Shown: positions 1-64,000 of the stretch, in pieces
Layout: the number at the start of each line of letters is the position of its first letter
Position numbering within the stretch: position 1 is the stretch's first letter
IMG/VR virus record: IMGVR_UViG_3300027708_001885
Coordinates: 38,378 to 102,377 of that record
Source: a virus
Length of the DNA stretch: 64,000 nt
Reading direction: 5' to 3' (one strand)
Made by a program: the position numbers and the translations under genes
The notes under the pieces: model-generated
Seen by the model: the letters and a program-made list of their open reading frames with translations, nothing else
The model's database searches: none
What the model was told of the DNA's origin: nothing

Positions 1-173
1 CCATTCAACACAATCGTTTAATTTTTGATTATACCAAACCATACCCGGCTCTGCTTCTTCTACCACCTGTAATCGCCACCAATGATTGCTTCTTCGATGT
101 AGTGTGGGTTTAATCATAGGCTGCTCCAAAGCCCACTTTTTAAGGACCTTGTCCAATTCGCTAAAGTCTAAGT

Positions 174-701
174 TCAAACTTTTTTCTTTCTAGGATAAGT
201 CCGGCGTTTGGTCTTAGTTTCTTTCATAACCAAAGGACCGTGGCTAACATCTTGTTTAGACTTTTCTAATGCGGCATGGATAGCATCGGCACTGATATTA
301 TCTTCATCAGCCATATGTTCTTCATGTCTATCAAATTCTTCATTTAAACTTACAGATCCTATGCCATTATGTCCGTCACCTGTAAATTCATCATTTGTTG
401 AGATTATTGCCATTCCAGTTCTAGCCAACATTCGATGTGCGGCATCTGGATCGGTAAAAGCTTCACGCAAACTACCCACATGCCCATCTTTAGTTTGACT
501 AATAGTTTCCCAAGTCCGAACTTCGAGCAAAGGTTCAATTTCAGTTGGAATAGCTATAACATAGTGAATGTTTTGACTCCAACCTTCTTGCCTGATAATA
601 AAAGTTTGAACAATTTTACCCTCAGTAGATTTGATATTATTTTTGCTAACACCGTAAATCCAAACGACATCCCCTATATTATATTTCTTTTTAATTGACA
701 T
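174..701 (-). CDS. hypothetical phage protein
   Basis: 175-aa ORF in the co-directional gene string; no recognised motif. Confidence 0.7.
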   Translation of the reverse strand: MSIKKKYNIGDVVWIYGVSKNNIKSTEGKIVQTFIIRQEGWSQNIHYVIAIPTEIEPLLEVRTWETISQTKDGHVGSLREAFTDPDAAHRMLARTGMAIISTNDEFTGDGHNGIGSVSLNEEFDRHEEHMADEDNISADAIHAALEKSKQDVSHGPLVMKETKTKRRTYPRKKKV

Positions 702-864
702 GTGTTTCCTTAACGCTTACGTTACCTTTAGACTCTAGCATGTCTTTGATAAACTTAATAGCTTTTCTATCGGTATCGTAAACGTATTCTGCGTCCTCGT
801 CATCGGATCGCAAAGTTACAACAACGCCATTTTTTACCTTACGGATTTCGATTGACTCAAACAT
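691..864 (-). CDS. small hypothetical protein (57 aa, MFESIEIRKVKNGVVVTL...)
   Basis: Hand-translated ORF filling the gap between neighbours; AAGG upstream; below the ORF-track cutoff. Confidence 0.65.
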   Translation of the reverse strand: MFESIEIRKVKNGVVVTLRSDDEDAEYVYDTDRKAIKFIKDMLESKGNVSVKETHVN

Positions 865-874
865 AGTTTTACCT

Positions 875-1657
875 TTATTGTGGTACGCTCAAATTATAGT
901 TAAAGTGGAATATACCGATATGAGCAACTTCTCTGCTCAATTCTTGATCACACCAAACTTCATATCCTGTCTTTTGAGCCTGCTGACAGAAATAAATGTC
1001 CTCACCAATTTCAAGATTAAGTTCTGGAACAAATTCTTGCAAGTAATGCGGTTGTGGAATTTTTTCATAAACTTCACGCTTGCACAGTACCATACCGTGT
1101 GGCAGTACATCAATCAATTCCATTGCAGGACTTTGATCTGTAGTGTGAAATTCTGTAAATGATCCAGCTTTACCAGTCATACCTGTAAAGTTGGGATTTG
1201 GAAAACGGCGACGACGATAGTTTGCGCCAACAATATCTTTGTTCCGTGCCAATAAACGCATAGGTGCGTCGATGGGAAATTTCATATCACTATCGACCCA
1301 CCAAATGTAATCAAAATCTGACTTTAGAAAAATATCAACTAGGTTACGACGAGCAATGGTAATAACTGATCCAATGTTGAATGCACAGTTGATCTTAATA
1401 CCGTTGGCAACCATATTAGCAGCCGCCATGGCCAGGTGCTGTGCAAACTCAGCATTAACCATTTCCATTGCGGGCACAGCAATCATAATACTTGGAGGTT
1501 TCCCTGCAGGACGTTGTTGCGCCGCTGGGTTTGGCCTAAAGTTTGTAGGCATTGGTTGTCCAGTCGGTGGCCGACTAAATGCTGCTTGCATAGCCGCAGT
1601 AGCCGCAGTCGGAGTAGGCCTGTTTCCTGTTGGAATGTTTAGTTTACCTTTTTTCAT
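875..1657 (-). CDS. GT-A fold (family 2-like) glycosyltransferase
   Basis: ARRNLV..FL..DFDYIWWVDSD (DxD motif), GEDIYFC, VAHIG. Confidence 0.7.
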   Translation of the reverse strand: MKKGKLNIPTGNRPTPTAATAAMQAAFSRPPTGQPMPTNFRPNPAAQQRPAGKPPSIMIAVPAMEMVNAEFAQHLAMAAANMVANGIKINCAFNIGSVITIARRNLVDIFLKSDFDYIWWVDSDMKFPIDAPMRLLARNKDIVGANYRRRRFPNPNFTGMTGKAGSFTEFHTTDQSPAMELIDVLPHGMVLCKREVYEKIPQPHYLQEFVPELNLEIGEDIYFCQQAQKTGYEVWCDQELSREVAHIGIFHFNYNLSVPQ

Positions 1658-1721
1658 GTATTTCCTTTATTGTTTATAATAACATGTTTCTTGATAAAAT
1701 GCAATGACTTTTATTACCATT

Positions 1722-2456
1722 TTATCGTTTATTAGATTCTTGAAGACTTAATGTATCAAAAAATTCTTTCTTTGTACCCGGGTCCTTGTTAAATGCACCT
1801 TTGAGTACAGATGTAGTTGTTGAACTATCATGTGCCATAATACCTCGATTTTCACAGCATCCATGTGTCATTCTCAAATAGACTCCGACGTTTTCACTGT
1901 CTGTGGCTTTAGAGATCTCCCTAGCAATGTCATTACAAAGTTCCTCCTGGAGAGTACCTCTACGGGCGCACCATTGGGCGATTCGTGTATATTTGGACAA
2001 TCCGATGAGCTTCTGGGCGGCAATAATGCCAATATAAGCAACACCGCTAACAGGTTGGTGATGATGAGAGCACATACTACGAAGCTCACTGCGGACAACC
2101 AGCATACCTTCGTAGCGGTCCTCCGAATCATTTGGAAAAGCGGTTGCATCTGGTGCTGGTTCATATCTACCTGCCATTATCTCATTAAAATACATTTTGG
2201 CCAGTCTACGTGCTGTACCTTTGCTATTGGGATCATTCTCTCGGTCAATTAACAATGTGTCTAACACACTTTCAAATGCCTCTGTTGCCTCGTCGATTAA
2301 CTGATCAACGTCTGTAAAGTGAACGTATTCGCTAACATTGTCCCCTGCCCAAAAACGCTTGCCTTCACGTTTCATCTTCATGCGGATTTGTCCTGCCAAA
2401 GTACCTTCACTATAATCGCCCTCGTCCATGTTCTGGTATGATACCGGTTCTGTCAT
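1722..2456 (-). CDS. folE: GTP cyclohydrolase I
   Basis: SMCSHHHQP, GLSKYTRI, LQEEL and HGCCENRG motifs. Confidence 0.95.
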   Translation of the reverse strand: MTEPVSYQNMDEGDYSEGTLAGQIRMKMKREGKRFWAGDNVSEYVHFTDVDQLIDEATEAFESVLDTLLIDRENDPNSKGTARRLAKMYFNEIMAGRYEPAPDATAFPNDSEDRYEGMLVVRSELRSMCSHHHQPVSGVAYIGIIAAQKLIGLSKYTRIAQWCARRGTLQEELCNDIAREISKATDSENVGVYLRMTHGCCENRGIMAHDSSTTTSVLKGAFNKDPGTKKEFFDTLSLQESNKR

Positions 2457-2498
2457 TTATTATTTTCCTATGTTAAGGCAGCGGATTGCCATTTGTTA

Positions 2499-2527
2499 AT
2501 TGTATAGTATTTAGATTCGTGTGTCAA
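2499..2527 (-). promoter_or_regulatory. sigma70-type promoter upstream of folE
   Basis: TTGACA-17 nt-TACAAT on the minus strand. Confidence 0.7.
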
Positions 2528-2615
2528 TGGTTTAGGATAATCTGAGGAAAGTATTCTTTTTAATTGCTACCTACAAATCCATAACCAATAATGCCAACTC
2601 TTTCTTGATCAAACA

Positions 2616-2843
2616 TTACTTGGTAAGGCCCATAAAAATAAGTTCACGCTCTGTGACATTGGCCACAGGTTTAAGCCAACCGTGCTGGATACATTCTAGT
2701 ATAAGATCTTTGTAATTTTCAGGGCATCGTTGACTAATTTCAATTCCGGCTCGATTAGCCTGCTCTAGGCCGGCAGTAATTACAAAATTAGGATCGCCCG
2801 GTTTGATAGTGCGAATTTGGCTTTGGTGAACAGTGTATGTCAT
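2616..2843 (-). CDS. hypothetical protein
   Basis: 75-aa ORF preceded by TATAAT. Confidence 0.65.
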   Translation of the reverse strand: MTYTVHQSQIRTIKPGDPNFVITAGLEQANRAGIEISQRCPENYKDLILECIQHGWLKPVANVTERELIFMGLTK

Positions 2844-2874
2844 GCTACTATTATAGCATACAATTTAAATTAGA

Positions 2875-3600
2875 TCAACGATCTATCCAATCTTTATTGC
2901 GATATGGTTTGCCAACATAGGCCAATGGAAGATACCGAACTACCTTTTTCTTAACACGCTGTACAATAGGATGATTGTGATCGTGCTCAAATGCCTTTAG
3001 ATACATTCTCCAACTATTGTGACGTCTTTGTTTGCCCTTTTGATTTTCGTTTAAGTAATCAATAATTGAATCGTAATCACCCTTAAACTTGTCAATCATT
3101 TCACAGGCAATGTTAAACGCATACGCATCTATCTCATCAGAGGATCCTAAGTATTCTTGTTCTAATCTTACCTTAGTCCTGTTAGCTGTACTTTCATAAT
3201 CCGGAAGTATTTTAAACTTTCTACGTCTGTACTGCCTCATATGTATCATTTCATGTAGTAGTGTATCTGCTATGTTAAGGCACATGCTTTTAAAACGTTT
3301 AGGAGTCATACAAATTGTATCATCCACTACAGGATATGCAAACACTATTTCAATACATTTGGTTTTTTCTTGATCTAAATCGCTGTAATAAGCACCACCG
3401 ACCCATATTTGGTTCTGTTCAATCTTTGGATCAAATTCTCGTTTTATTTTAAGGGGTGCAATTTTTTTTAATTGCGTGGATAGTTTTGTATGGATTTGCT
3501 GGATAGTTAGTGTACGTCCAACAATATTAGGATAGAGAGAGTATATGAAACCAGCTATAGTTTCTCGAGTTAATCCAGCCCAATTAAACTTGATTCGCAC
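2875..3600 (-). CDS. hypothetical protein with HExxH zinc-binding motif
   Basis: LLHEMIHMRQY followed by EIDAYA. Confidence 0.6.
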   Translation of the reverse strand: MRIKFNWAGLTRETIAGFIYSLYPNIVGRTLTIQQIHTKLSTQLKKIAPLKIKREFDPKIEQNQIWVGGAYYSDLDQEKTKCIEIVFAYPVVDDTICMTPKRFKSMCLNIADTLLHEMIHMRQYRRRKFKILPDYESTANRTKVRLEQEYLGSSDEIDAYAFNIACEMIDKFKGDYDSIIDYLNENQKGKQRRHNSWRMYLKAFEHDHNHPIVQRVKKKVVRYLPLAYVGKPYRNKDWIDR

Positions 3601-3654
3601 GTTCTATCCTTTGATATAATAGTAGTTATCAGTTTTGCATATAGATATTATATG

Positions 3655-4167
3655 CTATGTTAATTTTATTATATTTACGCCAGATTTTTCTAAAAACTCT
3701 ACTCCTGACTTGTCCCTATAACTATTGCGGTAATATACGCTAGATATGCCGGCGCCATATATGCTTTTAGCACACTCCAAACACGGAGAGTGAGTGACAA
3801 ACATAGACGCACCGGTTCCGCCGACTCCGCCCCGTTTGGCTAATTTATCTAACGCATTTCGTTCAGCATGAAGCACCTCTGGTTTAGTTTTTAATCCATA
3901 ACGTACATCACGTTGGGCACCTTCATGCCATCCTTCGTAAGGATATTTGGCTTCAAATTCGTCAGGGTCAAGCCAACCACCTGCTCCTGCATCCCACACT
4001 CGATCTTCACAGTTGTTATCCCACCCTGCAGGCATACCATTGTAGCCATAGCTGATAACACTGTCGTCTTTGACAATGACAGCACCAACTTGCAATCGTA
4101 CAGCATGACTTAATTGGGCAGTCCGATCTGCCCAGTCCATATACAAGTCTATAAATTTTTGTTTCAT
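3655..4167 (-). CDS. dCMP deaminase
   Basis: VGAVIVK, GYNG, HAERNA and PCLEC motifs. Confidence 0.92.
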   Translation of the reverse strand: MKQKFIDLYMDWADRTAQLSHAVRLQVGAVIVKDDSVISYGYNGMPAGWDNNCEDRVWDAGAGGWLDPDEFEAKYPYEGWHEGAQRDVRYGLKTKPEVLHAERNALDKLAKRGGVGGTGASMFVTHSPCLECAKSIYGAGISSVYYRNSYRDKSGVEFLEKSGVNIIKLT

Positions 4168-4919
4168 TTGTATTCACTTCCGTCTTTTGAATTATATTTT
4201 ACATCTGGATCAAAGTGTTCGAACTGATCGTATCCTGGTTCGTCGGGTAACACCCGTTTACCTACAAACCAATTACCGATGTGTTTAATTATGTTTTTAC
4301 CGTAATAATTTTTTACATTGGCAGAAGTTTGTACTTTTTGTTCTGCTAATACTCTGCCTATAAGACCTTCATTGAGATTATGATCGTAGAATTGTTTATA
4401 GGGGATTTTTGTTGCACTCAAAGGATATAGACTAGCCATTGGTGAAAATATGACACTACCTTTAGTGTATCTAAAATTTTTGTATATTAGATCAGTAGAT
4501 TCTGCTTTTGGGTCTGTCTCGGTTGCATACCATGCTTGCCTTGCCAATTGAATTTGGCTTATTTCAAGATCGCTATTCAGCAACTCTATTAAATCGGTGA
4601 TCAATACAGGCTGTTGTATCAGTACATCATCTTCCATATGGAAAACATAATCGTAATCTCTATCTTTAATTAGATCCCAGAATTGACTCCATGTAACACT
4701 TAGACCTAAATTTTCTTCATGCAGTATAATCTCATCATATCCAAACAACTTAACCAATTCAGTTATCATTAAGTTATTTCTAGTCTTAGGATAATCGTCT
4801 ATAAAAATTTTATGTACTTCACAACCGTAGAAATTTAAATTAGCTTGACACTGTAGGGTTGGGATTAGATATTCTAATCTATTTGTAGAAAACACAACCT
4901 GACAGATTTTATAGGTCAT
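4164..4919 (-). CDS. glycosyltransferase family 2-like
   Basis: IFIDD, YDYVFHMEDD, HIG. Confidence 0.65.
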   Translation of the reverse strand: MTYKICQVVFSTNRLEYLIPTLQCQANLNFYGCEVHKIFIDDYPKTRNNLMITELVKLFGYDEIILHEENLGLSVTWSQFWDLIKDRDYDYVFHMEDDVLIQQPVLITDLIELLNSDLEISQIQLARQAWYATETDPKAESTDLIYKNFRYTKGSVIFSPMASLYPLSATKIPYKQFYDHNLNEGLIGRVLAEQKVQTSANVKNYYGKNIIKHIGNWFVGKRVLPDEPGYDQFEHFDPDVKYNSKDGSEYK

Positions 4920-5467
4920 TAGTATGCCTCTACGTCAAAAAAGAATGTTTGGAACAATCGACCATTTTCTTTACTGTCACCGAAGTAATCTAAACTTGCA
5001 TGAAACAGGTCACCTCTGTAGAGTATAAGTCTGTTGTACTTGTTGCCTATTCTATCGAATAAATCCCACTTGGTATAATCGTATCCTTCATGATAAGATT
5101 CGGTACGTCTATATTCGCCTGTTGCCTTATGTCGATATAAACCTGTGCCTCCTGTGTATGGTGCATCTGGTGTTAGATAGCATACTCCTGCCCATTGATT
5201 ATAGTGATCGGCATGTATCCATGTTCTGTCCTGTGCAGTAGCCAATTGAAAAGCCCCAGTACATCCTTGATTCTCAAACCAGTTAGTTACATTACCGACA
5301 GAATTCATCCAATACTGTATTGCATCTTTAACATCATCTGGCAGGTAGGGTTTTGTTCGTACTCCGGGATAGTTACCTGTAACATCAAACGATTGTTCTA
5401 GTGCATATTTTCTTACAGCATCTGGATCGCTATAAAAATTATCAACAATTAATAATTCTAAATTCAT
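4919..5467 (-). CDS. 2OG-Fe(II) oxygenase-like protein (DUF6445-like)
   Basis: IVDNFY.DPD, NYPGVRT, WIHAD, GTGLY, YNRLILY..H, RLFQTFF. Confidence 0.75.
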   Translation of the reverse strand: MNLELLIVDNFYSDPDAVRKYALEQSFDVTGNYPGVRTKPYLPDDVKDAIQYWMNSVGNVTNWFENQGCTGAFQLATAQDRTWIHADHYNQWAGVCYLTPDAPYTGGTGLYRHKATGEYRRTESYHEGYDYTKWDLFDRIGNKYNRLILYRGDLFHASLDYFGDSKENGRLFQTFFFDVEAY

Positions 5468-5468
5468 A

Positions 5469-6230
5469 TTAATACCTTAAAAATTGACCACCAGCTCCGT
5501 CCCACCCGTATACTACCCAATCTGTTTCAATAATATTTGGCTCATATACTCTTGTAAAAAAGTATAACAAGGTTTCTACATCATATATCGAACCGTTAGG
5601 GTGATTGGTAAATGTTGCAATGACTCTGTAAATATCTAATATTCTGTCCATATTCATTCTGCCCCATCCGTATAGGACAGACGAGTACTGATAGAGTTTA
5701 TTATCATTTTGAATAGCACGACGATCTACTATTTGATAATTCCAGCTGTCATTCCATTCATACTTGAAAGGATGTTTAAAGAAGATTTTATCGAGATTTT
5801 CTTCATTGAGCAAACTGGTATCAAAATTACTATCAACAAAATACCGTCCACTCATTTTAAAGTAGTAGTCGTATCCGTCTAAAACACTTCTGTACTTTTC
5901 GATGAACTTGACCAACATTAACGACTCGCCGAAACTCTTGTTAGGGTGTGTTCTGACTAATTCAAATATATCAGGAAATTCTTCCTTAACTGACACAAAC
6001 ACAAGATTTTTCTGATAACCTAGTGTAGACTTATATTGCTCGTAATCTTCTGATGCATCAATTAGAAAAATAGTAGTATCAGCTCCAGCCATCATATCAA
6101 GTGATGCTATAGTAAAGATGGTGTGTTTAAATCTATCAGCACTTGAAAAGGTTGTTCGTACCTTACTGTATGTAAGTGGGTTAGTATTATCGACATCAAT
6201 AACACTGGTAATTAAAAATGCTTTTTTCAT
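5469..6230 (-). CDS. hypothetical protein, putative glycosyltransferase-related
   Basis: FLITSVI...FKMSGRY motif; flanked by GT genes. Confidence 0.55.
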   Translation of the reverse strand: MKKAFLITSVIDVDNTNPLTYSKVRTTFSSADRFKHTIFTIASLDMMAGADTTIFLIDASEDYEQYKSTLGYQKNLVFVSVKEEFPDIFELVRTHPNKSFGESLMLVKFIEKYRSVLDGYDYYFKMSGRYFVDSNFDTSLLNEENLDKIFFKHPFKYEWNDSWNYQIVDRRAIQNDNKLYQYSSVLYGWGRMNMDRILDIYRVIATFTNHPNGSIYDVETLLYFFTRVYEPNIIETDWVVYGWDGAGGQFLRY

Positions 6231-7249
6231 TCTCTGTAAAAATCCTTAGCCTGTAGTTTCTTAAAATATTCATCAAATTTTTTGTGTACTACAGATTCCT
6301 CGCAGTTGACCCATGCCCAATCTCTACAGGCTTTGGGATCTATGAGATGTATGTTTTTTAATGCTGTAACAAATTCTTTAAACTCTCTGCAACGATATCC
6401 CGTAACACCGTGTACTACTGTTTCAGTAAAACCACCCCAGTCTGTTGTAATTGCAGGTGTACCGCAGAAATACCCCTCAACCACCATATTGCCAAACGGC
6501 TCGACATAGTAAGTGGGCCCAATAATGGCCTGTGCATCACGCATCAATTCTTTTCTTTGATCGGAGCCAACTAGTCCTACACAGGTTACGTGCTCGGGTA
6601 TTTCTTTATATCCCATATCCGTGAGACTACCCGGACCAGCAATGATTAGCTTATGTCCAGATTTCTCTGTAGCCTGTATCGCAATGTGTATGCCTTTACT
6701 TTCAATTACACGGCCGAAGTACAGTATATAGTCTTTCTTTTTTGCAGAATATTCAAACTCGTCGGCACTAAATCCATTTGGAATAACTGCATCATACCAG
6801 CTGGGAGTCATCAACATACCTCGTTCACCATACATCATATGTTGCTGTGCATAGCTGACAAATACTCGATAAGGCGCAAATACTGCTTTAGTTTCGTAAC
6901 CGATGCTTGGTTCGACAATCAATAGGTCCTTATTTGCTTCGGCTGCTTCTCGATTCTCCCAACCATGGAAACACATGATTAAATCGCCGGTACGTTTACG
7001 CAGGGCAATTTCTTTGCCTGCACGTTTATTGTATTCTTTTATGTTAGTTTGATTATCATTATATATGTTAGGCAAACACACTATGGTTTTACACGGCACC
7101 TGGCACCCTACAATACCGTAATGAACACAATCCCATCCTAGCTTCTGCATGTTCTCGACAAATTTTATCACAGCTATTGAGAACGCATCTATCCTTCTAT
7201 CAATATGAACAGGACTGTATGGACTACTTAAAATGTGCAATGTTGACAT
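6227..7249 (-). CDS. glycosyltransferase family 4 (GT-B)
   Basis: YFGRVIESKG and EPFGNMVVEG...GTPAITTDWGG. Confidence 0.88.
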   Translation of the reverse strand: MSTLHILSSPYSPVHIDRRIDAFSIAVIKFVENMQKLGWDCVHYGIVGCQVPCKTIVCLPNIYNDNQTNIKEYNKRAGKEIALRKRTGDLIMCFHGWENREAAEANKDLLIVEPSIGYETKAVFAPYRVFVSYAQQHMMYGERGMLMTPSWYDAVIPNGFSADEFEYSAKKKDYILYFGRVIESKGIHIAIQATEKSGHKLIIAGPGSLTDMGYKEIPEHVTCVGLVGSDQRKELMRDAQAIIGPTYYVEPFGNMVVEGYFCGTPAITTDWGGFTETVVHGVTGYRCREFKEFVTALKNIHLIDPKACRDWAWVNCEESVVHKKFDEYFKKLQAKDFYRE

Positions 7250-7271
7250 ATTATTAATTATCGCTAATCAA

Positions 7272-7346
7272 TGGCCGGCCCTGCAGGAATTGAACCCACA
7301 TCGCATGGTTCGAAGCCACGTATTCTATCCATTGAACTAAGGGCCG
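7272..7346 (-). tRNA. tRNA-Arg(UCG)
   Basis: Cloverleaf; anticodon arm CGTGG-CTTCGAA-CCATG; encoded CCA. Confidence 0.9.
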
Positions 7347-7350
7347 CAAA

Positions 7351-7830
7351 TTAAGTAGCAAACCAAACTTCATCAAACCCTTCTTCCAAAGAAGGTGGGT
7401 CTGCTGTTAGATCAAAAGCCATTTGTTCTACTACACTTATTGGAATCTCTTTACCAGGTCGACTTGCTAAACGCTTGGCTAATTCTTCTTTTTCAGGAGT
7501 CTTAAACACTACTGCAATCTTGTAGTAGTCTGGCAACATGTTGAACTTACGAGCACGACTTGCAATAGTTGTACTGGTCTGATCCCAAATGATATCACGC
7601 TTCATTTCACGGGCCGCAATTACTTCCTTGGCCATGAGATCAACAGCAGTGGGCATGAAATCTGTAAACACTTCGGAATAGGTACGACCCACTTCCTTGG
7701 CATAGATTTCAACCCACTTGTCTGTACTGATGCGAGCACAGGTTATTGCCCATTCCTGATCATCTACCCATGTAGACTTACCTGAACCAGGCACTCCGAC
7801 TAGTACATATAATTTACATCGTTGGTCCAT
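7351..7830 (-). CDS. P-loop kinase, polynucleotide-kinase-like (AAA_33)
   Basis: GVPGSGKST, ISTD and IIWDQTS; start moved to MDQRCK. Confidence 0.8.
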   Translation of the reverse strand: MDQRCKLYVLVGVPGSGKSTWVDDQEWAITCARISTDKWVEIYAKEVGRTYSEVFTDFMPTAVDLMAKEVIAAREMKRDIIWDQTSTTIASRARKFNMLPDYYKIAVVFKTPEKEELAKRLASRPGKEIPISVVEQMAFDLTADPPSLEEGFDEVWFAT

Positions 7831-8419
7831 TGCCGTTCCTAAATGTAATTGATCCACCTTCTTCAACAATGCGCTTTTTTACATCCTCGAACAAGATGGG
7901 CGCAAAGTCCGGAGTCTGCTCAACGCAAACACAATGATAACGAACATCGTTCTCGTCGCTGTACAAGACTTCTCCTGTACGGGCATCGACACCCCTGGCC
8001 TTCTTGACACGATTTGCATGTAAATGACCGTGAACGTTAACACCGAATCGACCTAAGCTGTCACTATGTAAAGGAATATGACTAAAGATCATACCCTCTA
8101 CAACGTGATAGGCTCGCAATTCACGGAAGTAAGCTCTGTATTCGTCATCTCGGAAGATGTCGTGGTTACCGCGGATTAAGACCTTGTCGCCGTTCAAGCG
8201 AGCTAATGTCTTTAATGCCTTACGGTTAATAACCACATCGCCCAAATGATATATTTTATCTGTGGGCTTAACACGTTCGTTCCAAGCCTTGACCATGGCT
8301 TCGTCCATTTCTTCAGGACTGTCCCAAGGACGTAACTTTGTGACACCGTCGTTACGAGTGAACTTACAGACACCCATGTGTCCGAAGTGCGTATCACTCA
8401 CTAAAAATGTCGCTGTCAT
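7814..8419 (-). CDS. calcineurin-like metallophosphoesterase
   Basis: SDTHFGH, HLGD, GNHD and HGHLH motifs. Confidence 0.9.
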   Translation of the reverse strand: MTATFLVSDTHFGHMGVCKFTRNDGVTKLRPWDSPEEMDEAMVKAWNERVKPTDKIYHLGDVVINRKALKTLARLNGDKVLIRGNHDIFRDDEYRAYFRELRAYHVVEGMIFSHIPLHSDSLGRFGVNVHGHLHANRVKKARGVDARTGEVLYSDENDVRYHCVCVEQTPDFAPILFEDVKKRIVEEGGSITFRNGNGPTM

Positions 8420-8657
8420 ATTCTATCCTTTCTTTCTTTACTCGCCCTATTCGGCTAGCCTTGTTCCAATCATAGTCGACTCCATCAGGACACTTTCCGT
8501 CCTTAACAGCGTCAACGCCAAATATGCCACACACTTCAAAGTCCGGACCTTTGATAGTCACAAACATTCCAACGGTCTTGGCAAATGCCATGGCACCATC
8601 TAGTGTGTCGCTTCCGAATAGTGGCAAGCCACTTTTGCTTATTATATTATATATCAT
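8394..8657 (-). CDS. hypothetical protein
   Basis: Likely start at MIYNII, overlapping the upstream stop. Confidence 0.55.
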   Translation of the reverse strand: MIYNIISKSGLPLFGSDTLDGAMAFAKTVGMFVTIKGPDFEVCGIFGVDAVKDGKCPDGVDYDWNKASRIGRVKKERIEYDSDIFSE

Positions 8658-9114
8658 TTTTAAAAGTTCGCCAATCATCAATGTTTGGCTTTTCGTTTTC
8701 ATCATATGTCCAACCTAAAGCCTTCATCATGCGATGCTTGACTAGTAGGTTAGGGCTGCGGAATCTGCCAGTATCTTCAAAACCCATCATGACTCCGACT
8801 TCGCACACTGCACCACTACGGCAGATACCCATTGTACAATGCACGACTACATTCATTCTGTTAGATAATGCATGTTGCAGTAATCGAACAAGCTCGTCGG
8901 CTTGTTCTTGACTACATCTCATTGCTTCGTCTAAAGCAAAATCATTCTTTTCGATATCAAGGAACTCAAAATTATGACGCTCTTTGAATACGTGTTTTGC
9001 TTCTGGCTTCCAACCTGCAGGATCAGTAATGCTGATCAGCATACTATTCTCTCCGGCTTCATGATGAAACCTAGTAGGTATATCATCAGCAGCTACGTTT
9101 TCAATCCAGGGCAT
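8647..9114 (-). CDS. CX5R (protein tyrosine/dual-specificity) phosphatase-like protein
   Basis: VVVHCTMGICRSGAV; SD AAGGAG. Confidence 0.8.
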   Translation of the reverse strand: MPWIENVAADDIPTRFHHEAGENSMLISITDPAGWKPEAKHVFKERHNFEFLDIEKNDFALDEAMRCSQEQADELVRLLQHALSNRMNVVVHCTMGICRSGAVCEVGVMMGFEDTGRFRSPNLLVKHRMMKALGWTYDENEKPNIDDWRTFKNDI

Positions 9115-9137
9115 TTTATTCTCCTTATTATGTATAT

Positions 9138-9166
9138 ATTATAGCAGTATTTTACCAATCTGTCAA
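9138..9166 (-). promoter_or_regulatory. sigma70 consensus promoter
   Basis: TTGACA-17 nt-TATAAT with extended -10 TG. Confidence 0.85.
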
Positions 9167-9184
9167 GTAAGTAAATAGTATTAT

Positions 9185-9406
9185 ATGTCACAATCTAAGA
9201 CTCATTTGCAAGAAAAGCTAGCCGAACTCGACGAGTTGTTAGAGCATTATTCTCACGCCACAAAAGGCGAAACCCTTGCCGCCCAAAGAGGGCTATTGCA
9301 AGGGTGGTTGGCTAGAATCGCGGCAACGGATTATATCGTGGCAAACGAACTTAAAGAGCGATTGTACTTGGCTACGAACGGGCAGAAGCCTTCAAAAGGT
9401 ACATAG
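9185..9406 (+). CDS. hypothetical protein
   Basis: 73-aa ORF preceded by TAAATA. Confidence 0.55.
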   Translation: MSQSKTHLQEKLAELDELLEHYSHATKGETLAAQRGLLQGWLARIAATDYIVANELKERLYLATNGQKPSKGT

Positions 9407-9635
9407 TAACTTCCGGACCTTCAACTTTGACTAGATCGTTGGGATACTTTCTATTACCTTGATACCAAGAATAATTGCCGTAATCAAGTTCCCAAACTGT
9501 AACCATCTTAGCATTAAGTTTTTTGACGGTGCCGAATTCAAGAGTATTTCGATTAGGATAGCATACTGCATCTCCTATTTTAAGAATACGTCCTAATTTG
9601 TCTTTATGTTCGATTGGTTCTTTTGTTTTTGACAT
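9372..9635 (-). CDS. hypothetical protein
   Basis: 87-aa ORF with a KDKLGR.LKIGD N-terminus common in phage proteins. Confidence 0.65.
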   Translation of the reverse strand: MSKTKEPIEHKDKLGRILKIGDAVCYPNRNTLEFGTVKKLNAKMVTVWELDYGNYSWYQGNRKYPNDLVKVEGPEVTMYLLKASARS

Positions 9636-9649
9636 AATGTGATTTAGAA

Positions 9650-9723
9650 TGGAGCGGGTAGCGAGAATCGAACTCGCAAATTAACTTTGGCAAAGTTATA
9701 GGTTACCATTACATCATACCCGC
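9650..9723 (-). tRNA. tRNA-Gly(GCC)
   Basis: Cloverleaf; TAACT-TTGCCAA-AGTTA; TCCA end. Confidence 0.92.
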
Positions 9724-9748
9724 GATGTTTTTATTTACCTACTAAAAT

Positions 9749-9869
9749 AACAGGTTCTCATTTTTGTGCTACCAATACACCAACACAGTTGACCAAACTG
9801 TGTCCAGGATTCGAACCTGGTCCGTCTTTTTTGCAGAAAGTTTAATAAGATTGCTGAAAAGAACCTAAA
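9749..9869 (-). ncRNA. Y-RNA-like element 1 with circularly permuted tRNA (GCA anticodon)
   Basis: Terminal stem AGGTTC/GAACCT, then TTCAGCAA, anticodon arm, T arm, loop-closed acceptor stem and D arm. Confidence 0.7.
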
Positions 9870-9880
9870 TGGTCAAATAA

Positions 9881-10001
9881 AACAGGCTACTTTTTTTGAT
9901 GGCGATGAAGCCATTGCTCTACCATTGAGCGAATTTGGGAAACCCCAAATGTTGGAATCGAACCAACGTGTCATAAATGACTTTGCTGAACGTAGCCTAA
10001 A
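9881..10001 (-). ncRNA. Y-RNA-like element 2 with circularly permuted tRNA
   Basis: Terminal stem AGGCTAC/GTAGCCT, then TTCAGCAA, T arm, loop-closed acceptor stem, D arm and anticodon-like arm. Confidence 0.7.
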
Positions 10002-10003
10002 AC

Positions 10004-10079
10004 TGGTTGCAGAGCTTGGATTCGAACCAAGGATGGCAAAGGCTTATGAGACCTCGCTGGTGACCAGACCCTCTCTGCG
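10004..10079 (-). tRNA. tRNA-Met(CAU), initiator-like, reduced D arm
   Basis: CTCATAA loop, C1:A72 mismatch, TTCGAAT T loop, ACCA end. Confidence 0.8.
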
Positions 10080-10228
10080 ATAATTGGTGGAGAACATTTT
10101 TGAGGTATCCCCTATGAAGCAGATCACTGCTAACCTGTTACATCGCATTTTAGTACTATTACTTGCCCCAAAGATTAGGTACCTACCTTGGCCGCTCATA
10201 CTGGATAATGTAACTTATCCGCTGTTCT

Positions 10229-10304
10229 TGGTGGAGGATATCAGGATCGAACTGATCACCTACTGCTTGCAAAGCAGCCGCTCTCCCAAATGAGCTAATC
10301 CCCC
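10229..10304 (-). tRNA. tRNA-Ala(UGC)
   Basis: Cloverleaf, G3:U70, TTTGCAA loop. Confidence 0.93.
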
Positions 10305-10309
10305 TAATA

Positions 10310-10387
10310 TGGTCGGACATGTAGGATTCAAACCTACGACCCTCGCGTCCCAAACGCGATGCGCTAATCAGGCTGCGCTAATGTCCG
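10310..10387 (-). tRNA. tRNA-Pro(UGG)
   Basis: Cloverleaf; TCGCG-TTTGGGA-CGCGA. Confidence 0.9.
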
Positions 10388-10517
10388 AAAATAAATTAGG
10401 GCACAACTATCTATCCTTACAGGACCAATAACACTTATTACCGTATTACTGACGACCATTGTTATTTAAAATTAGCACAGCGTCGACTAAGGACTAGAAG
10501 TGCTGATCCCCTAAAAC

Positions 10518-10593
10518 TGGTACCTGGTGACAGACTCGAACTGTCATCGCTCTCCGTGTAAAGGAGACGTATAACCTCTCTACGCAACCAGGC
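10518..10593 (-). tRNA. tRNA-Val(UAC)
   Basis: TCTCC-TTTACAC-GGAGA; TTCGAGT T loop; ACCA end. Confidence 0.88.
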
Positions 10594-10600
10594 AAAAATA

Positions 10601-10674
10601 TGGAGCGAGGTAGGAGAATCGAACTCCTCGCTTTAGATTGGAAATCTAAGGTATTGCCACTATACGAACCCCGC
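10601..10674 (-). tRNA. tRNA-Gly(UCC)
   Basis: TTAGA-TTTCCAA-TCTAA; TCCA end. Confidence 0.92.
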
Positions 10675-10676
10675 AT

Positions 10677-10759
10677 ACTTTATTGAAACACACTAACCGC
10701 TCTGTTCCTACTGTATGCCTACAGTTTGTATCCATTCGTTTAATACGTTTCAATAAAGT
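10677..10759 (-). repeat. hairpin cassette A (AAACACAYU/AGUGUGUUU family)
   Basis: About 19-bp stem whose G-U pairs form only on the minus strand; 45-nt insert. Confidence 0.7.
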
Positions 10760-10965
10760 GTCTAGCTACCTACACCACATAGGCCCTAGACTGAGCGGTC
10801 TACTCTGTCTACGTATTTCTTCTTTTGGAAAAGGTTAGCGTTCCCCACCCAATGCGTTTCCAGTATCCCCCAACAGGGACTGATAGTCAATGCACTGCAC
10901 ACTTAGCACTCTCTATGGTGACTGCCCCACCCACTTTCATAACGTCAAAGTGTAACCCGGGTTTC

Positions 10966-11040
10966 TGGTGCCGAATGTCTGGTTCGAACAGACGACCTAT
11001 CGCTTACAAGGCGATTGCACTACCGCTGTGCTAATTCGGC
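10966..11040 (-). tRNA. tRNA-Thr(UGU)
   Basis: ATCGC-CTTGTAA-GCGAT. Confidence 0.93.
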
Positions 11041-11050
11041 TTAAATCTAT

Positions 11051-11323
11051 TTAACCACCTTGTGTGGTATCTCGTACTTCGCTATCTTTGCGAAGTTCTT
11101 CTTCCAACCATAACATCTTTTGATGCCGATACATGTCTTCGCTCAATCCATGCCAACCAATACATTTGCCAGTTGGACTACGACCACAACCGCATGAACC
11201 AAATTCTTTTGGATTTTCTTTAACTCTTACTTGCATATCTTTCTTTCCAAAAATTACATCATAGTTATTGCCAAACTCTTTTTGGCTAACACTATACGGA
11301 CGAGGTCTACTGCCTTTGCTCAT
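11051..11323 (-). CDS. small protein with CDGSH-like Fe-S/Zn motif
   Basis: CGCGRSPTGKCIGWH resembles the CxCxxSxxxPxCDGSH motif. Confidence 0.6.
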   Translation of the reverse strand: MSKGSRPRPYSVSQKEFGNNYDVIFGKKDMQVRVKENPKEFGSCGCGRSPTGKCIGWHGLSEDMYRHQKMLWLEEELRKDSEVRDTTQGG

Positions 11324-11553
11324 CAGCGGACTCTCTTTAAATACTCACGTCCTACAAGTCCTGCTTCAATTTCTTGAAGTGCAGTAATAGTTGGACTGTT
11401 GAGTCCCATGACCTGTTTAGCATGACCACGGCGTAATTCTCGAACTCGAGCAGCCGCGATCAATACTAGATCAAATCTATTGCCTACCGCTTCGACACAT
11501 TTATCCGTGTCAATGTTTTGCGGCGAAAACTTTGTCTTAATTATTTGTACCAT
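11323..11553 (-). CDS. rpoZ: RNA polymerase omega subunit homolog
   Basis: CVEAVGNRFDLVLIAAARVREL...TITALQEIEAG. Confidence 0.88.
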   Translation of the reverse strand: MVQIIKTKFSPQNIDTDKCVEAVGNRFDLVLIAAARVRELRRGHAKQVMGLNSPTITALQEIEAGLVGREYLKRVR

Positions 11554-11579
11554 TTGCTACCTTTTGTTGAAAAAACTTT

Positions 11580-11654
11580 TGGCTCCTCAGACTGGGATCG
11601 AACCAATGACCGATCGGTTAACAGCCGATTGCTCTACCGCTGAGCTACTGAGGA
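11580..11654 (-). tRNA. tRNA-Asn(GUU)
   Basis: ATCGG-CTGTTAA-CCGAT. Confidence 0.95.
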
Positions 11655-11664
11655 ATATATTGTT

Positions 11665-11952
11665 TGGTGCTCCGAGCCGGACTCGAACCGGCACACCTTG
11701 CGGCGAGAGATTTTCTTACCACTATAGTTTTCACTACCCTTGCGGTTTGATGGTCTGGACTATACCTTCATCATAGTATTACTACTTTAGATGCCCGCCG
11801 TCTAGTCTCTACACGTTCCCTTTCGGGCTTCGCTCGGTATTAGCATTTTACAGCCTTCACCGAATTTGACGGGTTCTACTCCTAGCATTTCCACTAGGGC
11901 ACTCAAATTTTACTCTCAAGTCTCTTGTGTCTACCTATTTCACCATCGGAGC
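11665..11952 (-). tRNA. tRNA-Leu(UAA) split by a group I intron (exons 11918-11952 and 11665-11714)
   Basis: Splicing gives AGAGA-CTTAAAA-TCTCT with a long variable arm and ACCA end. Confidence 0.92.
11715..11917 (-). mobile_element. group I intron (IC3-like, ORF-less, 203 nt)
   Basis: Inserted after U34 and ends in G; core motifs AATTCGGTGAA, AATACCGAGC, TGTAGAGACTAGACGG and AAGGTATAGTCC. Confidence 0.92.
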
Positions 11953-11960
11953 ATTACCAA

Positions 11961-12035
11961 ATTAAAACATACTACTAACAGGCGGTCGATATCAGCGTTA
12001 GCCAAGTCACTTACCCGTATGCAGTATGTTTTAAT
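11961..12035 (-). repeat. hairpin cassette B
   Basis: ATTAAAACATACTGC/GTAGTATGTTTTAAT stem; 45-nt insert. Confidence 0.7.
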
Positions 12036-12036
12036 A

Positions 12037-12112
12037 TGGTGCCCTAGGAGAGACTCGAACTCTCAGAACCTGGTTTCTAAGACCAGTACGTATACCATTC
12101 CGTCACCAGGGC
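12037..12112 (-). tRNA. tRNA-Leu(UAG) lacking a long variable arm
   Basis: CTGGT-CTTAGAA-ACCAG; 76 nt total. Confidence 0.88.
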
Positions 12113-12158
12113 ATATATTTTTTAACGAACGTTGCTAAACTTGTTAGCCTATGTGTTT

Positions 12159-12187
12159 ATTATACAGGGTATTTAACAACCTGTCAA
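12159..12187 (-). promoter_or_regulatory. sigma70 consensus promoter internal to the tRNA array
   Basis: TTGACA-17 nt-TATAAT, followed by boxA-like GTTCGTTAAAAA at about 12119-12130. Confidence 0.85.
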
Positions 12188-12203
12188 CCCCTATCTAAAT
12201 TAA

Positions 12204-12423
12204 TTTGTTAAAGTAGTGTCACCATCGTTATAGACACCATTCACCCGTGTAATTAAGCCGGCCGGGACTCGGTACGTCACTTGGGATACTAGTCCAGATG
12301 ATACCCATTGTATGCCGATGCAATCAAGCGATCAGCCGGGTAACGACCCCGCATCCTTCTACTGTTTTGGTCCTTCGAAGAAACCTAGACAGCGTGACAT
12401 TCTCTTGCTAACACTCTAACAAA
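12204..12423 (-). ncRNA. candidate structured ncRNA (~220 nt)
   Basis: GC-rich non-coding segment closed by TTTGTTAGAGT/ACTTTAACAAA, with internal GTCAC/GTGAC and GTGTC/GACAC pairings. Confidence 0.5.
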
Positions 12424-12427
12424 ACTT

Positions 12428-12497
12428 GGTGCACCTAACAGGAATCAAACCTATCTACGTTTGGCTTCAAATCCAACTCGCAATGTCAATCCAGCGC
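12428..12497 (-). pseudogene. degenerate tRNA-like sequence
   Basis: T arm ATAGG-TTTGATT-CCTGT and ACCA end; D arm and acceptor pairing poor. Confidence 0.45.
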
Positions 12498-12578
12498 ATA
12501 AAAATAATCAAGAGCTTGTAGACCAAACTACAATTTACCGGTTTCTAGACGAATTCTCAAACTTGGTGTGTGATCAAA

Positions 12579-13301
12579 TTACCTGGCCCGAACCCACGAA
12601 TAATACCCTCCGTGACTTCCATTGATCAGGCTAAAATGATTTAGATACGGGTGATCTGCAGGGGGATACTTCAAATCAAATTTTGGTTTTGCCCCCAACT
12701 CACTGCTGATTTCTTCTATGACATCTCGGTCCTTGACATTCAACACATCCAGTACTAGTGTGCCGCCTACTTTGAGGCTTTTGAGTGCCTTGTCCCAGTA
12801 GTACTCCTTGGGATAATGCCAGCACCAAGAAAACATAGAAATTATAAGATCTACGTCAGCCGGCCAATCATCGTCGGGTGACAAGATGTTGAATTTATTT
12901 TTGTCCACTTCGGGACTAGTCAACGATTCGTTAAAAACTTCCCACAGATTGTACGAATAGTATTCTTTAGAATAATATGTTGGCTGACTAGGGAATTCAA
13001 CTGTTGTTTTGTCAACTAGAAAAAATTCAATATTTTTGTTTAGATGATGCAAAGTTAAATCAAATGTAGCTATTCCGCTACCAACATCAATTACTTTTTT
13101 TAAATTGGGTACATCAATGTGATTTGATGTTCTATTCCAATTCCCCAATGCAGTATCTTCCAATCTTTTGAAGAATAACTCTCGAGTATTGAATTCTTTC
13201 CAATGTTGCGGGCCTGTTTGCAATTTTGCCACCAGGGATAGTTTGTTGTAATTTTGCCAATAAATTCGTTTGTTGCTGATGGGTAATGATATGCTGTTCA
13301 T
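12579..13301 (-). CDS. class I SAM-dependent methyltransferase
   Basis: VIDVGSG, DLIISMFSWCWHYP, LKVGG. Confidence 0.75.
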   Translation of the reverse strand: MNSISLPISNKRIYWQNYNKLSLVAKLQTGPQHWKEFNTRELFFKRLEDTALGNWNRTSNHIDVPNLKKVIDVGSGIATFDLTLHHLNKNIEFFLVDKTTVEFPSQPTYYSKEYYSYNLWEVFNESLTSPEVDKNKFNILSPDDDWPADVDLIISMFSWCWHYPKEYYWDKALKSLKVGGTLVLDVLNVKDRDVIEEISSELGAKPKFDLKYPPADHPYLNHFSLINGSHGGYYSWVRAR

Positions 13302-13325
13302 ATCAATATTTAGTTTTATCAGATT

Positions 13326-13871
13326 TTAGAATTTGTTTTTGTACACTGCAAAACTTTTGTACTTTCTGATACTACGTTCTATCAGCAACTTGTGCTTTTC
13401 TCTATCAAGAGAACCTTCAATATACAATGTAGTACGGTCTGGATCTTCTCGAACACGATGTACACACGATGTTAGATCTAATGCATAGGCAAATGGAGCA
13501 TTTGGTAAAATTGGAGTAATCCAATCAGTACCGTTATATACTTCAAGTGAATTATTTTTTCCCTGTAATAAAATATGATACCCTGCCGGCTCTGTAGATT
13601 TAATTAAATCTAATTTTTCTGGGGTAGAGTTTTTTATATCGTGATCTATATGTGGACCGACTGCTTTTAATTGCACCTTATATGTAAATATTTCTACTTT
13701 GGAAAATGGTAATTGATCAAACAACCAGTTATATTCAACATAGTTATTTTCTTTACCTAAAATAGTTCGTGTTCTCCAAAATTTCTGTCGAGCACTAACA
13801 TGGTAATCACCCAATTTAAACGTTGGGTTATTTGGTATTGTTATGTCTAGTGGAACAAATAATAATGTCAT
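13326..13871 (-). CDS. hypothetical protein, cupin/2OG-oxygenase-like
   Basis: PHID...H...R pattern; start moved to MTLLF because the annotated extension overlaps tRNA-Tyr. Confidence 0.6.
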   Translation of the reverse strand: MTLLFVPLDITIPNNPTFKLGDYHVSARQKFWRTRTILGKENNYVEYNWLFDQLPFSKVEIFTYKVQLKAVGPHIDHDIKNSTPEKLDLIKSTEPAGYHILLQGKNNSLEVYNGTDWITPILPNAPFAYALDLTSCVHRVREDPDRTTLYIEGSLDREKHKLLIERSIRKYKSFAVYKNKF

Positions 13872-13882
13872 ATTTTTATTTA

Positions 13883-13967
13883 TGGTGGAGTGTACTGGGA
13901 TCGAACCAGTCATGCCCGAAGACGGCGGAGTTACAGTCCGCTGCACCACCATTGGTGCGTCCACTCC
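13883..13967 (-). tRNA. tRNA-Tyr(GUA)
   Basis: GCGGA-CTGTAAC-TCCGC with long variable arm. Confidence 0.88.
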
Positions 13968-13972
13968 ATATA

Positions 13973-14065
13973 TGGTACCAGCGGAGAGGATCGAACTCTC
14001 TCAAGAACGCTAATCTGGCGCTGAAAAGATTTATAAAATCTCTCTGACTTCCAAGTCTCGCTGGC
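13973..14065 (-). tRNA. atypical tRNA with UAU (Ile) anticodon, mini D arm and long variable arm
   Basis: GCCAGCG-A-GACT-TGGA-AGTC-A-GAGAGAT-TTTATAA-ATCTTTT...TTCGATC...ACCA. Confidence 0.75.
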
Positions 14066-14144
14066 ATATATAAACACACTTTATGCTTTGGGAATAACAT
14101 TTCTGTTAAGCAACCATCAACGGTTACGAAGTGTGTTTATATAT
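14066..14144 (-). repeat. hairpin cassette C
   Basis: Perfect 16-bp ATATATAAACACACTT/AAGTGTGTTTATATAT stem; 47-nt insert. Confidence 0.75.
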
Positions 14145-14219
14145 GGCGTCCCTAACGAGATTCGAACTCGTGTACCCGACGTGAAAGGCCGGTGTCCTAG
14201 GCCTCTAGACGATAGGGAC
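14144..14219 (-). tRNA. tRNA-Glu(UUC)
   Basis: CCGGC-CTTTCAC-GTCGG; GCCA end. Confidence 0.95.
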
Positions 14220-14234
14220 AAATTTTACTGTTAA

Positions 14235-14246
14235 TTGTTAAAGAGC
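14235..14246 (-). promoter_or_regulatory. boxA antitermination element
   Basis: GCTCTTTAACAA matches the rrn boxA consensus and lies between promoter and tRNA. Confidence 0.75.
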
Positions 14247-14272
14247 GTATGTTAATTTCTTAACATGTGTTT

Positions 14273-14301
14273 ATTATAGCATAGTTTTCTAACGGTGTCA
14301 A
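14273..14301 (-). promoter_or_regulatory. sigma70 consensus promoter
   Basis: TTGACA-17 nt-TATAAT with extended -10 TG. Confidence 0.88.
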
Positions 14302-14302
14302 G

Positions 14303-14376
14303 TGGTGCTCAAGTAAAGAATCGAACTTTAATTTCCAACGTACCAAGTTGGTGTACTACCATTGTACTACAAGAGC
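14303..14376 (-). tRNA. tRNA-Thr(GGU)
   Basis: CCAAC-TTGGTAC-GTTGG; two U-U mismatches in the acceptor stem. Confidence 0.85.
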
Positions 14377-14391
14377 ATTATAAATAAAATT

Positions 14392-14877
14392 ATGCAAGAA
14401 AATTATAAACCTGTTGATATCAAATATGATAGAAATACTATAATGAATATTTTACAATCAGATAATAAAAATATTGTTAGACCGTGCTCTGTAGTAGAAA
14501 GATTTAGAATATCTAAAATATTGAATTTAAAAGACCCTATAACAAATATATTATACTTTCAAATGAATAAAGAATTTATAGGTGATATCCATAAAGATTA
14601 TACAGGAGAATATTATATAACTCATGCACTGATTTTACCGTTAATGGGTTGTAAAGCCACACATATGAAATGGTTTTTCCAAAACAATAATGTTACCAAC
14701 AATTCATTGTTAGGACCGACTGGGAAACCAATTCCTTTGTTATTGCATAGTAATGCGACCTGTATAGATACTGTCAATTGCAATACTCCCATTATAGTTA
14801 AGATAGATGATTGGCATTCAATTGAAAATAATTCAATTGAAGAGGTTAGTCATCTTATAAGTATAAGATTTGAGTAA
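14392..14877 (+). CDS. hypothetical protein, cupin/2OG-oxygenase-like
   Basis: IHKD...WHSIEN pattern; start at MQENY after TATAAATA. Confidence 0.6.
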   Translation: MQENYKPVDIKYDRNTIMNILQSDNKNIVRPCSVVERFRISKILNLKDPITNILYFQMNKEFIGDIHKDYTGEYYITHALILPLMGCKATHMKWFFQNNNVTNNSLLGPTGKPIPLLLHSNATCIDTVNCNTPIIVKIDDWHSIENNSIEEVSHLISIRFE

Positions 14878-15773
14878 TGGAGCATATTATAAATATCTAT
14901 ATGAAAATAACACCTATAAAAGATTCTTGGGGCTGCACTATTGAATTTGATAATCCTATGGATTTTTTTCAATATGACAATAACTACTGGCGTGATATGT
15001 TATATAGGAAAAAAATAATAATTTTTAAACGTATGAATTTTGAATTATTAGATTTTGCAAAATTTGGAACATACTTTGGGTCACCTTGGGACAAATGCGA
15101 TTACACATACAGCCGTGAAATAGGATTAACATGTGAAGATGTTGATAAAAATTATAGTGTATCTCATTTCAGTAATAAAATTCTCGGAATAGCAGATAGT
15201 GAAATGCCATGGCACGCTGATATTCCAAACCGAAGTTATAATCCTTATCCCCATAGAGCTTTATGGATTGTTAAGAATCCCAATCCTGATATATCGGGAA
15301 AAACAAAATGGCTCAATATTGAGGATTGTTTTAAACACTTAACTCCTAAGATGAAAGAATTATTGCCTAGAGTTAAGATAGAACAACAAAGTTGGTATGC
15401 ACCCGGCACCGATTTAGGAATTTATGATTTTATTAAAATACACCCTATTACAAAAAAACCAAGTTTGCGATTAAACTTTTATAATACAGATAAAATGAAA
15501 GGTGCTTGGATTAAAAGTGTCTATATTGATAATGAATTGCAATCTGATTGCAGTGTGATAAAAATGTTTATTGAACATTTAGAAAAAATTCCCGAGCTAG
15601 TACATTATCACCAATGGGACAACCAGGATATAGTTATATATGATAATTGGTCTTTTTTACACGGACGTACAGCATTACAGTTAGGCAACACTCCCGATAC
15701 TCAAGAACGTGCATTTTATAGGATGAATATTGATCATGTTGCTAATGATGTTTGGAACAATCAAAATATCTGA
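14877..15773 (+). CDS. TauD/TfdA family dioxygenase
   Basis: WHAD, HPIT and W...DIVIYDNW..LHGR motifs; true start may be 14901. Confidence 0.85.
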   Translation: MEHIINIYMKITPIKDSWGCTIEFDNPMDFFQYDNNYWRDMLYRKKIIIFKRMNFELLDFAKFGTYFGSPWDKCDYTYSREIGLTCEDVDKNYSVSHFSNKILGIADSEMPWHADIPNRSYNPYPHRALWIVKNPNPDISGKTKWLNIEDCFKHLTPKMKELLPRVKIEQQSWYAPGTDLGIYDFIKIHPITKKPSLRLNFYNTDKMKGAWIKSVYIDNELQSDCSVIKMFIEHLEKIPELVHYHQWDNQDIVIYDNWSFLHGRTALQLGNTPDTQERAFYRMNIDHVANDVWNNQNI

Positions 15774-16342
15774 TTTCCACCTTCGACTGCAATATCGACA
15801 ATAAGATGTATTCTAAAATCATCACCGTTGTTTATTAATTGATGAGGCAATCTATTATTAAGCTGACTTAACATTTTAAAAGGCATATGCTCAGTAATAG
15901 AAGAATCTTCTCCACTGAATAATACCATATTGTTTGTTTTAAACGGTATATGAAATCTTGAATACATTTCAAAATAATCACAAGGATCAGTATGCAGACC
16001 AACCTGACTTTTTGATTCTAATCGTACAATCATTATTCTTCCTAATGCAATACCATCAACTTGTTTATAAATCCATTCAGATGCTAAACATGCATTTTTG
16101 TATATATCGGTAGCAGGAAAATTATTTTCGCATTCTGTAATCATGCACCATTCTTCAAGTGATGTTGGCAATTTGCCTTTTGGTATTTTATTTCCTCGAA
16201 TATGAATGGCTTTGCTGGTATTGAACACGGAATTCCGTCTACTAGGATCTAAAATAGTTTCCCATTGAATAGTGTTTATTTCCTCTAACGCAGAAAAAAA
16301 TATACAATCAGGCACTTCGGTAATTGTTTTAACTAACGGCAT
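15761..16342 (-). CDS. aspartyl/asparaginyl beta-hydroxylase-domain oxygenase
   Basis: GRIMIVRL, HTD, RFHIP, H...N...RIHLIVD. Confidence 0.75.
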   Translation of the reverse strand: MPLVKTITEVPDCIFFSALEEINTIQWETILDPSRRNSVFNTSKAIHIRGNKIPKGKLPTSLEEWCMITECENNFPATDIYKNACLASEWIYKQVDGIALGRIMIVRLESKSQVGLHTDPCDYFEMYSRFHIPFKTNNMVLFSGEDSSITEHMPFKMLSQLNNRLPHQLINNGDDFRIHLIVDIAVEGGNQIF

Positions 16343-16358
16343 ATATTAATTTATGCAT

Positions 16359-16433
16359 TGGTCTCGCCACCAAGGATCGAACTTGGATCAAAAGTTTAGG
16401 AAACTTCTATTCTATCCATTGAACTACAGCGAG
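16359..16433 (-). tRNA. tRNA-Arg(CCU)
   Basis: GAAGT-TTCCTAA-ACTTT. Confidence 0.9.
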
Positions 16434-16435
16434 AA

Positions 16436-16510
16436 TGGTCCGGCGTAACAGAATCGAACTGCTGTTTAGGAGGTAGAAGCTCCCTGTATTTTCCACTATA
16501 CGAACGCCAG
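16436..16510 (-). tRNA. tRNA-Arg(UCU)
   Basis: GGGAG-CTTCTAC-CTCCT. Confidence 0.9.
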
Positions 16511-16513
16511 ATG

Positions 16514-16587
16514 TGGTAGGTCATGACGGTATTGAACCGCCGTATCTTGGATGTCGACCAAGCACTCTACCTTTGAGTTAATGACCT
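16514..16587 (-). tRNA. tRNA-Val(GAC), C at position 33
   Basis: CTTGG-TCGACAT-CCAAG. Confidence 0.85.
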
Positions 16588-17253
16588 ATGTTTATTGTTG
16601 CTTCTTCCAAAATTCCAACCATGTGGTAACGGATCTGTTTCTAAATGAAGTTTGTCATCCACTCCGTCTGTTATAAACTTTCTATTTTTATATGATGCCG
16701 AACCTGCATTCAAAAAATGTTTGCTATTTTTTCTTCCATTTATTGATTTTATTTCAGCACTATGAACTTCGCAATAACTAGCAAATCTTGTCTTTACTGG
16801 CAACTCACAGCAGATACATTTTTTGATTTCAAAATTTATTTTTCTTCCCAAAATCCAACCATCTGGCAATTCTTTGCTAATTGATATTTTTTTAGATACT
16901 TTTAATTCCGAGTTATAAATCCATTTTGTTCCAAACTGAGTATTTCCCGACCCTGTTTGTTTTTTGCTCTGAGCTTTAGAAAGTTTTCTTCTAAGCCATC
17001 CGTATAATTTATTTGATGGGCGATTAGCAACCATCATTACAGCGGCATGTAATAACGCAGAATTGTCTGGATTTATTTTCACTAGTAACTGATGTGCCAG
17101 ATAATGTTCTTCTGGTGTAAGATATACTAAGTTAATTTTATCATCCTTTCCACCTAGACATCGTGGTACAATGTGATGCCACTCACCGTATTCATTTAAC
17201 GTTCTTACTGATGCTCGAATAACAAGGTTATCGTATATTTTTTGATAGTTCAT
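16567..17253 (-). CDS. HNH homing endonuclease
   Basis: MNYQKIY..., EWHHIVPRCLGG.D...NLVYLTPEEHYLAH; stop codon lies inside tRNA-Val. Confidence 0.88.
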   Translation of the reverse strand: MNYQKIYDNLVIRASVRTLNEYGEWHHIVPRCLGGKDDKINLVYLTPEEHYLAHQLLVKINPDNSALLHAAVMMVANRPSNKLYGWLRRKLSKAQSKKQTGSGNTQFGTKWIYNSELKVSKKISISKELPDGWILGRKINFEIKKCICCELPVKTRFASYCEVHSAEIKSINGRKNSKHFLNAGSASYKNRKFITDGVDDKLHLETDPLPHGWNFGRSNNKHRSLTQR

Positions 17254-17275
17254 ATTGTATTTACCATCAAGTTTC

Positions 17276-17315
17276 ACCGTGTCGAGGTAGTGTTCTACCA
17301 TTAAACTAAGGACCT
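17276..17315 (-). pseudogene. 5' half of a tRNA-Val(GAC), truncated by the HNH insertion
   Basis: AGGTCCT-TA-GTTT-AATGGTA-GAAC-A-CTACC-TCGACAC-GGT, then unrelated sequence. Confidence 0.75.
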
Positions 17316-17323
17316 GAATAGGT

Positions 17324-17473
17324 TTTCGAGAGACCAGCTATCTTTCTGAAGGACTCACTGGCTTGTCTCGTATGAGCGAGTTTAAACTACCCTGTATAAT
17401 TCTACTGGTGTGTCATGCATCAGCCTAATGCACTAGAATACAAGGGACTCGAATCTCTACGTCTATCTCGAAA
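17324..17473 (-). ncRNA. candidate structured ncRNA (~150 nt)
   Basis: Terminal TTTCGAGA/TCTCGAAA stem with nested helices and a possible pseudoknot. Confidence 0.5.
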
Positions 17474-17474
17474 C

Positions 17475-17595
17475 TGGTGCCGCTGCTGGGATTCGAACCC
17501 AGATAACCCCCTTGACATGGATTAAGAAAATTGCTGAACGTACTCTATACAGAGTCACCCTTTTATAAGGTGTCCTACCATTAGGCGACAGCGGC
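17475..17595 (-). ncRNA. CCA-ended tRNA with the UUCAGCAA module inserted in its anticodon arm
   Basis: Acceptor GCCGCTG/CAGCGGC, TTCGAAT T loop and ACCA end; about 45-nt insert containing ACTCT-GTAT-AGAGT-AC-GTTCAGCAA. Confidence 0.75.
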
Positions 17596-17602
17596 AATAA
17601 CT

Positions 17603-17677
17603 TGGTGGTAATGACTGGATTTGAACCAGTAACACTCTCCGTATGAAGGAGGAAGACTACCATTGTCCTACATTACC
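17603..17677 (-). tRNA. tRNA with CAU anticodon (Met or Ile2)
   Basis: CTCC-TTCATAC-GGAG; ACCA end. Confidence 0.85.
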
Positions 17678-17759
17678 ATATAGAAACACACTGGCTTGCA
17701 AGACTCCTACTAACCTTTCGATAGATGTCGCAGTTAGTATTCAATGTGTTTTTATATGG
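17676..17759 (-). repeat. hairpin cassette D
   Basis: CCATATAAAAACACATTG/CAGTGTGTTTCTATATGG stem; 48-nt insert. Confidence 0.7.
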
Positions 17760-17793
17760 TAGGGGTTTTATGAGTTGATGCATAAATAAGTGT

Positions 17794-18702
17794 ATGCCTA
17801 ATTATACAACATTTACATGTTCTTGCATAGTCTGCAAACAACCAAAAACCTCAAAAGGTATTCATTCTCATTATCTCATTTCTCATACAGAAGAAGGACG
17901 AGCAAGAAATCGTAAAAATCGTCTTGCTGGTGGATTATTAGGTTCTGAAATTGCTAAACAAAATGCACAGCAAATTCAAAATCAATATTTAGAAAATCCT
18001 AACAAATGCAAACAGTGCGATGTCTCTCTTACATACGAGCAGCGTCATAATAAATTCTGTTCAACATCCTGTTCGGCAAGTTTTTACAACAAGGATCGAA
18101 AAGGTGTTGCTCTAGATACTGCTGTGAAACAAAAGATTTCAGATAGTGTTAAAAAGTTTAATCTAGAAAATCCTTACACCAAATCAAAACAGATGTTTAG
18201 CAGACTATCGTATTGTTGTATATGCAACTCTGTCATACAAAACAAAATTGTTAAAACTTGTTCTTCTAAATGCAAGTCAGTGCTGTTATCAAACAACATG
18301 TCCGATAGAATCAAACAAAACAGAAGAAGTAATTATCGCAGAGATAAAAGATCTTATCTCGAAGAATCATTTGAAACTTGGTTGTTGGATAACAACATTT
18401 CTCTAAAATATGAAACTGAATACACTATTAAAAATCATATTACACAGAAATGGTATTTCGTGGATTTCTACTTTCCCGAAATAAATCTTATAGTTGAACT
18501 TGACGGGAAACAGCACGAAAAACCTAAACACAAAGAAGCAGACAAACTTCGTGATGAATACATCACTACTAATCTAAACTTAAATGTTTTTAGAATTTCT
18601 TATGATGAATATCAAGCTGGTTCTAAAATAAACGAATTACTAAAATTATTGGTGAGGCAGGTGGGGTTCGAACCCACAAGGAGATTTCTCTCGCCAGATT
18701 AA
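17794..18702 (+). CDS. Zn-finger + DUF559/Vsr-like PD-(D/E)xK endonuclease (homing-type)
   Basis: Repeated CxxC and FCSxxC motifs; YFVDFY...IVELDGKQH...D..RD; ends antisense within tRNA-Lys. Confidence 0.82.
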   Translation: MPNYTTFTCSCIVCKQPKTSKGIHSHYLISHTEEGRARNRKNRLAGGLLGSEIAKQNAQQIQNQYLENPNKCKQCDVSLTYEQRHNKFCSTSCSASFYNKDRKGVALDTAVKQKISDSVKKFNLENPYTKSKQMFSRLSYCCICNSVIQNKIVKTCSSKCKSVLLSNNMSDRIKQNRRSNYRRDKRSYLEESFETWLLDNNISLKYETEYTIKNHITQKWYFVDFYFPEINLIVELDGKQHEKPKHKEADKLRDEYITTNLNLNVFRISYDEYQAGSKINELLKLLVRQVGFEPTRRFLSPD

Positions 18703-18737
18703 AAGTCTGGTACCGCAGCCACTTCGGTGTCTGCCCC
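18650..18737 (-). tRNA. tRNA-Lys(UUU) with long variable arm
   Basis: CCAGA-CTTTTAA-TCTGG; variable arm CGAGAGAAATCTCCTT. Confidence 0.82.
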
Positions 18738-18741
18738 ATAT

Positions 18742-18815
18742 TGGTCCCACACCACGGTAATGATCCGTGTTTTACCGGTTAAGAGCCGGTTACATCACCT
18801 TAATGTTTGTGAGGG
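18742..18815 (-). tRNA. tRNA-Lys(CUU), atypical T loop
   Basis: ACCGG-CTCTTAA-CCGGT; T loop ATCATTA. Confidence 0.78.
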
Positions 18816-18876
18816 TTAGTTGTATTAAATTGATTTAATGTGCCAACCCTAGACCAATACGGGATCTAGAGCGACA

Positions 18877-18897
18877 CTAACGTTTAGCACGTTTCAT
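18877..18897 (-). CDS. minigene MKRAKR* with strong SD and a hairpin at the stop
   Basis: AAAGGAGA-5 nt-ATG AAA CGT GCT AAA CGT TAG. Confidence 0.5.
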   Translation of the reverse strand: MKRAKR

Positions 18898-18925
18898 ATC
18901 GTTCTCCTTTGAACATAATTAAAAT

Positions 18926-19001
18926 TGGTACCAAGAGTCGGGATCGAACCGACCACACCCGATTCTTCAGACCGGTGCTCTACCAACTGAGCTATCTTGG
19001 C
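18926..19001 (-). tRNA. tRNA-Phe(GAA)
   Basis: CCGGT-CTGAAGA-ATCGG. Confidence 0.93.
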
Positions 19002-19012
19002 ATTGATGAATA

Positions 19013-19105
19013 TGATAATAGGGGTGACCACTGAGAAGTCTCACTCAGACTACAACTTTCACAGAGTTGGGTGCCAATTTTACACTATGGTCACCCCTAT
19101 TATCA
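19013..19105 (-). tRNA. tRNA-His(GUG)-like, atypical T loop, acceptor extended to an 18-bp stem, no encoded CCA
   Basis: CAACT-CTGTGAA-AGTTG; G-1:C73; T loop TGAGACTT. Confidence 0.7.
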
Positions 19106-19112
19106 CATAAAC

Positions 19113-19187
19113 TGGCAGGGGCTGAAGGTAACGCTCCTTCTCACCTAGTTTCAAAGACTAGTATCTGCTCTTATCGATTTAACCCCT
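19113..19187 (-). tRNA. tRNA-Gln(UUG), atypical
   Basis: CTAGT-CTTTGAA-ACTAG; T loop AGCGTTA; AGGGG/CCCCT-G acceptor. Confidence 0.72.
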
Positions 19188-19193
19188 AAATAT

Positions 19194-19255
19194 AACAGGA
19201 TGCTTATTTTTCAATTAACAGTTGAATTGGATAAGTTTGCTGAACGCATCCTAAA
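19194..19255 (-). ncRNA. Y-RNA-like element 3 carrying an isolated GUU anticodon hairpin
   Basis: AGGATGC/GCATCCT stem, TTCAGCAA, TTCAA-CTGTTAA-TTGAA. Confidence 0.7.
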
Positions 19256-19257
19256 AC

Positions 19258-19333
19258 TGGTACCCTACCCTGGTTTCGATCCAGGTACCCCCGCCTTATC
19301 AAGACGGTGCTCTCCCAATTGAGCTAGTAGGGC
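19258..19333 (-). tRNA. tRNA-Ile(GAU)
   Basis: CCGTC-TTGATAA-GGCGG. Confidence 0.9.
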
Positions 19334-19338
19334 ATATT

Positions 19339-19416
19339 TGGTGCGTCCCGAGAGGTTCGAACTCCCGACCCCCGGCTTCGTAAACCAGTGCTCTAATCCA
19401 GCTGAGCTAGGGACGC
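19339..19416 (-). tRNA. tRNA-Arg(ACG)
   Basis: CTGGT-TTACGAA-GCCGG. Confidence 0.93.
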
Positions 19417-19424
19417 ATTAAATT

Positions 19425-19500
19425 TGGAGTAGGTAACAGGAGTCGAACCTGCATAAAACAGATTTGCAATCTGCCCCCTAGCCTTTCGGGTCATACCTAC
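19425..19500 (-). tRNA. tRNA-Cys(GCA)
   Basis: GCAGA-TTGCAAA-TCTGT; U73. Confidence 0.9.
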
Positions 19501-19507
19501 ATAATAA

Positions 19508-19573
19508 AACAGGATCAACTTTTTAGTTTCTGGATAAAAGAAAGTTTGTTAGTTTTGCTGAACTGATCCTAAA
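19508..19573 (-). ncRNA. Y-RNA-like element 4 carrying a 5-bp/7-nt hairpin
   Basis: AGGATCA/TGATCCT stem, TTCAGCAA, TTTCT-TTTATCC-AGAAA. Confidence 0.65.
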
Positions 19574-19575
19574 AC

Positions 19576-19651
19576 TGGTCTCTCCTGTGGGACTCGAACC
19601 CACGAAATCCTCGCCCCAAACGAGGTGGCATAGCCGCTAACCGAAAGAGAG
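19576..19651 (-). tRNA. tRNA-Pro(UGG), second copy
   Basis: CCTCG-TTTGGGG-CGAGG. Confidence 0.88.
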
Positions 19652-19692
19652 ATAAAATTAACATGATCAATACCACTATATAAATATGTGAT

Positions 19693-20343
19693 ATGAAAAA
19701 AATAGGAATTGCAATTACCGGGGAAATATACAGTATACCCCGACCCGGCTTTGTTCATCAACGTAATTGGACATTAACCAGGGACAATATCAAAACCAAT
19801 TTAATTGGTTCTTTTGAAGAAAATAATGTTGTTAATGTTTACACTACAACATATGAAAATGAAAAAGTAGAAGAAGTAGTTAAATTTTATTCACCTACTA
19901 AATCTTTAGTGCTATCTCCTGAAGGTAGTCATCAAAGACTTACCTACATTAAGAGCATGGAAAATCTTTTAGATCAAGATCTAGATTTTATCATAGCAGC
20001 CCGATTTGATCTAGCGTTTGATCAAGAAGTTGTTAACTTCAATTGGGATTATGATAAAATGAATTTTGTTTCTAAGGAAATGATGGGCTGGGAAACTTTA
20101 CAGTTTGTCACAGACACATTCTTTGGATTTCCTAAAAAATATCTACAATCTTTTATCAATAGCATTAAAAATTCACATGCTCATCTTGAAGAAACACAGC
20201 CTGGAAACATCGGTGTTCATTACATGCACGATATCTACAGGCATATGGTCATGGAAGTCAATAACGAAAATATACATTTCCTAGTTCCTGACAAGCAATG
20301 GGCTAATCAAATTCCGGGTATGTATAGGATAGTTAGAGCCTAA
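19693..20343 (+). CDS. hypothetical protein (GT-like, RFD motif)
   Basis: KIGIAITG...DFIIAARFDL; preceded by TATAAATA. Confidence 0.65.
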   Translation: MKKIGIAITGEIYSIPRPGFVHQRNWTLTRDNIKTNLIGSFEENNVVNVYTTTYENEKVEEVVKFYSPTKSLVLSPEGSHQRLTYIKSMENLLDQDLDFIIAARFDLAFDQEVVNFNWDYDKMNFVSKEMMGWETLQFVTDTFFGFPKKYLQSFINSIKNSHAHLEETQPGNIGVHYMHDIYRHMVMEVNNENIHFLVPDKQWANQIPGMYRIVRA

Positions 20344-20346
20344 AAT

Positions 20347-20421
20347 TGGCATCCCCTGTTCGATTTGCACGAACCCTGGTGATTTTGGAGATCACTGTGC
20401 TGCTGCTGACACTAAGGAGAT
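20347..20421 (-). tRNA. tRNA-Trp(CCA)
   Basis: GTGAT-CTCCAAA-ATCAC; G73. Confidence 0.85.
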
Positions 20422-20427
20422 ATAAAA

Positions 20428-20515
20428 TGGCGGAGCGTGTAGGAATCGAACCTACTCACCCATTTCTGGATGACGGGTTAGCAACCCGCTGCCTTGACCG
20501 GTCGGCCAACGCTCC
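20428..20515 (-). tRNA. tRNA-Ser(GCU)
   Basis: GCGGG-TTGCTAA-CCCGT; long variable arm. Confidence 0.93.
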
Positions 20516-20521
20516 TAAAAT

Positions 20522-20635
20522 TGGTACGACTGGTAGGTCCTGCCCCTACAAGGGCTGCGAGTTATACTCATCGCCCCGGCCCCATTCCGTGCTATAAGCA
20601 CAGCGGGAGGTCTGCTATATTCCACTCACAGTCGC
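20522..20635 (-). ncRNA. tRNA-like RNA (114 nt) with enlarged anticodon and variable arms
   Basis: GCGACTG/CAGTCGT-ACCA acceptor; T stem GTAGG/CCTAC with a GGCAGGA loop. Confidence 0.65.
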
Positions 20636-20642
20636 ATATATA

Positions 20643-20670
20643 ATTATACACGAGTTAAGTAGAATGTCAA
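20643..20670 (-). promoter_or_regulatory. sigma70 promoter
   Basis: TTGACA-16 nt-TATAAT. Confidence 0.75.
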
Positions 20671-20676
20671 GTTATT

Positions 20677-20771
20677 TGGTGGAAAGCGGAGGAGTCGAAC
20701 CCCACCCTGTTCTTCACAAGGACCCAGTTTTCAAGACTGGTCGGGGAACCAACTCCCCTGCATCACTTTCC
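20677..20771 (-). tRNA. tRNA-Ser(UGA) with 8/4 Sec-like fold
   Basis: 8-bp acceptor GGAAAGTG/CGCTTTCC, 4-bp T stem, 6-bp D stem with TTGG loop, CTTGAAA anticodon loop. Confidence 0.78.
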
Positions 20772-20777
20772 ATTATT

Positions 20778-20854
20778 TGGCGGTCCCAAGGGGATTCGAA
20801 CCCCTGCCGACGGCGTGACAAGCCGCTGTACTGACCAGGCTATACTATGGGACC
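20778..20854 (-). tRNA. tRNA-Asp(GUC)
   Basis: GCGGC-TTGTCAC-GCCGT. Confidence 0.93.
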
Positions 20855-20860
20855 TAAAAC

Positions 20861-20936
20861 TGGCGCCACAGACGGGAATCGAACCCGCCTCGATCGGATA
20901 GACAATCCGGTGCCCTACCCAGAGGACTACTGTGGC
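20861..20936 (-). tRNA. tRNA-Asp(GUC), second copy, U37
   Basis: CCGGA-TTGTCTA-TCCGA. Confidence 0.85.
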
Positions 20937-20940
20937 ATAT

Positions 20941-21015
20941 TGGCATCCTGCACGGGTATCGATCCCGTTCCTACACCTTGAAAGGGTGTTGATCTAGCCA
21001 GTAATCTAGCAGGAT
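20941..21015 (-). tRNA. tRNA-Glu(UUC), second copy
   Basis: ACACC-CTTTCAA-GGTGT. Confidence 0.85.
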
Positions 21016-21021
21016 ATAATT

Positions 21022-21096
21022 TGGTGCTCTGTTACGGAATCGAACCGCATTCTGATGCTTACAAGACACCTGCATCGCCATCAATGCTTACAGAGC
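21022..21096 (-). tRNA. tRNA-Thr(UGU), second copy
   Basis: GGTGT-CTTGTAA-GCATC. Confidence 0.85.
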
Positions 21097-21101
21097 CAAT
21101 T

Positions 21102-21176
21102 TGGTGGAGGCCGAGGGAATCGAACCCTTCTAGTCACGATCCTTGCAAGGGAACGCCGCAGCCCACTGCTGCCCCC
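21102..21176 (-). tRNA. atypical tRNA-Ala(UGC) with mini D arm
   Basis: GGGGGC-A-GCAG-TGGG-CTGC; CTTGCAA loop; G3:U70; ACCA end. Confidence 0.75.
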
Positions 21177-21711
21177 AAATTATATCTTGCCATCTGATAG
21201 CATTCTTACTATCATAATCAAGCCTATTATTTTTGCTTTGATTATCTCGAGCCGGCAAGTATTGTAAATTATCCTGATGATGAAGTCCACCTTTTGATAA
21301 TGGTACCTTGTGGTCGACTTGGAATCCTTCAGGAACAAATTGATAAATTTGTCTAATTAAAATTAAATCAGCATCGTCAGGTATCGCATTTCTTTTCCGT
21401 GCTCTGTAAGCATAGACATTTGCTTTATTGCCTGCTTTTTTATGTTCTTCAGACACCCTGCCTTTTTTATCCCAGTAAGCATTTCTACCTGCTGAAATTT
21501 TTGTAGAGTGCTCTGCTGTCCTTGGAGGAAGTTTTACACCCTTTCTGTTTGGCATTTTTGCCTTACCAGAAATAATTGCTTCCTTAACACCTTTAGCAAT
21601 TTTTTCTTTAGTATCTGCTGTTCTAATTCTGCTGTTAGCACATGCTCTTGAGCAAAATTTTCCAGATCCAAAGGATCCATTGTGTTTGGCATCGCATTTA
21701 AAACATATCAT
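21130..21711 (-). CDS. HNH homing endonuclease with N-terminal Zn finger
   Basis: GSGKFCSRACAN and VDHKVPLSKGGLHHQDNLQYL...N; stop codon inside tRNA-Ala. Confidence 0.88.
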   Translation of the reverse strand: MICFKCDAKHNGSFGSGKFCSRACANSRIRTADTKEKIAKGVKEAIISGKAKMPNRKGVKLPPRTAEHSTKISAGRNAYWDKKGRVSEEHKKAGNKANVYAYRARKRNAIPDDADLILIRQIYQFVPEGFQVDHKVPLSKGGLHHQDNLQYLPARDNQSKNNRLDYDSKNAIRWQDIIWGQQWAAAFPCKDRD

Positions 21712-21766
21712 AATAGTTCTCCCAATTGTATTTATACAATTGAACTCATCTACTACAAATTACATA

Positions 21767-21842
21767 TGGCTCCATCTGTTGGATTCGAACCAACCTCTTC
21801 CGGTTAACAGCCGGGGGTACTCACCGAGAATACTAAGATGGA
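21767..21842 (-). tRNA. tRNA-Asn(GUU), second copy
   Basis: CCGG-CTGTTAA-CCGG; GCCA end. Confidence 0.87.
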
Positions 21843-21853
21843 ATAGAATATTT

Positions 21854-21940
21854 TGGTGGAACCCCAAGGAATCGAACCTCTTGCCACCACCCACCTTATT
21901 TTGGCTACGATTTTACAGACCGCAAGCGGGAAAGGGCTCC
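21854..21940 (-). tRNA. D-armless tRNA-like RNA with GUA (Tyr) anticodon
   Basis: GGAGCCC/GGGTTCC acceptor, 9-nt linker in place of the D arm, TGCGGT-CTGTAAA-ATCGTA, TTCGATT T loop, ACCA end. Confidence 0.7.
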
Positions 21941-21943
21941 ATT

Positions 21944-22070
21944 AAACACACTCTAGCAGTTTATCTTTCTGCCTCTCTATACTATGTACTCGGAACGAAT
22001 GTGTGTATTAAAGTACTTTCCGCTACGCTGTCGTGCCCGTTGGAGGGGTCAAGTGAAAGCACTTTAATAC
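21944..22070 (-). repeat. hairpin cassette E plus an adjacent long hairpin
   Basis: ACACATTC/GAGTGTGT stem with a 43-nt insert; GTATTAAAGTGCTTTC/GAAAGTACTTTAATAC stem. Confidence 0.6.
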
Positions 22071-22181
22071 GAACTAATTTTTAGTCCCACAAGAGGGATT
22101 CCATCCTAGTCGCCGCCCGTTTGCCCCAATGTTTTACGTGCAGGGCGAGGACCTCGTTTCCTCATATCACACGTTGCGATG

Positions 22182-22334
22182 TTAACGACCTCCGCAGAGC
22201 GTCTCTCGCTTTCTCATAGCTTCATAACTTTGAACAGCTCTTGCCAACTTGTTCTCAAACAACTGTTTAAGTTGTTCAGGAGTTAGCGTATGCTGTCTAA
22301 GCCATTCAGCTTGTTTGATCTTTTTACTGTCCAT
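22182..22334 (-). CDS. small basic hypothetical protein (50 aa, MDSKKIKQAEWLRQHTL...)
   Basis: Hand-translated ORF immediately after the terminator. Confidence 0.5.
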   Translation of the reverse strand: MDSKKIKQAEWLRQHTLTPEQLKQLFENKLARAVQSYEAMRKRETLCGGR

Positions 22335-22350
22335 TTTCTTTTTGGAAAAC

Positions 22351-22382
22351 AAAAAACCCCAGGGTTCTTAATCCTGGGGTCC
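22351..22382 (-). terminator. intrinsic terminator (attenuator) at the head of the tRNA array
   Basis: GGACCCCAGG-ATTAAGAAC-CCTGGGGTTT followed by TTTGTTTT. Confidence 0.88.
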
Positions 22383-22405
22383 TTGGAAGTTAAAATGTAA
22401 TCTAG

Positions 22406-22549
22406 TTACACTTTGGTCTCCTGGGACCCCGAGTTAATCTCCGGTGTGCGATCATAACTTGACAGACTATTAATCGCTAACCAGCTGGCGGACATGCATC
22501 CAACCTGTTTGGCTATCGTATTAAAATGTTGTCTTTGTTGCGATTGCAT
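22406..22549 (-). CDS. putative attenuator leader peptide (47 aa; all 20 amino acids)
   Basis: MQSQQRQHFNTIAKQVGCMSASWLAINSLSSYDRTPEINSGSQETKV*; its 3' end overlaps the antiterminator strand GGGGTCC. Confidence 0.72.
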   Translation of the reverse strand: MQSQQRQHFNTIAKQVGCMSASWLAINSLSSYDRTPEINSGSQETKV

Positions 22550-22607
22550 TTTGTTTTCTCTTTAAACCTTTGTTTACATCGACAGCACCATTGCTGCCTA
22601 TGTGTTA

Positions 22608-22636
22608 ATTATACATTTATTTAGTCTCGTTGTCAA
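22608..22636 (-). promoter_or_regulatory. sigma70 promoter P2 of the tRNA array
   Basis: TTGACA-17 nt-TATAAT. Confidence 0.88.
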
Positions 22637-22711
22637 CCACTATTTGCAAGTTTGGCAAAATATTTTAAAGTATTTTGCTTTTTTGCCTACAATGCTTGCT
22701 AACTAGTCTCT

Positions 22712-22740
22712 ATTGTACAACAGTTTTTCACTGCTGTCAA
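22712..22740 (-). promoter_or_regulatory. sigma70 promoter P1 of the tRNA array
   Basis: TTGACA-17 nt-TACAAT. Confidence 0.8.
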
Positions 22741-22781
22741 GTACTTTAGACAATTTATTTTGTTGTATTTTTACAACAAAA

Positions 22782-23381
22782 TTAGAGGACCCCAAATCTT
22801 ATTTTAACTATCTCATCGAATGTAGGGTTTCCTTCAAGCCGGACGGTAAGAACTGAACGATATGTTCCGTCAATATTGCTATTTGCACTATGCGGAACAT
22901 CAACCCGGGTAATTGTTGGTACATCATATATTTCAACGTTATCTAAAAGACTTGGTATACTATACCAATTAATGGCCCAAAATGGCACGGCCTTATTAGT
23001 AATTTCATCTATCCTAATTTGAGCCGTAAGTGTATAATCCCCACCCATCCAAAACATACATGTATTTCTACATCCGTCCAGCGGAATAATAATAGAAGCG
23101 TGTATCATTCCAACTTGGCCAGTTTCTGGTATACGATTACCGTCAACATGTAAATGATCTTTTGATATATCAAAGTTTTTTCTTTTAATACATAACAAAT
23201 TGCGGACCTTAGGCAATCCATATTCAGCTAATTCTAAATTAAGAATACTAGAAATTTTTCCATTAGTATCCAGTTGTCTAAGATATAGATCATCTTTGTT
23301 GAACTGATCCATATAAACTGACGCAAAATGTTGCAATTCTTTAAAACACTTTAATGGAAATGGATAATGCAACTTATCCAT
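22782..23381 (-). CDS. hypothetical protein, cupin/2OG-oxygenase-like
   Basis: HVDG...VPHSA...RSVLTVR. Confidence 0.6.
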   Translation of the reverse strand: MDKLHYPFPLKCFKELQHFASVYMDQFNKDDLYLRQLDTNGKISSILNLELAEYGLPKVRNLLCIKRKNFDISKDHLHVDGNRIPETGQVGMIHASIIIPLDGCRNTCMFWMGGDYTLTAQIRIDEITNKAVPFWAINWYSIPSLLDNVEIYDVPTITRVDVPHSANSNIDGTYRSVLTVRLEGNPTFDEIVKIRFGVL

Positions 23382-23835
23382 TACTAAGTCTTATTTGTTG
23401 AAAAGTTTCAAAGTATGATATATAATCGTCATATCCTAAAAAAGAAAAGTTATCCGATTGGTCCTCAAGTACAGTTACAGAAGTACCTAATATATGATAT
23501 TCCACTTCTCGTTGAATAATACGATAGGGCAAAATTGTGTCGTGATTATCAATTCTCCATTTATTAAAATCATCAAAATTTTCAAACAATACTTGTGCCC
23601 CTACTGTATGTTTGTCTAGAGATTCAAAAAATGTCATTGTAGAAACTTTGTTTAAAGAAGACACAATTTTAGAATCAAAATCGATGTAATCGTTTAACAA
23701 AGCGATGCCTTGGTCAATGCATTTAAATATTTCTATATTGGTTTCGGTTTTTATTTTAGATTTATCTTTTAGCATTTCAAAATTAAAAATGTTTAAATCT
23801 GAAAAATCATATCGATGGAGTAATTGAAATTTCAT
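23374..23835 (-). CDS. hypothetical protein
   Basis: 153-aa ORF in the gene string. Confidence 0.6.
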   Translation of the reverse strand: MKFQLLHRYDFSDLNIFNFEMLKDKSKIKTETNIEIFKCIDQGIALLNDYIDFDSKIVSSLNKVSTMTFFESLDKHTVGAQVLFENFDDFNKWRIDNHDTILPYRIIQREVEYHILGTSVTVLEDQSDNFSFLGYDDYISYFETFQQIRLSNG

Positions 23836-23863
23836 ATAATTTCCCTTTAACTTATTAATGTAT

Positions 23864-25486
23864 TTATTCCGTAATCAATAACGTAGGGTAATATTTGTTA
23901 TTTGAAAATTCAATTTTTGATTTAAAAGGCATTCGGGTAGCAGGAATTGTAGGTATAATTCTGTTTTTCATATAATTAAAAGGAACAGGACCTGCCTGAA
24001 ATTTCATATAATTTACATATTCTGTTACTTTTTTATAGCTATATAGATTAAGATTTTTTTCTTCTTCAACATATTTCAAAGTACGTAATTGTTTCATAGT
24101 GTAATCTTTTAATAATGCCATAACACAAAATGCAGTTACATTATTAATAATGTACGGACGTTTTTTATTAAAATCTTCAGTTAACTCTCTACTTAATGTA
24201 ATAGCATCTCCAACATTCATTAAATCTGTTTCCCAGTTAATATTTTCTTCAAAAAATGTTCTAGTCTGTTCATACTTGATAGCATTTTCTCTATAAGATT
24301 CTGGAATGTCTGTTGCTACCCTATAATATTTTTGATACAATCCTTTACTAAACAATGACTCTCCTATTTTAGGAATACCTAATGGAGTGTAGAATACATT
24401 GTCAAAAAAATCTCCATTAACTAAAATATCCTGTTGTTTTTGTATATCTTCTATAGTATCGTAGGGCAATCCGATAATAATGTTGATGTTAACTGCAACT
24501 TGATCTCTCCACACATTTCTAGCAGCAACTAGTGAGTCTACTGCATTTATGCCATATCCTTTTCCCACTGTAGATCCTGCCTTTTTGTTTAATGTTTCGA
24601 TACCTAAATTGGCGCCACGAAGACCTGAATCCATAAGTTTTTCAGCCGAACCTTTAATCTTATCTAGTAATTCTACTCGTATGTATCCACCAAATTCTAA
24701 TTCAAATGGTAATCTCTTGCTTACTTTATATAATTGATCAATTTTTTCCTCACTATCATTTAACGTGTCATCACTGAATTGATACCGCGTTGTTCCAAAA
24801 TTATCATAATTATGCATAAGTGTTTCGTATAGCACATCTTCGGTTTTGTTGTAATCTCCAAAGTTTTTTCCTGTCATGTTGTAATCGCAAAATGAGCATT
24901 TGAATACACATCCCCTACCCAGCTCTATAGGAAGAGTTTCGTTGTTTTGTACCCCATCCTCATTTGTAAATATTAAAAGTTTGTTTTTATTAAAATCTTG
25001 GTAATCATAAATTTTATCACTAACAAACCCATCTTCGTCTAATATAAGATCATCACCGTACAGTTCGTGTGCAATAATTGCTTTTAGGGTAATTTCTCCT
25101 TGTCCTTTTACTTTGTAATCATATGGTAGTATAGACTTTTCATTACGAGTAACTTTAGAACCCCCTACAATGAATACACAATTAGGATTGATAGATTTAA
25201 TTTTATTCATGATAGGGTCGAACAATCTATCGCACTCTGACATAACATTAATCATAGAGCCGGGCGATCCAAGCAATGTAGTACTTAAACAAATAAATCT
25301 TGTTTCTAGAGTTACATATTTGTCTATCAATTCAAATAAGTCAATTTGACGCATAGAAAATACATGATCTATTACAATGCTTGATAGACCCGTTTCTCTA
25401 AATATATTTGCCAGTATATACGACCCAGCGGGTTTTGTTCCAAATCGAACACGACTATATCCACAAAATATTACACTATCACTCAT
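23864..25486 (-). CDS. B12-binding-type radical SAM protein
   Basis: RGCVFKCSFC, DDTLN, GIETL and IIGLPYDT motifs. Confidence 0.85.
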   Translation of the reverse strand: MSDSVIFCGYSRVRFGTKPAGSYILANIFRETGLSSIVIDHVFSMRQIDLFELIDKYVTLETRFICLSTTLLGSPGSMINVMSECDRLFDPIMNKIKSINPNCVFIVGGSKVTRNEKSILPYDYKVKGQGEITLKAIIAHELYGDDLILDEDGFVSDKIYDYQDFNKNKLLIFTNEDGVQNNETLPIELGRGCVFKCSFCDYNMTGKNFGDYNKTEDVLYETLMHNYDNFGTTRYQFSDDTLNDSEEKIDQLYKVSKRLPFELEFGGYIRVELLDKIKGSAEKLMDSGLRGANLGIETLNKKAGSTVGKGYGINAVDSLVAARNVWRDQVAVNINIIIGLPYDTIEDIQKQQDILVNGDFFDNVFYTPLGIPKIGESLFSKGLYQKYYRVATDIPESYRENAIKYEQTRTFFEENINWETDLMNVGDAITLSRELTEDFNKKRPYIINNVTAFCVMALLKDYTMKQLRTLKYVEEEKNLNLYSYKKVTEYVNYMKFQAGPVPFNYMKNRIIPTIPATRMPFKSKIEFSNNKYYPTLLITE

Positions 25487-26705
25487 TTATTGCCTTTGGG
25501 GTATAGATGTGCTTACCATTAAGACTGACTGACATAAAATGGTCGTTAATCTCTATTAACTTTATAATTTTTTTAGCAATTTCATCGTCGGTAAAATACG
25601 CAGTTTTCCAAGGTGGATTATTTGTTAAAAAACATTCAATTGTCCCTAACTCAATTAATGATAATTTGCATATAAACTGTTCTCGCAATCCTATTCGCCA
25701 TGTTTTCATTTTTAATAATTTTTTAGATTCCATATATTCGTTAGGTATGTAGTCTAAAGTTTCGTAATAATATGCGAGTGATCCCAATGCTACTATATGA
25801 ACTAACTTATTATTACGATAATGTTCAAATATCTGATCAAATATTTTACCTTGTAAATAACCTTTACCGGGAGTATGATCATACAAATTTAATATTATAA
25901 CTTTTTCTCCAATGATAACATCTATTTGCTGAAATAATAATTCGATGTTATTTTCAAAATCTATTTTATTGCGTTCTATAGTTAAAATTGTTCTGTTTTG
26001 TAAATTGTTAATAAGGCTATTGCTAATTTTTTTTGCATTTGGATTATGCCCTATAATACATACCCCTGGCTTATTCACACTTTCATACATTTCTCGTGTA
26101 TCGGGTATAATACGTTTGTCTCCGTAATATCTTAATTCTTGTTTTAATGACATACATACAATTCCAGTCTCAACTGGATATATATTACCTCCCATCATTC
26201 TATTATAACCGGAGTAGTTAGATGGGGTATTAGGTGGTATTACTTCATCAAAATAACAATTATATCTGTTTAATGGTGCATAGTCTTCAAAAAATTTATT
26301 TTTTCTAAATTCAAAAAATCCAGTCCTTCTAACTAAATGAAATGTATATATTCCCAACTTTTCATAATAAGACATGCTTTCATTGAGTATGGGCAGTAGA
26401 TCTTTAATTGGATTAAACGGTTTAATTAATTCGCTTTTATAATTCACAAATGTTACTTTTGGTAAAAATAAATTAAGATCAGATCGAATAGATTTTACTA
26501 GTTGACCAGATTGATCAAAAAATCCCCAAAATATTATATAGTTATTGTTGAATAGTTCTTCAATATATTTAATATTCAAAACTTTATCTTTAGCATTTTT
26601 TACCCAATCGTCGTCATCGATTGACATTAAGCCTTTGGTCTCATATACTCTAATTGAATGCTCTATATAAATTGATATATCGGATGATATAAGCTGTCGA
26701 ATCAT
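25479..26705 (-). CDS. hypothetical two-domain protein; N-terminal part paralogous to 29002-29601
   Basis: Shared G.Y.F...RY..FDE...P..T...C..LKQ..R pattern; ATGA overlap suggests a start at 26705. Confidence 0.6.
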   Translation of the reverse strand: MIRQLISSDISIYIEHSIRVYETKGLMSIDDDDWVKNAKDKVLNIKYIEELFNNNYIIFWGFFDQSGQLVKSIRSDLNLFLPKVTFVNYKSELIKPFNPIKDLLPILNESMSYYEKLGIYTFHLVRRTGFFEFRKNKFFEDYAPLNRYNCYFDEVIPPNTPSNYSGYNRMMGGNIYPVETGIVCMSLKQELRYYGDKRIIPDTREMYESVNKPGVCIIGHNPNAKKISNSLINNLQNRTILTIERNKIDFENNIELLFQQIDVIIGEKVIILNLYDHTPGKGYLQGKIFDQIFEHYRNNKLVHIVALGSLAYYYETLDYIPNEYMESKKLLKMKTWRIGLREQFICKLSLIELGTIECFLTNNPPWKTAYFTDDEIAKKIIKLIEINDHFMSVSLNGKHIYTPKAINE

Positions 26706-27535
26706 TTGTCCTCCGAACGTGGCTTTCCTAAGAATGGCAAAAATATTGTACACATATCAAACTCCCACCAGTTACCGCTAATGGGAGAACCTGGATTCCA
26801 TGCTTGTGGTTTATAATGATGACCATGATGCCAACCCTGTCCCCATCCTAATAGACCTAGTACAATATTGTTATGGCTATTTTCATTTGTTTCAAAAATT
26901 CTATAACCTATTAAACATTTTCTATGAGCAACTACATTGACTAGATTATCTTGTAATATTGAAATGCCGGTGGGTAATACCAGTAACGCAAATGCCAATT
27001 TCCAATCGATTAATGCAACTACTATAGGAACCAACCATTGAATTTTTAATTGATGCTTATGAAACCAAACATGATTAGGTTTACGTAATAAATCCACTGC
27101 TAATTTAAAATTTACTTTGTTTGATTGTTCAGTGACTTCTAATGTCCAACCAAAAAATGCATGCCAGGGGCTGTGTGCAACCGGACTATGAAGATCGCTA
27201 GCTGTGTCGCTATATCTATGATGTGTCCTGTGTAATGCAGTCCATGTTATTGAAGATCCCTGGCCTCCTAATGCTGCACAAAATAATATAATGTTTTCTT
27301 TCCAGGTTGGAAGAATATGTGTTTTGTGACAAAATATTCTATGATATCCTGTTGCAATACCTAATCCACAGATCAATATCCAACCAACAATTGTAAACAT
27401 TAAATAATATGCCGGAATGACTCCGGCAATATAGAGGTACACTATTACAGGAATGGATAAGATAAAAGGTATAAAACTAAACCAAGAATATTTTGAAATA
27501 TTTTTAAACAAATTAATTCTCCATTTTAATACCAT
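26702..27535 (-). CDS. membrane fatty acid desaturase (delta-9-like)
   Basis: His boxes GYHRIFCH, HRTHHR and GWHHGHH. Confidence 0.9.
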   Translation of the reverse strand: MVLKWRINLFKNISKYSWFSFIPFILSIPVIVYLYIAGVIPAYYLMFTIVGWILICGLGIATGYHRIFCHKTHILPTWKENIILFCAALGGQGSSITWTALHRTHHRYSDTASDLHSPVAHSPWHAFFGWTLEVTEQSNKVNFKLAVDLLRKPNHVWFHKHQLKIQWLVPIVVALIDWKLAFALLVLPTGISILQDNLVNVVAHRKCLIGYRIFETNENSHNNIVLGLLGWGQGWHHGHHYKPQAWNPGSPISGNWWEFDMCTIFLPFLGKPRSEDK

Positions 27536-28176
27536 GTTACTTCTTCTGTTATGTTAGTAAACGCTGCCCTATCTATATCTACTATTAATATCAACCGAGG
27601 TGTCGATCCGTTATGTATTGTACCATGATATGCATCTCCATCGTCAAAGGCCCACACCTTACCTTTTTCCCATGCTCTGTCGGCATAATTTTCAATCATA
27701 AATTTTGCTTCGGGGTCACAAACAAGCCCTAAATGGAATCTTATATATTTTGATATCATTCCGTAATGCATTGATAATTTGGAACCTGGGTGCATTAAAT
27801 TAAAACCAACGCATCCAACATATGGATGGTATGGTTTTAAGATATTTTCAAGTACAGGAGTTGATTGTTGAGCAGCGGCTAATACAGCATCTCCTCTTTG
27901 TTTAGATTCTTCAGTAAGACCCCATACTGCTTCACATTCTATTAAAGAACATGATTCTGCAACTATACGTGTAAATTTAGATTGTATCTTGCCTTTATAC
28001 AGTTGTTTATTGTTTGATTCTCTTTGGTCAATTTGACGTCCCATGATATTATTGGGTTTAGTTGACAGGTGAAATCCAAAATTATTAACAAATTCGGCTA
28101 ATATATCATCATTGTGTTTCCTTAACTTACCTGATAAGGGATGTGTAGATACTTCAATATAACCTAACTTATTCAT
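27526..28176 (-). CDS. aspartyl/asparaginyl beta-hydroxylase (LpxO-like) oxygenase
   Basis: PGSKLSMHYG, IRFHLGL, W..GK..AFDD...H...RLILIVD. Confidence 0.8.
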   Translation of the reverse strand: MNKLGYIEVSTHPLSGKLRKHNDDILAEFVNNFGFHLSTKPNNIMGRQIDQRESNNKQLYKGKIQSKFTRIVAESCSLIECEAVWGLTEESKQRGDAVLAAAQQSTPVLENILKPYHPYVGCVGFNLMHPGSKLSMHYGMISKYIRFHLGLVCDPEAKFMIENYADRAWEKGKVWAFDDGDAYHGTIHNGSTPRLILIVDIDRAAFTNITEEVTWY

Positions 28177-28178
28177 TT

Positions 28179-28985
28179 TTAATTCCCGTTTTTGTTACGT
28201 AATAGAGGCAAAAATACCCTGCAAGGATCAAATTCCCACCATTTACCACTAATACCAGTACCAAAGTCAAACGACTTAGGATCATGGTGATGATTGTTAT
28301 GCCATCCCTGCCCCCATCCTAGTAATCCTAATACAATATTGTTTTGAGAGTTGTCAGTTGTCTCAAAATTTCGATATCCAATGCCGCCTTTTAAATGACC
28401 AAATACATTTACTAGATTATCCTGTAGTAGACTTATACTTGTAGGGAGGCAACATATTGCCAAACTTAATTTCCAATCAACTAATGCTATTAACAACGGA
28501 ACGGACCATAAAATTTTCATTTGGTGTTCGTGAAACCATAAATGATTCTTTTTACGCAAAATAGGTCCAGCGTATTTTAAATTAACGCTAGGATTGTTTT
28601 CAGTAATTTTAGTAGCCCATCCAAACATAGCATGATATATACCGAATTTAGGACTATGTAGATCCTTTTCTGTATCGGAAAATTTATGATGGTATCCCCT
28701 ATGTATTGCACTCCATGTTATACTCGATCCTTGTCCACTAAGGGTACCAAAAAAAAGAATAATATTTTCTTTCCATGTTGATAAATCGGGATGAGTATTG
28801 TGAGAAAATATTCTATGATACCCTACTGCAACCCCTAACCCTGCAATAAGTATCCAACCAATTGTTGTAAAAATAAGATAGTATGCAGGAATTGTGCCAA
28901 CAATATAAAGTACAATGGTTAAGATACCAAACAACGTAAATGGCAAAAAACTAAACCAAGAGTATTTTGATATATTTTTAAACAT
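28179..28985 (-). CDS. membrane fatty acid desaturase (delta-9-like), paralog
   Basis: His boxes GYHRIFSH, HRGYHH and GWHNNHH. Confidence 0.9.
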   Translation of the reverse strand: MFKNISKYSWFSFLPFTLFGILTIVLYIVGTIPAYYLIFTTIGWILIAGLGVAVGYHRIFSHNTHPDLSTWKENIILFFGTLSGQGSSITWSAIHRGYHHKFSDTEKDLHSPKFGIYHAMFGWATKITENNPSVNLKYAGPILRKKNHLWFHEHQMKILWSVPLLIALVDWKLSLAICCLPTSISLLQDNLVNVFGHLKGGIGYRNFETTDNSQNNIVLGLLGWGQGWHNNHHHDPKSFDFGTGISGKWWEFDPCRVFLPLLRNKNGN

Positions 28986-29001
28986 AATTTTATTTATCGG
29001 T

Positions 29002-29601
29002 TTATAAGCGGCCTGCGTTATATAACGAAGTTCTATATTTTTGCTTTAAAAAAGTACATCTTACAACAGTGTCAATAGGAACAAGTGTTCTGTTATACAA
29101 AATTTGCCAAGGCAACGAAAATAAACACTGGTGCTTCTCACCTACATAAAATTCATCAAAGTAATCATACCGTTCACTATTAGTTTTACTAAACGCAAGT
29201 CTCCTATAAACGTGTTGATATTTTAATGAGAACATACTATAAAATTTATATCGACCTTGTTCTTCATTATGAAACATTACCTGATCTAAAATAAGTTTAA
29301 TTTCAGCAGGTGTATCCCCAGTAGTTCTTACATGATTCCAATACCAGCTTGCATCGTCTTGCGATTCGTAGAAACCAATGAGAGAATTTATTTGCCCAGT
29401 ATCTTCTTCCGCACCATATGCATGATAATTTTTTAATCCCGACATATATGTGGATACAAAAGAGTTGTGATAAAAATCTGAAAAATCTTCCCCAGAGTCG
29501 ACAAAATAATTTTTAGAATGATCAACTCCCATAAATTTAGGTAGTTTAAATAGATGTTTAATATTTTCAGTATGCTCTTTAGTTAATTTAACTATTTTCA
29601 T
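29002..29601 (-). CDS. hypothetical protein (possibly GNAT-like)
   Basis: Paralogous to the N-terminal part of 25479-26705. Confidence 0.55.
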   Translation of the reverse strand: MKIVKLTKEHTENIKHLFKLPKFMGVDHSKNYFVDSGEDFSDFYHNSFVSTYMSGLKNYHAYGAEEDTGQINSLIGFYESQDDASWYWNHVRTTGDTPAEIKLILDQVMFHNEEQGRYKFYSMFSLKYQHVYRRLAFSKTNSERYDYFDEFYVGEKHQCLFSLPWQILYNRTLVPIDTVVRCTFLKQKYRTSLYNAGRL

Positions 29602-30515
29602 TTTTTACCTTTAAGCATTTCAATGATGCTGTGATACTCTATTCCGTCTAGATTAGATTCTAATCTAATAATTTGTTCGCTAGTTAATTGCCTATATGAT
29701 TCAAAATTAAATCCTAATAATTTTTCAAACCCGTGCGTCTTTTTTCGTAATCGTATTTCCGGCAATAACTTTTTTAGAATATTATTCTTGCTACTAACTG
29801 ATGAAAGTTTATAATTATATCTATTTGAAACTAAGGATATTATATCCGGATCTTCTAAAAAATATAATAACAGTTCGGGGGTGTAGCTAAAATATTCATT
29901 AACTAATGGAATGTTGTATAAATTGCTAAACCTCATAGCACTAGCATCTTCATTTTCTCTAAAACAATAATACCATGTGCTAGGATCAGTTCCTATATTT
30001 TTTTTTAACATAGCCTCTCCTCCCATTATGGCAGGCAACTCTATTTTTTTAATACAATGATATACCATTAGATATGTAATTTGTGTACACTGTAATTGTT
30101 TACCAAATTCACTAGCTTCTCCACTGTACATAAATTCTTTAACATCAAAGTCGATAATGTGCAAAGGTAAATCTAATTCTTTAGCTAAATCAATTGCTTC
30201 ATTAACATCATCTGCATTATAGTCATCTTTAAATTTAATTGTGTAGCAGGGAGGTTTGATTCCTATATCTAAAAAATTACGGGCAACTATTTCGCTATCA
30301 GTCCCACCACTGAGAAATAATGCAAAGTCTTTACCATAATCTTTATAGATTAAATTTGCTGTTCTTTTTAACTCTTGTTGATAACTGCTAGAATTATAAT
30401 TATCTTGATCGACTACTCCTACATTAACTGTAAATTGTTCGTAGGAATTATTCCTATAGCCATATAGACAATCTCCTATATGATATGTTAAGTGATTTTT
30501 ATAAGTAAAATTCAT
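29598..30515 (-). CDS. PP-loop ATP pyrophosphatase (asparagine synthase-like)
   Basis: ALFLSGGTDSE motif. Confidence 0.7.
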   Translation of the reverse strand: MNFTYKNHLTYHIGDCLYGYRNNSYEQFTVNVGVVDQDNYNSSSYQQELKRTANLIYKDYGKDFALFLSGGTDSEIVARNFLDIGIKPPCYTIKFKDDYNADDVNEAIDLAKELDLPLHIIDFDVKEFMYSGEASEFGKQLQCTQITYLMVYHCIKKIELPAIMGGEAMLKKNIGTDPSTWYYCFRENEDASAMRFSNLYNIPLVNEYFSYTPELLLYFLEDPDIISLVSNRYNYKLSSVSSKNNILKKLLPEIRLRKKTHGFEKLLGFNFESYRQLTSEQIIRLESNLDGIEYHSIIEMLKGKK

Positions 30516-31162
30516 AAGTCTTCTAATGTTTGAATAAAATCAAGTTTGTCAATTGACATAGTCAATGTTCCAGCAATAATTAATACGACTCTATTGTCTG
30601 CATTAATTAAAGGAACCCTGTGCGGATAGTATGTGCTACTGAAACAAAAAACAGTGTTGGACCTAGTGGGAATTAGCGAATATATTTTATCTTCCACCAT
30701 ATTGGGTTCAATCATTTTTAAATGTTGCCTAGCATTTTTAAAATCATTCTTCATTTTACCAAATTCTACAAATGGTTTTTTTGTGTCCAGTCCAAATGTT
30801 ATTCTAAATCCATAATTTGGATCTTTATCAAAATGAAAATTAAAATCATAATTTTCTTGTTTACATTGAGATATTAATAATATGCCTCTAGATTCAGGTA
30901 TGATAGGTAATGAATTTATTAATGACATTAACGGTTTAAACAAAGTATTAGATGAGTAACTATGAAATTCCTTTCCTTGAAACTCGAGAATTCTCCTCTC
31001 CCAGGGATATACTCTTAAATTTCTTTGTTTATAAACAAACTCTTCATTATTATGACCTGGAATACTTTCATGTAAAGTTTTTGAAGATTTAATAAATTCC
31101 TCAAAATCCTCAAATGATATTTCTGGAACTTGCATATTCAGCTCTCCTGCAATAAATGTCAT
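30512..31162 (-). CDS. hypothetical protein, oxygenase-like
   Basis: HFD...PHRV...RVVL pattern. Confidence 0.55.
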   Translation of the reverse strand: MTFIAGELNMQVPEISFEDFEEFIKSSKTLHESIPGHNNEEFVYKQRNLRVYPWERRILEFQGKEFHSYSSNTLFKPLMSLINSLPIIPESRGILLISQCKQENYDFNFHFDKDPNYGFRITFGLDTKKPFVEFGKMKNDFKNARQHLKMIEPNMVEDKIYSLIPTRSNTVFCFSSTYYPHRVPLINADNRVVLIIAGTLTMSIDKLDFIQTLEDL

Positions 31163-31704
31163 AATATATTAACTGGTGTGTATTCTACAACATATTGATC
31201 TGTATAATATACAGTTTTCATTCCCACAGGTGTAAACCTCTTATAGATTTCTGGCCAATTATTGAATAATGCTGTTCTTTTACCTAACTTGTCTCTTACA
31301 AACCATTCATACAATGCTTTATTATAAGCATTAACTGTGGCCCATACATGTTTATAATCAGTTACCTCTTCGAGTATTTTTGGTAAAATATTTGTAGCAA
31401 CGTAATAATTGACTCTATGTTTGGGCGCAATATACATCCTAGTTAATATCAAAGCAATGTCTGGTTCGTATTCGTTCCATCCGGCACTGCAAATATATTC
31501 TCCATTATTTTCAAGTACGTAATATTTGCCTTTGCCCTGTTTATATCTGCCATTTTCTAAGATATGAAAAATATTACCCGGAATGTCTTTGTATTCGGGG
31601 TGATAATTTTTCATAAATTTAGATTCTTTAATTTTTGATAACCCTGATATCAATAATTCATTAACGTGACTATTTGATAGATCATGTATCTCATGTAATA
31701 ACAT
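31159..31704 (-). CDS. GNAT-like hypothetical protein
   Basis: YICSAG...LTRMYIAPKHR. Confidence 0.55.
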   Translation of the reverse strand: MLLHEIHDLSNSHVNELLISGLSKIKESKFMKNYHPEYKDIPGNIFHILENGRYKQGKGKYYVLENNGEYICSAGWNEYEPDIALILTRMYIAPKHRVNYYVATNILPKILEEVTDYKHVWATVNAYNKALYEWFVRDKLGKRTALFNNWPEIYKRFTPVGMKTVYYTDQYVVEYTPVNIL

Positions 31705-31740
31705 GATGATATTTATTTTTATAATTGGGTGGGTTAGATT

Positions 31741-32310
31741 TTATAGAAGTTGATTAACTTTTGATTTTATGTAATCAAACTGTTCGGCAAACCCATAAGT
31801 GATTAAATATCTAGGTTTGTTCTCTATACTTGTAACTGAATGGTATTCGTGTGTATTAAGAATGTATCCCTCACCGTCATTTAAAATGTACGAGTCGTAA
31901 TTTTGATCTTGAGTATAATTGGTATTTGTCATTGCTAATGAAGTATTCATTAACCCTATATTAATACATGTGTTTCTTCCTGCTTCGTCTCTATGAGCAA
32001 CAACATTGCCTTTTGTTTTTATAATATGTACTCTTTCCTTATATACAGGAATATCGTCGTGTAAAAGAGATCTTAAAATTTTTACTATCTCTTTTGTTAA
32101 TTCTATTAAGATAGGATGTTTGTGAGTATGTCTAGTAAAACTAATAGTTCCACCAGTATTATTTCCATAAGTCATTAAACATGGACTATCTGGTATATCA
32201 AATTTCTTTCCATACTCGTGTATTATTTCGGGTAATTGGTCTATCTCTTTAATATATTTGTCAAATTCTAAAATATTAATTAATTTACCAATTTTGATTA
32301 TATTAGTCAT
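31741..32310 (-). CDS. 2OG-Fe(II) oxygenase-like protein
   Basis: HRD...INIGL...HSV...RYLITY. Confidence 0.6.
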   Translation of the reverse strand: MTNIIKIGKLINILEFDKYIKEIDQLPEIIHEYGKKFDIPDSPCLMTYGNNTGGTISFTRHTHKHPILIELTKEIVKILRSLLHDDIPVYKERVHIIKTKGNVVAHRDEAGRNTCINIGLMNTSLAMTNTNYTQDQNYDSYILNDGEGYILNTHEYHSVTSIENKPRYLITYGFAEQFDYIKSKVNQLL

Positions 32311-32311
32311 A

Positions 32312-32797
32312 TTATTTTTTAACTACCCCTACTAAATGTAATCTAGGTTGATCAGAACAATTTAAAAATGTGTGTTGTGTTGTGGTATCTACCCACCATA
32401 CTGAGTTAATTGGTAAATGAACAATACCGCCCGGATTGAAAAGAAAATAGCATTCTGGATTTGTAATTAACGGAATATGTATTCTAGGTGTTTTGTCAAC
32501 ATGCAGACTATAACACGATTTTGGATTAACCCACATTAAGCGTGTTCTATTTAAATTATATTTTTTGATCAATGTTTCAAAAATAGTATCTTTAAAGAAT
32601 GGATTTATAATAGAATATTGAAATTCATTGCCTTGACTTTTTCCAACTACACTTTTCCAAGGATCCTCATTTAGTTTATATTGTAAGCCAGTCTGTTTCC
32701 CTTGTAAATAATTAGTCCATACAATATCCTTATCAATTTTATTAAATTCAATAAGTATTGGGTCAATGCTAATGGTGTCTATTATATTACAATTCAT
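32312..32797 (-). CDS. Asp/Asn beta-hydroxylase-like oxygenase
   Basis: RTRLM, HVD, RIHIPL, HTFLN...RLHLV. Confidence 0.7.
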   Translation of the reverse strand: MNCNIIDTISIDPILIEFNKIDKDIVWTNYLQGKQTGLQYKLNEDPWKSVVGKSQGNEFQYSIINPFFKDTIFETLIKKYNLNRTRLMWVNPKSCYSLHVDKTPRIHIPLITNPECYFLFNPGGIVHLPINSVWWVDTTTQHTFLNCSDQPRLHLVGVVKK

Positions 32798-32909
32798 GCA
32801 ATTTTTCCAAATGTTATACCGTTGCTTTTTGAAAAACTAATAACAGTATGAGGTTGAAAATAATTATAGAACGCTTGTCCTAATCCCCTAGTATAACCAG
32901 TTATTGCAA

Positions 32910-33611
32910 TCACATTACTACTTCGATAGTATTAAATGACCAACCAAATCCTAGACTTTGAAAGTATCGTCCGTCATCACCTGGATCTATTCCCATCCTG
33001 GCATATTCATGTGGGCTAGTTACAGTTTTAGTATGCTTTACTGGATAGATATCAATAACTGCTACTCGTCCACCGAACTTGGTTGTACTAGATGTACTTT
33101 GTAAAATATCAGACCAATAGCCCTCTAGACCGTATCCGACACCTGCAGGCATAAGCCCAAAGTGTGCAGAACATTCTGGCCAAGCTGCTCGACTAAAAAT
33201 AGGACCCATAATTTCTACAGTGTTTGTATAATGTAGTTTTGCTCCGGGAATTAAGAATGTAGGAGGATGTGTACGAGAACTATCTGCTGTTAATGCAGGC
33301 TGTGCTAGGTCTAGGTTGTATTCTTTACAAAGATTAAATGTTGCTTCGATTGCTTCCAGAGTTGTTAAACAATCGTCATCTAACACCCACACATACTCGT
33401 ATTGAGTGATGTCATGCTTGTCCCTAAATGCAGAAACAATTTTCCATTTCTGTCCGGGAATGTTTTCAACATAAGCAGCGTTTTCTGTGTTGGCTAGATT
33501 TGCACCACTCCAATTGACGATTGCTAGATCAAAATTGCAGTTAGAATAATCTCCCCAAGATTGGAATAGTGCGTTAGCACCTGCTGGAATAATTAAAAGA
33601 TTTGGTTTCAT
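32910..33611 (-). CDS. DUF707-like putative glycosyltransferase
   Basis: YEYVWVLDDD, LDLAQPAL, TNTVEIMGPIFSR. Confidence 0.7.
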   Translation of the reverse strand: MKPNLLIIPAGANALFQSWGDYSNCNFDLAIVNWSGANLANTENAAYVENIPGQKWKIVSAFRDKHDITQYEYVWVLDDDCLTTLEAIEATFNLCKEYNLDLAQPALTADSSRTHPPTFLIPGAKLHYTNTVEIMGPIFSRAAWPECSAHFGLMPAGVGYGLEGYWSDILQSTSSTTKFGGRVAVIDIYPVKHTKTVTSPHEYARMGIDPGDDGRYFQSLGFGWSFNTIEVVM

Positions 33612-34213
33612 GGTTTGCGATAGCTGGCCTTAAATCCAGAATCGATAATAAAATCCCAATCTTCTGCTAGCATACGTTCGTGAACAATCTTGTGATTGTA
33701 CCAACTGGTATCGTCGAATACAAAGTGTGTGCCAGGAACTGAACGTGGTAAGAAGAAATCCATTTCGGCCATTACTTGTGCATCGCCGTGTGGTCCGTCA
33801 AAATATACAAGTGCATATTGTGTTTCTATTACTTTTGCTCTATTATAAAAAGGAACACCATCTGCAAATCGTTTGAAAAATTCTGTATCTTCTAAACAGA
33901 ATACCTGCAGGTTAACTGGTTTGGTTTTAATAAAGTTAAAAATATTTGGTATAGCTTCATTACGCATTTCATTGCTGTAGCCTTTACCAGTTTCTACTTG
34001 ATCATTCAAGTGTATATAATCAATGTTTCCCCATGGGTCAACACAGATAACATTTCTTCCGTGATCTCCGGATGCTTCGAGTGCATTAACAATAACACCC
34101 AGGCTTCCTCCTTTTCTTGTTCCAATTTCGCATACTGCTCCTGGAACACCTTTGATGGCCGTAGCCGCGTCTGCTAACACGTGGTAGTGGTCGCCTTCAG
34201 TTTCTAAGTACAT
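33608..34213 (-). CDS. SAM-dependent O-methyltransferase (TylF/Methyltransf_24-like)
   Basis: CEIGTRKGGS, YFDGPH, VFDD. Confidence 0.78.
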   Translation of the reverse strand: MYLETEGDHYHVLADAATAIKGVPGAVCEIGTRKGGSLGVIVNALEASGDHGRNVICVDPWGNIDYIHLNDQVETGKGYSNEMRNEAIPNIFNFIKTKPVNLQVFCLEDTEFFKRFADGVPFYNRAKVIETQYALVYFDGPHGDAQVMAEMDFFLPRSVPGTHFVFDDTSWYNHKIVHERMLAEDWDFIIDSGFKASYRKP

Positions 34214-34236
34214 AATAACCCTTTATATTAAAATAT

Positions 34237-35124
34237 TTATGTTGGTACAAATACCTGCATTTTTTCTGACACTGACTGCACACCATCAGGCAGAATATAA
34301 TCTTTCCATCTTTCTCTATCTTCAACAATACATTTTGGAAAGTAGTCGTCTAATTTTACTGCTTCTCCTTTGTGAAAATCCAATTGCGGAGCACTTCTGC
34401 CTTGAGCAATCAATTCGTCAACATTAACTTTATTTGCCAGTCCTCGATAATCGTTATGCCCTGTTGTTAATAACTTGTTGGTTGCAAAGTCAGTACCACC
34501 TTGATAGGTAAAATGCCACCCAGAATGTTGTACTTTCATGTTAACTCCATCATCGAAGTATATAGGATGGTTGCCCCAAATCATACCATGCGTTCTAATA
34601 TTACTAAATGATGGATAAGTCTTGGCCCTACCCCATGTAGCAGCAGAAGGATTGACTTGATATACCAACGGATCAACCTGCATATAATTAAATTTGTAAT
34701 AAAAGTAAGGCATATTAAAACCCCACAATGTATGTTGTGTATCTACACGTAGTTTATCAACAACTGTGCCTCTAACAATTTCATCCATATCACATATCAA
34801 TATGATATCGTTGTCGTTGGCATTGCCCAATCCTCTAGTTAGAACGTTTCGCTGATGCCCTTCATTATACATACATGCCATTGGGCTCATATCATTTTCT
34901 GGTACCCCCGGCATGTCTTCTACTTTTATATGAATAATTTTATCTAAGAACGGTTTAAACCTTTCTTGATTATCTAAGAATATATATTCTTTAGATTGTC
35001 CAGAGAATGTTGTGTTTGCTTCGGTCATGACAATGTGATCTACATGATCATATAATTCTTTCAATCGAACTTCTAACACATCAAGTTCGTTGTAGAACAT
35101 AAAGCAATCGTAAATTTTTCTCAT
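34237..35124 (-). CDS. glycosyltransferase family 17
   Basis: IYDCFMFYNELDVLEVRL.EL, E..QRN, DMDEI, GWHFTY. Confidence 0.85.
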   Translation of the reverse strand: MRKIYDCFMFYNELDVLEVRLKELYDHVDHIVMTEANTTFSGQSKEYIFLDNQERFKPFLDKIIHIKVEDMPGVPENDMSPMACMYNEGHQRNVLTRGLGNANDNDIILICDMDEIVRGTVVDKLRVDTQHTLWGFNMPYFYYKFNYMQVDPLVYQVNPSAATWGRAKTYPSFSNIRTHGMIWGNHPIYFDDGVNMKVQHSGWHFTYQGGTDFATNKLLTTGHNDYRGLANKVNVDELIAQGRSAPQLDFHKGEAVKLDDYFPKCIVEDRERWKDYILPDGVQSVSEKMQVFVPT

Positions 35125-35909
35125 AATAAAATTTTTCGTTCGTTGTTGTTAAAGCCAGGTTCGTAGAACATAACAAAGTTCTCCATCCGGCACTCCCGCA
35201 AGGCAGCAAATACTTTTTCATATGCCGCAGTTTGCCCGGCAGATGCATATGCACCTATGTCAGTTGGTCTATCTTTTACATATCGATAGACACATTTAGG
35301 ATTAGACCGGATGTGAAACTTAGGAACTACTCTACGACTCCATTCCATTTCTTCACCTTGACCCCATAGCAGATTTTCATTCATTGGCTCTTCTAAAAAT
35401 CTTTCTCGCTTAATGCAGAAATAGTTTCCAGAAATGCCCATATACTGTATTAGGTCAATCATATCCCACGGCACCTTAATGCCTCTAGGTAATAGTGGAT
35501 GACGATCTACAATCCATCCATCTCCTCTTTGTCCATTGAAGTAGATATTTTGATGTACGCAAATATCCCAATGTGTTCCAAACTTTTGAAACTCTTCCCA
35601 CCAGTCTGGATCAAATGCTAGATAGTCATGTATAACAACACAGATATCATATTTGGCATTTTGTACAGCTACATTCTTTTTACGAGTAATCCACTTTCCC
35701 GGAAGGCCTGCAACAATGATATGTGCCTTTTCTGATTCATCAAATGGAACCCATCGAATTCTATCCGATGTTTCTATAGTTGTTTTGTCCCCACCTACAA
35801 AAACTACTTCATAATTAGGGATGTTCAATGCTACAATACTTGCAATTGATTTTTTAATGTTAGTATCGTCGTCTCCGCTAGTAATAATACAAAAAGAAAT
35901 TCCATTCAT
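35121..35909 (-). CDS. GT2-like glycosyltransferase
   Basis: ISFCIIT, WITRKKN, HDY, WGQGEE. Confidence 0.65.
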   Translation of the reverse strand: MNGISFCIITSGDDDTNIKKSIASIVALNIPNYEVVFVGGDKTTIETSDRIRWVPFDESEKAHIIVAGLPGKWITRKKNVAVQNAKYDICVVIHDYLAFDPDWWEEFQKFGTHWDICVHQNIYFNGQRGDGWIVDRHPLLPRGIKVPWDMIDLIQYMGISGNYFCIKRERFLEEPMNENLLWGQGEEMEWSRRVVPKFHIRSNPKCVYRYVKDRPTDIGAYASAGQTAAYEKVFAALRECRMENFVMFYEPGFNNNERKILL

Positions 35910-35913
35910 ACAA

Positions 35914-36852
35914 TCACCAAACAAAGTTATTTTTGTAATACTCAACAATTCTAGCAAGCTCTGTATCGAAGTCTGCTTCTGCCTTCCAACCCAATGCTCT
36001 TAGTTTACTATCATCAATAGAATATCGAACGTCCTGTCCTTTGCGACCCCAACTAAAATCTACATAATTTTCATAGTCATCAGAACCAGAAACTAACTTG
36101 ATAATTTTCTTAGCGATATTGATATTGCTATCTTCGCTATTTCCGCTGATGTTAAAGATTTCTCCAGTAACACCGCTTTCAACAATGTGAATGATTGCTC
36201 GAGCAGTATCACTGACATGCAACCATGTACGTCTAGGAGTTCCGTTTTCGTGTAAGGGTATCTTTCGATCGATGCTTAGATACTTAACTGCTTTAGGAAT
36301 TAGTTTTTCAACATATTGTCCGATACCGTAGTTGTTAGTAGGTCGAACAATGACCCAGGGGATATTGTGTGTACGTGCCCACGCACTAATCAGCATGTCT
36401 GCCGCAGCTTTGGTAGCACTGTATGGATTGCTAGGTTTTAATATATCTGTTTCAGTATGACTACCTTCTACAATATCTCCATAGACTTCGTCAGTTGAGA
36501 AGTGTAGGAATGTTGGAACCTTAAACTTGTTCTTTTGTAAGTTCTGCAACAGGGTGTGAACACCGTTGATATTGCTATCTAAGAATACTTCGCTTCCTAC
36601 GATGCTGTTATCAACATGACTTTCGGCTGCTGTATTGATAACATAGTCGCAATCTAATAGATATGTAATGTCTCTGATATCGCTCTTAATATATTTAAAT
36701 CTAGGGTTAGCTTGAAACTCTGGTAAGAACTGCAAATTGGCAGCATAAGTTTCTTTGTCAACACCAATAACACGCCAGCCTTTTGCTAGACACTGTCTTG
36801 TAACTTCGGATCCAATAAATCCTAAACATCCTGTTACGTAAACAACTTTCAT
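35914..36852 (-). CDS. rfbB: dTDP-glucose 4,6-dehydratase
   Basis: TGCLGFIG, AAESHVD, STDEVYG, PYSATKAA. Confidence 0.9.
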   Translation of the reverse strand: MKVVYVTGCLGFIGSEVTRQCLAKGWRVIGVDKETYAANLQFLPEFQANPRFKYIKSDIRDITYLLDCDYVINTAAESHVDNSIVGSEVFLDSNINGVHTLLQNLQKNKFKVPTFLHFSTDEVYGDIVEGSHTETDILKPSNPYSATKAAADMLISAWARTHNIPWVIVRPTNNYGIGQYVEKLIPKAVKYLSIDRKIPLHENGTPRRTWLHVSDTARAIIHIVESGVTGEIFNISGNSEDSNINIAKKIIKLVSGSDDYENYVDFSWGRKGQDVRYSIDDSKLRALGWKAEADFDTELARIVEYYKNNFVW

Positions 36853-37649
36853 TTATAATTCCTTAAACCTTGTTCTAATCCTATCAGATTAAAATTATAA
36901 CTGTCGAGTGCAACACTATTGCCAGTTAAATTATTACCTGTTGGATTTGTAATTTTAATTTTTGACACAGACAATCCTAAATGATTACATAAAACTTTTG
37001 CCATGTCGCTTAGTCGATATTTATGGGGGTATACCATGTTGACATCAGAATGTTGGCTACGGCCTTCCACCATGCGATCAAGCATTGGGAAGATGTCCGG
37101 CAGGTATATGTAATCTAGATAGATGTCGTTATTAATAACTACTTCATCCTGTAGTTTAACTCTTTGAAAAAATCTATTAGACTTTTCAGTTTCGTGGAAC
37201 ACACCAAACAATTTTAAACTAAAAAAGTTAGGTGTATCTCGTATGATCCTAGCTACTAAGTTTTTAGCGTACCCATAACTTGTTTTAGGAAGATGCTGAA
37301 CAAAATCATATTCCAAAACATTATTATTGTCCTGTGTTAGATCAAATTCGTAAGCTGTTCCTAAATTAACAAATCTAGAGTAATGATGTTTTTGCAACCA
37401 AAGATTTCGGAACATCAACAATCCGTCTGACAAATATATAGGATCTGTACTAGACAACACTTCTCGACCACTGAGCGCACAATGAACAACTACATCAACT
37501 TTGTTATTTTTAAACCAAGTTTCGACTTGTTCCAAATTTAACAAATCTAACTCCTCCCTTGTTGGAGTTAAGACTGTGTGTTTTTTTGTTAGGTGTTTGC
37601 TGATAAAACTACCAACAAATCCTCTAGCTCCTGTAACCAGTATCTTCAT
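36849..37649 (-). CDS. NAD-dependent epimerase/reductase
   Basis: TGARGFVG and YGYAK. Confidence 0.82.
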   Translation of the reverse strand: MKILVTGARGFVGSFISKHLTKKHTVLTPTREELDLLNLEQVETWFKNNKVDVVVHCALSGREVLSSTDPIYLSDGLLMFRNLWLQKHHYSRFVNLGTAYEFDLTQDNNNVLEYDFVQHLPKTSYGYAKNLVARIIRDTPNFFSLKLFGVFHETEKSNRFFQRVKLQDEVVINNDIYLDYIYLPDIFPMLDRMVEGRSQHSDVNMVYPHKYRLSDMAKVLCNHLGLSVSKIKITNPTGNNLTGNSVALDSYNFNLIGLEQGLRNYK

Positions 37650-38518
37650 TTGTAAATTTCATCTAAATTTAAAGCGGGTACATAGTTTTTAATGCTAACA
37701 GTTGCATCAGAAATTATGTAATCCTTCCAACGTTCTGGATTCTTCCTAAGTGTTTCTGGAAAGTATTCATCAATTTGAATATATTCGAATCGCTCTGGGC
37801 TATTAGGATCAATGCCGCCTTTGCGGTTCATAATTTCATTAACATCGATCTTACTTGCCCAATGTTGGGATTCGGTATGTGCAAAGTTAAGAAGTTTAGT
37901 AGCAGCATGTGCAGTATCACCGAAGTAGGTAAAATGCCAGCCTGAATGTTGTATTGTCATAACATCTTCTGTGTTATAGTCATCTGATTGATGATATGCC
38001 CAGGTAAACATATTATGCCGAAGAAGTTGGAATGTGTTTAAATCTTTCTTCAAGATAGCCATTGGATTAACATGATACGATCTAGGCTGTGTCATAAGGT
38101 AGTTGGCCTTAAAATAAAACATAGGATGTCTGCAAATCCATTTACGATGTATTGTATCGTTTCGTAAAATGCTTAATGTCCTAGGACGAAGTATCTCATC
38201 ACAGTCAGTTAAAGCAACAACATCGTTGTCATCGGCATTGGTCAGGCCTCTAGCAAGTGCATTCCTTTGCCAGTATTCTCTTTCCCAGGCACTTGGACCA
38301 TCCGGCATGTCCTCTACTTTAATATATATAATCTTATCGTGGAATGCTTTATATCTATCCCAATTATCTTCTAAGTTAAATCTCTTAGGATTTCCAGCAA
38401 ATGTTACGTTAGCTTCTGCAATAACAAAGTAATCTACATAATCATAACATTCGGTTAATCTTAGTTCTAACAAATCTAATTCGTTGAAGAACGTAAAACA
38501 ATCATATACTTTTCTCAT
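37646..38518 (-). CDS. glycosyltransferase family 17, paralog
   Basis: VYDCFTFFNELDLLELRL, DCDEI, GWHFTY. Confidence 0.85.
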   Translation of the reverse strand: MRKVYDCFTFFNELDLLELRLTECYDYVDYFVIAEANVTFAGNPKRFNLEDNWDRYKAFHDKIIYIKVEDMPDGPSAWEREYWQRNALARGLTNADDNDVVALTDCDEILRPRTLSILRNDTIHRKWICRHPMFYFKANYLMTQPRSYHVNPMAILKKDLNTFQLLRHNMFTWAYHQSDDYNTEDVMTIQHSGWHFTYFGDTAHAATKLLNFAHTESQHWASKIDVNEIMNRKGGIDPNSPERFEYIQIDEYFPETLRKNPERWKDYIISDATVSIKNYVPALNLDEIYK

Positions 38519-39177
38519 TTAACCACCTTAGGCATATAGTAAGGAATCTGTCTTCCTAGTCGTGTTTCTAAACTTGAACCAGGCCAGTGTACAACAGTAT
38601 CGCCTGGCTCCCACCACGCACGTTCACCTAGTTTATCTAGACCAAATCCTGGTTGCCATTGATTAGGCCAGCAGTCGTGTGCATTGAACTTGTATTGCGG
38701 TTCAACTTTGATGATAGGCTTCCATTCGGGCATTTCATAACTATCAATCATTGCCTGCTGCTCATAGAAGTGATGATTTTCATACTTTGGCCACATTGCT
38801 GTTAACCAGTTTAAGTATGCGTTACCTTCGGGACTATTTCGCAAAAAGAAACTACCAGCGTTCATTCCATTGCCATCAGTTCCGATAATAAAATGGTAAT
38901 TGTTGTCGATAAGGTCTTCAATCTTTGTATTGTAGTTAGTGATTAGAGTATCTGACTCTAACCACCATAACCATTCTACATTAGGATGTGCATCGATGTA
39001 TTCGCGGAATAGGCGCAGTTTTTCTCCGCCTACTTGATGCTTGGGCAATCTGAAGTCATCAGTTTTGCAATATGCATCATACCCATGACGTTGGGCATAT
39101 TCTAATTTGTTTTGTGTCCAGGTATAATCAGCTAGCGGCTGATAGTCTGGAGTATGCATTGATATAACGGCGTACAT
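38515..39177 (-). CDS. glycosyltransferase family 34-like
   Basis: NKLEYAQRHGY, WLESDTLITN, NAGSFFLRNS, EQQAM. Confidence 0.8.
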   Translation of the reverse strand: MYAVISMHTPDYQPLADYTWTQNKLEYAQRHGYDAYCKTDDFRLPKHQVGGEKLRLFREYIDAHPNVEWLWWLESDTLITNYNTKIEDLIDNNYHFIIGTDGNGMNAGSFFLRNSPEGNAYLNWLTAMWPKYENHHFYEQQAMIDSYEMPEWKPIIKVEPQYKFNAHDCWPNQWQPGFGLDKLGERAWWEPGDTVVHWPGSSLETRLGRQIPYYMPKVVK

Positions 39178-39660
39178 TTAAATCTTTCTTGTTAAGTTTA
39201 AGTAAGCAGGTTCTGGACTATTGATAAAGTCTGGCCAGATATGTTCTAGCTCTTCGATACTTTTTGGTTTGTAAATTTTAATATTGGGCAAGGCTGCTAA
39301 TACTTGCTCATCATCATGCGCCCAATGACTTAATCCATCGTGGCTATAATCTTTATCTCGGCCACTGCCAATTAGTTTAACTGGTACACATTCTGCATTG
39401 ACATAGTTTCGCAAAAATTCAAACGGGCGATATAATACAAACGAGCTCATACTATAGCATACAGGAATCTTACCTGACTCTGCAAGTCCAATACCTGCAC
39501 CAATCATAAGTTGCTCTGCTGCTCCTACATTATGAAAACGTTCCGGAAACGAATTTTGTATTTGATCCAACAACCCAAAACCTAAGTCAGCAGTTAGTAC
39601 AATAATGTCTTGGTTCTCTACCATCTCTGCCAATAGCAGATTCATACATTCTTTTCTCAT
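39178..39660 (-). CDS. transketolase-like, pyrimidine-binding subunit
   Basis: ADLG, NVGAAEQLM, G.SH. Confidence 0.85.
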   Translation of the reverse strand: MRKECMNLLLAEMVENQDIIVLTADLGFGLLDQIQNSFPERFHNVGAAEQLMIGAGIGLAESGKIPVCYSMSSFVLYRPFEFLRNYVNAECVPVKLIGSGRDKDYSHDGLSHWAHDDEQVLAALPNIKIYKPKSIEELEHIWPDFINSPEPAYLNLTRKI

Positions 39661-40262
39661 GGTGTATAGTCCCTGCCCTTCATGACATAGTAGTGTGTTA
39701 ACAATCCTTTAGCAAAGCTAAATTCAGTAGGATCAGAAATTCTCAAATTAACCCTAGGTAAGAATGATTGTAATCTAGTTGATAGATACTCAACATCTAA
39801 GTACTCGTAAGCACTCATTCCGTTGATATTGGCATAGACATATAAGTTGTCTAGTTTAGCAGTATGTATAAAGCGTAGGCTTTCCCAAATACTACCCTCT
39901 GCACATTCACCATCACTAATCATACAGTAAACATTCTTTGTTCTATCTGCTAGGGCGTGTCCGACAGCAATAGGTAGACCACTACCTAAACTACCTGTGC
40001 TACAGTATAGTTTGTTTTCTAGATCTTTGCCGGGATGAATGCCGTGTTTATGTAATAGCATCACAGGATCAATGCCGTACTTTTCTTCAAGTACTACATA
40101 TAGTGCAAGACCAGCGTGTCCATTACTTAGAATAAACACCTCATCTTCTTTTTTCTTTGCGTATATTTCTTCTACAATAGGCAGTGCAGAAAGGCATGAG
40201 CTTAGATGGCTCAGCCTTTCTTGATAGCTAATATCAAGAATACGTTTGACTAATTTATTCAT
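39657..40262 (-). CDS. transketolase-like, ThDP-binding subunit
   Basis: SHLSS, LSNGH, STGSLG, SDGECAEG. Confidence 0.85.
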   Translation of the reverse strand: MNKLVKRILDISYQERLSHLSSCLSALPIVEEIYAKKKEDEVFILSNGHAGLALYVVLEEKYGIDPVMLLHKHGIHPGKDLENKLYCSTGSLGSGLPIAVGHALADRTKNVYCMISDGECAEGSIWESLRFIHTAKLDNLYVYANINGMSAYEYLDVEYLSTRLQSFLPRVNLRISDPTEFSFAKGLLTHYYVMKGRDYTP

Positions 40263-40974
40263 CTTTGTAAATGTACAATGAATCTTCTCTTAAGATTTGA
40301 GCAATGTATCCTTGTCTTTCAAAGATATCAATTAACTGTCCTCTGTTATGGCGTAGGCTATCAATACCTTTTAATTCTTCTGTATCAGTTGCATGAACTT
40401 CAACAAACCATGCATCTACAATGTCCTTAACTGCACTGATAGTTTCATCAGTTAGTGCCACCATTTCACTGCCTTCAATATCACACTTGACAAAATCTAT
40501 ATGTTCTAAATCAAGTTCTTTGATCAAACTTGCCAGTGTACGTGCTTGAACTTCTACTTTAATACCATATTTGTTAACGCTACTATTCATTGTAGAATTT
40601 TCTTCACTGATGTAAAAATCAATAGTAGTATCTTCATTGTGTGCCGCAACATTAACGGGATGAATATTGGGATAATCTTTAGTAAGGTCTTTTAAGATGT
40701 GAAAGTGCCCAGGTGTAGGCTCAATTGGATAAATTGCCTTTGCTCTATCTTGAGCATACAAACTAAACAACCCAATATTGCCACCTATATCTAAAATGGT
40801 AAGCTCGTCTTCGCCTTCGAAGATAGCATCATAGAATCTATCTGTGTTAATTTGATTTAATACAATATCGGCAAAGTTTGCCTGATTGTTAAAATGGCCT
40901 TCGGCTTGTGCATCTTCACTTACGATGTCGATAACTGTGTTCTTGCTTGTTAGCAATTGTCTTTGTAATGTCAT
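40255..40974 (-). CDS. FkbM family methyltransferase
   Basis: LDIGGNIG and KCDIEGSE. Confidence 0.85.
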   Translation of the reverse strand: MTLQRQLLTSKNTVIDIVSEDAQAEGHFNNQANFADIVLNQINTDRFYDAIFEGEDELTILDIGGNIGLFSLYAQDRAKAIYPIEPTPGHFHILKDLTKDYPNIHPVNVAAHNEDTTIDFYISEENSTMNSSVNKYGIKVEVQARTLASLIKELDLEHIDFVKCDIEGSEMVALTDETISAVKDIVDAWFVEVHATDTEELKGIDSLRHNRGQLIDIFERQGYIAQILREDSLYIYKDE

Positions 40975-40975
40975 A

Positions 40976-41803
40976 TCATTCCTGTTTATAATCTGCGGTC
41001 TTTAAGAAATCCTCTATACCTTGTTCTAAGGTATAAGTTGTTCCAAAACCATATTGTTCTTTAGCGTAGGTTGTATTACACAACCATACTTCACTTTCAA
41101 ATTCTTTAGCCATTGAAGGAACAACTTCAACTGGGCCCTTCTTTCCGGAAACTTTTTCAAATAATTCCAACACTTCTTGATTGCTATATTGTATACCTGA
41201 ACCAAGATTTACGATATCACCTAACGGTTTATCCTTGGCATTTACAATATAATCAATTCCCCTAATGAAATCATCTATGTATATAAAATCGTGATATCCG
41301 TGAAATAACTTCATTGGTTGATTAATTTGAAATGCTCTCCAGAGTCTTGGAAAGAGTCTATGAGATTTTTCGTATCTTCCATATACACTATACGCTCTTG
41401 CCACGGTGATGTCAAGTTTATATTGTCTAGCATAACCCTGACATAACAACGTACCGGCACCCTTAGTGGCCTGATACATATCAACTGGATTGATTCTATC
41501 TGTTTCGGCGGCCGCTCTTGGCACAGGTCCATACTCAGAACTAGATCCGATGTGTATCAATTTTGTTGTAGGATGAGACTTTACATATTCGAGAATAGTG
41601 TAAAGTAGATGTACGTTTGATTTCCACATGTCCTCTGGATTGTATATTTCAGCAGCACAATGAATAATCAAATCTGGGTTGGCAAATAGCAAGTCGCTAC
41701 GCATGTCAGCATCACGCTCGTACTCTACAATGTCATGATCTTTGTAATATTCTACTAGATTGCGACCAATAAAACCCTGTGTTCCAGTTAAAAATATTTT
41801 CAT
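40976..41803 (-). CDS. NAD-dependent epimerase/reductase
   Basis: TGTQGFIG, GSSSEYG, YQATK. Confidence 0.85.
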   Translation of the reverse strand: MKIFLTGTQGFIGRNLVEYYKDHDIVEYERDADMRSDLLFANPDLIIHCAAEIYNPEDMWKSNVHLLYTILEYVKSHPTTKLIHIGSSSEYGPVPRAAAETDRINPVDMYQATKGAGTLLCQGYARQYKLDITVARAYSVYGRYEKSHRLFPRLWRAFQINQPMKLFHGYHDFIYIDDFIRGIDYIVNAKDKPLGDIVNLGSGIQYSNQEVLELFEKVSGKKGPVEVVPSMAKEFESEVWLCNTTYAKEQYGFGTTYTLEQGIEDFLKTADYKQE

Positions 41804-41831
41804 AGTATAGTATTTAATAGGGCTTTAATTG

Positions 41832-42806
41832 TCAATACAAATTATCATAGTAGAGGTCCAAACACTGTGTAATAGCAACTTCTACTTCTTTGTCAGTATT
41901 GCAATGCAGGTTAATTGCGCCCACTAATTTTTTGTAATCATCTGTGGTAAAATTATAATGTCCCGCAACTGCAACCTTGACCGTGTCATCACCGTCGATT
42001 ATCCACTTCTTCCATTTACCACTAGCTATAACTTTATTTTTAAAATTATTGCTATCTATTTGGTAAAGGTCTGCCAATTCCAAAATCTTCTTGGTCTGAA
42101 TTACGCCCAACTGAGGTGCAATATTACAAGCATGAACTCCTGCAGATTTTCTCAATTGTATTTGTTCAGCAGTTAGGTAATCGGCATTGTGTTCTTTGAG
42201 TTTAACTACTGCATTGTTTGCATACCCTACAAGTTGCTTGACCATAGGAACATCAAAACTACCTACTTGACGGTCTTCCATAGTTAAACTACCAGTTTGT
42301 GCTACAACGAATTCCATGTTAGGGAACTGGCTGGCAAATTTTACATCATCTTTATATTTGTTAATGCCGGCAGCTACACCTACATTTTCTTCAGTTCCAA
42401 ACTCAAACTTAATATCAGGGTTAAGTTTAAGACAAAAATTAAACAATTCATCTGCAACGTGATATGAATCTTCACAACGGCTAGTATCTATGTGTATAAG
42501 ATCAAATCCATTTTCTATGTCGCCGGCAATTGTCTTTTTAGTTGCTTCGACTGCTTGAGACAAACTTAAACTCTTTTCAGCATCTAAGAAATATGGACCG
42601 CAGTGATCTCTACATAACATAAGATATTCACTTCGCAAAGGATTAATTTGCCGACCTAACTCTGTTGTTGTCATTACATAGCCACTATTAGAATCAATTT
42701 GATTGCGGCTAGCAATGAACATTAAAGGTCGCTGTTTATCTCTAGCATATCTAGCTTGTATATCATTAATTAATGGGCTCATTGGCCCTACGCCTAATTT
42801 AAACAA
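41832..42806 (-). CDS. GatZ/KbaZ-like (class II aldolase TIM-barrel) protein
   Basis: ASRNQID, DHCGP, HIDTS, EFGTE, KEHNADY. Confidence 0.7.
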   Translation of the reverse strand: MFKLGVGPMSPLINDIQARYARDKQRPLMFIASRNQIDSNSGYVMTTTELGRQINPLRSEYLMLCRDHCGPYFLDAEKSLSLSQAVEATKKTIAGDIENGFDLIHIDTSRCEDSYHVADELFNFCLKLNPDIKFEFGTEENVGVAAGINKYKDDVKFASQFPNMEFVVAQTGSLTMEDRQVGSFDVPMVKQLVGYANNAVVKLKEHNADYLTAEQIQLRKSAGVHACNIAPQLGVIQTKKILELADLYQIDSNNFKNKVIASGKWKKWIIDGDDTVKVAVAGHYNFTTDDYKKLVGAINLHCNTDKEVEVAITQCLDLYYDNLY

Positions 42807-43524
42807 AAACTTTTTCCTTAACTTGTTTGATCATATCTGTACTAGGATACATTCCTGTATACAGATTAAATTGATACATAAATTGTGCAGCATAGATATC
42901 AGCACCTGTAATTACATTTAACCCTTTTTGTTGAGCTATGTTAATTAATTTGGTATTGCCTATTACACAATCAACTACTAGATCAGCCTGTATATCATCA
43001 ACTGGACTTTCATCTGTGCCCAAACCTATACTAGTCGTGTTAATTAAAACATCACAAGGTGTGTTGCGTTGGTCCCAATTAGCCCTACTGACCTGTAAGA
43101 CATTATCTGTTAATGCTAATACATTATCAGCCATTGCACCATTGCCTAACAACACAATCTTCTTGCCTTTGATGTGATCCTGTATCACTTTAATTAGTCC
43201 AAGGTAATCGCAATTAAATCCTGTTAATATTTTGTCTTTGTTTAATACGGTATTGACAGAATTAGTGGGAGATCTAATCCAGTCAATATAATTACCAACC
43301 TCACGTTTGTAAGGCATTGTAATGCTGGCACCTGCACAGTGTTCACGCACTAATTCCATATCTCCAGCTAGGTCAATGCAGGTACACGCTACATATTCAG
43401 CATTGACATTATAATAGTTGAAGAATTCTGTATAAAATTTAGTACCAGTTGTACCCGGCTTTGCTGCCAAACTTACGTAGAGATTTTCTTTTGTTCTATT
43501 ATCAATTGCCTCTTGGACATTCAT
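42799..43524 (-). CDS. shikimate dehydrogenase-like protein
   Basis: SITMPYK, SVNTV, FNCD, LINTTSIG. Confidence 0.75.
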   Translation of the reverse strand: MNVQEAIDNRTKENLYVSLAAKPGTTGTKFYTEFFNYYNVNAEYVACTCIDLAGDMELVREHCAGASITMPYKREVGNYIDWIRSPTNSVNTVLNKDKILTGFNCDYLGLIKVIQDHIKGKKIVLLGNGAMADNVLALTDNVLQVSRANWDQRNTPCDVLINTTSIGLGTDESPVDDIQADLVVDCVIGNTKLINIAQQKGLNVITGADIYAAQFMYQFNLYTGMYPSTDMIKQVKEKVFV

Positions 43525-45047
43525 TTAAAAACCTCTGAGAAATGCAATTGAGAAAGTGCAATTAGATATTTGTCAAACGGTGCATCGTGCAATGGGCTCA
43601 TGTTGAGATAAATGATAGCAACCAGCAATCTTACCTTGTTAAAGTCTAGCCCTTTGTTCTCACACCATTGTTGCAATTTTCCAACATATAGATCGGCATC
43701 GGAGATACTGCAATCATTCAATGTAGCAGAATCATTTTCTTCGGTATATTCTAACTTGTCAGCTTTAACTGCTTGATAGTTCAGATAGATACCACCTAAC
43801 ATCTTGGCTAGATCGTAGTGTAGGTCTCCGTAACTGTCTCCGCCAAAATCTGTACGCCAATCAATACAGGTAAACAACTCACTTGCAGGATCGAAGATAA
43901 TGTTTTCAAATTGATAATCACCGTGGATGAAACACCACTCAGATGTATTAAGTAATGATTCCCAATCTACACGTTTGAGATATGTATCGATGCTTTCTAC
44001 CATACGACCATTAACGGTCCTTGGTTCACTCCAATTGCTGTATTTTACCCTAAATTGATTAAGTCTATCTTGTGTTTTGTTAAAATAAAACTCTTGGCAG
44101 ATTGATTTAGTATTCGGAAACCATTTCTTTTTCCAAAGGTCTTTCTCCGACCAGTCCATAAGTTTATCAAATATTTCAGGAGTTAATTGATTATAAATGA
44201 TATCGCCGCGTACATAGTTGTAGACAAGGAATTGTCCACTGCGTCTAATGCCGCTAGGCATACATATCGGATTTAACAAAGCACGGTTTGCCTTGCGATC
44301 TGTTAATGTGCTGTCAGTTGTAAATTTAACAATCTTATTGTTATCGTGGTAAAATAATTCATTAGGTTTAGGAAAGCTAACTTCCTTTAGACCTTCACTT
44401 AATTCAACCCATTTGTCATATGTTCCGAAGTCTTTCCATTCGCGAACAGTATGTGCTCTAAGTTCTAAGTTATCACCTAGTCCTTGATATGCTTCTGTTG
44501 CATTTACCGCTTTAAGGTTTTCAACATAGGTCATGTCCTTGCAATACATAAGACCAATAAATGCGTCAACTGCCTGTTTGCTAGGTTGCTTGTTTACAAT
44601 CTCTGTAATCTTATCACCATCACGTTTTACCCAGCAGTAATCTTTTGCTATTGAACTATCAACAGGATGTACAGCAATCCAATTATGGTCTAATTTGTCT
44701 TTGTAATCAAAATCAAATACAGTATCGCAGCTTAACCATATAAACGGACTATTGATGTGCTTTGAACAAAGTTGAATAGTAGTTGCTGGACCAGTTGATC
44801 CTTCTTCATAGTTTGCTATGTCTACATAGACTACCTGTTTGTCTGTATGTACTGAGCTAACATAGTCTTTGACCTGTTGACCCATATGCCCGCAAGCAAT
44901 AACAAATTTAGTATCGAGATCAAACTTGCCCATGATATGACTGATCAAGGGCTGGTTGTCATAAGGTATTAGGCCTTTATTGACCATTCGACTAAATGGT
45001 CCCATCCTACGACCAAAGCCGGCTGCGAGAATTAAAACTGTTAGCAT
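43521..45047 (-). CDS. nucleotidyltransferase fused to a phosphotransferase (APH/choline kinase-like) domain
   Basis: ILAAGFGRRM...NK; HGDYQFENI, IDWR, YDLAK. Confidence 0.8.
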   Translation of the reverse strand: MLTVLILAAGFGRRMGPFSRMVNKGLIPYDNQPLISHIMGKFDLDTKFVIACGHMGQQVKDYVSSVHTDKQVVYVDIANYEEGSTGPATTIQLCSKHINSPFIWLSCDTVFDFDYKDKLDHNWIAVHPVDSSIAKDYCWVKRDGDKITEIVNKQPSKQAVDAFIGLMYCKDMTYVENLKAVNATEAYQGLGDNLELRAHTVREWKDFGTYDKWVELSEGLKEVSFPKPNELFYHDNNKIVKFTTDSTLTDRKANRALLNPICMPSGIRRSGQFLVYNYVRGDIIYNQLTPEIFDKLMDWSEKDLWKKKWFPNTKSICQEFYFNKTQDRLNQFRVKYSNWSEPRTVNGRMVESIDTYLKRVDWESLLNTSEWCFIHGDYQFENIIFDPASELFTCIDWRTDFGGDSYGDLHYDLAKMLGGIYLNYQAVKADKLEYTEENDSATLNDCSISDADLYVGKLQQWCENKGLDFNKVRLLVAIIYLNMSPLHDAPFDKYLIALSQLHFSEVFK

Positions 45048-45518
45048 TTATTTGTGTTCCGATTCAATCTTCCCATGGCTCCTGTTTGCATCATCTTGCA
45101 GGCGGATAACGTCATCTAAATGACAAGTACTTGCTTCTACAAAACGCAAATCTGTATCGGCAATCATTCTATGGATAGTTCCCGGTTCAATAGTCATAAC
45201 GCTGCCTGGCCCGTACTTCTGGAACTTTAAATCAACAATAAAATTATCAATTTCTTGTGTGGTATATTTTCCAGAAATGTATTTTTCGCAATCAAAAAAT
45301 GCATCGCTATAAACAATTATGCCTTCGCCTTCTAAGATATAATTTGTTTCGGATTTATATTGGTGTACCTGCAAACTAGTTTTAAATCCTTGTTTAAGAA
45401 CAATCTCTTTTAAAACATAGTTATGGTTTCCTAGGATGTCGCCTTGCTGGATCCATTTCTCTTGTCCCCAAGGTTTGGCAACTGTTTTTACTTCTTCAAA
45501 ATTACTGTGTTTCATCAT
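45048..45518 (-). CDS. cupin-domain protein (sugar isomerase-like)
   Basis: KPWG, SLQVH..K.ET, HRM, EAST...DDVIRLQD. Confidence 0.78.
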   Translation of the reverse strand: MMKHSNFEEVKTVAKPWGQEKWIQQGDILGNHNYVLKEIVLKQGFKTSLQVHQYKSETNYILEGEGIIVYSDAFFDCEKYISGKYTTQEIDNFIVDLKFQKYGPGSVMTIEPGTIHRMIADTDLRFVEASTCHLDDVIRLQDDANRSHGKIESEHK

Positions 45519-46834
45519 AAAAATAAACTCATAAAGCCATCTACTTTTTCGCCGATGTAAGCGATCTGTTCCGGAGTGATAACAGGACTGCAACCGTGGA
45601 AAAATGTATTCTTCATTGTGTAGGTTGCTACAGGATAGTTATCACGTGCTTCCGCTGGATTCATTAAATGTGAATATGCAGGTTGCAACATAACATTACC
45701 AGCAAAGTACGGACGAGTTTGAATTAGATTTTCTTCTAAATAGTCAACAATGTCTGCACGAGTAAATGGAGCACCTTCTCTAATAGTTAAAGGAAATGCA
45801 AACCAACTTACATCGGCTTTATCACATGGACGTGGAATATGGAAGAACTCCTCGTATTTTTCATAGATCTTAAACAACAGTTCATAGTTGCGTTGACGTA
45901 GCTCATGAATCTGTGGTAGCTTTTTAATCTGCTCTAGACCCATAGCAGCCTGCAATTCAATAGGTTTTAGATTATAACCAATTTCATCATAGACATACTT
46001 GTGATCAAAGATCTCACCGGGAAGTTCTGGAATCCATTCTTTAAAGCGACTTCCGCAAGTACCGCATTTAAGTTTGTTAGCCTCTGGACCAACACAGTAG
46101 CAACCACGACCCCACTCACGGAAACTACGTACAATAACTTCTTGACTAGGACTATTGGTTGCTACAAAGCCACCTTCACCCATAGTCATATGGTGTGCTG
46201 GATAGAACGAGCATGATGCCATAAATCCAAAGCTGCCTAGTGGCTTGCCGTCATAGATAGTACCTAGTCCATCACAGCAATCTTCAAGCAGGACTAGATT
46301 ATACTTCTTAACCAATTCCATGACACGATCCATATTAGGGGGATTACCAAGTACATGAGCAAATGTAATAACTTTAATCTCTGGATCTTCTGCTAGGATT
46401 CGTTCTGCGTGATCGAGATCAATGTTTAGTGTATCAATTTCAATGTCAACAAATACAGGAACAAAGCCGACCTGTAGTGTAGGATTAAGTGTTGTTGGAA
46501 ATCCTGCAATGGGCATCAATACCTTTGTACCTTTGGGAAAGTTATGTCCACGCTTACTGGTCAATGATGCCATCATTAACAAGTTAGCACTAGAACCGGA
46601 GTTGGTCAATACTCCTAGACTCTTTCCAAACTGTGCAGGAAACTCTCTTTCAAAGCGTGTACCACATTCACCTAGGGCCAACCACCCTTTAAGTAGTGAT
46701 TCTACACCTGCCATATATTCAGATGAATCGTATAAGGCACCAGCATAGTTAACAAAGTCTTTGCCTGCAACCCAGGTCTTCTTTGCTTCTTTTTCTTCGA
46801 TGTATTTTTTTACTAGATCTAAAATTTCTTTCAT
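45515..46834 (-). CDS. rfbH: CDP-4-keto-6-deoxyglucose 3-dehydratase (E1)-like, DegT family
   Basis: NSGSSANL, EDCCD, SFYPAHHMTMGEGG (His replaces Lys), WGRGCYC. Confidence 0.88.
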   Translation of the reverse strand: MKEILDLVKKYIEEKEAKKTWVAGKDFVNYAGALYDSSEYMAGVESLLKGWLALGECGTRFEREFPAQFGKSLGVLTNSGSSANLLMMASLTSKRGHNFPKGTKVLMPIAGFPTTLNPTLQVGFVPVFVDIEIDTLNIDLDHAERILAEDPEIKVITFAHVLGNPPNMDRVMELVKKYNLVLLEDCCDGLGTIYDGKPLGSFGFMASCSFYPAHHMTMGEGGFVATNSPSQEVIVRSFREWGRGCYCVGPEANKLKCGTCGSRFKEWIPELPGEIFDHKYVYDEIGYNLKPIELQAAMGLEQIKKLPQIHELRQRNYELLFKIYEKYEEFFHIPRPCDKADVSWFAFPLTIREGAPFTRADIVDYLEENLIQTRPYFAGNVMLQPAYSHLMNPAEARDNYPVATYTMKNTFFHGCSPVITPEQIAYIGEKVDGFMSLFL

Positions 46835-46842
46835 GTTTTCTC

Positions 46843-47502
46843 TTATGGTGTAATATGTCTAACTAATCCAAGGAACTGTTGGCATAGTTCTTTCTTGGGC
46901 AAGCCACTGCCTGCAAAGTGAATTAAAAAGTCTCCTGGCTCCCACTGTCCACAATTGCCAGTCTTGTCAATATCACTATGGTAGATGTTCCAGTATAGCT
47001 GTCTATACAAGAAACTGTTGAAAGTCTTTTGTGGAACAAACTTAAACAGGTGTCCGTATGTTGGCATACTGTCAATCATAGCCTGTTGTTCCCACCACAT
47101 GTGTGTTTGATACTTTTCAACTTGTGTCCATAGATATGCAAAGTATTCTCTGCTCTCTGGGCTGTTCTTGATCATAAAGCTATCAGCATTTATATCGTTA
47201 ATGTCCTTTGCCATGACAATATGATATTTCTCATCGATAAAACTTTCTAATTTAATATAGAAGTTAGTAATCAACGTATCAGCACCTGCCCAATACAACC
47301 AATCATATTCTGGATGCTCAGTCATTACCTCTAGCATGAACTTGATCTTTTCGTAGCTAGGACAGTATGTGAATCCATCTGTTTTAATATGATACGGATA
47401 GCCCCAATGATCACAATATAGTTTTTTATTCTGTGTCCATGAGACATCTGCCAATGCTTGGTAGTTGTGATCCCATAATTGGCATACTGCAATTTTTGTC
47501 AT
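46843..47502 (-). CDS. glycosyltransferase family 34-like, paralog
   Basis: ADTLITN, EQQAM, GDFLIHFAG. Confidence 0.78.
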   Translation of the reverse strand: MTKIAVCQLWDHNYQALADVSWTQNKKLYCDHWGYPYHIKTDGFTYCPSYEKIKFMLEVMTEHPEYDWLYWAGADTLITNFYIKLESFIDEKYHIVMAKDINDINADSFMIKNSPESREYFAYLWTQVEKYQTHMWWEQQAMIDSMPTYGHLFKFVPQKTFNSFLYRQLYWNIYHSDIDKTGNCGQWEPGDFLIHFAGSGLPKKELCQQFLGLVRHITP

Positions 47503-48062
47503 AGTGTTCCTTGAAATTTATAACAGTCATTCCATACAGGATGACTTAGGTCTCGATCGCTTATAATCAGCGACTGATCTGGCACGAATGGCCATTGAAT
47601 GTTTAGTATAACATCTTCTGCATCAATTCCGCACTCAGCTTGGGCATTATAGTAGTTGTCTAACTTGTAGTTAACATATGTGTTTGGCTCTAAAGTTAAG
47701 AAGCCATGATAGAAACCGCGCGGTACATATACGATACTCGGATCGTCTTTGTTAATATTAATTTTACAAGACTTTCCGTATGTAGGACTTCCTACTCTAG
47801 CATCTACGATTACATCTAAAATGCTACCATTAAACACACTGACTAGTTTAGCTTGAGGGCAAATTGCTGACTGCGAGTGCATCCCTCTTAGGGTATTTGA
47901 GCTTGCACTAAAACTAGTGTAGTCAAAGATAAACTTATTAGTAATACCGATCTCTTCAAGCCAGCTTTCTCTAAAGTCTTCAGTAAACCATCCACGACTA
48001 TCTCCGTGGCGTTTCAACTTAATGACCTTGGCATCCTTTAGCGGTAAATCGTAATATTCCAT
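47499..48062 (-). CDS. rfbC: dTDP-4-dehydrorhamnose 3,5-epimerase
   Basis: DSRGWF, LRGMH, QAKLV, VPRGFYHGF. Confidence 0.92.
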   Translation of the reverse strand: MEYYDLPLKDAKVIKLKRHGDSRGWFTEDFRESWLEEIGITNKFIFDYTSFSASSNTLRGMHSQSAICPQAKLVSVFNGSILDVIVDARVGSPTYGKSCKININKDDPSIVYVPRGFYHGFLTLEPNTYVNYKLDNYYNAQAECGIDAEDVILNIQWPFVPDQSLIISDRDLSHPVWNDCYKFQGTL

Positions 48063-48862
48063 TAGAAGTAATTTCCATTTACTCTAGGAAACCAAACATC
48101 TCCCCATCCTCGGGGGCTACGGAAATTATCCCAGTCTTTTCTAGTTTCGGACCAGAATGTTTTTCCAAGTCCGATAGCCAGTGCCATTACAATACTTTGA
48201 TTAGCCATGACTTGTTCAGCACCTTGTATGAGCTGTGCCATCTCTAACATATTACGAACTGGTGAGTAAGGTACATTACAATTAAATTGTCTATTAAATG
48301 CAACTGACTCTTCTTCTGTGCCCAGGAAGATAGCAACATCCTCAAGACCTTCATCTACCCATTTGTGCCATGTAGGTGCAGTAGGATCACCACCTTGTAA
48401 GTATCGAGGAGTTCTATTGATAACAATAGGCCTGCCTTCTACTTTTACAGGTTCAACTCCGTCTAACCACGGATCAATTAATAGTGCTTTACGATGTTCA
48501 TCGAGATCCAGACCGCATACCAAAGCAGCACATTCTGTTTGATTACCTTGCCAACCTTTTGGCCCTGTGGTAAATTTATAATGATTGGCTAGATCGTGGT
48601 CCACTGTTTCATTACGCCATACATTGAGTTTATGGATGTAGCTTTGTTTTTCTAACAGTGGAAATAAAAAGTCAATGTCTGCCTGTGTATAGCGGCCTGC
48701 ATGTGGTCCTGCATTTGGCGCACCAAAAGCGTTCCAAGACACTTCGTTCATCCCGTTTAGTTTGATATATAGATCACCGCCTCCTAGAATCTTAATTGGG
48801 CACATACTATAAATTGTATCGCCAAATGTCCCCGAATGGCTGAATGATAATCTTTTGGTCAT
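48062..48862 (-). CDS. hypothetical protein, GT-B (GT9-like) related
   Basis: HSGTFGDTIYS...ANQS...ALAIGLG. Confidence 0.55.
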   Translation of the reverse strand: MTKRLSFSHSGTFGDTIYSMCPIKILGGGDLYIKLNGMNEVSWNAFGAPNAGPHAGRYTQADIDFLFPLLEKQSYIHKLNVWRNETVDHDLANHYKFTTGPKGWQGNQTECAALVCGLDLDEHRKALLIDPWLDGVEPVKVEGRPIVINRTPRYLQGGDPTAPTWHKWVDEGLEDVAIFLGTEEESVAFNRQFNCNVPYSPVRNMLEMAQLIQGAEQVMANQSIVMALAIGLGKTFWSETRKDWDNFRSPRGWGDVWFPRVNGNYF

Positions 48863-48972
48863 TAAATCCTCTTGTATTTTGTGCAGTATTTAAAATAATT
48901 TTTTCTACGGCATTACAAATATGATACAGCCTTGATTTGCTTTTGTCAAGTCTTTAGTGTATAATTAATGTT

Positions 48973-49686
48973 ATGAAAACATTAGTATTTTGCACCTCTT
49001 ACTCAAACGATCAAGCACGATGGGACGGCCTGTTTGGACGTTGGATCAATGCTTTAGAAAACAGCAAACTTGAATACGATCAACTATTGTTGATTGATGA
49101 CGGTAGTGCTATACTGCCTGGATGGGAAGGCGTTGAAGTTATTCGAGAAAATCAAATGCCTGCTGAATGTCCAGACAGCCGCGGGGTGATTTATCACTTT
49201 GAAAAGAACGGAGGATATACTGGACACGGTGTATATCCTGGCTGGTATCGAAGTTATATGTTTGCAGCAGAGTATGCTGAGAAATACGGCTTTGAAAAAG
49301 TAATACACATTGAATCTGATGCGTTCTTAATCACAGATCGCATTCAGGAGTATGTCAATAGTCTAGAACAAGGCTGGACAACCTTTTGGTGCCCACGCCA
49401 TAAGTTTCCAGAAAACAATATTCAGATCATTGCAGGTGATGGTTTAAAAAGATTTATTGCTTGGAATAAAGAAAAAGTTCCCTACTCAACATATCAAAAT
49501 ATATGTGCTGAGTTTTGGACTCCTTATACCCATGTTAATAGAGACTTTAAAGGAGACCGCTGGGGCGAGTTTGCTCCGGGCATGGCAGCAGTAGCCGATC
49601 CTAGTTGCCCTCCAGGTGTACCGCGCGATGCGGATTTTGTATGTCAAATTCGTCAGGAAAGCCCATGTTGGTGGCTTGAAGAATAA
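48973..49686 (+). CDS. GT-A-like hypothetical protein
   Basis: LLIDDGS and HIESD. Confidence 0.6.
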   Translation: MKTLVFCTSYSNDQARWDGLFGRWINALENSKLEYDQLLLIDDGSAILPGWEGVEVIRENQMPAECPDSRGVIYHFEKNGGYTGHGVYPGWYRSYMFAAEYAEKYGFEKVIHIESDAFLITDRIQEYVNSLEQGWTTFWCPRHKFPENNIQIIAGDGLKRFIAWNKEKVPYSTYQNICAEFWTPYTHVNRDFKGDRWGEFAPGMAAVADPSCPPGVPRDADFVCQIRQESPCWWLEE

Positions 49687-49745
49687 TTATCTACCCACAT
49701 ATCCTCTAATTCATTATATGTAAATATAATAAACTGGAAAGATTA

Positions 49746-49895
49746 ATGAAAGACTCTATTAAAAACTTACAAACTAGTTTAGCTCAAGATTTAGTTAAAC
49801 TTGAAGAGAGCAATATCAATGAAGAACATTTTGAAATAATTGAGGATACTTACGAAAAGGTATACCTGCTTCTTAATAATGCAAGGGAAAATTAA
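49746..49895 (+). CDS. small hypothetical protein (49 aa)
   Basis: Hand-translated; TAATG-coupled to the next ORF. Confidence 0.5.
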   Translation: MKDSIKNLQTSLAQDLVKLEESNINEEHFEIIEDTYEKVYLLLNNAREN

Positions 49896-50032
49896 TGGAA
49901 TTTATTTTAACTTATGTTGCAATCGGATTCTTTACAGTATTTGGTTGGAACGCAGGACAAAAAGTTTGGGACAAGTATGTTGAACCACCTGCAATTGAAC
50001 AGCCGGCAATAAAAAATGAAACTTCAAAATAA
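49895..50032 (+). CDS. small membrane protein (45 aa)
   Basis: MEFILTYVAIGFFTVFGW... hydrophobic N-terminus. Confidence 0.55.
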   Translation: MEFILTYVAIGFFTVFGWNAGQKVWDKYVEPPAIEQPAIKNETSK

Positions 50033-50138
50033 AATACTATTAGATTGGTATGAAAGAATCTTTGACAATGTATTAAGAGTATTATGGTTAATTTTGTTAA
50101 TCATGTGGATTAACTCTGAACACACTTTATTCAAATGA
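50016..50138 (+). CDS. small membrane protein (40 aa)
   Basis: VLRVLWLILLIMWI segment; ATGA overlap with the next gene. Confidence 0.45.
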   Translation: MKLQNKILLDWYERIFDNVLRVLWLILLIMWINSEHTLFK

Positions 50139-50776
50139 AACCTACTATTGCCCTATTCATACACCAACCAATGTGTAGCATACAATCGGGCAATGGAATT
50201 ATTAATGCACTACGATCCGATTATAATTTCAAAATCTTTACCAAACACGAATTAGAAGACGGATTCTTTGACGGTGTTGACATGCTGGCCTTTCCCGGAG
50301 GTTTTGGTAACTCTGATAGCTATGACTATCTAATGAAGATCAATAGTAAATCTATTACCAACTTTATAAACAGCGGTGGCTATTACCTTGGTATATGTAT
50401 GGGAGCTTACTGGGCAGGTAAAAATTACTTTAAACTGTTAGAAGGTGTTGATGCTGTCCAATACTACAAAAGACCTACAGCCTGCACTCGTCGTCCCCAT
50501 ACTAAAAATATGCCAATAACTTGGCAAGGAGTCGAAGACAAAATGTTCTTTAACGATGGCTGCACTTTTGTGGGCAAGGGCAAGTATGAAACTTACGCCA
50601 CATATTCAAATGGTGATCCCATGGCTATCATTCAGAATAGATTAGGATTAATAGGATGCCACCCAGAAAGTGAAAAATTTTGGTATGATGGATATCCGCA
50701 GCTTATCGAGCAGTATCATTATGGAGTTCACCATAAGCTACTGTTAAACTTTGTCAATACTTTATTATCTAAATAA
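50135..50776 (+). CDS. BPL_N / class I glutamine amidotransferase-like protein
   Basis: FPGG, YLGICMGAY, GCHPE. Confidence 0.8.
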   Translation: MKPTIALFIHQPMCSIQSGNGIINALRSDYNFKIFTKHELEDGFFDGVDMLAFPGGFGNSDSYDYLMKINSKSITNFINSGGYYLGICMGAYWAGKNYFKLLEGVDAVQYYKRPTACTRRPHTKNMPITWQGVEDKMFFNDGCTFVGKGKYETYATYSNGDPMAIIQNRLGLIGCHPESEKFWYDGYPQLIEQYHYGVHHKLLLNFVNTLLSK

Positions 50777-50811
50777 TCACTTTGACTTTACCGGTCGCAA
50801 CTTTGATATCT

Positions 50812-51021
50812 TTATAGAGTTACAGCCAGACTTGACTGCGGCGCCAGCCAAAGCAAAGAGGGTTGAGAGATCCATCGATTCTCTCTCTTGCGCCATTCTA
50901 AGCACCAGACTGTGCGATTATAAACATCGCCGCTCCATGCCCATCGTACACATTCCCACTCGGGCCATTTTTTAATATCTGGTTCTTTGGCCAATGCTAA
51001 TACTAAAATCCATTCGTACAT
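50812..51021 (-). CDS. small hypothetical protein
   Basis: WECVRWAWSGDVYNRTVWCLEW segment. Confidence 0.55.
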   Translation of the reverse strand: MYEWILVLALAKEPDIKKWPEWECVRWAWSGDVYNRTVWCLEWRKRENRWISQPSLLWLAPQSSLAVTL

Positions 51022-51141
51022 AATAATTTACTTTTTGAAATAAGCTTCATATAGCATTACCCAATATAATACAAACAGCGGACTTAACGCTATTAAAAAT
51101 AGTAGGTCACTGAATGTTATAACAATATTAAAGTACATAAA

Positions 51142-51759
51142 TTATCCTCCGGCTACGGCCTTGTCTCTTTCTTCACGCTCTTTAGCTGCACGTTCTCTGG
51201 CGTGTCTTCTTACCACAGCGTCACGTTCTGCTACCTTCTGTTCATAGATTCTTTTTTCTTCCATGGACCCGTGGATGCCAATCCCGCCCATGACAATTGC
51301 AAATATAATAGCTGATCCTGACAGGAAATACATACAAAGCATACCCATTTCCGCCATCTTTTTTTTGCGTGCCAGTTGACGTTCTGCTTCTTCACGTTCA
51401 GCCGCTGCTCTTTCTTTAACAAGGCGTGTTCGTTCTCTGATCATGTCTTCCCAGATTTGAGGCTTGCCCAACTGCCACACGATCATGTCTTTCAAATCTC
51501 GCTCGTATTGTCTTAGAGCATCGCTATGCATAGCGATTTGAAGTGCTTCTTTTCCTAATTCTGCGTCAGTTTTACCAAGTTGTTGAGCTTTAATCTTGGT
51601 TTTGGATCGTTCTTTATGGATAGCATCCGCAGAGTCAAAGAATTTGCTAAACTGCCCAACAAGGCTGTTGACATCTTTACCTAGAGCGATAGCCTGTTTG
51701 ATGTAGCCAACCGCTGATTGTGCGGCCGTAAATGCTAGACCAATAGTGATTGGATCCAT
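51142..51759 (-). CDS. hypothetical membrane/coiled-coil protein
   Basis: MDPITI N-terminus, charged helix, one TM segment. Confidence 0.65.
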   Translation of the reverse strand: MDPITIGLAFTAAQSAVGYIKQAIALGKDVNSLVGQFSKFFDSADAIHKERSKTKIKAQQLGKTDAELGKEALQIAMHSDALRQYERDLKDMIVWQLGKPQIWEDMIRERTRLVKERAAAEREEAERQLARKKKMAEMGMLCMYFLSGSAIIFAIVMGGIGIHGSMEEKRIYEQKVAERDAVVRRHARERAAKEREERDKAVAGG

Positions 51760-51835
51760 TAAAAAACCGCTCCATAACAGTAGTGTACTATTATTTAATC
51801 GGTTTTTAACTTTAAATTAAGTATATATTTAACTC

Positions 51836-52849
51836 TTATCTAATAATTTCTAGTAGCGCATTTACGAGTCTTTTAGGTTCTTGTACATCGAGACTACAAT
51901 TACATTCTGCTTTTTCGCATATCACACTGTCTGCAGCCCATGCAAAATTGTTATCATGTACATTGGCTATTACGCCGCCTTGTTTACACATTGATCTAAG
52001 TACATCATCAACTTCTATCATCAGGAGATCTTTGCCAATATCGCACTCCCATCCTTTGAATTTAGTTTCTAAACGTTGTACAAAGTCCTGTGAAGGAGCA
52101 GTCTTAATTGAATTATCGCTGTATGTCAGTGTTACACTAGATTGATACCAAGGTATAGATTCTATATGTTTTTGTTTCTTTATATATTCTCTAAAGTATA
52201 ATGGGCTCCTGGCATAAAGATTTTTTTGAATTAGTTCTAATTGTTCTGCTGTGTAAGGTTGCAGACATGCACCGTCATCAGTTGTTATAGGTTTTAAGCT
52301 AGAAATTGAAGCAGATTTTTTAAGAATCTCTCGATGTGCATCTACAGCAGCATTAAATAGACTAGTATCTGCCTGTGTAGTAACAAACACTGTTACTAAT
52401 GTGTTAGTAGCCTGCATTAAATTATTGACTTCTATAGTATGTTCTACTTTAGCACCTTGCTCTGTATGATGAGATATATACAATCTATCTAATACGTTGG
52501 CGTCTGCTAGTTCTTTCCACCAGCGTATGGTCCTGGAACCGTTGCTAATCATGCTGGTATATCCGCCACGATCTTTTATATATTTTAGTAACTCAATCAA
52601 CTTAGGATATAATGTAGGTTCCCCACCTGTAAATTGAAACCAAACTATTTTGGTTAGATCATTTTTGATCAACCTATCGATAGTCGATGTGTAAACTTCA
52701 TAGTCAAGGAAACGTTTGCTACCATCTTTGAATATACTTGGACAAAAACTGCAATCAAAATTACAGATGTTGCTCAATCGCCATTCTACTATTCTAGTTG
52801 TTCTAGGGGACTTGGCCCTTTCTAGTTTAATAGGGATAACTTTATTCAC
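51836..52849 (-). CDS. radical SAM protein
   Basis: CNFDCSFC, TGGEPTL, SNGS. Confidence 0.88.
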   Translation of the reverse strand: MNKVIPIKLERAKSPRTTRIVEWRLSNICNFDCSFCPSIFKDGSKRFLDYEVYTSTIDRLIKNDLTKIVWFQFTGGEPTLYPKLIELLKYIKDRGGYTSMISNGSRTIRWWKELADANVLDRLYISHHTEQGAKVEHTIEVNNLMQATNTLVTVFVTTQADTSLFNAAVDAHREILKKSASISSLKPITTDDGACLQPYTAEQLELIQKNLYARSPLYFREYIKKQKHIESIPWYQSSVTLTYSDNSIKTAPSQDFVQRLETKFKGWECDIGKDLLMIEVDDVLRSMCKQGGVIANVHDNNFAWAADSVICEKAECNCSLDVQEPKRLVNALLEIIR

Positions 52850-52863
52850 CAGGTACTTAGAAA

Positions 52864-54357
52864 TTATTGTGGGGGTACTTGCTCGGGTTCTTGCCCAATT
52901 TGTTGCTGGCTAGCACCCAAAGGCTTTTTCATATTTTGGATGCTTTTTGGAACTGGTGCAACTGGTGGTTTAGGTGCAGGCATTCCGGGTGATGCAACAG
53001 GTACTGGTCGAGTCATAGTAGTTAGCTCGGATAATAACGGTTCCATAGTAACCGAATTCCAAATCTTTTTATTGTCACCGGTTGCGTGATAACCCAATTT
53101 AATTAAAGATTTGCCAGAGTTCGCATCATAGATGTTTAGCTCAGGACGAGGTTCGCCGTTCTTACTTATACCTTCTCTATAGGATACTGTAAGATTAATG
53201 TTATCTGTCAATAGCTTATCGGTTAAATTTTTAAAACTATGTACTGTACTTACGCCAGTTTTACTTAACTGTACTAGTCTAACACCATCGTCGCCTTTAG
53301 TCGCATGATTTAAAACCATTGCAGCAATTTTAGCAACAACTCCAGCTTCTGACCTAGCATCAGCACCTGCTAGTTGCGATTTTAATTGACGAGTTGCATC
53401 TTTATAGGCCTTGGTCCAGAATGTAACTTTTTCTGCAACTCGCCTTGGCTGAGGAATTTCTACACCAATTGGGCTAAAGAAATTAACTGTACTCTGCCAT
53501 ACACCTTTTGTACTAGCTACATCAGCGGTTAATGATCCTGCACCTTGTTGTCCAAATTGACTACTGCCTGCTTTTAGACTAATTTTAAGAGCTTTTAATG
53601 GTTTACCATTTGCAAAAGCTTCAATATCAGTCTTTTTACCTTTTTGGTCGCTCATACCATCGCTAGCAACAGTTACCATATCTACTTTTCCATTTTTATA
53701 AAAGTGGTCAGCATATCTATCAATTTGTCCGCTATTTGCATAATGTACAGCGGAAGGTAACATTGTACCGTATTGTTGCCAGAAATCAGGACGTTGCATA
53801 AACACCCTTGTAGGTTCTCTAACTGCTACTGTAAATTTAATAATGTCTGCAATTTTACTATTTTTATCTGCTACTGTGTAAGAGCTAGTTCCGCTGTTCA
53901 CAGCAGAATTTAATGTGTTCATAACATCTTCCGCAGTAATATCGTCTACATTATCTGATCCACGTTTAATAAGTTTAGCAACAACTGCCGCACTTAATAC
54001 AGGCTCCGATAAATCACCCACGTTTCCTTCAGTACTACCCTTTTGTCCAGGAGCATGAACCATACCGCCCTGTATAGCACTATCATTTCCAGAAATAGCT
54101 AGATATGTATTATTAGGTCGTTTAAAATAACGTATTATATTACCTGTACCAAATTGAACTGTTGGGGTACGCTTAGGAGCTTTTTCTACCCACTCTAAAT
54201 CTTCGCTAGGATCAAAGTCGGGTACAGTTGCTTTAATAGTATTTGCTAGAGCCTTGCCTTTAGCAGAAGTAGAGCCGACTCTCACTTTATGTCCAAACGA
54301 GTATTTGTCTGCTCTGGTAAAAATGCTAGCTTCGGATAAAAATTCACGTGATCTCAT
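52864..54357 (-). CDS. hypothetical protein (possibly virion-associated)
   Basis: MRSREFLSE N-terminus, TAAATA upstream, Pro-rich tail. Confidence 0.6.
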   Translation of the reverse strand: MRSREFLSEASIFTRADKYSFGHKVRVGSTSAKGKALANTIKATVPDFDPSEDLEWVEKAPKRTPTVQFGTGNIIRYFKRPNNTYLAISGNDSAIQGGMVHAPGQKGSTEGNVGDLSEPVLSAAVVAKLIKRGSDNVDDITAEDVMNTLNSAVNSGTSSYTVADKNSKIADIIKFTVAVREPTRVFMQRPDFWQQYGTMLPSAVHYANSGQIDRYADHFYKNGKVDMVTVASDGMSDQKGKKTDIEAFANGKPLKALKISLKAGSSQFGQQGAGSLTADVASTKGVWQSTVNFFSPIGVEIPQPRRVAEKVTFWTKAYKDATRQLKSQLAGADARSEAGVVAKIAAMVLNHATKGDDGVRLVQLSKTGVSTVHSFKNLTDKLLTDNINLTVSYREGISKNGEPRPELNIYDANSGKSLIKLGYHATGDNKKIWNSVTMEPLLSELTTMTRPVPVASPGMPAPKPPVAPVPKSIQNMKKPLGASQQQIGQEPEQVPPQ

Positions 54358-54367
54358 AATATACTAT

Positions 54368-55036
54368 TTAGTGAAATTCTGGAAATAGAATTTCCTGTAC
54401 AAACTGTTGCATTTTGGGTTCAGGTACACCCATAGCAACCATGCTCTTAATTACATGCGGATTTTGCTTCTGATAGTGGCAATAACGGTTCTGTGCCATG
54501 TGATAATCTGCTAAATCTTGCTGATCTAGGCCTACATTCTTAAGATAAAAATCTAATGTAGTTAATGCTGTATCACATAACTGATCCACTTCGTGCATTT
54601 CTTGCACATTCCCAGCAGCAACCATTGCAGGGCTAAAGATCTGTTTTGCCCAGTCTGGCAGTGCTCTGGGCTTATTCCACTCTAATCCATTGACCTGTGC
54701 CTTAAACCATAGGTACATAAAACTAGTAGGATCGCCTGCATGGCTAAAGTCGTGGAAAGCACCAGTGATTTTGTTTGGTCCACATACAGCATCGAATCCG
54801 TAGATGGGACTAGGATCATTAAAGTGAGGAAATACTGTACAATGTAGAATGTAGATGTTGTAGGTTTCTCTAAAATCTACAATCTCAACATGTGCTCTGC
54901 GATATTGCTGGCTTGAGTAGATGGCATTATACCATCCGTAGTCGTCTGTAGGATCCTTCTCAGGATCACCTGTCTGTTTAAATTTTTCTTCGATATCAAC
55001 TGCTAACTTGCTGATCTTATCCCAAACTGCTGTCAT
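54368..55036 (-). CDS. pcyX: ferredoxin-dependent bilin reductase (PcyX/PcyA-like)
   Basis: RRAHVE, ILHCTVFP, PIYGFD, AFHDFS, LPDWA..IFS, QNRYC..QKQNPH. Confidence 0.85.
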   Translation of the reverse strand: MTAVWDKISKLAVDIEEKFKQTGDPEKDPTDDYGWYNAIYSSQQYRRAHVEIVDFRETYNIYILHCTVFPHFNDPSPIYGFDAVCGPNKITGAFHDFSHAGDPTSFMYLWFKAQVNGLEWNKPRALPDWAKQIFSPAMVAAGNVQEMHEVDQLCDTALTTLDFYLKNVGLDQQDLADYHMAQNRYCHYQKQNPHVIKSMVAMGVPEPKMQQFVQEILFPEFH

Positions 55037-55553
55037 AATCCCTCATCATGCGTATTGCCCAATCAAAGGCCACATTGGCTTCATCGCCCATGCTGTCGTC
55101 TAGTTTAGCACGAATGTTGGTCATCAGTGTGCGGGAGTCTGCAAACTCTAGATTACGGTGAGCACCTGGAACAATTTTCTTGATCATCTGTCCACCAAAC
55201 ATATCGCCCATGTGCCAGGTGTAGAGGTGTGCCATAATCTTACTAGGCTCTGTGGCAATAGAAATTAGGTATTTGTAGTAGTCGACTACAATAGGACGGA
55301 ATTGGTGTTTCTTACCATCAGTGTTCATTTCATTGTAATCCATGAACAGGTAAAATGTTCTGCGTAGGTCTGGCAAATCACCTAACAACTGATTAGCGCC
55401 GGCGGCGCCTTCGATGGCTCCGTAGAACAACCATTTCTGATATGTCCAATCTATCCATAAATCTTGAGGTAGCGTCTTGGCAAACACTGCCTTCATGAAT
55501 GGGGTAGATTCAGCTTCTGCATGTTTAGCAACAGTTAAATCTTTTAAACTCAT
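55017..55553 (-). CDS. hemO: heme oxygenase
   Basis: LKDLT..KH.EAE, AHLYTWHMGDMFGGQMI, EANVAF. Confidence 0.9.
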   Translation of the reverse strand: MSLKDLTVAKHAEAESTPFMKAVFAKTLPQDLWIDWTYQKWLFYGAIEGAAGANQLLGDLPDLRRTFYLFMDYNEMNTDGKKHQFRPIVVDYYKYLISIATEPSKIMAHLYTWHMGDMFGGQMIKKIVPGAHRNLEFADSRTLMTNIRAKLDDSMGDEANVAFDWAIRMMRDYDSSLG

Positions 55554-55562
55554 AGTAGTTCC

Positions 55563-55868
55563 TTATTCGGGTTCTACTTTAATTATCAGTGGCCATCCAT
55601 GTGTTCTTGCAAGATTGGTTGCATCTAGAGATTTTTGTTCTGCTACTTCGTAACTAAAAATTCCAGCAGTTGCACTACCTTTATTGTGAATTGTCAATGT
55701 TAATTCTAGTGCGGCAGTTTCGGTATGCCTGAACACTGCAATCAACATAGAAATTACAAACTCCACTGGTGTAACGTCATCATTACATACAATGACTTTA
55801 AACTTACCCGGCTCTTTAAGAGAGTCTGTAGTTCTTGTTTTCTTTTCGATAATTGTATCTACTGCCAT
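55563..55868 (-). CDS. clpS: ATP-dependent Clp protease adaptor
   Basis: KVIVCNDDVTPVEFV, IHNKG, EVAEQK. Confidence 0.92.
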   Translation of the reverse strand: MAVDTIIEKKTRTTDSLKEPGKFKVIVCNDDVTPVEFVISMLIAVFRHTETAALELTLTIHNKGSATAGIFSYEVAEQKSLDATNLARTHGWPLIIKVEPE

Positions 55869-55892
55869 AATTTTAATTAAAAAGATTTATCA

Positions 55893-55914
55893 ATTGGGGG
55901 CTGGAGCCCCCAAT
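55893..55914. terminator. GC-rich hairpin after hsp20 (possible terminator)
   Basis: TTGGGGGCT/AGCCCCCAA inverted repeat. Confidence 0.55.
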
Positions 55915-55917
55915 ACT

Positions 55918-56352
55918 TTACTCAGCTGTGATTTTCAACTGACGAGGCTTTAGAGACTCCGGAACTACCCGAGTAAGAGCGATGGTTAGAACACCGTTCT
56001 TGATCTTGCCTTCACCTACTTCCATGTGTTCAGCCAGTGTCCAACTACGAGTAAAATCTCGTGTTGCCAGCCCACGATGCAGGTATTGTGGTTCGTCAAC
56101 TTCACGCAGACGTTGCCCTCTGATTACCAGTTGATTCTGATCGATCTCAACTGCAACTTCCTCTGGTGCAAATCCTGTTACAGCAACTTCAATCTCATAA
56201 GAGTCTTCGCTGTGCTTTAGGATGTTGTATGGGGGATAGTTGTCTTTGATTTGATTTTGGAAACGACCTTCAAAGTCGTTAAACAATGTGTCAAATCCCA
56301 GTAGGGCTCTGTTTAGAGCGTTGGTGTCGAAACGTACGATTTGTTGATTCAT
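55918..56352 (-). CDS. small heat shock protein (IbpA/Hsp20)
   Basis: YPPYNI, AVTGF, YLHRGLATRDF, NGVL. Confidence 0.95.
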   Translation of the reverse strand: MNQQIVRFDTNALNRALLGFDTLFNDFEGRFQNQIKDNYPPYNILKHSEDSYEIEVAVTGFAPEEVAVEIDQNQLVIRGQRLREVDEPQYLHRGLATRDFTRSWTLAEHMEVGEGKIKNGVLTIALTRVVPESLKPRQLKITAE

Positions 56353-56414
56353 AATTTTCTCCTTAATAAGTAAGAATCGGGTGGGACCCTTTATAGGTAT
56401 CCCACGTGTATTTA

Positions 56415-58295
56415 TTATACAGTCTCTTTAACGTCGGCGTCAACGATATTATTATCCTTGTCGCTCTTGGCCTTTTCTTCAGCTTCGTGCTTTTTAGCAG
56501 TAATAGGATTCATAGCTTCGTAAAGTTTTGGAATACTATCCTGGATAATCTTTGCGTCATCGCCTTTGACAGCATCTTCAACTGCTTTTACAGCATCTTC
56601 CGCATTGGCTTTTTCTTCTTCCGTGACCTGATCACCGTACTTTTCTACATCGCCTTTAAAGGTGTGTAGAGTACTTTCGGCGCTATTACGAGCTTCAATC
56701 AATTCACGTTGCTTCTTATCTGCTTCTGCATTAGCTTCTGCATCCTGAACCATACGTTCAATTTCATCCTTGCTCAAACCGCTATCAGATTTAATAGTGA
56801 TCTTATTCTCTTTACCAGTTCCTTGATCCTTGGCACTGATCTTCATGATACCGTTGGCATCAACATCAAATGTAACTTCGATCTGTGGTGTTCCGCGTCG
56901 TGCTGGAGGAATACCGTCCAATTTAAATTCGCCAAGCGCCTTGTTGTATTGGAACAACTCACGCTCACCCTGTGCCACTTTGATATCAACAGCAGGTTGA
57001 TTGTCTTCCGCTGTGGAGAACACTTGACTTGCCTTGGTTGGGATAGTGGTGTTCTTTTGGATCAACTTGGTAAAGACACCGCCCATTGTTTCGATGCCTA
57101 AACTCAATGGAGTAACATCCAACAATAGAACGTCGGTGCGGCCACCACCTAGAACATCACCTTGGATAGCAGCACCTGCGGCAACTGCTTCGTCTGGATT
57201 AACGTCCTTACGTGGAGCCTTGCCAAACAACTGTTCAACAACTTCCTGTACCTTTGGCATACGAGTCATACCACCAACTAGAATAACTTCGTCAATGTCG
57301 CTGGCACTAACACCTGCGTCTGCCATAGCAGTCTTACATGGTCCGATACTGCGCTGGATCAATTCTTCAACTAGTTGTTCCAACTTACTGCGTGTAAGTT
57401 TAACGTTCATGTGCTTAGGACCACTTGCGTCTGCTGTGATGTAGGGCAAATTAACGTCTGTCTGTGCTGAACTTGACAGTTCAATCTTGGCCTTCTCAGC
57501 GGCTTCTTTTAGGCGCTGTAGAGCCAACATGTCTTTCTTAAGATCAACGCCATTGTCTTTCTTAAATTCATCAACTAAGAAATCCATAATGCGTTGGTCA
57601 AAGTCTTCACCACCTAAGAATGTATCACCATTTGTAGATAGCACTTCGATTTGTTTGTCGTCATCGACATTGGCAATCTCGATGATAGAAACGTCAAATG
57701 TTCCACCACCTAAGTCATAGACTGCAATCTTACGATCACGCTTGTCTTGTTTATCAACACCATAGGCCAATGCGGCTGCTGTTGGTTCGTTGATGATACG
57801 CAGAACTTCTAGACCTGCAATCTTACCTGCGTCTTTGGTTGCTTGGCGTTGACTGTCGTTAAAGTATGCAGGCACAGTGATAACAGCCTGTGTCACTTCT
57901 GTGCCCAAATAGTCTTCCGCAGTCTTTTTCATCTTACGTAGAACTTCAGCTGAGATCTGTGGAGGTGCTAGTCGATCGTTATTTGCTTCTACCCATGCAT
58001 CGCCGTTGTCGGCTTGGACAATTTTGTAAGGCATTAGGTCAATGTCCTTCTGAACAGCCTGTTCAGTAAATTTACGGCCGATCAAACGCTTGGCTGCGTA
58101 AATTGTGTTCTTTGGGTTTGTGACTGCTTGACGTTTTGCACTGGCTCCAACGAGAATTTCGTCATTAGCATAAGCTACAATACTTGGTGTAGTGCGAGCA
58201 CCTTCTGCGTTTTCAATGATTTTTGTGACGCCGTTTTCAATAACTGCCACGCAGGAATTTGTAGTTCCGAGATCTATTCCGATTACTTTGCTCAT
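56415..58295 (-). CDS. dnaK: molecular chaperone DnaK
   Basis: [25 protein letters not shown]; full length. Confidence 0.98.
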
Positions 58296-58366
58296 TAATT
58301 TCTCCTTAGTAAGTGAGCGGGCATTGTGCCCATATAAAAGCCATAAGGTCTTTTACAGATTTATTT

Positions 58367-58395
58367 ATTATAGTAGCATACTATATAAATGTCAA
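58367..58395 (-). promoter_or_regulatory. sigma70 promoter for dnaK
   Basis: TTGACA-17 nt-TATAAT. Confidence 0.8.
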
Positions 58396-58673
58396 GTGAG
58401 TGTATCATCTATATGATCCGATGCCCGAGGAACCCGATCGATGAACTGTTCTTTATATGATTGTCTAGCCTTTTCTGCATCGTAAGTAGATTCAACGTTA
58501 GATATTGCTTTAAAAATAGGGTGCATTAATTTGTCCATCATTCTACGGGACATTTGTTCCAGTGTTTTTTCAACATCTTTGCCCTGGGCAATTTCCTGCA
58601 TGGCCCAGCCGTGCTCGTACATGCGAACACGCTCGCACCAAGATTCGTAGCTTTCACCCTCATTTATTTTCAC
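58392..58673 (-). CDS. stand-alone glutamyl-tRNA reductase dimerisation-domain-like protein
   Basis: R..E...A...I..G.DVE..LEQMSRRMMDKLMHP resembles the HemA C-terminus. Confidence 0.62.
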   Translation of the reverse strand: MKINEGESYESWCERVRMYEHGWAMQEIAQGKDVEKTLEQMSRRMMDKLMHPIFKAISNVESTYDAEKARQSYKEQFIDRVPRASDHIDDTLT

Positions 58674-58918
58674 TGCAATAGTTTCCCAACATGCTCTACA
58701 GTAAGTTCATTGTCAGGAACAATCTGGGCATTCCACATTATGGCCATGACCAGTGCATCTTTGTTGCTTTTAAAGACAAAATCCATATAAATATCGCCAA
58801 TGCGGCATACATATCTAGCTCCGGGTAATCCGAAATATTCGATAGCCCATCCACATGCTTCATTCCAGTCAGCGATAGTATCACCTATGTTCCAAGGTAT
58901 TCTTACAGTAGAACTCAT
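58670..58918 (-). CDS. hypothetical protein
   Basis: WNEACGWAIEYFGLPG.RY motif. Confidence 0.65.
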   Translation of the reverse strand: MSSTVRIPWNIGDTIADWNEACGWAIEYFGLPGARYVCRIGDIYMDFVFKSNKDALVMAIMWNAQIVPDNELTVEHVGKLLQ

Positions 58919-59038
58919 TATGCCTCCACGATTCTATACTGTGAGTTGGGATAGCGTTCTCGCAACCATTCCAACATACCTTCCTCGCAGGGAAGTCGAA
59001 TAGAATCAAACTTGTTAGTAATATATCTCATTTTATCC

Positions 59039-59434
59039 TTAATATAACATCGGTTCAGTTGTGGGTTCATCTTTTAGAATCATTACCACTTCTTCCTTGC
59101 TGGGGTAGATCAAACCGCAGTCTTCCAAAATGATCCTGCGCTGTTCTGGCGTGATATCACACCAAGCCTTGACCTTTAGATAACTGCCCTGTGCTTCTTC
59201 GGGCACAGTATCTGCTATCCAATTTACCAGGGCCTTGTATGCTTCGATATGATTATTAGGATGACTACGCTGTATTGCCCGTGCAAAATCATTGGCCAGA
59301 ACAGCTTCAAAACAGCCGCCGGGTCTGAATCCCCACACTAGATAGTTGTAGAAAGGGTCAGCAAACTCCCGGGGCACATCCCAACGTTCAAATGTTTGCA
59401 TCAGTTTATTCTTACTGTATTTTGTTAGATTCAT
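59039..59434 (-). CDS. hypothetical protein
   Basis: 131-aa ORF in the gene string. Confidence 0.7.
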   Translation of the reverse strand: MNLTKYSKNKLMQTFERWDVPREFADPFYNYLVWGFRPGGCFEAVLANDFARAIQRSHPNNHIEAYKALVNWIADTVPEEAQGSYLKVKAWCDITPEQRRIILEDCGLIYPSKEEVVMILKDEPTTEPMLY

Positions 59435-59682
59435 TCTTCAACTCCGAAATGTTCTTTAATCTGAGCCAATATACCACGTTCGGTATCATTCATATCTGGG
59501 CCAGGTTCTGACACTAAAGACATACATTCCTGCACAATCAACTCGGCGAACTTTTCATCTACTCTGTATTGTAGTGTGCGGTCGTGTCTGATATTCTCCC
59601 AAAAGAATTCCTTCTTGGTCATATTCTGTTCAGCAACAAAATTAAAAGCCTGTTCAGCAAGTTGGTTAATTCGTTCGTTCAT
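59431..59682 (-). CDS. hypothetical protein (MNERI...FAELIV...EHFGVEE family)
   Basis: Tandem paralog of the next ORF. Confidence 0.7.
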   Translation of the reverse strand: MNERINQLAEQAFNFVAEQNMTKKEFFWENIRHDRTLQYRVDEKFAELIVQECMSLVSEPGPDMNDTERGILAQIKEHFGVEE

Positions 59683-59933
59683 TCTTCAACTCCGAAATGT
59701 TCTCTAATCATTTGAGCAATCTCTGGCGGTGTCAGCGGATGCTTATCACCTAATGCGGGATTCCTATAACCGCCATTTATAATAACCTTACTACATTCTC
59801 TCACAATCAACTCGGCGAACTCGGCCAACTTATCTCGTTCTGTTCGAACACCTGGACCATTTTGACCTTCAACTAAATTATTAGGAAGGTTGAATCCAGC
59901 CTGTTCAGCGAGTTCTTTAATTCGTTCGTTCAT
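59679..59933 (-). CDS. hypothetical protein (MNERI...FAELIV...EHFGVEE family)
   Basis: Start moved to MNERIKE. Confidence 0.7.
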   Translation of the reverse strand: MNERIKELAEQAGFNLPNNLVEGQNGPGVRTERDKLAEFAELIVRECSKVIINGGYRNPALGDKHPLTPPEIAQMIREHFGVEE

Positions 59934-59934
59934 A

Positions 59935-60759
59935 TCATACCTCAAAGTAAAAGCCAGGAATAAATTGATCACCTTCCCATGGGAGATATCCACGAGGGTT
60001 AGAGATCACACGAGTCTCACCAATCTTATAATCAACTGGGTCATGCATGTGGCCATGACAAAACACTTTGATGTTTTCATTGTCAAGGATAAATTCACTC
60101 ATGTCACTGGCGTAAGCACCATTAGTAGTAGTCTCATGTTTATACTTTTCATTTATACTCATGTAGCTAGGAGCATGGTGTGTAATGACTACAAAAGGTT
60201 TATCTCTGTTCATTTCTAGTACAATCTTAAAATACTGTTTGGTCTTGCGATGTACAGCCACCGTATGTTCTGGGGTCAGTTTATGATAGAGATTCTTAGC
60301 AGGATAGAAGTTTTGGATGGCCTTGTAGTCATTCATAAAACTTTTCATAGAATGAACAGTGATAGGATCACCCTTGTTCATGTCAGTCCATAATGTAGCA
60401 CCCATGAACATGATACCCTCATACTCTACCACTTGATCTTCCAGAATGGTCACATTAGGGGGCATCATGCCTTCCAGCAATGCTCTGGTCTTATCCAAAC
60501 GACCTCTGTAGTGCTCGTGGTTGCCCAGCACGTAGAACACTTTCTTATACTTTGGAACCTCAAACTCAAAGAAGTCGTGGCAGGGAAATGCTCCGGGCTC
60601 ACGATCCAACAGTTTAGTGCTATGGAATTCTTTGCTCAACTCTTTGGCTTCGCAGATATCTCCAGCCAAAATCAATACATCACCACCTGGCATCTCCAGG
60701 TAGCCACTAACGTCTAAATGTAAATCACTAACCAAATGTACTATCATCAAATGCCCCAT
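59935..60759 (-). CDS. metallophosphoesterase
   Basis: SDLHL, LAGD, GNHEHY, THHAP, HGHMH. Confidence 0.9.
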   Translation of the reverse strand: MGHLMIVHLVSDLHLDVSGYLEMPGGDVLILAGDICEAKELSKEFHSTKLLDREPGAFPCHDFFEFEVPKYKKVFYVLGNHEHYRGRLDKTRALLEGMMPPNVTILEDQVVEYEGIMFMGATLWTDMNKGDPITVHSMKSFMNDYKAIQNFYPAKNLYHKLTPEHTVAVHRKTKQYFKIVLEMNRDKPFVVITHHAPSYMSINEKYKHETTTNGAYASDMSEFILDNENIKVFCHGHMHDPVDYKIGETRVISNPRGYLPWEGDQFIPGFYFEV

Positions 60760-61013
60760 TTAAGTAAAAACCACTGAGCTTCTTTGTCAGTGGCTAGGTA
60801 AATTCTCATTGTGAATTTGTCATTGACCCAACACCACGAAATATTAGGATCTTTAATTTTTTCAATAAACTCAAGATCGTCGCTGGCACCCCATTGTTCC
60901 CAACACCATTTACGGATATCACAGAACTTTTGGGTTGTTGTGTAATTAAAATTTGCATAGTATTTAAACACACCATGCCCATTCATCCTACCATCGACTT
61001 TTTTAAGTTTCAT
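60747..61013 (-). CDS. hypothetical protein
   Basis: 88-aa ORF. Confidence 0.65.
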   Translation of the reverse strand: MKLKKVDGRMNGHGVFKYYANFNYTTTQKFCDIRKWCWEQWGASDDLEFIEKIKDPNISWCWVNDKFTMRIYLATDKEAQWFLLKWGI

Positions 61014-61360
61014 GTTATCTTAATTTGTTTTGTATTTGCTCGATCACTGTAGATCTTATGACCACGTTCTCGGATCAGGTCGGCGGTAGCCTGTGGGCAT
61101 TCTTCCCACTGCTCTCGCCAAAACTCCTCATTCATACCTTCCGCACAATCCACAGCATAGATTTCATAATGCCGCTGAGTATTATACCTAGCCCGCAATA
61201 CCATAGCCCGAACAATACTATCCAACGGATTTCTTTCTCTAGGCTTATCTTTTAAAAGATTGATAAGCTGATTTTTGTCATGATGTTCATATTGGGTAAT
61301 AGGTACGATGGCTTCAATACCAGTTTGGTCCCAACTAAAGATGTAGGCGTTTGTAGTCAT
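61010..61360 (-). CDS. hypothetical protein
   Basis: Start at MTTNAY directly after a TTGACT-17-TATAAT promoter (61367-61395). Confidence 0.65.
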   Translation of the reverse strand: MTTNAYIFSWDQTGIEAIVPITQYEHHDKNQLINLLKDKPRERNPLDSIVRAMVLRARYNTQRHYEIYAVDCAEGMNEEFWREQWEECPQATADLIRERGHKIYSDRANTKQIKIT

Positions 61361-61434
61361 AATACTATTATACAGTAAAACCAAGATAAAGTCAAGACTG
61401 ATTTTACCAAGTTAAATAGTAAAAAGGATATATT

Positions 61435-61854
61435 ATGGACAGAATTAAACGTGCTATTTGGTTTACATTGGGTATGATTTGTTTGGGCATTGCCTATATT
61501 GGAGTAGTCACACCTGGAATTCCGTGGTCAACTCCCACAGTTGGTGCTGCCTACTGCTTTGCCAAAAGTAATAAAAAGTGGCACGATTGGATTATGAACC
61601 ATAAACTGTTTGGGCCCTTTCTCCGCAACTGGAGTGAGAAACGTGTGTTTCCTACATATGGTAAGTGGGCCATGGTCATTACTATGGATGTCAGCTTGAT
61701 CATACTTTGGTTCACTACCTACAACTGGAAGTTGGTAGCCGGCGTTGGCCTAGGAATGGCACTCTGTGCTGTTTGGGCATTACGTTACCCTAGCAGTCCA
61801 GAAGAGTACGATCAAAGAAAAGCCGATGGCAAACGCATCGGCTGGTTTAAATAA
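61435..61854 (+). CDS. YbaN/DUF454 family inner membrane protein
   Basis: LG..C.GIAYIGV.TPG.P...AAYCFAKS...H.W...HKLFGP. Confidence 0.85.
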   Translation: MDRIKRAIWFTLGMICLGIAYIGVVTPGIPWSTPTVGAAYCFAKSNKKWHDWIMNHKLFGPFLRNWSEKRVFPTYGKWAMVITMDVSLIILWFTTYNWKLVAGVGLGMALCAVWALRYPSSPEEYDQRKADGKRIGWFK

Positions 61855-61902
61855 AATAGGACCCGAAGGTCCTACTACTGGTTACGAGAATCCAGCGACA
61901 CT

Positions 61903-62916
61903 CTATCTTGTGTCCGATTTTTCTACTAAGTTGTCTCTAAATATTTCCCAGGCTCGTTGCCAACTCCAACGCTGACTGACCCTATGTACTCTATCTCTAT
62001 CAAGTTGTAAACACTTATCAACAGCAACTTTTAAACCTTCTCTCTCCTCAGCCATAAATCCAGTAACACCCTGATCTATAACATCAGCAGGACCTTGACA
62101 GTTATAAGCCGCTACAGGTGTTCCACAGGCCATTGATTCAATCATTACAATGCCGAATGTCTCCCACTTACTGGGAAATACAAATACTTCAGCATTGGCA
62201 TAGTAACGTGCTAGATCCACACCAGTTTTAAATCCAGTGAATACTACATCTGGATATTGTTTCTTATAGACTTCCAGCATAGGTCCGTCACCTACCATGA
62301 TCTTTTGATAGCCAGGATAATCTAAATCCAAGAATGCTTCTAAATTCTTTTCCTTACTGACACGACTGACACATAGCAAATACTTACCAGGAAAGTTTTC
62401 TCTAAGTTCTGGTTTAAAGATCGTTCTATCAACACCGCGTGTCCATGGAATAACTTCACCTTTAAATCCGTGTGCTTGTAATTCTCTAACCATACTGTCT
62501 GTAGTAGTCAACACCTTGCCGCTGTGCTTGTGAAACCAACGAACAAAACGCCACGTAAATGTTTCTGGAATGCCAAATAACAATTTTAACCCTTCAGGAA
62601 ACCGAGTATGATAAGCGGTATTGTGCCTAATATCAGCCAATGACAGATACTTTCTAGCCCAACAACCAAGAGGACCTTCTGTCGCGATGTGTATATAATC
62701 CGGAGCAATCTCCTTGATCTTCTTGCCCATGTGGCGCGGCCAGGCAAGTTTGACTTCGTGATATTTAGGGCAATCAATGTAGCTGAACCACCCGGGATGC
62801 AACACCACAAACTTATAACCATCCAAAAGCGCACATGCCTCAATATTCGTGTAGGTCGTGACCACGCCATTTATCTGCTCCGGTAAGTTGTCAGTAATAA
62901 TTAAAACTGTTTTCAT
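61903..62916 (-). CDS. glycosyltransferase family 4
   Basis: QINGVVTT, HIATEGPLG, RVSKEKN, ETFGIVMIESMACGTPV. Confidence 0.92.
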   Translation of the reverse strand: MKTVLIITDNLPEQINGVVTTYTNIEACALLDGYKFVVLHPGWFSYIDCPKYHEVKLAWPRHMGKKIKEIAPDYIHIATEGPLGCWARKYLSLADIRHNTAYHTRFPEGLKLLFGIPETFTWRFVRWFHKHSGKVLTTTDSMVRELQAHGFKGEVIPWTRGVDRTIFKPELRENFPGKYLLCVSRVSKEKNLEAFLDLDYPGYQKIMVGDGPMLEVYKKQYPDVVFTGFKTGVDLARYYANAEVFVFPSKWETFGIVMIESMACGTPVAAYNCQGPADVIDQGVTGFMAEEREGLKVAVDKCLQLDRDRVHRVSQRWSWQRAWEIFRDNLVEKSDTR

Positions 62917-63803
62917 TGAATTTTCAATTTTACAAAATCTACTATATGCTGAGCCATGTCCTGCCCGCAGTGTTTATCCATACCTTTAAATCCTGGACTA
63001 GAGTTTGCTTCACATACCTTATACCCATCTTTATCAAATAACAAGTCAATGCCTGCTATTTGTAGACCCAACACACGGGCAGTCTCTCTGGCAATATAAT
63101 CAATCTCTGGTGTAATTTCAAACAATTCGCCAGTGCCGCCAGTGCTGATATTAGCACGGAAGTCACCGTCAGCACCAGTTCGTTTCATAGCTACAATAGT
63201 TTTGCCGCCTATTACCCACACACGTAGATCAGTACCAGGTTTAGCATCCACAAACTCCTGTATAATTAATGTTTTCTTCAATGCAATACTTGATAGTAAT
63301 TCCATCAAACCTTCAAAAATTTTACGTGTTTCACATAGGTATACTGTTTTACCTCTACTGCCGCTGGTAGCTTTGACTACACAGGGAAAGCCAATTTCTT
63401 TTTCAATTAACTCGACATCAACGTCTCCGTTGACCAATAATGTCTTAGGAATCGGCAATCCAGCACTGGCTAGTGCTTGGCTGGTTAGAAGTTTATCGCT
63501 TACCACTGCCACGCTTTCAGCATCGTTAATAACTGAGACGCCTAATTTTTCAAATTGTCTCATTAATGCTAATGTAAAATATGCACTACCCGAGCCAGTA
63601 CGACTCAATATTAAATCAGGTAGATCAATCTTCTCGCCTTTGTATCTAATACTTTTAGCATTACCACGACTGACTATGATGTCGAAATATTTGGGTTCAA
63701 ATATTTCTCCCTTGATACCATTTTGTTCAAGGCATTCGAGTAATCTTGTATTTTCGTAACAGTTAATACCACTAGCGTGATGTAAAAGCCATACACGTTT
63801 CAT
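62913..63803 (-). CDS. RimK family ATP-grasp ligase
   Basis: DKL.T...L...GLPIPKT, IQEFV, DLRV, DFRAN, EANSSPGF. Confidence 0.9.
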   Translation of the reverse strand: MKRVWLLHHASGINCYENTRLLECLEQNGIKGEIFEPKYFDIIVSRGNAKSIRYKGEKIDLPDLILSRTGSGSAYFTLALMRQFEKLGVSVINDAESVAVVSDKLLTSQALASAGLPIPKTLLVNGDVDVELIEKEIGFPCVVKATSGSRGKTVYLCETRKIFEGLMELLSSIALKKTLIIQEFVDAKPGTDLRVWVIGGKTIVAMKRTGADGDFRANISTGGTGELFEITPEIDYIARETARVLGLQIAGIDLLFDKDGYKVCEANSSPGFKGMDKHCGQDMAQHIVDFVKLKIQ

Positions 63804-63840
63804 TTTAGATCCTTTTTTTATATTTATATCTACGGGCGAA

Positions 63841-64000
63841 GTGATACATCTGCAAGGATATGAACCTTATGGGTTTGATCACTTGAAAACTCTATATAAA
63901 GAAAATCAAATACAATATCGTAAAAAAAATATGCCGGAACTATGGTATAACTGGCAAGGAAAAACTCGTAGATACTATTGTGATTTCTTCGTGGCGGATG
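63841..64000 (+). CDS. partial PD-(D/E)xK/TnsA-like endonuclease fragment running off the window
   Basis: Hand translation VIHLQGYEPYG...WYNWQGKTRRYYCDFFVAD; start uncertain. Confidence 0.4.
   Translation, partial: MIHLQGYEPYGFDHLKTLYKENQIQYRKKNMPELWYNWQGKTRRYYCDFFVAD

Follow-up and report, generated by a model that had tools for sequence, protein, structure and literature searches.

In the classical attenuator leaders (trpL, hisL, pheL, leuL, thrL and ilv), one to three regulatory amino acids recur in runs, and a 1:2 pause or anti-antiterminator hairpin makes termination the default outcome without translation. They precede amino-acid operons of enterobacteria. The reason why phages carry tRNAs has long been debated, and the regulation of phage tRNAs is largely unexplored.

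The closest precedent for the locus described here appears to be the whiB7 (wblC) uORF attenuator of mycobacteria and other Actinobacteria. In this broad-spectrum sensor the make-up of the uORF decides which starvations are detected, with removal of Trp or His codons having weakened or abolished the response to the matching starvation (PMC10274678). Phage tRNAs have also been studied in relation to host systems which cleave tRNA, which provides a motive for the fast replacement of a depleted tRNA (PMC10264068; PMC11555353). These two papers appear to concern the tRNAs themselves (anticodon-loop changes and the evasion of retron and other effectors), and neither came up in literature searches for such a switch. 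A literature search found no paper describing an all-amino-acid leader switch before phage tRNAs.

The DNA analyzed here (64,000 nt, the whole stretch being referred to as the window) derives from an uncultured giant lake phage, for which at least 77 diverged relatives with the leader were found. Its tRNA array is headed by what is likely to be a ribosome-mediated (leader-peptide) transcription attenuator, whose leader would be a trial message for the entire decoding apparatus. Whenever a shortage of any single tRNA slows its ribosomes, the phage probably raises its tRNA transcription.

Viral loci were collected with a peptide pattern and a nucleotide anchor. Scanning viral contigs for the anchor gave at least 118 stretches, many of them chance matches, and 66 loci (37 distinct sequences) were kept, each of which had to carry GATCG and the terminator motif. 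By nucleotide anchor, the leader-switch unit is present in at least 36 distinct viral loci. Neither the leader region nor its neighbours had a match in the INPHARED phage collection at the DNA or protein level, and a viral-contig search with the neighbouring radical-SAM protein gave no relative.

Promoters, leader and alternative hairpins

The original prediction had placed on the minus strand of the window two tandem near-consensus sigma70 promoters, a 47-codon ORF and a long hairpin exclusive of a terminator, all of which were found. Promoter P1 (22712–22740) has the form TTGACA-17-TACAAT with 11 of 12 matches to the sigma70 consensus, and P2 (22608–22636) has the form TTGACA-17-TATAAT with 12 of 12, its transcription start being predicted near 22601. 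Every related locus that includes the upstream sequence has TTGACA-N17-TAnAAT 46–97 nt before the conserved anchor, and most relatives also have a P1-like second promoter ~100 nt upstream of P2. Folding places a stem-loop at the 5′ terminus of the P2 transcript (22576–22603, minus strand), which has compensating changes among relatives (judged by eye from the alignment) and is missing from a near-leaderless subgroup.

The leader ORF (22406–22549, minus strand) comprises 47 codons followed by UAA and translates to MQSQQRQHFNTIAKQVGCMSASWLAINSLSSYDRTPEINSGSQETKV. Its predicted composition was borne out, with 34 different codons in use, W, C, H, F, Y, D and P present once each, and all 20 amino acids within the first 37 codons, the 20th type being E37 at codon 37. 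These codons 1–37 (22439–22549), for which a sensing role is proposed, cover the two codon boxes of each of Arg, Ser and Leu as well as the two Ile decoders, and have an internal Met; the proposed sensing part of the window leader ends at the codon 37/38 boundary. There are no runs of any amino acid; Ala accounts for 3 of the 47 residues and Gln for six codons.

The antiterminator 5′ arm GGGGUCC (22424–22430), recognized by its pairing and compensatory changes, pairs with the 3′ arm GGACCCC (22376–22382), and the UAA stop codon (22406–22408) lies in the loop close to the apex of the long hairpin. The ACCCC of the 3′ arm is common to the 5′ arm of a predicted intrinsic terminator (22346–22380), which consists of (A)CCCCAGG, a 9-nt loop and CCUGGGG(U) followed by U6GU4, making the two structures mutually exclusive. 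All of these elements are on the minus strand. The terminator sequence has a single occurrence in the window, and was missed by a simple terminator scan with a loop limit of 8 nt.

Covarying antiterminator pairs overlapping the terminator had been suggested as a feature to look for in related phages, and were found. Among the matches listed, the antiterminator helix has 7 of 7 pairs in 33 of 36 loci (96% of cells paired), with compensatory changes (GC to AU, CG to UA) in four of the seven pairs. At one position common to both helices C is changed to U, where the terminator keeps a U.G pair and the antiterminator partner has changed from G to A. The terminator stem of 7–8 bp, GC-rich and followed by a U tract, is kept in all loci listed (98.7% of cells paired). 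The stop codon is inside the antiterminator loop in every locus, 15–34 nt after the start of the 5′ arm and 20–34 nt before the 3′ arm. RNAalifold on a MAFFT alignment returned only the terminator and two sequence-conserved helices; the antiterminator helix was not returned owing to its gappy loop, and its pairing was therefore tested explicitly. When the RNA is folded as it stands ahead of transcription of the terminator 3′ arm, the minimum-energy structure contains the antiterminator helix in 33 of the 36 loci listed (p about 1), and once the RNA is complete the two states differ little in energy (mean −29.5 vs. −28.7 kcal/mol). No anti-antiterminator is evident in the leader, so that, unlike in trp- and his-type leaders, the default without ribosomes would be read-through.

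The ORF also contains an internal hairpin domain of conserved sequence (22442–22483, minus strand; UGGU...ACCG and GCGAU...AUCGC), for which the family alignment has 97–99% of cells paired and zero compensatory changes. It could be an RNA-polymerase pause or synchronizing hairpin, or merely a set of fixed test codons (W-L-A-I-N-S-L...D-R-T-P).

In the mechanism proposed, the strong promoters P1 and P2 would start transcription and a ribosome would translate the 47-codon leader behind the advancing RNA polymerase. With prompt decoding, the ribosome at codons 38–47 or at the stop would occupy, or would already have melted, the GGGGUCC arm and the inner hairpin. This would leave GGACCCC free, the CCCCAGG/CCUGGGG terminator would fold and the transcript would end at ~22346–22356. 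By the geometry of the window, the antiterminator 5′ arm is just outside the footprint of a ribosome on the stop codon, so that blocking of the helix at this point rests on steric reasoning. A ribosome stalled with its A site in codons 1–37 would leave the 5′ arm free. If it were held at any of these codons, or never loaded, the GGGGUCC/GGACCCC helix would form first and sequester ACCCC, no terminator would form, and transcription would carry on through ORF2 and into the tRNA genes. Usually GAG of DRTPE is the last codon required, and it is only 9–14 nt from the helix, which is the limit of the stretch that a stalled ribosome would free. As codons 1–37 sample all amino acids and codon boxes, a shortage of almost any charged tRNA should raise tRNA transcription, be its cause starvation, codon-usage mismatch or tRNA-cleaving defences of the host, and decoding capacity would thereby be under negative feedback. 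That the leader is translated, that a stall leads to read-through and what triggers the switch in nature are the steps which we infer.

Content and conservation of the leader ORF

The presence of all 20 amino acids is only mildly unusual in one sequence alone. The original prediction had recognized that it would be undermined if matched random ORFs commonly had all 20; this occurs in ~3% of random 47-mers with the amino-acid composition of this phage (11.5% with uniform composition) and in 2.7% of unrelated 42–52-codon ATG ORFs in the DNA examined, so that this condition does not count against the prediction. The observation carries weight because it is conserved across relatives and not on account of the single sequence. 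All 20 amino acids are found in 39 of 47 unique leader peptides, against 13.7 ± 2.7 after column shuffles, none of 5000 of which reached 39. With 18 representatives of less than 70% identity, 14 have all 20 where 4.7 ± 1.65 are expected (0/5000), and a tree-aware simulation gave 13.8 ± 7.6, reaching 39 in 1 of 1500 runs. Coverage thus persists despite sequence drift, as had been anticipated, also among 77 usable representatives of 50%-identity clusters, where 57 have all 20 and every one has at least 19.

The positions of the rare residues differ between lineages. Cys is found in 15 alignment columns in all, and still 34 of 47 peptides have just a single copy, while His, spread across 9 columns, is absent from no peptide. 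Complete amino-acid coverage is actively maintained in this family. A minority of relatives are without one amino acid, mostly Cys, and in locus L004 the sole Cys codon is downstream of the helix arm; no tRNA-Cys was found within 10 kb of the Cys-lacking leaders in loci L011 and L017 and one was found in L008, these loci being incomplete.

Where the amino acids are placed is also non-random. Every amino-acid type occurs at least 9 nt upstream of the helix in 28 of 35 leaders, compared with 5.4 ± 2.1 for order-shuffled peptides (0/3000). At a distance of at least 12 nt the count drops to 6 of 35, which fits the leading edge of a ribosome. Both codon boxes of Arg, Ser and Leu are used in 35 of 36 leaders, compared with 12.6 ± 2.8 when codons are redrawn (0/5000).

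These data bear upon the possibility that the attenuator reports general translation capacity, or transcription-translation coupling, and not the supply of single charged tRNAs. The rich composition would then be a by-product, and the triggers would be ribosome availability, host shut-off or toxins and antibiotics which inhibit translation. It would agree with the folding, since without a ribosome the antiterminator folds first and is as stable as the terminator, so that global loss of translation would give read-through, and the whiB7 attenuator answers many translational stresses (PMC10274678). However, a pure capacity sensor needs neither every amino acid nor both Arg, Ser and Leu boxes, nor does it need the whole repertoire to lie upstream of the helix, and yet all three are under selection. 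This explanation is considered unlikely.

Relatives conserve the leader as an ORF, a further point on which the original prediction depended. Among the matches listed, frame 0 is open in 36 of 36 distinct loci and the other two frames in none. An ATG ORF of 42–52 codons is present in all distinct loci listed, with the ATG 30–36 nt upstream of the anchor, and from the ATG to the helix the alignment has gaps only in multiples of three (by eye). The peptide motifs IAKQ, W and DRTPE are conserved, and the ORF blocks AUAGCCAAACAGG, UGGUUAGCGAUUAAUAGUCU and GAUCGCACACC are conserved even at synonymous sites, which exceeds the need of a pure "one of each amino acid" rule. Part of this synonymous-site conservation comes from locus retrieval, and part may come from codon-level sensing or an extra RNA function. 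The invariance of IAKQ/AUAGCCAAACAGG is partly a retrieval artefact owing to the anchor, and the motif varies in an HMM search.

Conserved motifs of this kind, in whose blocks substitutions are mostly synonymous (by eye), might instead belong to an ordinary small phage gene with its own strong promoters and terminator. Its 47-aa product (e.g., a conserved W...DRTPE peptide) would have a function of its own, the long hairpin would be a 3′ stabilizer only and its place before the tRNAs would be inherited gene order. The leader peptide has no family match in Pfam or PHROGs. Such a gene would leave unexplained the retention of all 20 amino acids through residue relocation, the variable C-terminal tail without unique residues, and the position of the stop, which is always within a covarying helix having ACCCC in common with the terminator and matching it in energy. 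An ordinary gene is given a lower probability still than a general capacity sensor. A non-coding structured RNA (sRNA or riboswitch-like leader) with an incidental open frame is highly improbable, for although the whole P2 transcript folds far better than shuffles (z = −5.6), blocks are conserved at the nucleotide level and several helices are conserved or covarying, only the one frame is open among the matches listed and its gaps look in-frame, the ATG is always kept (near-leaderless variants included), selection on amino-acid and codon-box content is sensible only if the frame is read, and Rfam covariance models gave no match at E ≤ 1 in 22340–22640, T-box included, or in the equivalent region of locus L007.

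Two metatranscriptome contigs weakly hint at expression of the leader, bearing in mind that contig ends are not RNA ends and that DNA could be included. The sequencing data cover small portions of the window, all of them as contigs, and gaps in this cover carry no meaning. One, from a lake, spans only 22333–22615, i.e., from P2 to just beyond the terminator, with one mismatch and one gap. The other, from a different study and from a ~92%-identical relative, extends from 22596 through the terminator to 22111.

The tRNA array downstream of the proposed switch

The first gene past the switch is ORF2 (22182–22334, minus strand), which encodes a conserved 50-aa helical protein found in 23 distinct loci and starts 18–20 nt after the CTGGGGTTTT motif (at the terminator 3′ end). 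ORF2 had no match in Pfam or PHROGs, and neither a PDB profile search nor the ESM Atlas gave a meaningful result. Its product likewise contains all 20 amino acids in the window, which was taken as chance since this is not kept in more distant relatives.

The co-directional tRNA array (7272–21941, minus strand) also holds homing-endonuclease and other ORFs and internal promoters. ARAGORN identified 34–36 tRNAs in it, to which BLAST adds a tRNA-Trp at 20347–20421. The claim that the array has tRNAs for all 20 amino acids is confirmed for 19 of them but not for Gln, as no tRNA-Gln was found in the window by ARAGORN or BLAST, despite the six Gln codons of the leader. Internal promoters had been placed at 20643, 14273 and 12159, and perfect consensus sequences are present at 20670–20643, 14301–14273 and 12187–12159, with a fourth at 9166–9138. 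Due to these four promoters, only the proximal array (ORF2 and ~9 tRNAs, to 20670) is strictly behind the switch.

All 23 loci that were scanned with ARAGORN have the unit 200–2200 nt (mostly <1 kb) ahead of a co-directional tRNA array, and it lies at the 5′ edge of that array in every locus with downstream DNA. These arrays have up to 37 tRNA genes, with almost no tRNA upstream of the unit.

It is tentatively suggested, with somewhat more doubt than belief, that the leader acts as a pan-tRNA sensor which responds to tRNA species and not to amino acids alone, and as an inducible counter-defence. A host anticodon nuclease or other tRNA-depleting system would remove one tRNA, ribosomes would stall in the leader, and ORF2 and the replacement tRNAs would be switched on. 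The virus would in this case encode a repair circuit for the translation apparatus which is triggered by damage. The basis offered for species-level sensing is the presence of both Arg, Ser and Leu boxes, of AUA and AUY for Ile, and of an internal Met.

Significance and comparison with known systems

Direct support exists for the anatomy of the locus and its conservation, for the covarying antiterminator pairs, for selection that keeps amino-acid and codon-box coverage full upstream of the helix, and for the association with tRNA arrays. The central proposal of a leader which samples every amino acid and is coupled to tRNA supply has gained support from the comparative checks of ORF, coverage and covariation. 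If true, the locus would represent a natural test of decoding across the whole code, coupled to tRNA supply, and hence viral feedback control of translation capacity. Ribosome-mediated attenuation, a device of amino-acid biosynthesis and of resistance regulators, would gain tRNA genes as a further target. The locus could reveal the means by which giant phages detect starvation, codon mismatch or tRNA-cleaving defences, and is a possible compact synthetic sensor of decoding stress. The model is simple and testable, consisting of sigma70 promoters, a 47-codon ORF and one switch helix.

Like the classical systems, the phage locus has a short leader ORF (its translation here being predicted), antiterminator and terminator helices which exclude one another, a stop codon in a position where a ribosome that finishes the leader would promote termination, and an output which would supply what the ribosome lacks. 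It differs in that its leader samples all 20 amino acids without enrichment of any, and in that tRNAs would be controlled instead of biosynthetic enzymes. The T-box riboswitch similarly couples tRNA charging to read-through via an antiterminator and terminator and controls genes of the decoding apparatus. However, a T-box binds one uncharged tRNA directly, by its specifier loop and T-box sequence and free of translation, whereas in the phage model the ribosome would sense all tRNAs. With whiB7 the phage leader has in common a promoter-proximal uORF, an antiterminator and an intrinsic terminator, and in both models a stall in the uORF leads to read-through. There is no sequence relationship between the two, one being bacterial and the other from a phage. 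The whiB7 attenuator controls a transcription factor which acts in drug resistance and alanine metabolism, while the output of the phage switch would be ORF2 and tRNA genes. Finally, the whiB7 uORF is enriched in Ala and its amino-acid set varies, whereas the phage leader has approximately one to a few of each amino acid and its complete coverage is conserved.

Organization of the leader unit and the tRNA array

The 102-kb IMG/VR record, of which the window is the final 64 kb, has a completeness rating of only ~22%, which points to a very large phage as its source. The gene content of the window includes Hsp70, sugar-modifying enzymes and a B12-radical-SAM protein, with the Hsp70/DnaK homolog (56418–58295, minus strand) being full-length (Pfam HSP70, E = 1e-259).

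The leader unit is encoded on the minus strand. Promoters P1 (22740–22712, TTGACA-17-TACAAT) and P2 (22636–22608, TTGACA-17-TATAAT) are followed by a 5′ stem-loop (22576–22603), a purine tract and the ATG (22549) of a 47-codon leader ORF with its UAA stop at 22408–22406. The antiterminator helix GGGGUCC/GGACCCC (22430–22424/22382–22376) closes a hairpin with this stop near the apex, and the ACCCC of GGACCCC is used again in the terminator (CCCCAGG, a 9-nt loop, CCUGGGG and U6). ORF2 (50 codons, 22334–22182) begins 18 nt past the CTGGGGTTTT motif at the terminator 3′ end. The coordinates, peptide, single-copy residues and 34 codons of the original prediction were all verified in the sequence, and its internal promoters are present as consensus promoters. 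An AT-rich hairpin, UUGUUGUAAAAAUACAACAAAA (22758–22780, minus strand), lies just 5′ of P1 after the upstream gene and was found again upstream of the promoters in the related viral loci L004, L007, L008, L011, L017, and L019.

No sequence similar to the unit was found in the phage reference collection. A large protein collection yielded 13 small proteins with 72–84% identity to the leader peptide, a peptide-pattern search led to 26 viral contigs, and a nucleotide-anchored scan raised the number to at least 37 distinct copies, of which 36 are complete. Searching 1.84 billion cluster representatives with an HMM gave 81 matches at E ≤ 0.001, representing lineages from separate 50%-identity clusters. 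Every locus with upstream sequence has a TTGACA-N17-TAnAAT promoter ahead of the unit, and tandem pairs are the usual arrangement. ARAGORN was run on 23 loci, and each of them has a co-directional array, with up to 37 tRNA genes, that starts 200–2200 nt 3′ of the unit (<1 kb in most). Upstream tRNAs are almost absent; exceptions are tRNA-Met and tRNA-Leu lying just 5′ in one subgroup and a single tRNA-Arg ~7 kb 5′ in L002. The unit is therefore a marker of the array head. ARAGORN also identified tmRNA genes a few kb 5′ of the switch in L014 (6582–7005) and in L016, which has in addition a CUA-anticodon tRNA (amber suppressor or “Pyl”); the L016 features lie at 584–962 and 1207–1280.

The window array comprises 34–36 genes predicted by ARAGORN and a tRNA-Trp (20347–20421, minus strand) recovered by BLAST, which has 96% identity over 75 nt to that of L002 and was missed by ARAGORN and the Rfam listing. 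It had been proposed to supply tRNAs for all 20 amino acids; a large array is indeed present, but no tRNA-Gln was detected anywhere in the window, either with ARAGORN or in BLAST searches using tRNA-Gln of relatives. Four sigma70 promoters matching the consensus at 12/12 positions lie in or beside the array (20643–20670, 14273–14301, 12159–12187, and 9138–9166, minus strand) and free most of it from the leader switch. Within the array, tRNA-Leu(UAA) (11665–11952, minus strand) contains a group I intron (Rfam Intron_gpI, 61 bits at 11734–11921), and ARAGORN with introns allowed reports Leu(taa) with a 203-nt intron. An odd tRNA-like gene at 17475–17595 (minus strand; Rfam tRNA, 36.8 bits over 118 nt), which the same ARAGORN setting reports as “SeC(tca)” with a 27-nt intron, may be a suppressor-type tRNA or one that carries an intron.

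The ORF2 family (47–58 aa) is conserved, with the motif HTLTPEQ..KLIQDKLERA, and its product is probably helical; no match was found in Pfam, PHROG, PDB or Atlas. ORF2 starts 18–20 nt past the terminator-end motif in 23 distinct loci; the other loci lack it. Its position as the leading gene after the switch suggests a possible part in the response. Where ORF2 is absent (L007:5540–5570), the terminator is followed by a tRNA-like element bearing a GGGGUUCGAAUCCCC T-arm. Between ORF2 and tRNA-Asn of the window lies a weak tRNA-like match (21857–21941, minus strand; Rfam tRNA-Sec model, 25 bits), originally labeled a D-armless Tyr-like tRNA.

Open frame and amino acid coverage of the leader

Conservation of the leader as an ORF in relatives was borne out, frame 0 being open from the ATG to the helix in 36/36 complete copies and frames +1 and +2 in none (among the matches listed). 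By eye, alignment gaps in this interval are multiples of three, and gaps of 1 and 2 nt occur 3′ of the helix arm. In a nearly leaderless subgroup (L021, L024–L027, L045, and L138), which has tRNA-Met and tRNA-Leu(UAA) directly 5′ of the promoter, the ATG lies ~10 nt past the −10 box TACAAT. The transcript is strongly structured (folding z = −5.6), and no Rfam family matches it. A purely non-coding RNA is nevertheless highly improbable in view of the frame conservation, the in-frame gaps and the near-leaderless ATG.

All 20 amino acids are expected in ~3% of random 47-mers of phage composition and occur in 2.7% of unrelated 42–52-codon ORFs from the window and retrieved contigs. Coverage is thus not a common chance property; one such ORF alone is only mildly surprising, and the case depends on the relatives. 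Among 47 unique peptides, 39 are complete and the other eight lack one amino acid each (Cys in seven, Leu in one). Column shuffles, which preserve column make-up and destroy within-sequence compensation, gave 13.7 ± 2.7 complete peptides and never reached 39 (0/5000). The excess persisted in 18 representatives below 70% identity (14 complete vs. 4.7 ± 1.65 expected, 0/5000 shuffles) and in seven below 60% (5 vs. 1.8, 18/5000). A tree-aware simulation, placing the same number of changes per column on a FastTree tree, gave 13.8 ± 7.6, with 1/1500 runs reaching 39. Rare residues shift position while their copy number stays near one: Cys is spread over 15 columns, and 34/47 peptides carry exactly one; His is spread over nine columns and is never missing. 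The HMM-derived set is independent of the nucleotide anchor; of its 77 usable representatives, 57 are complete and none has fewer than 19 amino acids. Full coverage, maintained despite drift as had been anticipated, is under selection.

Both codon boxes of Arg (AGR, CGN), Ser (AGY, UCN), and Leu (UUR, CUN) are used in 35/36 leaders among the matches listed; in most leaders, Arg has only two codons and Leu two or three. When synonymous codons were redrawn from family usage, 12.6 ± 2.8 such leaders resulted (0/5000 reaching 35), and 16 of 17 representatives below 70% identity have both boxes (6.1 ± 1.9 expected, 0/5000). AUA, AUY, and internal AUG occur in 36/36 leaders among the matches listed, AUA belonging to the search anchor. 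Retention of these codons suggests that the leader samples tRNA species, beyond amino acids alone, which may partly explain its codon-level conservation.

Alternative structures and ribosome position

All seven pairs of the antiterminator helix form in 33 of 36 copies, and the remaining three have six (among the matches listed); in a 22-sequence alignment, 96% of cells are paired. The predicted covariation of a helix overlapping the terminator was confirmed: four of seven pairs show compensatory double changes (e.g., GGGUUC/GAACCC and GGGCUU/AAGCCC), far exceeding shuffled and slid controls, with ACCCC common to both structures. The terminator stem is nearly invariant (98.7% paired). One shared position is telling: where C changes to U, the terminator pair stays as U·G and the antiterminator partner changes from G to A, as expected for a nucleotide with two alternative partners. 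When the RNA is folded before the terminator 3′ arm emerges, the minimum-energy structure contains the antiterminator in 33/36 copies (p about 1; among the matches listed), and in the full RNA the two states lie <1 kcal/mol apart on average. No anti-antiterminator was seen in the unit, so transcripts without ribosomes should read through by default. A hairpin domain at 22442–22483 is conserved without covariation and may be a pause site, a set of fixed test codons or another kind of element.

The stop codon always falls within the antiterminator loop (36 copies, among the matches listed), 15–34 nt past the 5′ arm start and 20–34 nt before the 3′ arm, although no part of the peptide varies more than its C-terminal tail. 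All residue types are represented by codons that begin 9 nt or more 5′ of the arm in 28/35 peptides among the matches listed, compared with 5.4 ± 2.1 for order-shuffled peptides (0/3000); at a cut-off of at least 12 nt the count is 6/35. A ribosome with that codon in its A site would extend its leading edge to this boundary. In the window leader, A-site codons 1–37 leave the 5′ arm free and codons 38–47 block it, the twentieth amino acid being E37 at codon 37. When the ribosome sits on the stop codon, its footprint has just cleared the 5′ arm.

Proposed mechanism and comparison with known systems

The unit is likely to be a leader-peptide attenuator. Its anatomy, conservation, covariation and selection are established here, and a coupling of ribosome stalling to read-through is proposed on the model of trp/his-type leaders and of the whiB7 uORF. 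Under prompt decoding, the ribosome would enter the helix arm and reach the stop, and the terminator would form, leaving a short, ~250-nt RNA. Delay at any of the first ~37 codons, or absence of translation, would allow the antiterminator to form and transcription to proceed into ORF2 and the tRNAs. One lake metatranscriptome contig spans only 22333–22615 (one mismatch, one gap), and a second, which stems from a different study and a ~92%-identical relative, extends from 22596 through the terminator to 22111. These are a weak hint at both RNA forms, as RNA ends cannot be defined from contigs and DNA may have been carried over.

No account of phage tRNA genes under leader-peptide control turned up in full-text literature searches. 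Among known systems, the whiB7 uORF attenuator comes closest; in M. smegmatis this uORF encodes 19 of 20 amino acids, and the response to Trp or His starvation was weakened or lost when the matching codons were removed (PMC10274678). Membership in the whiB7 or classical attenuator families was rejected: the phage element shares no homology with them, controls different genes and has no enriched amino acid, whereas in its manner of working it would resemble both.
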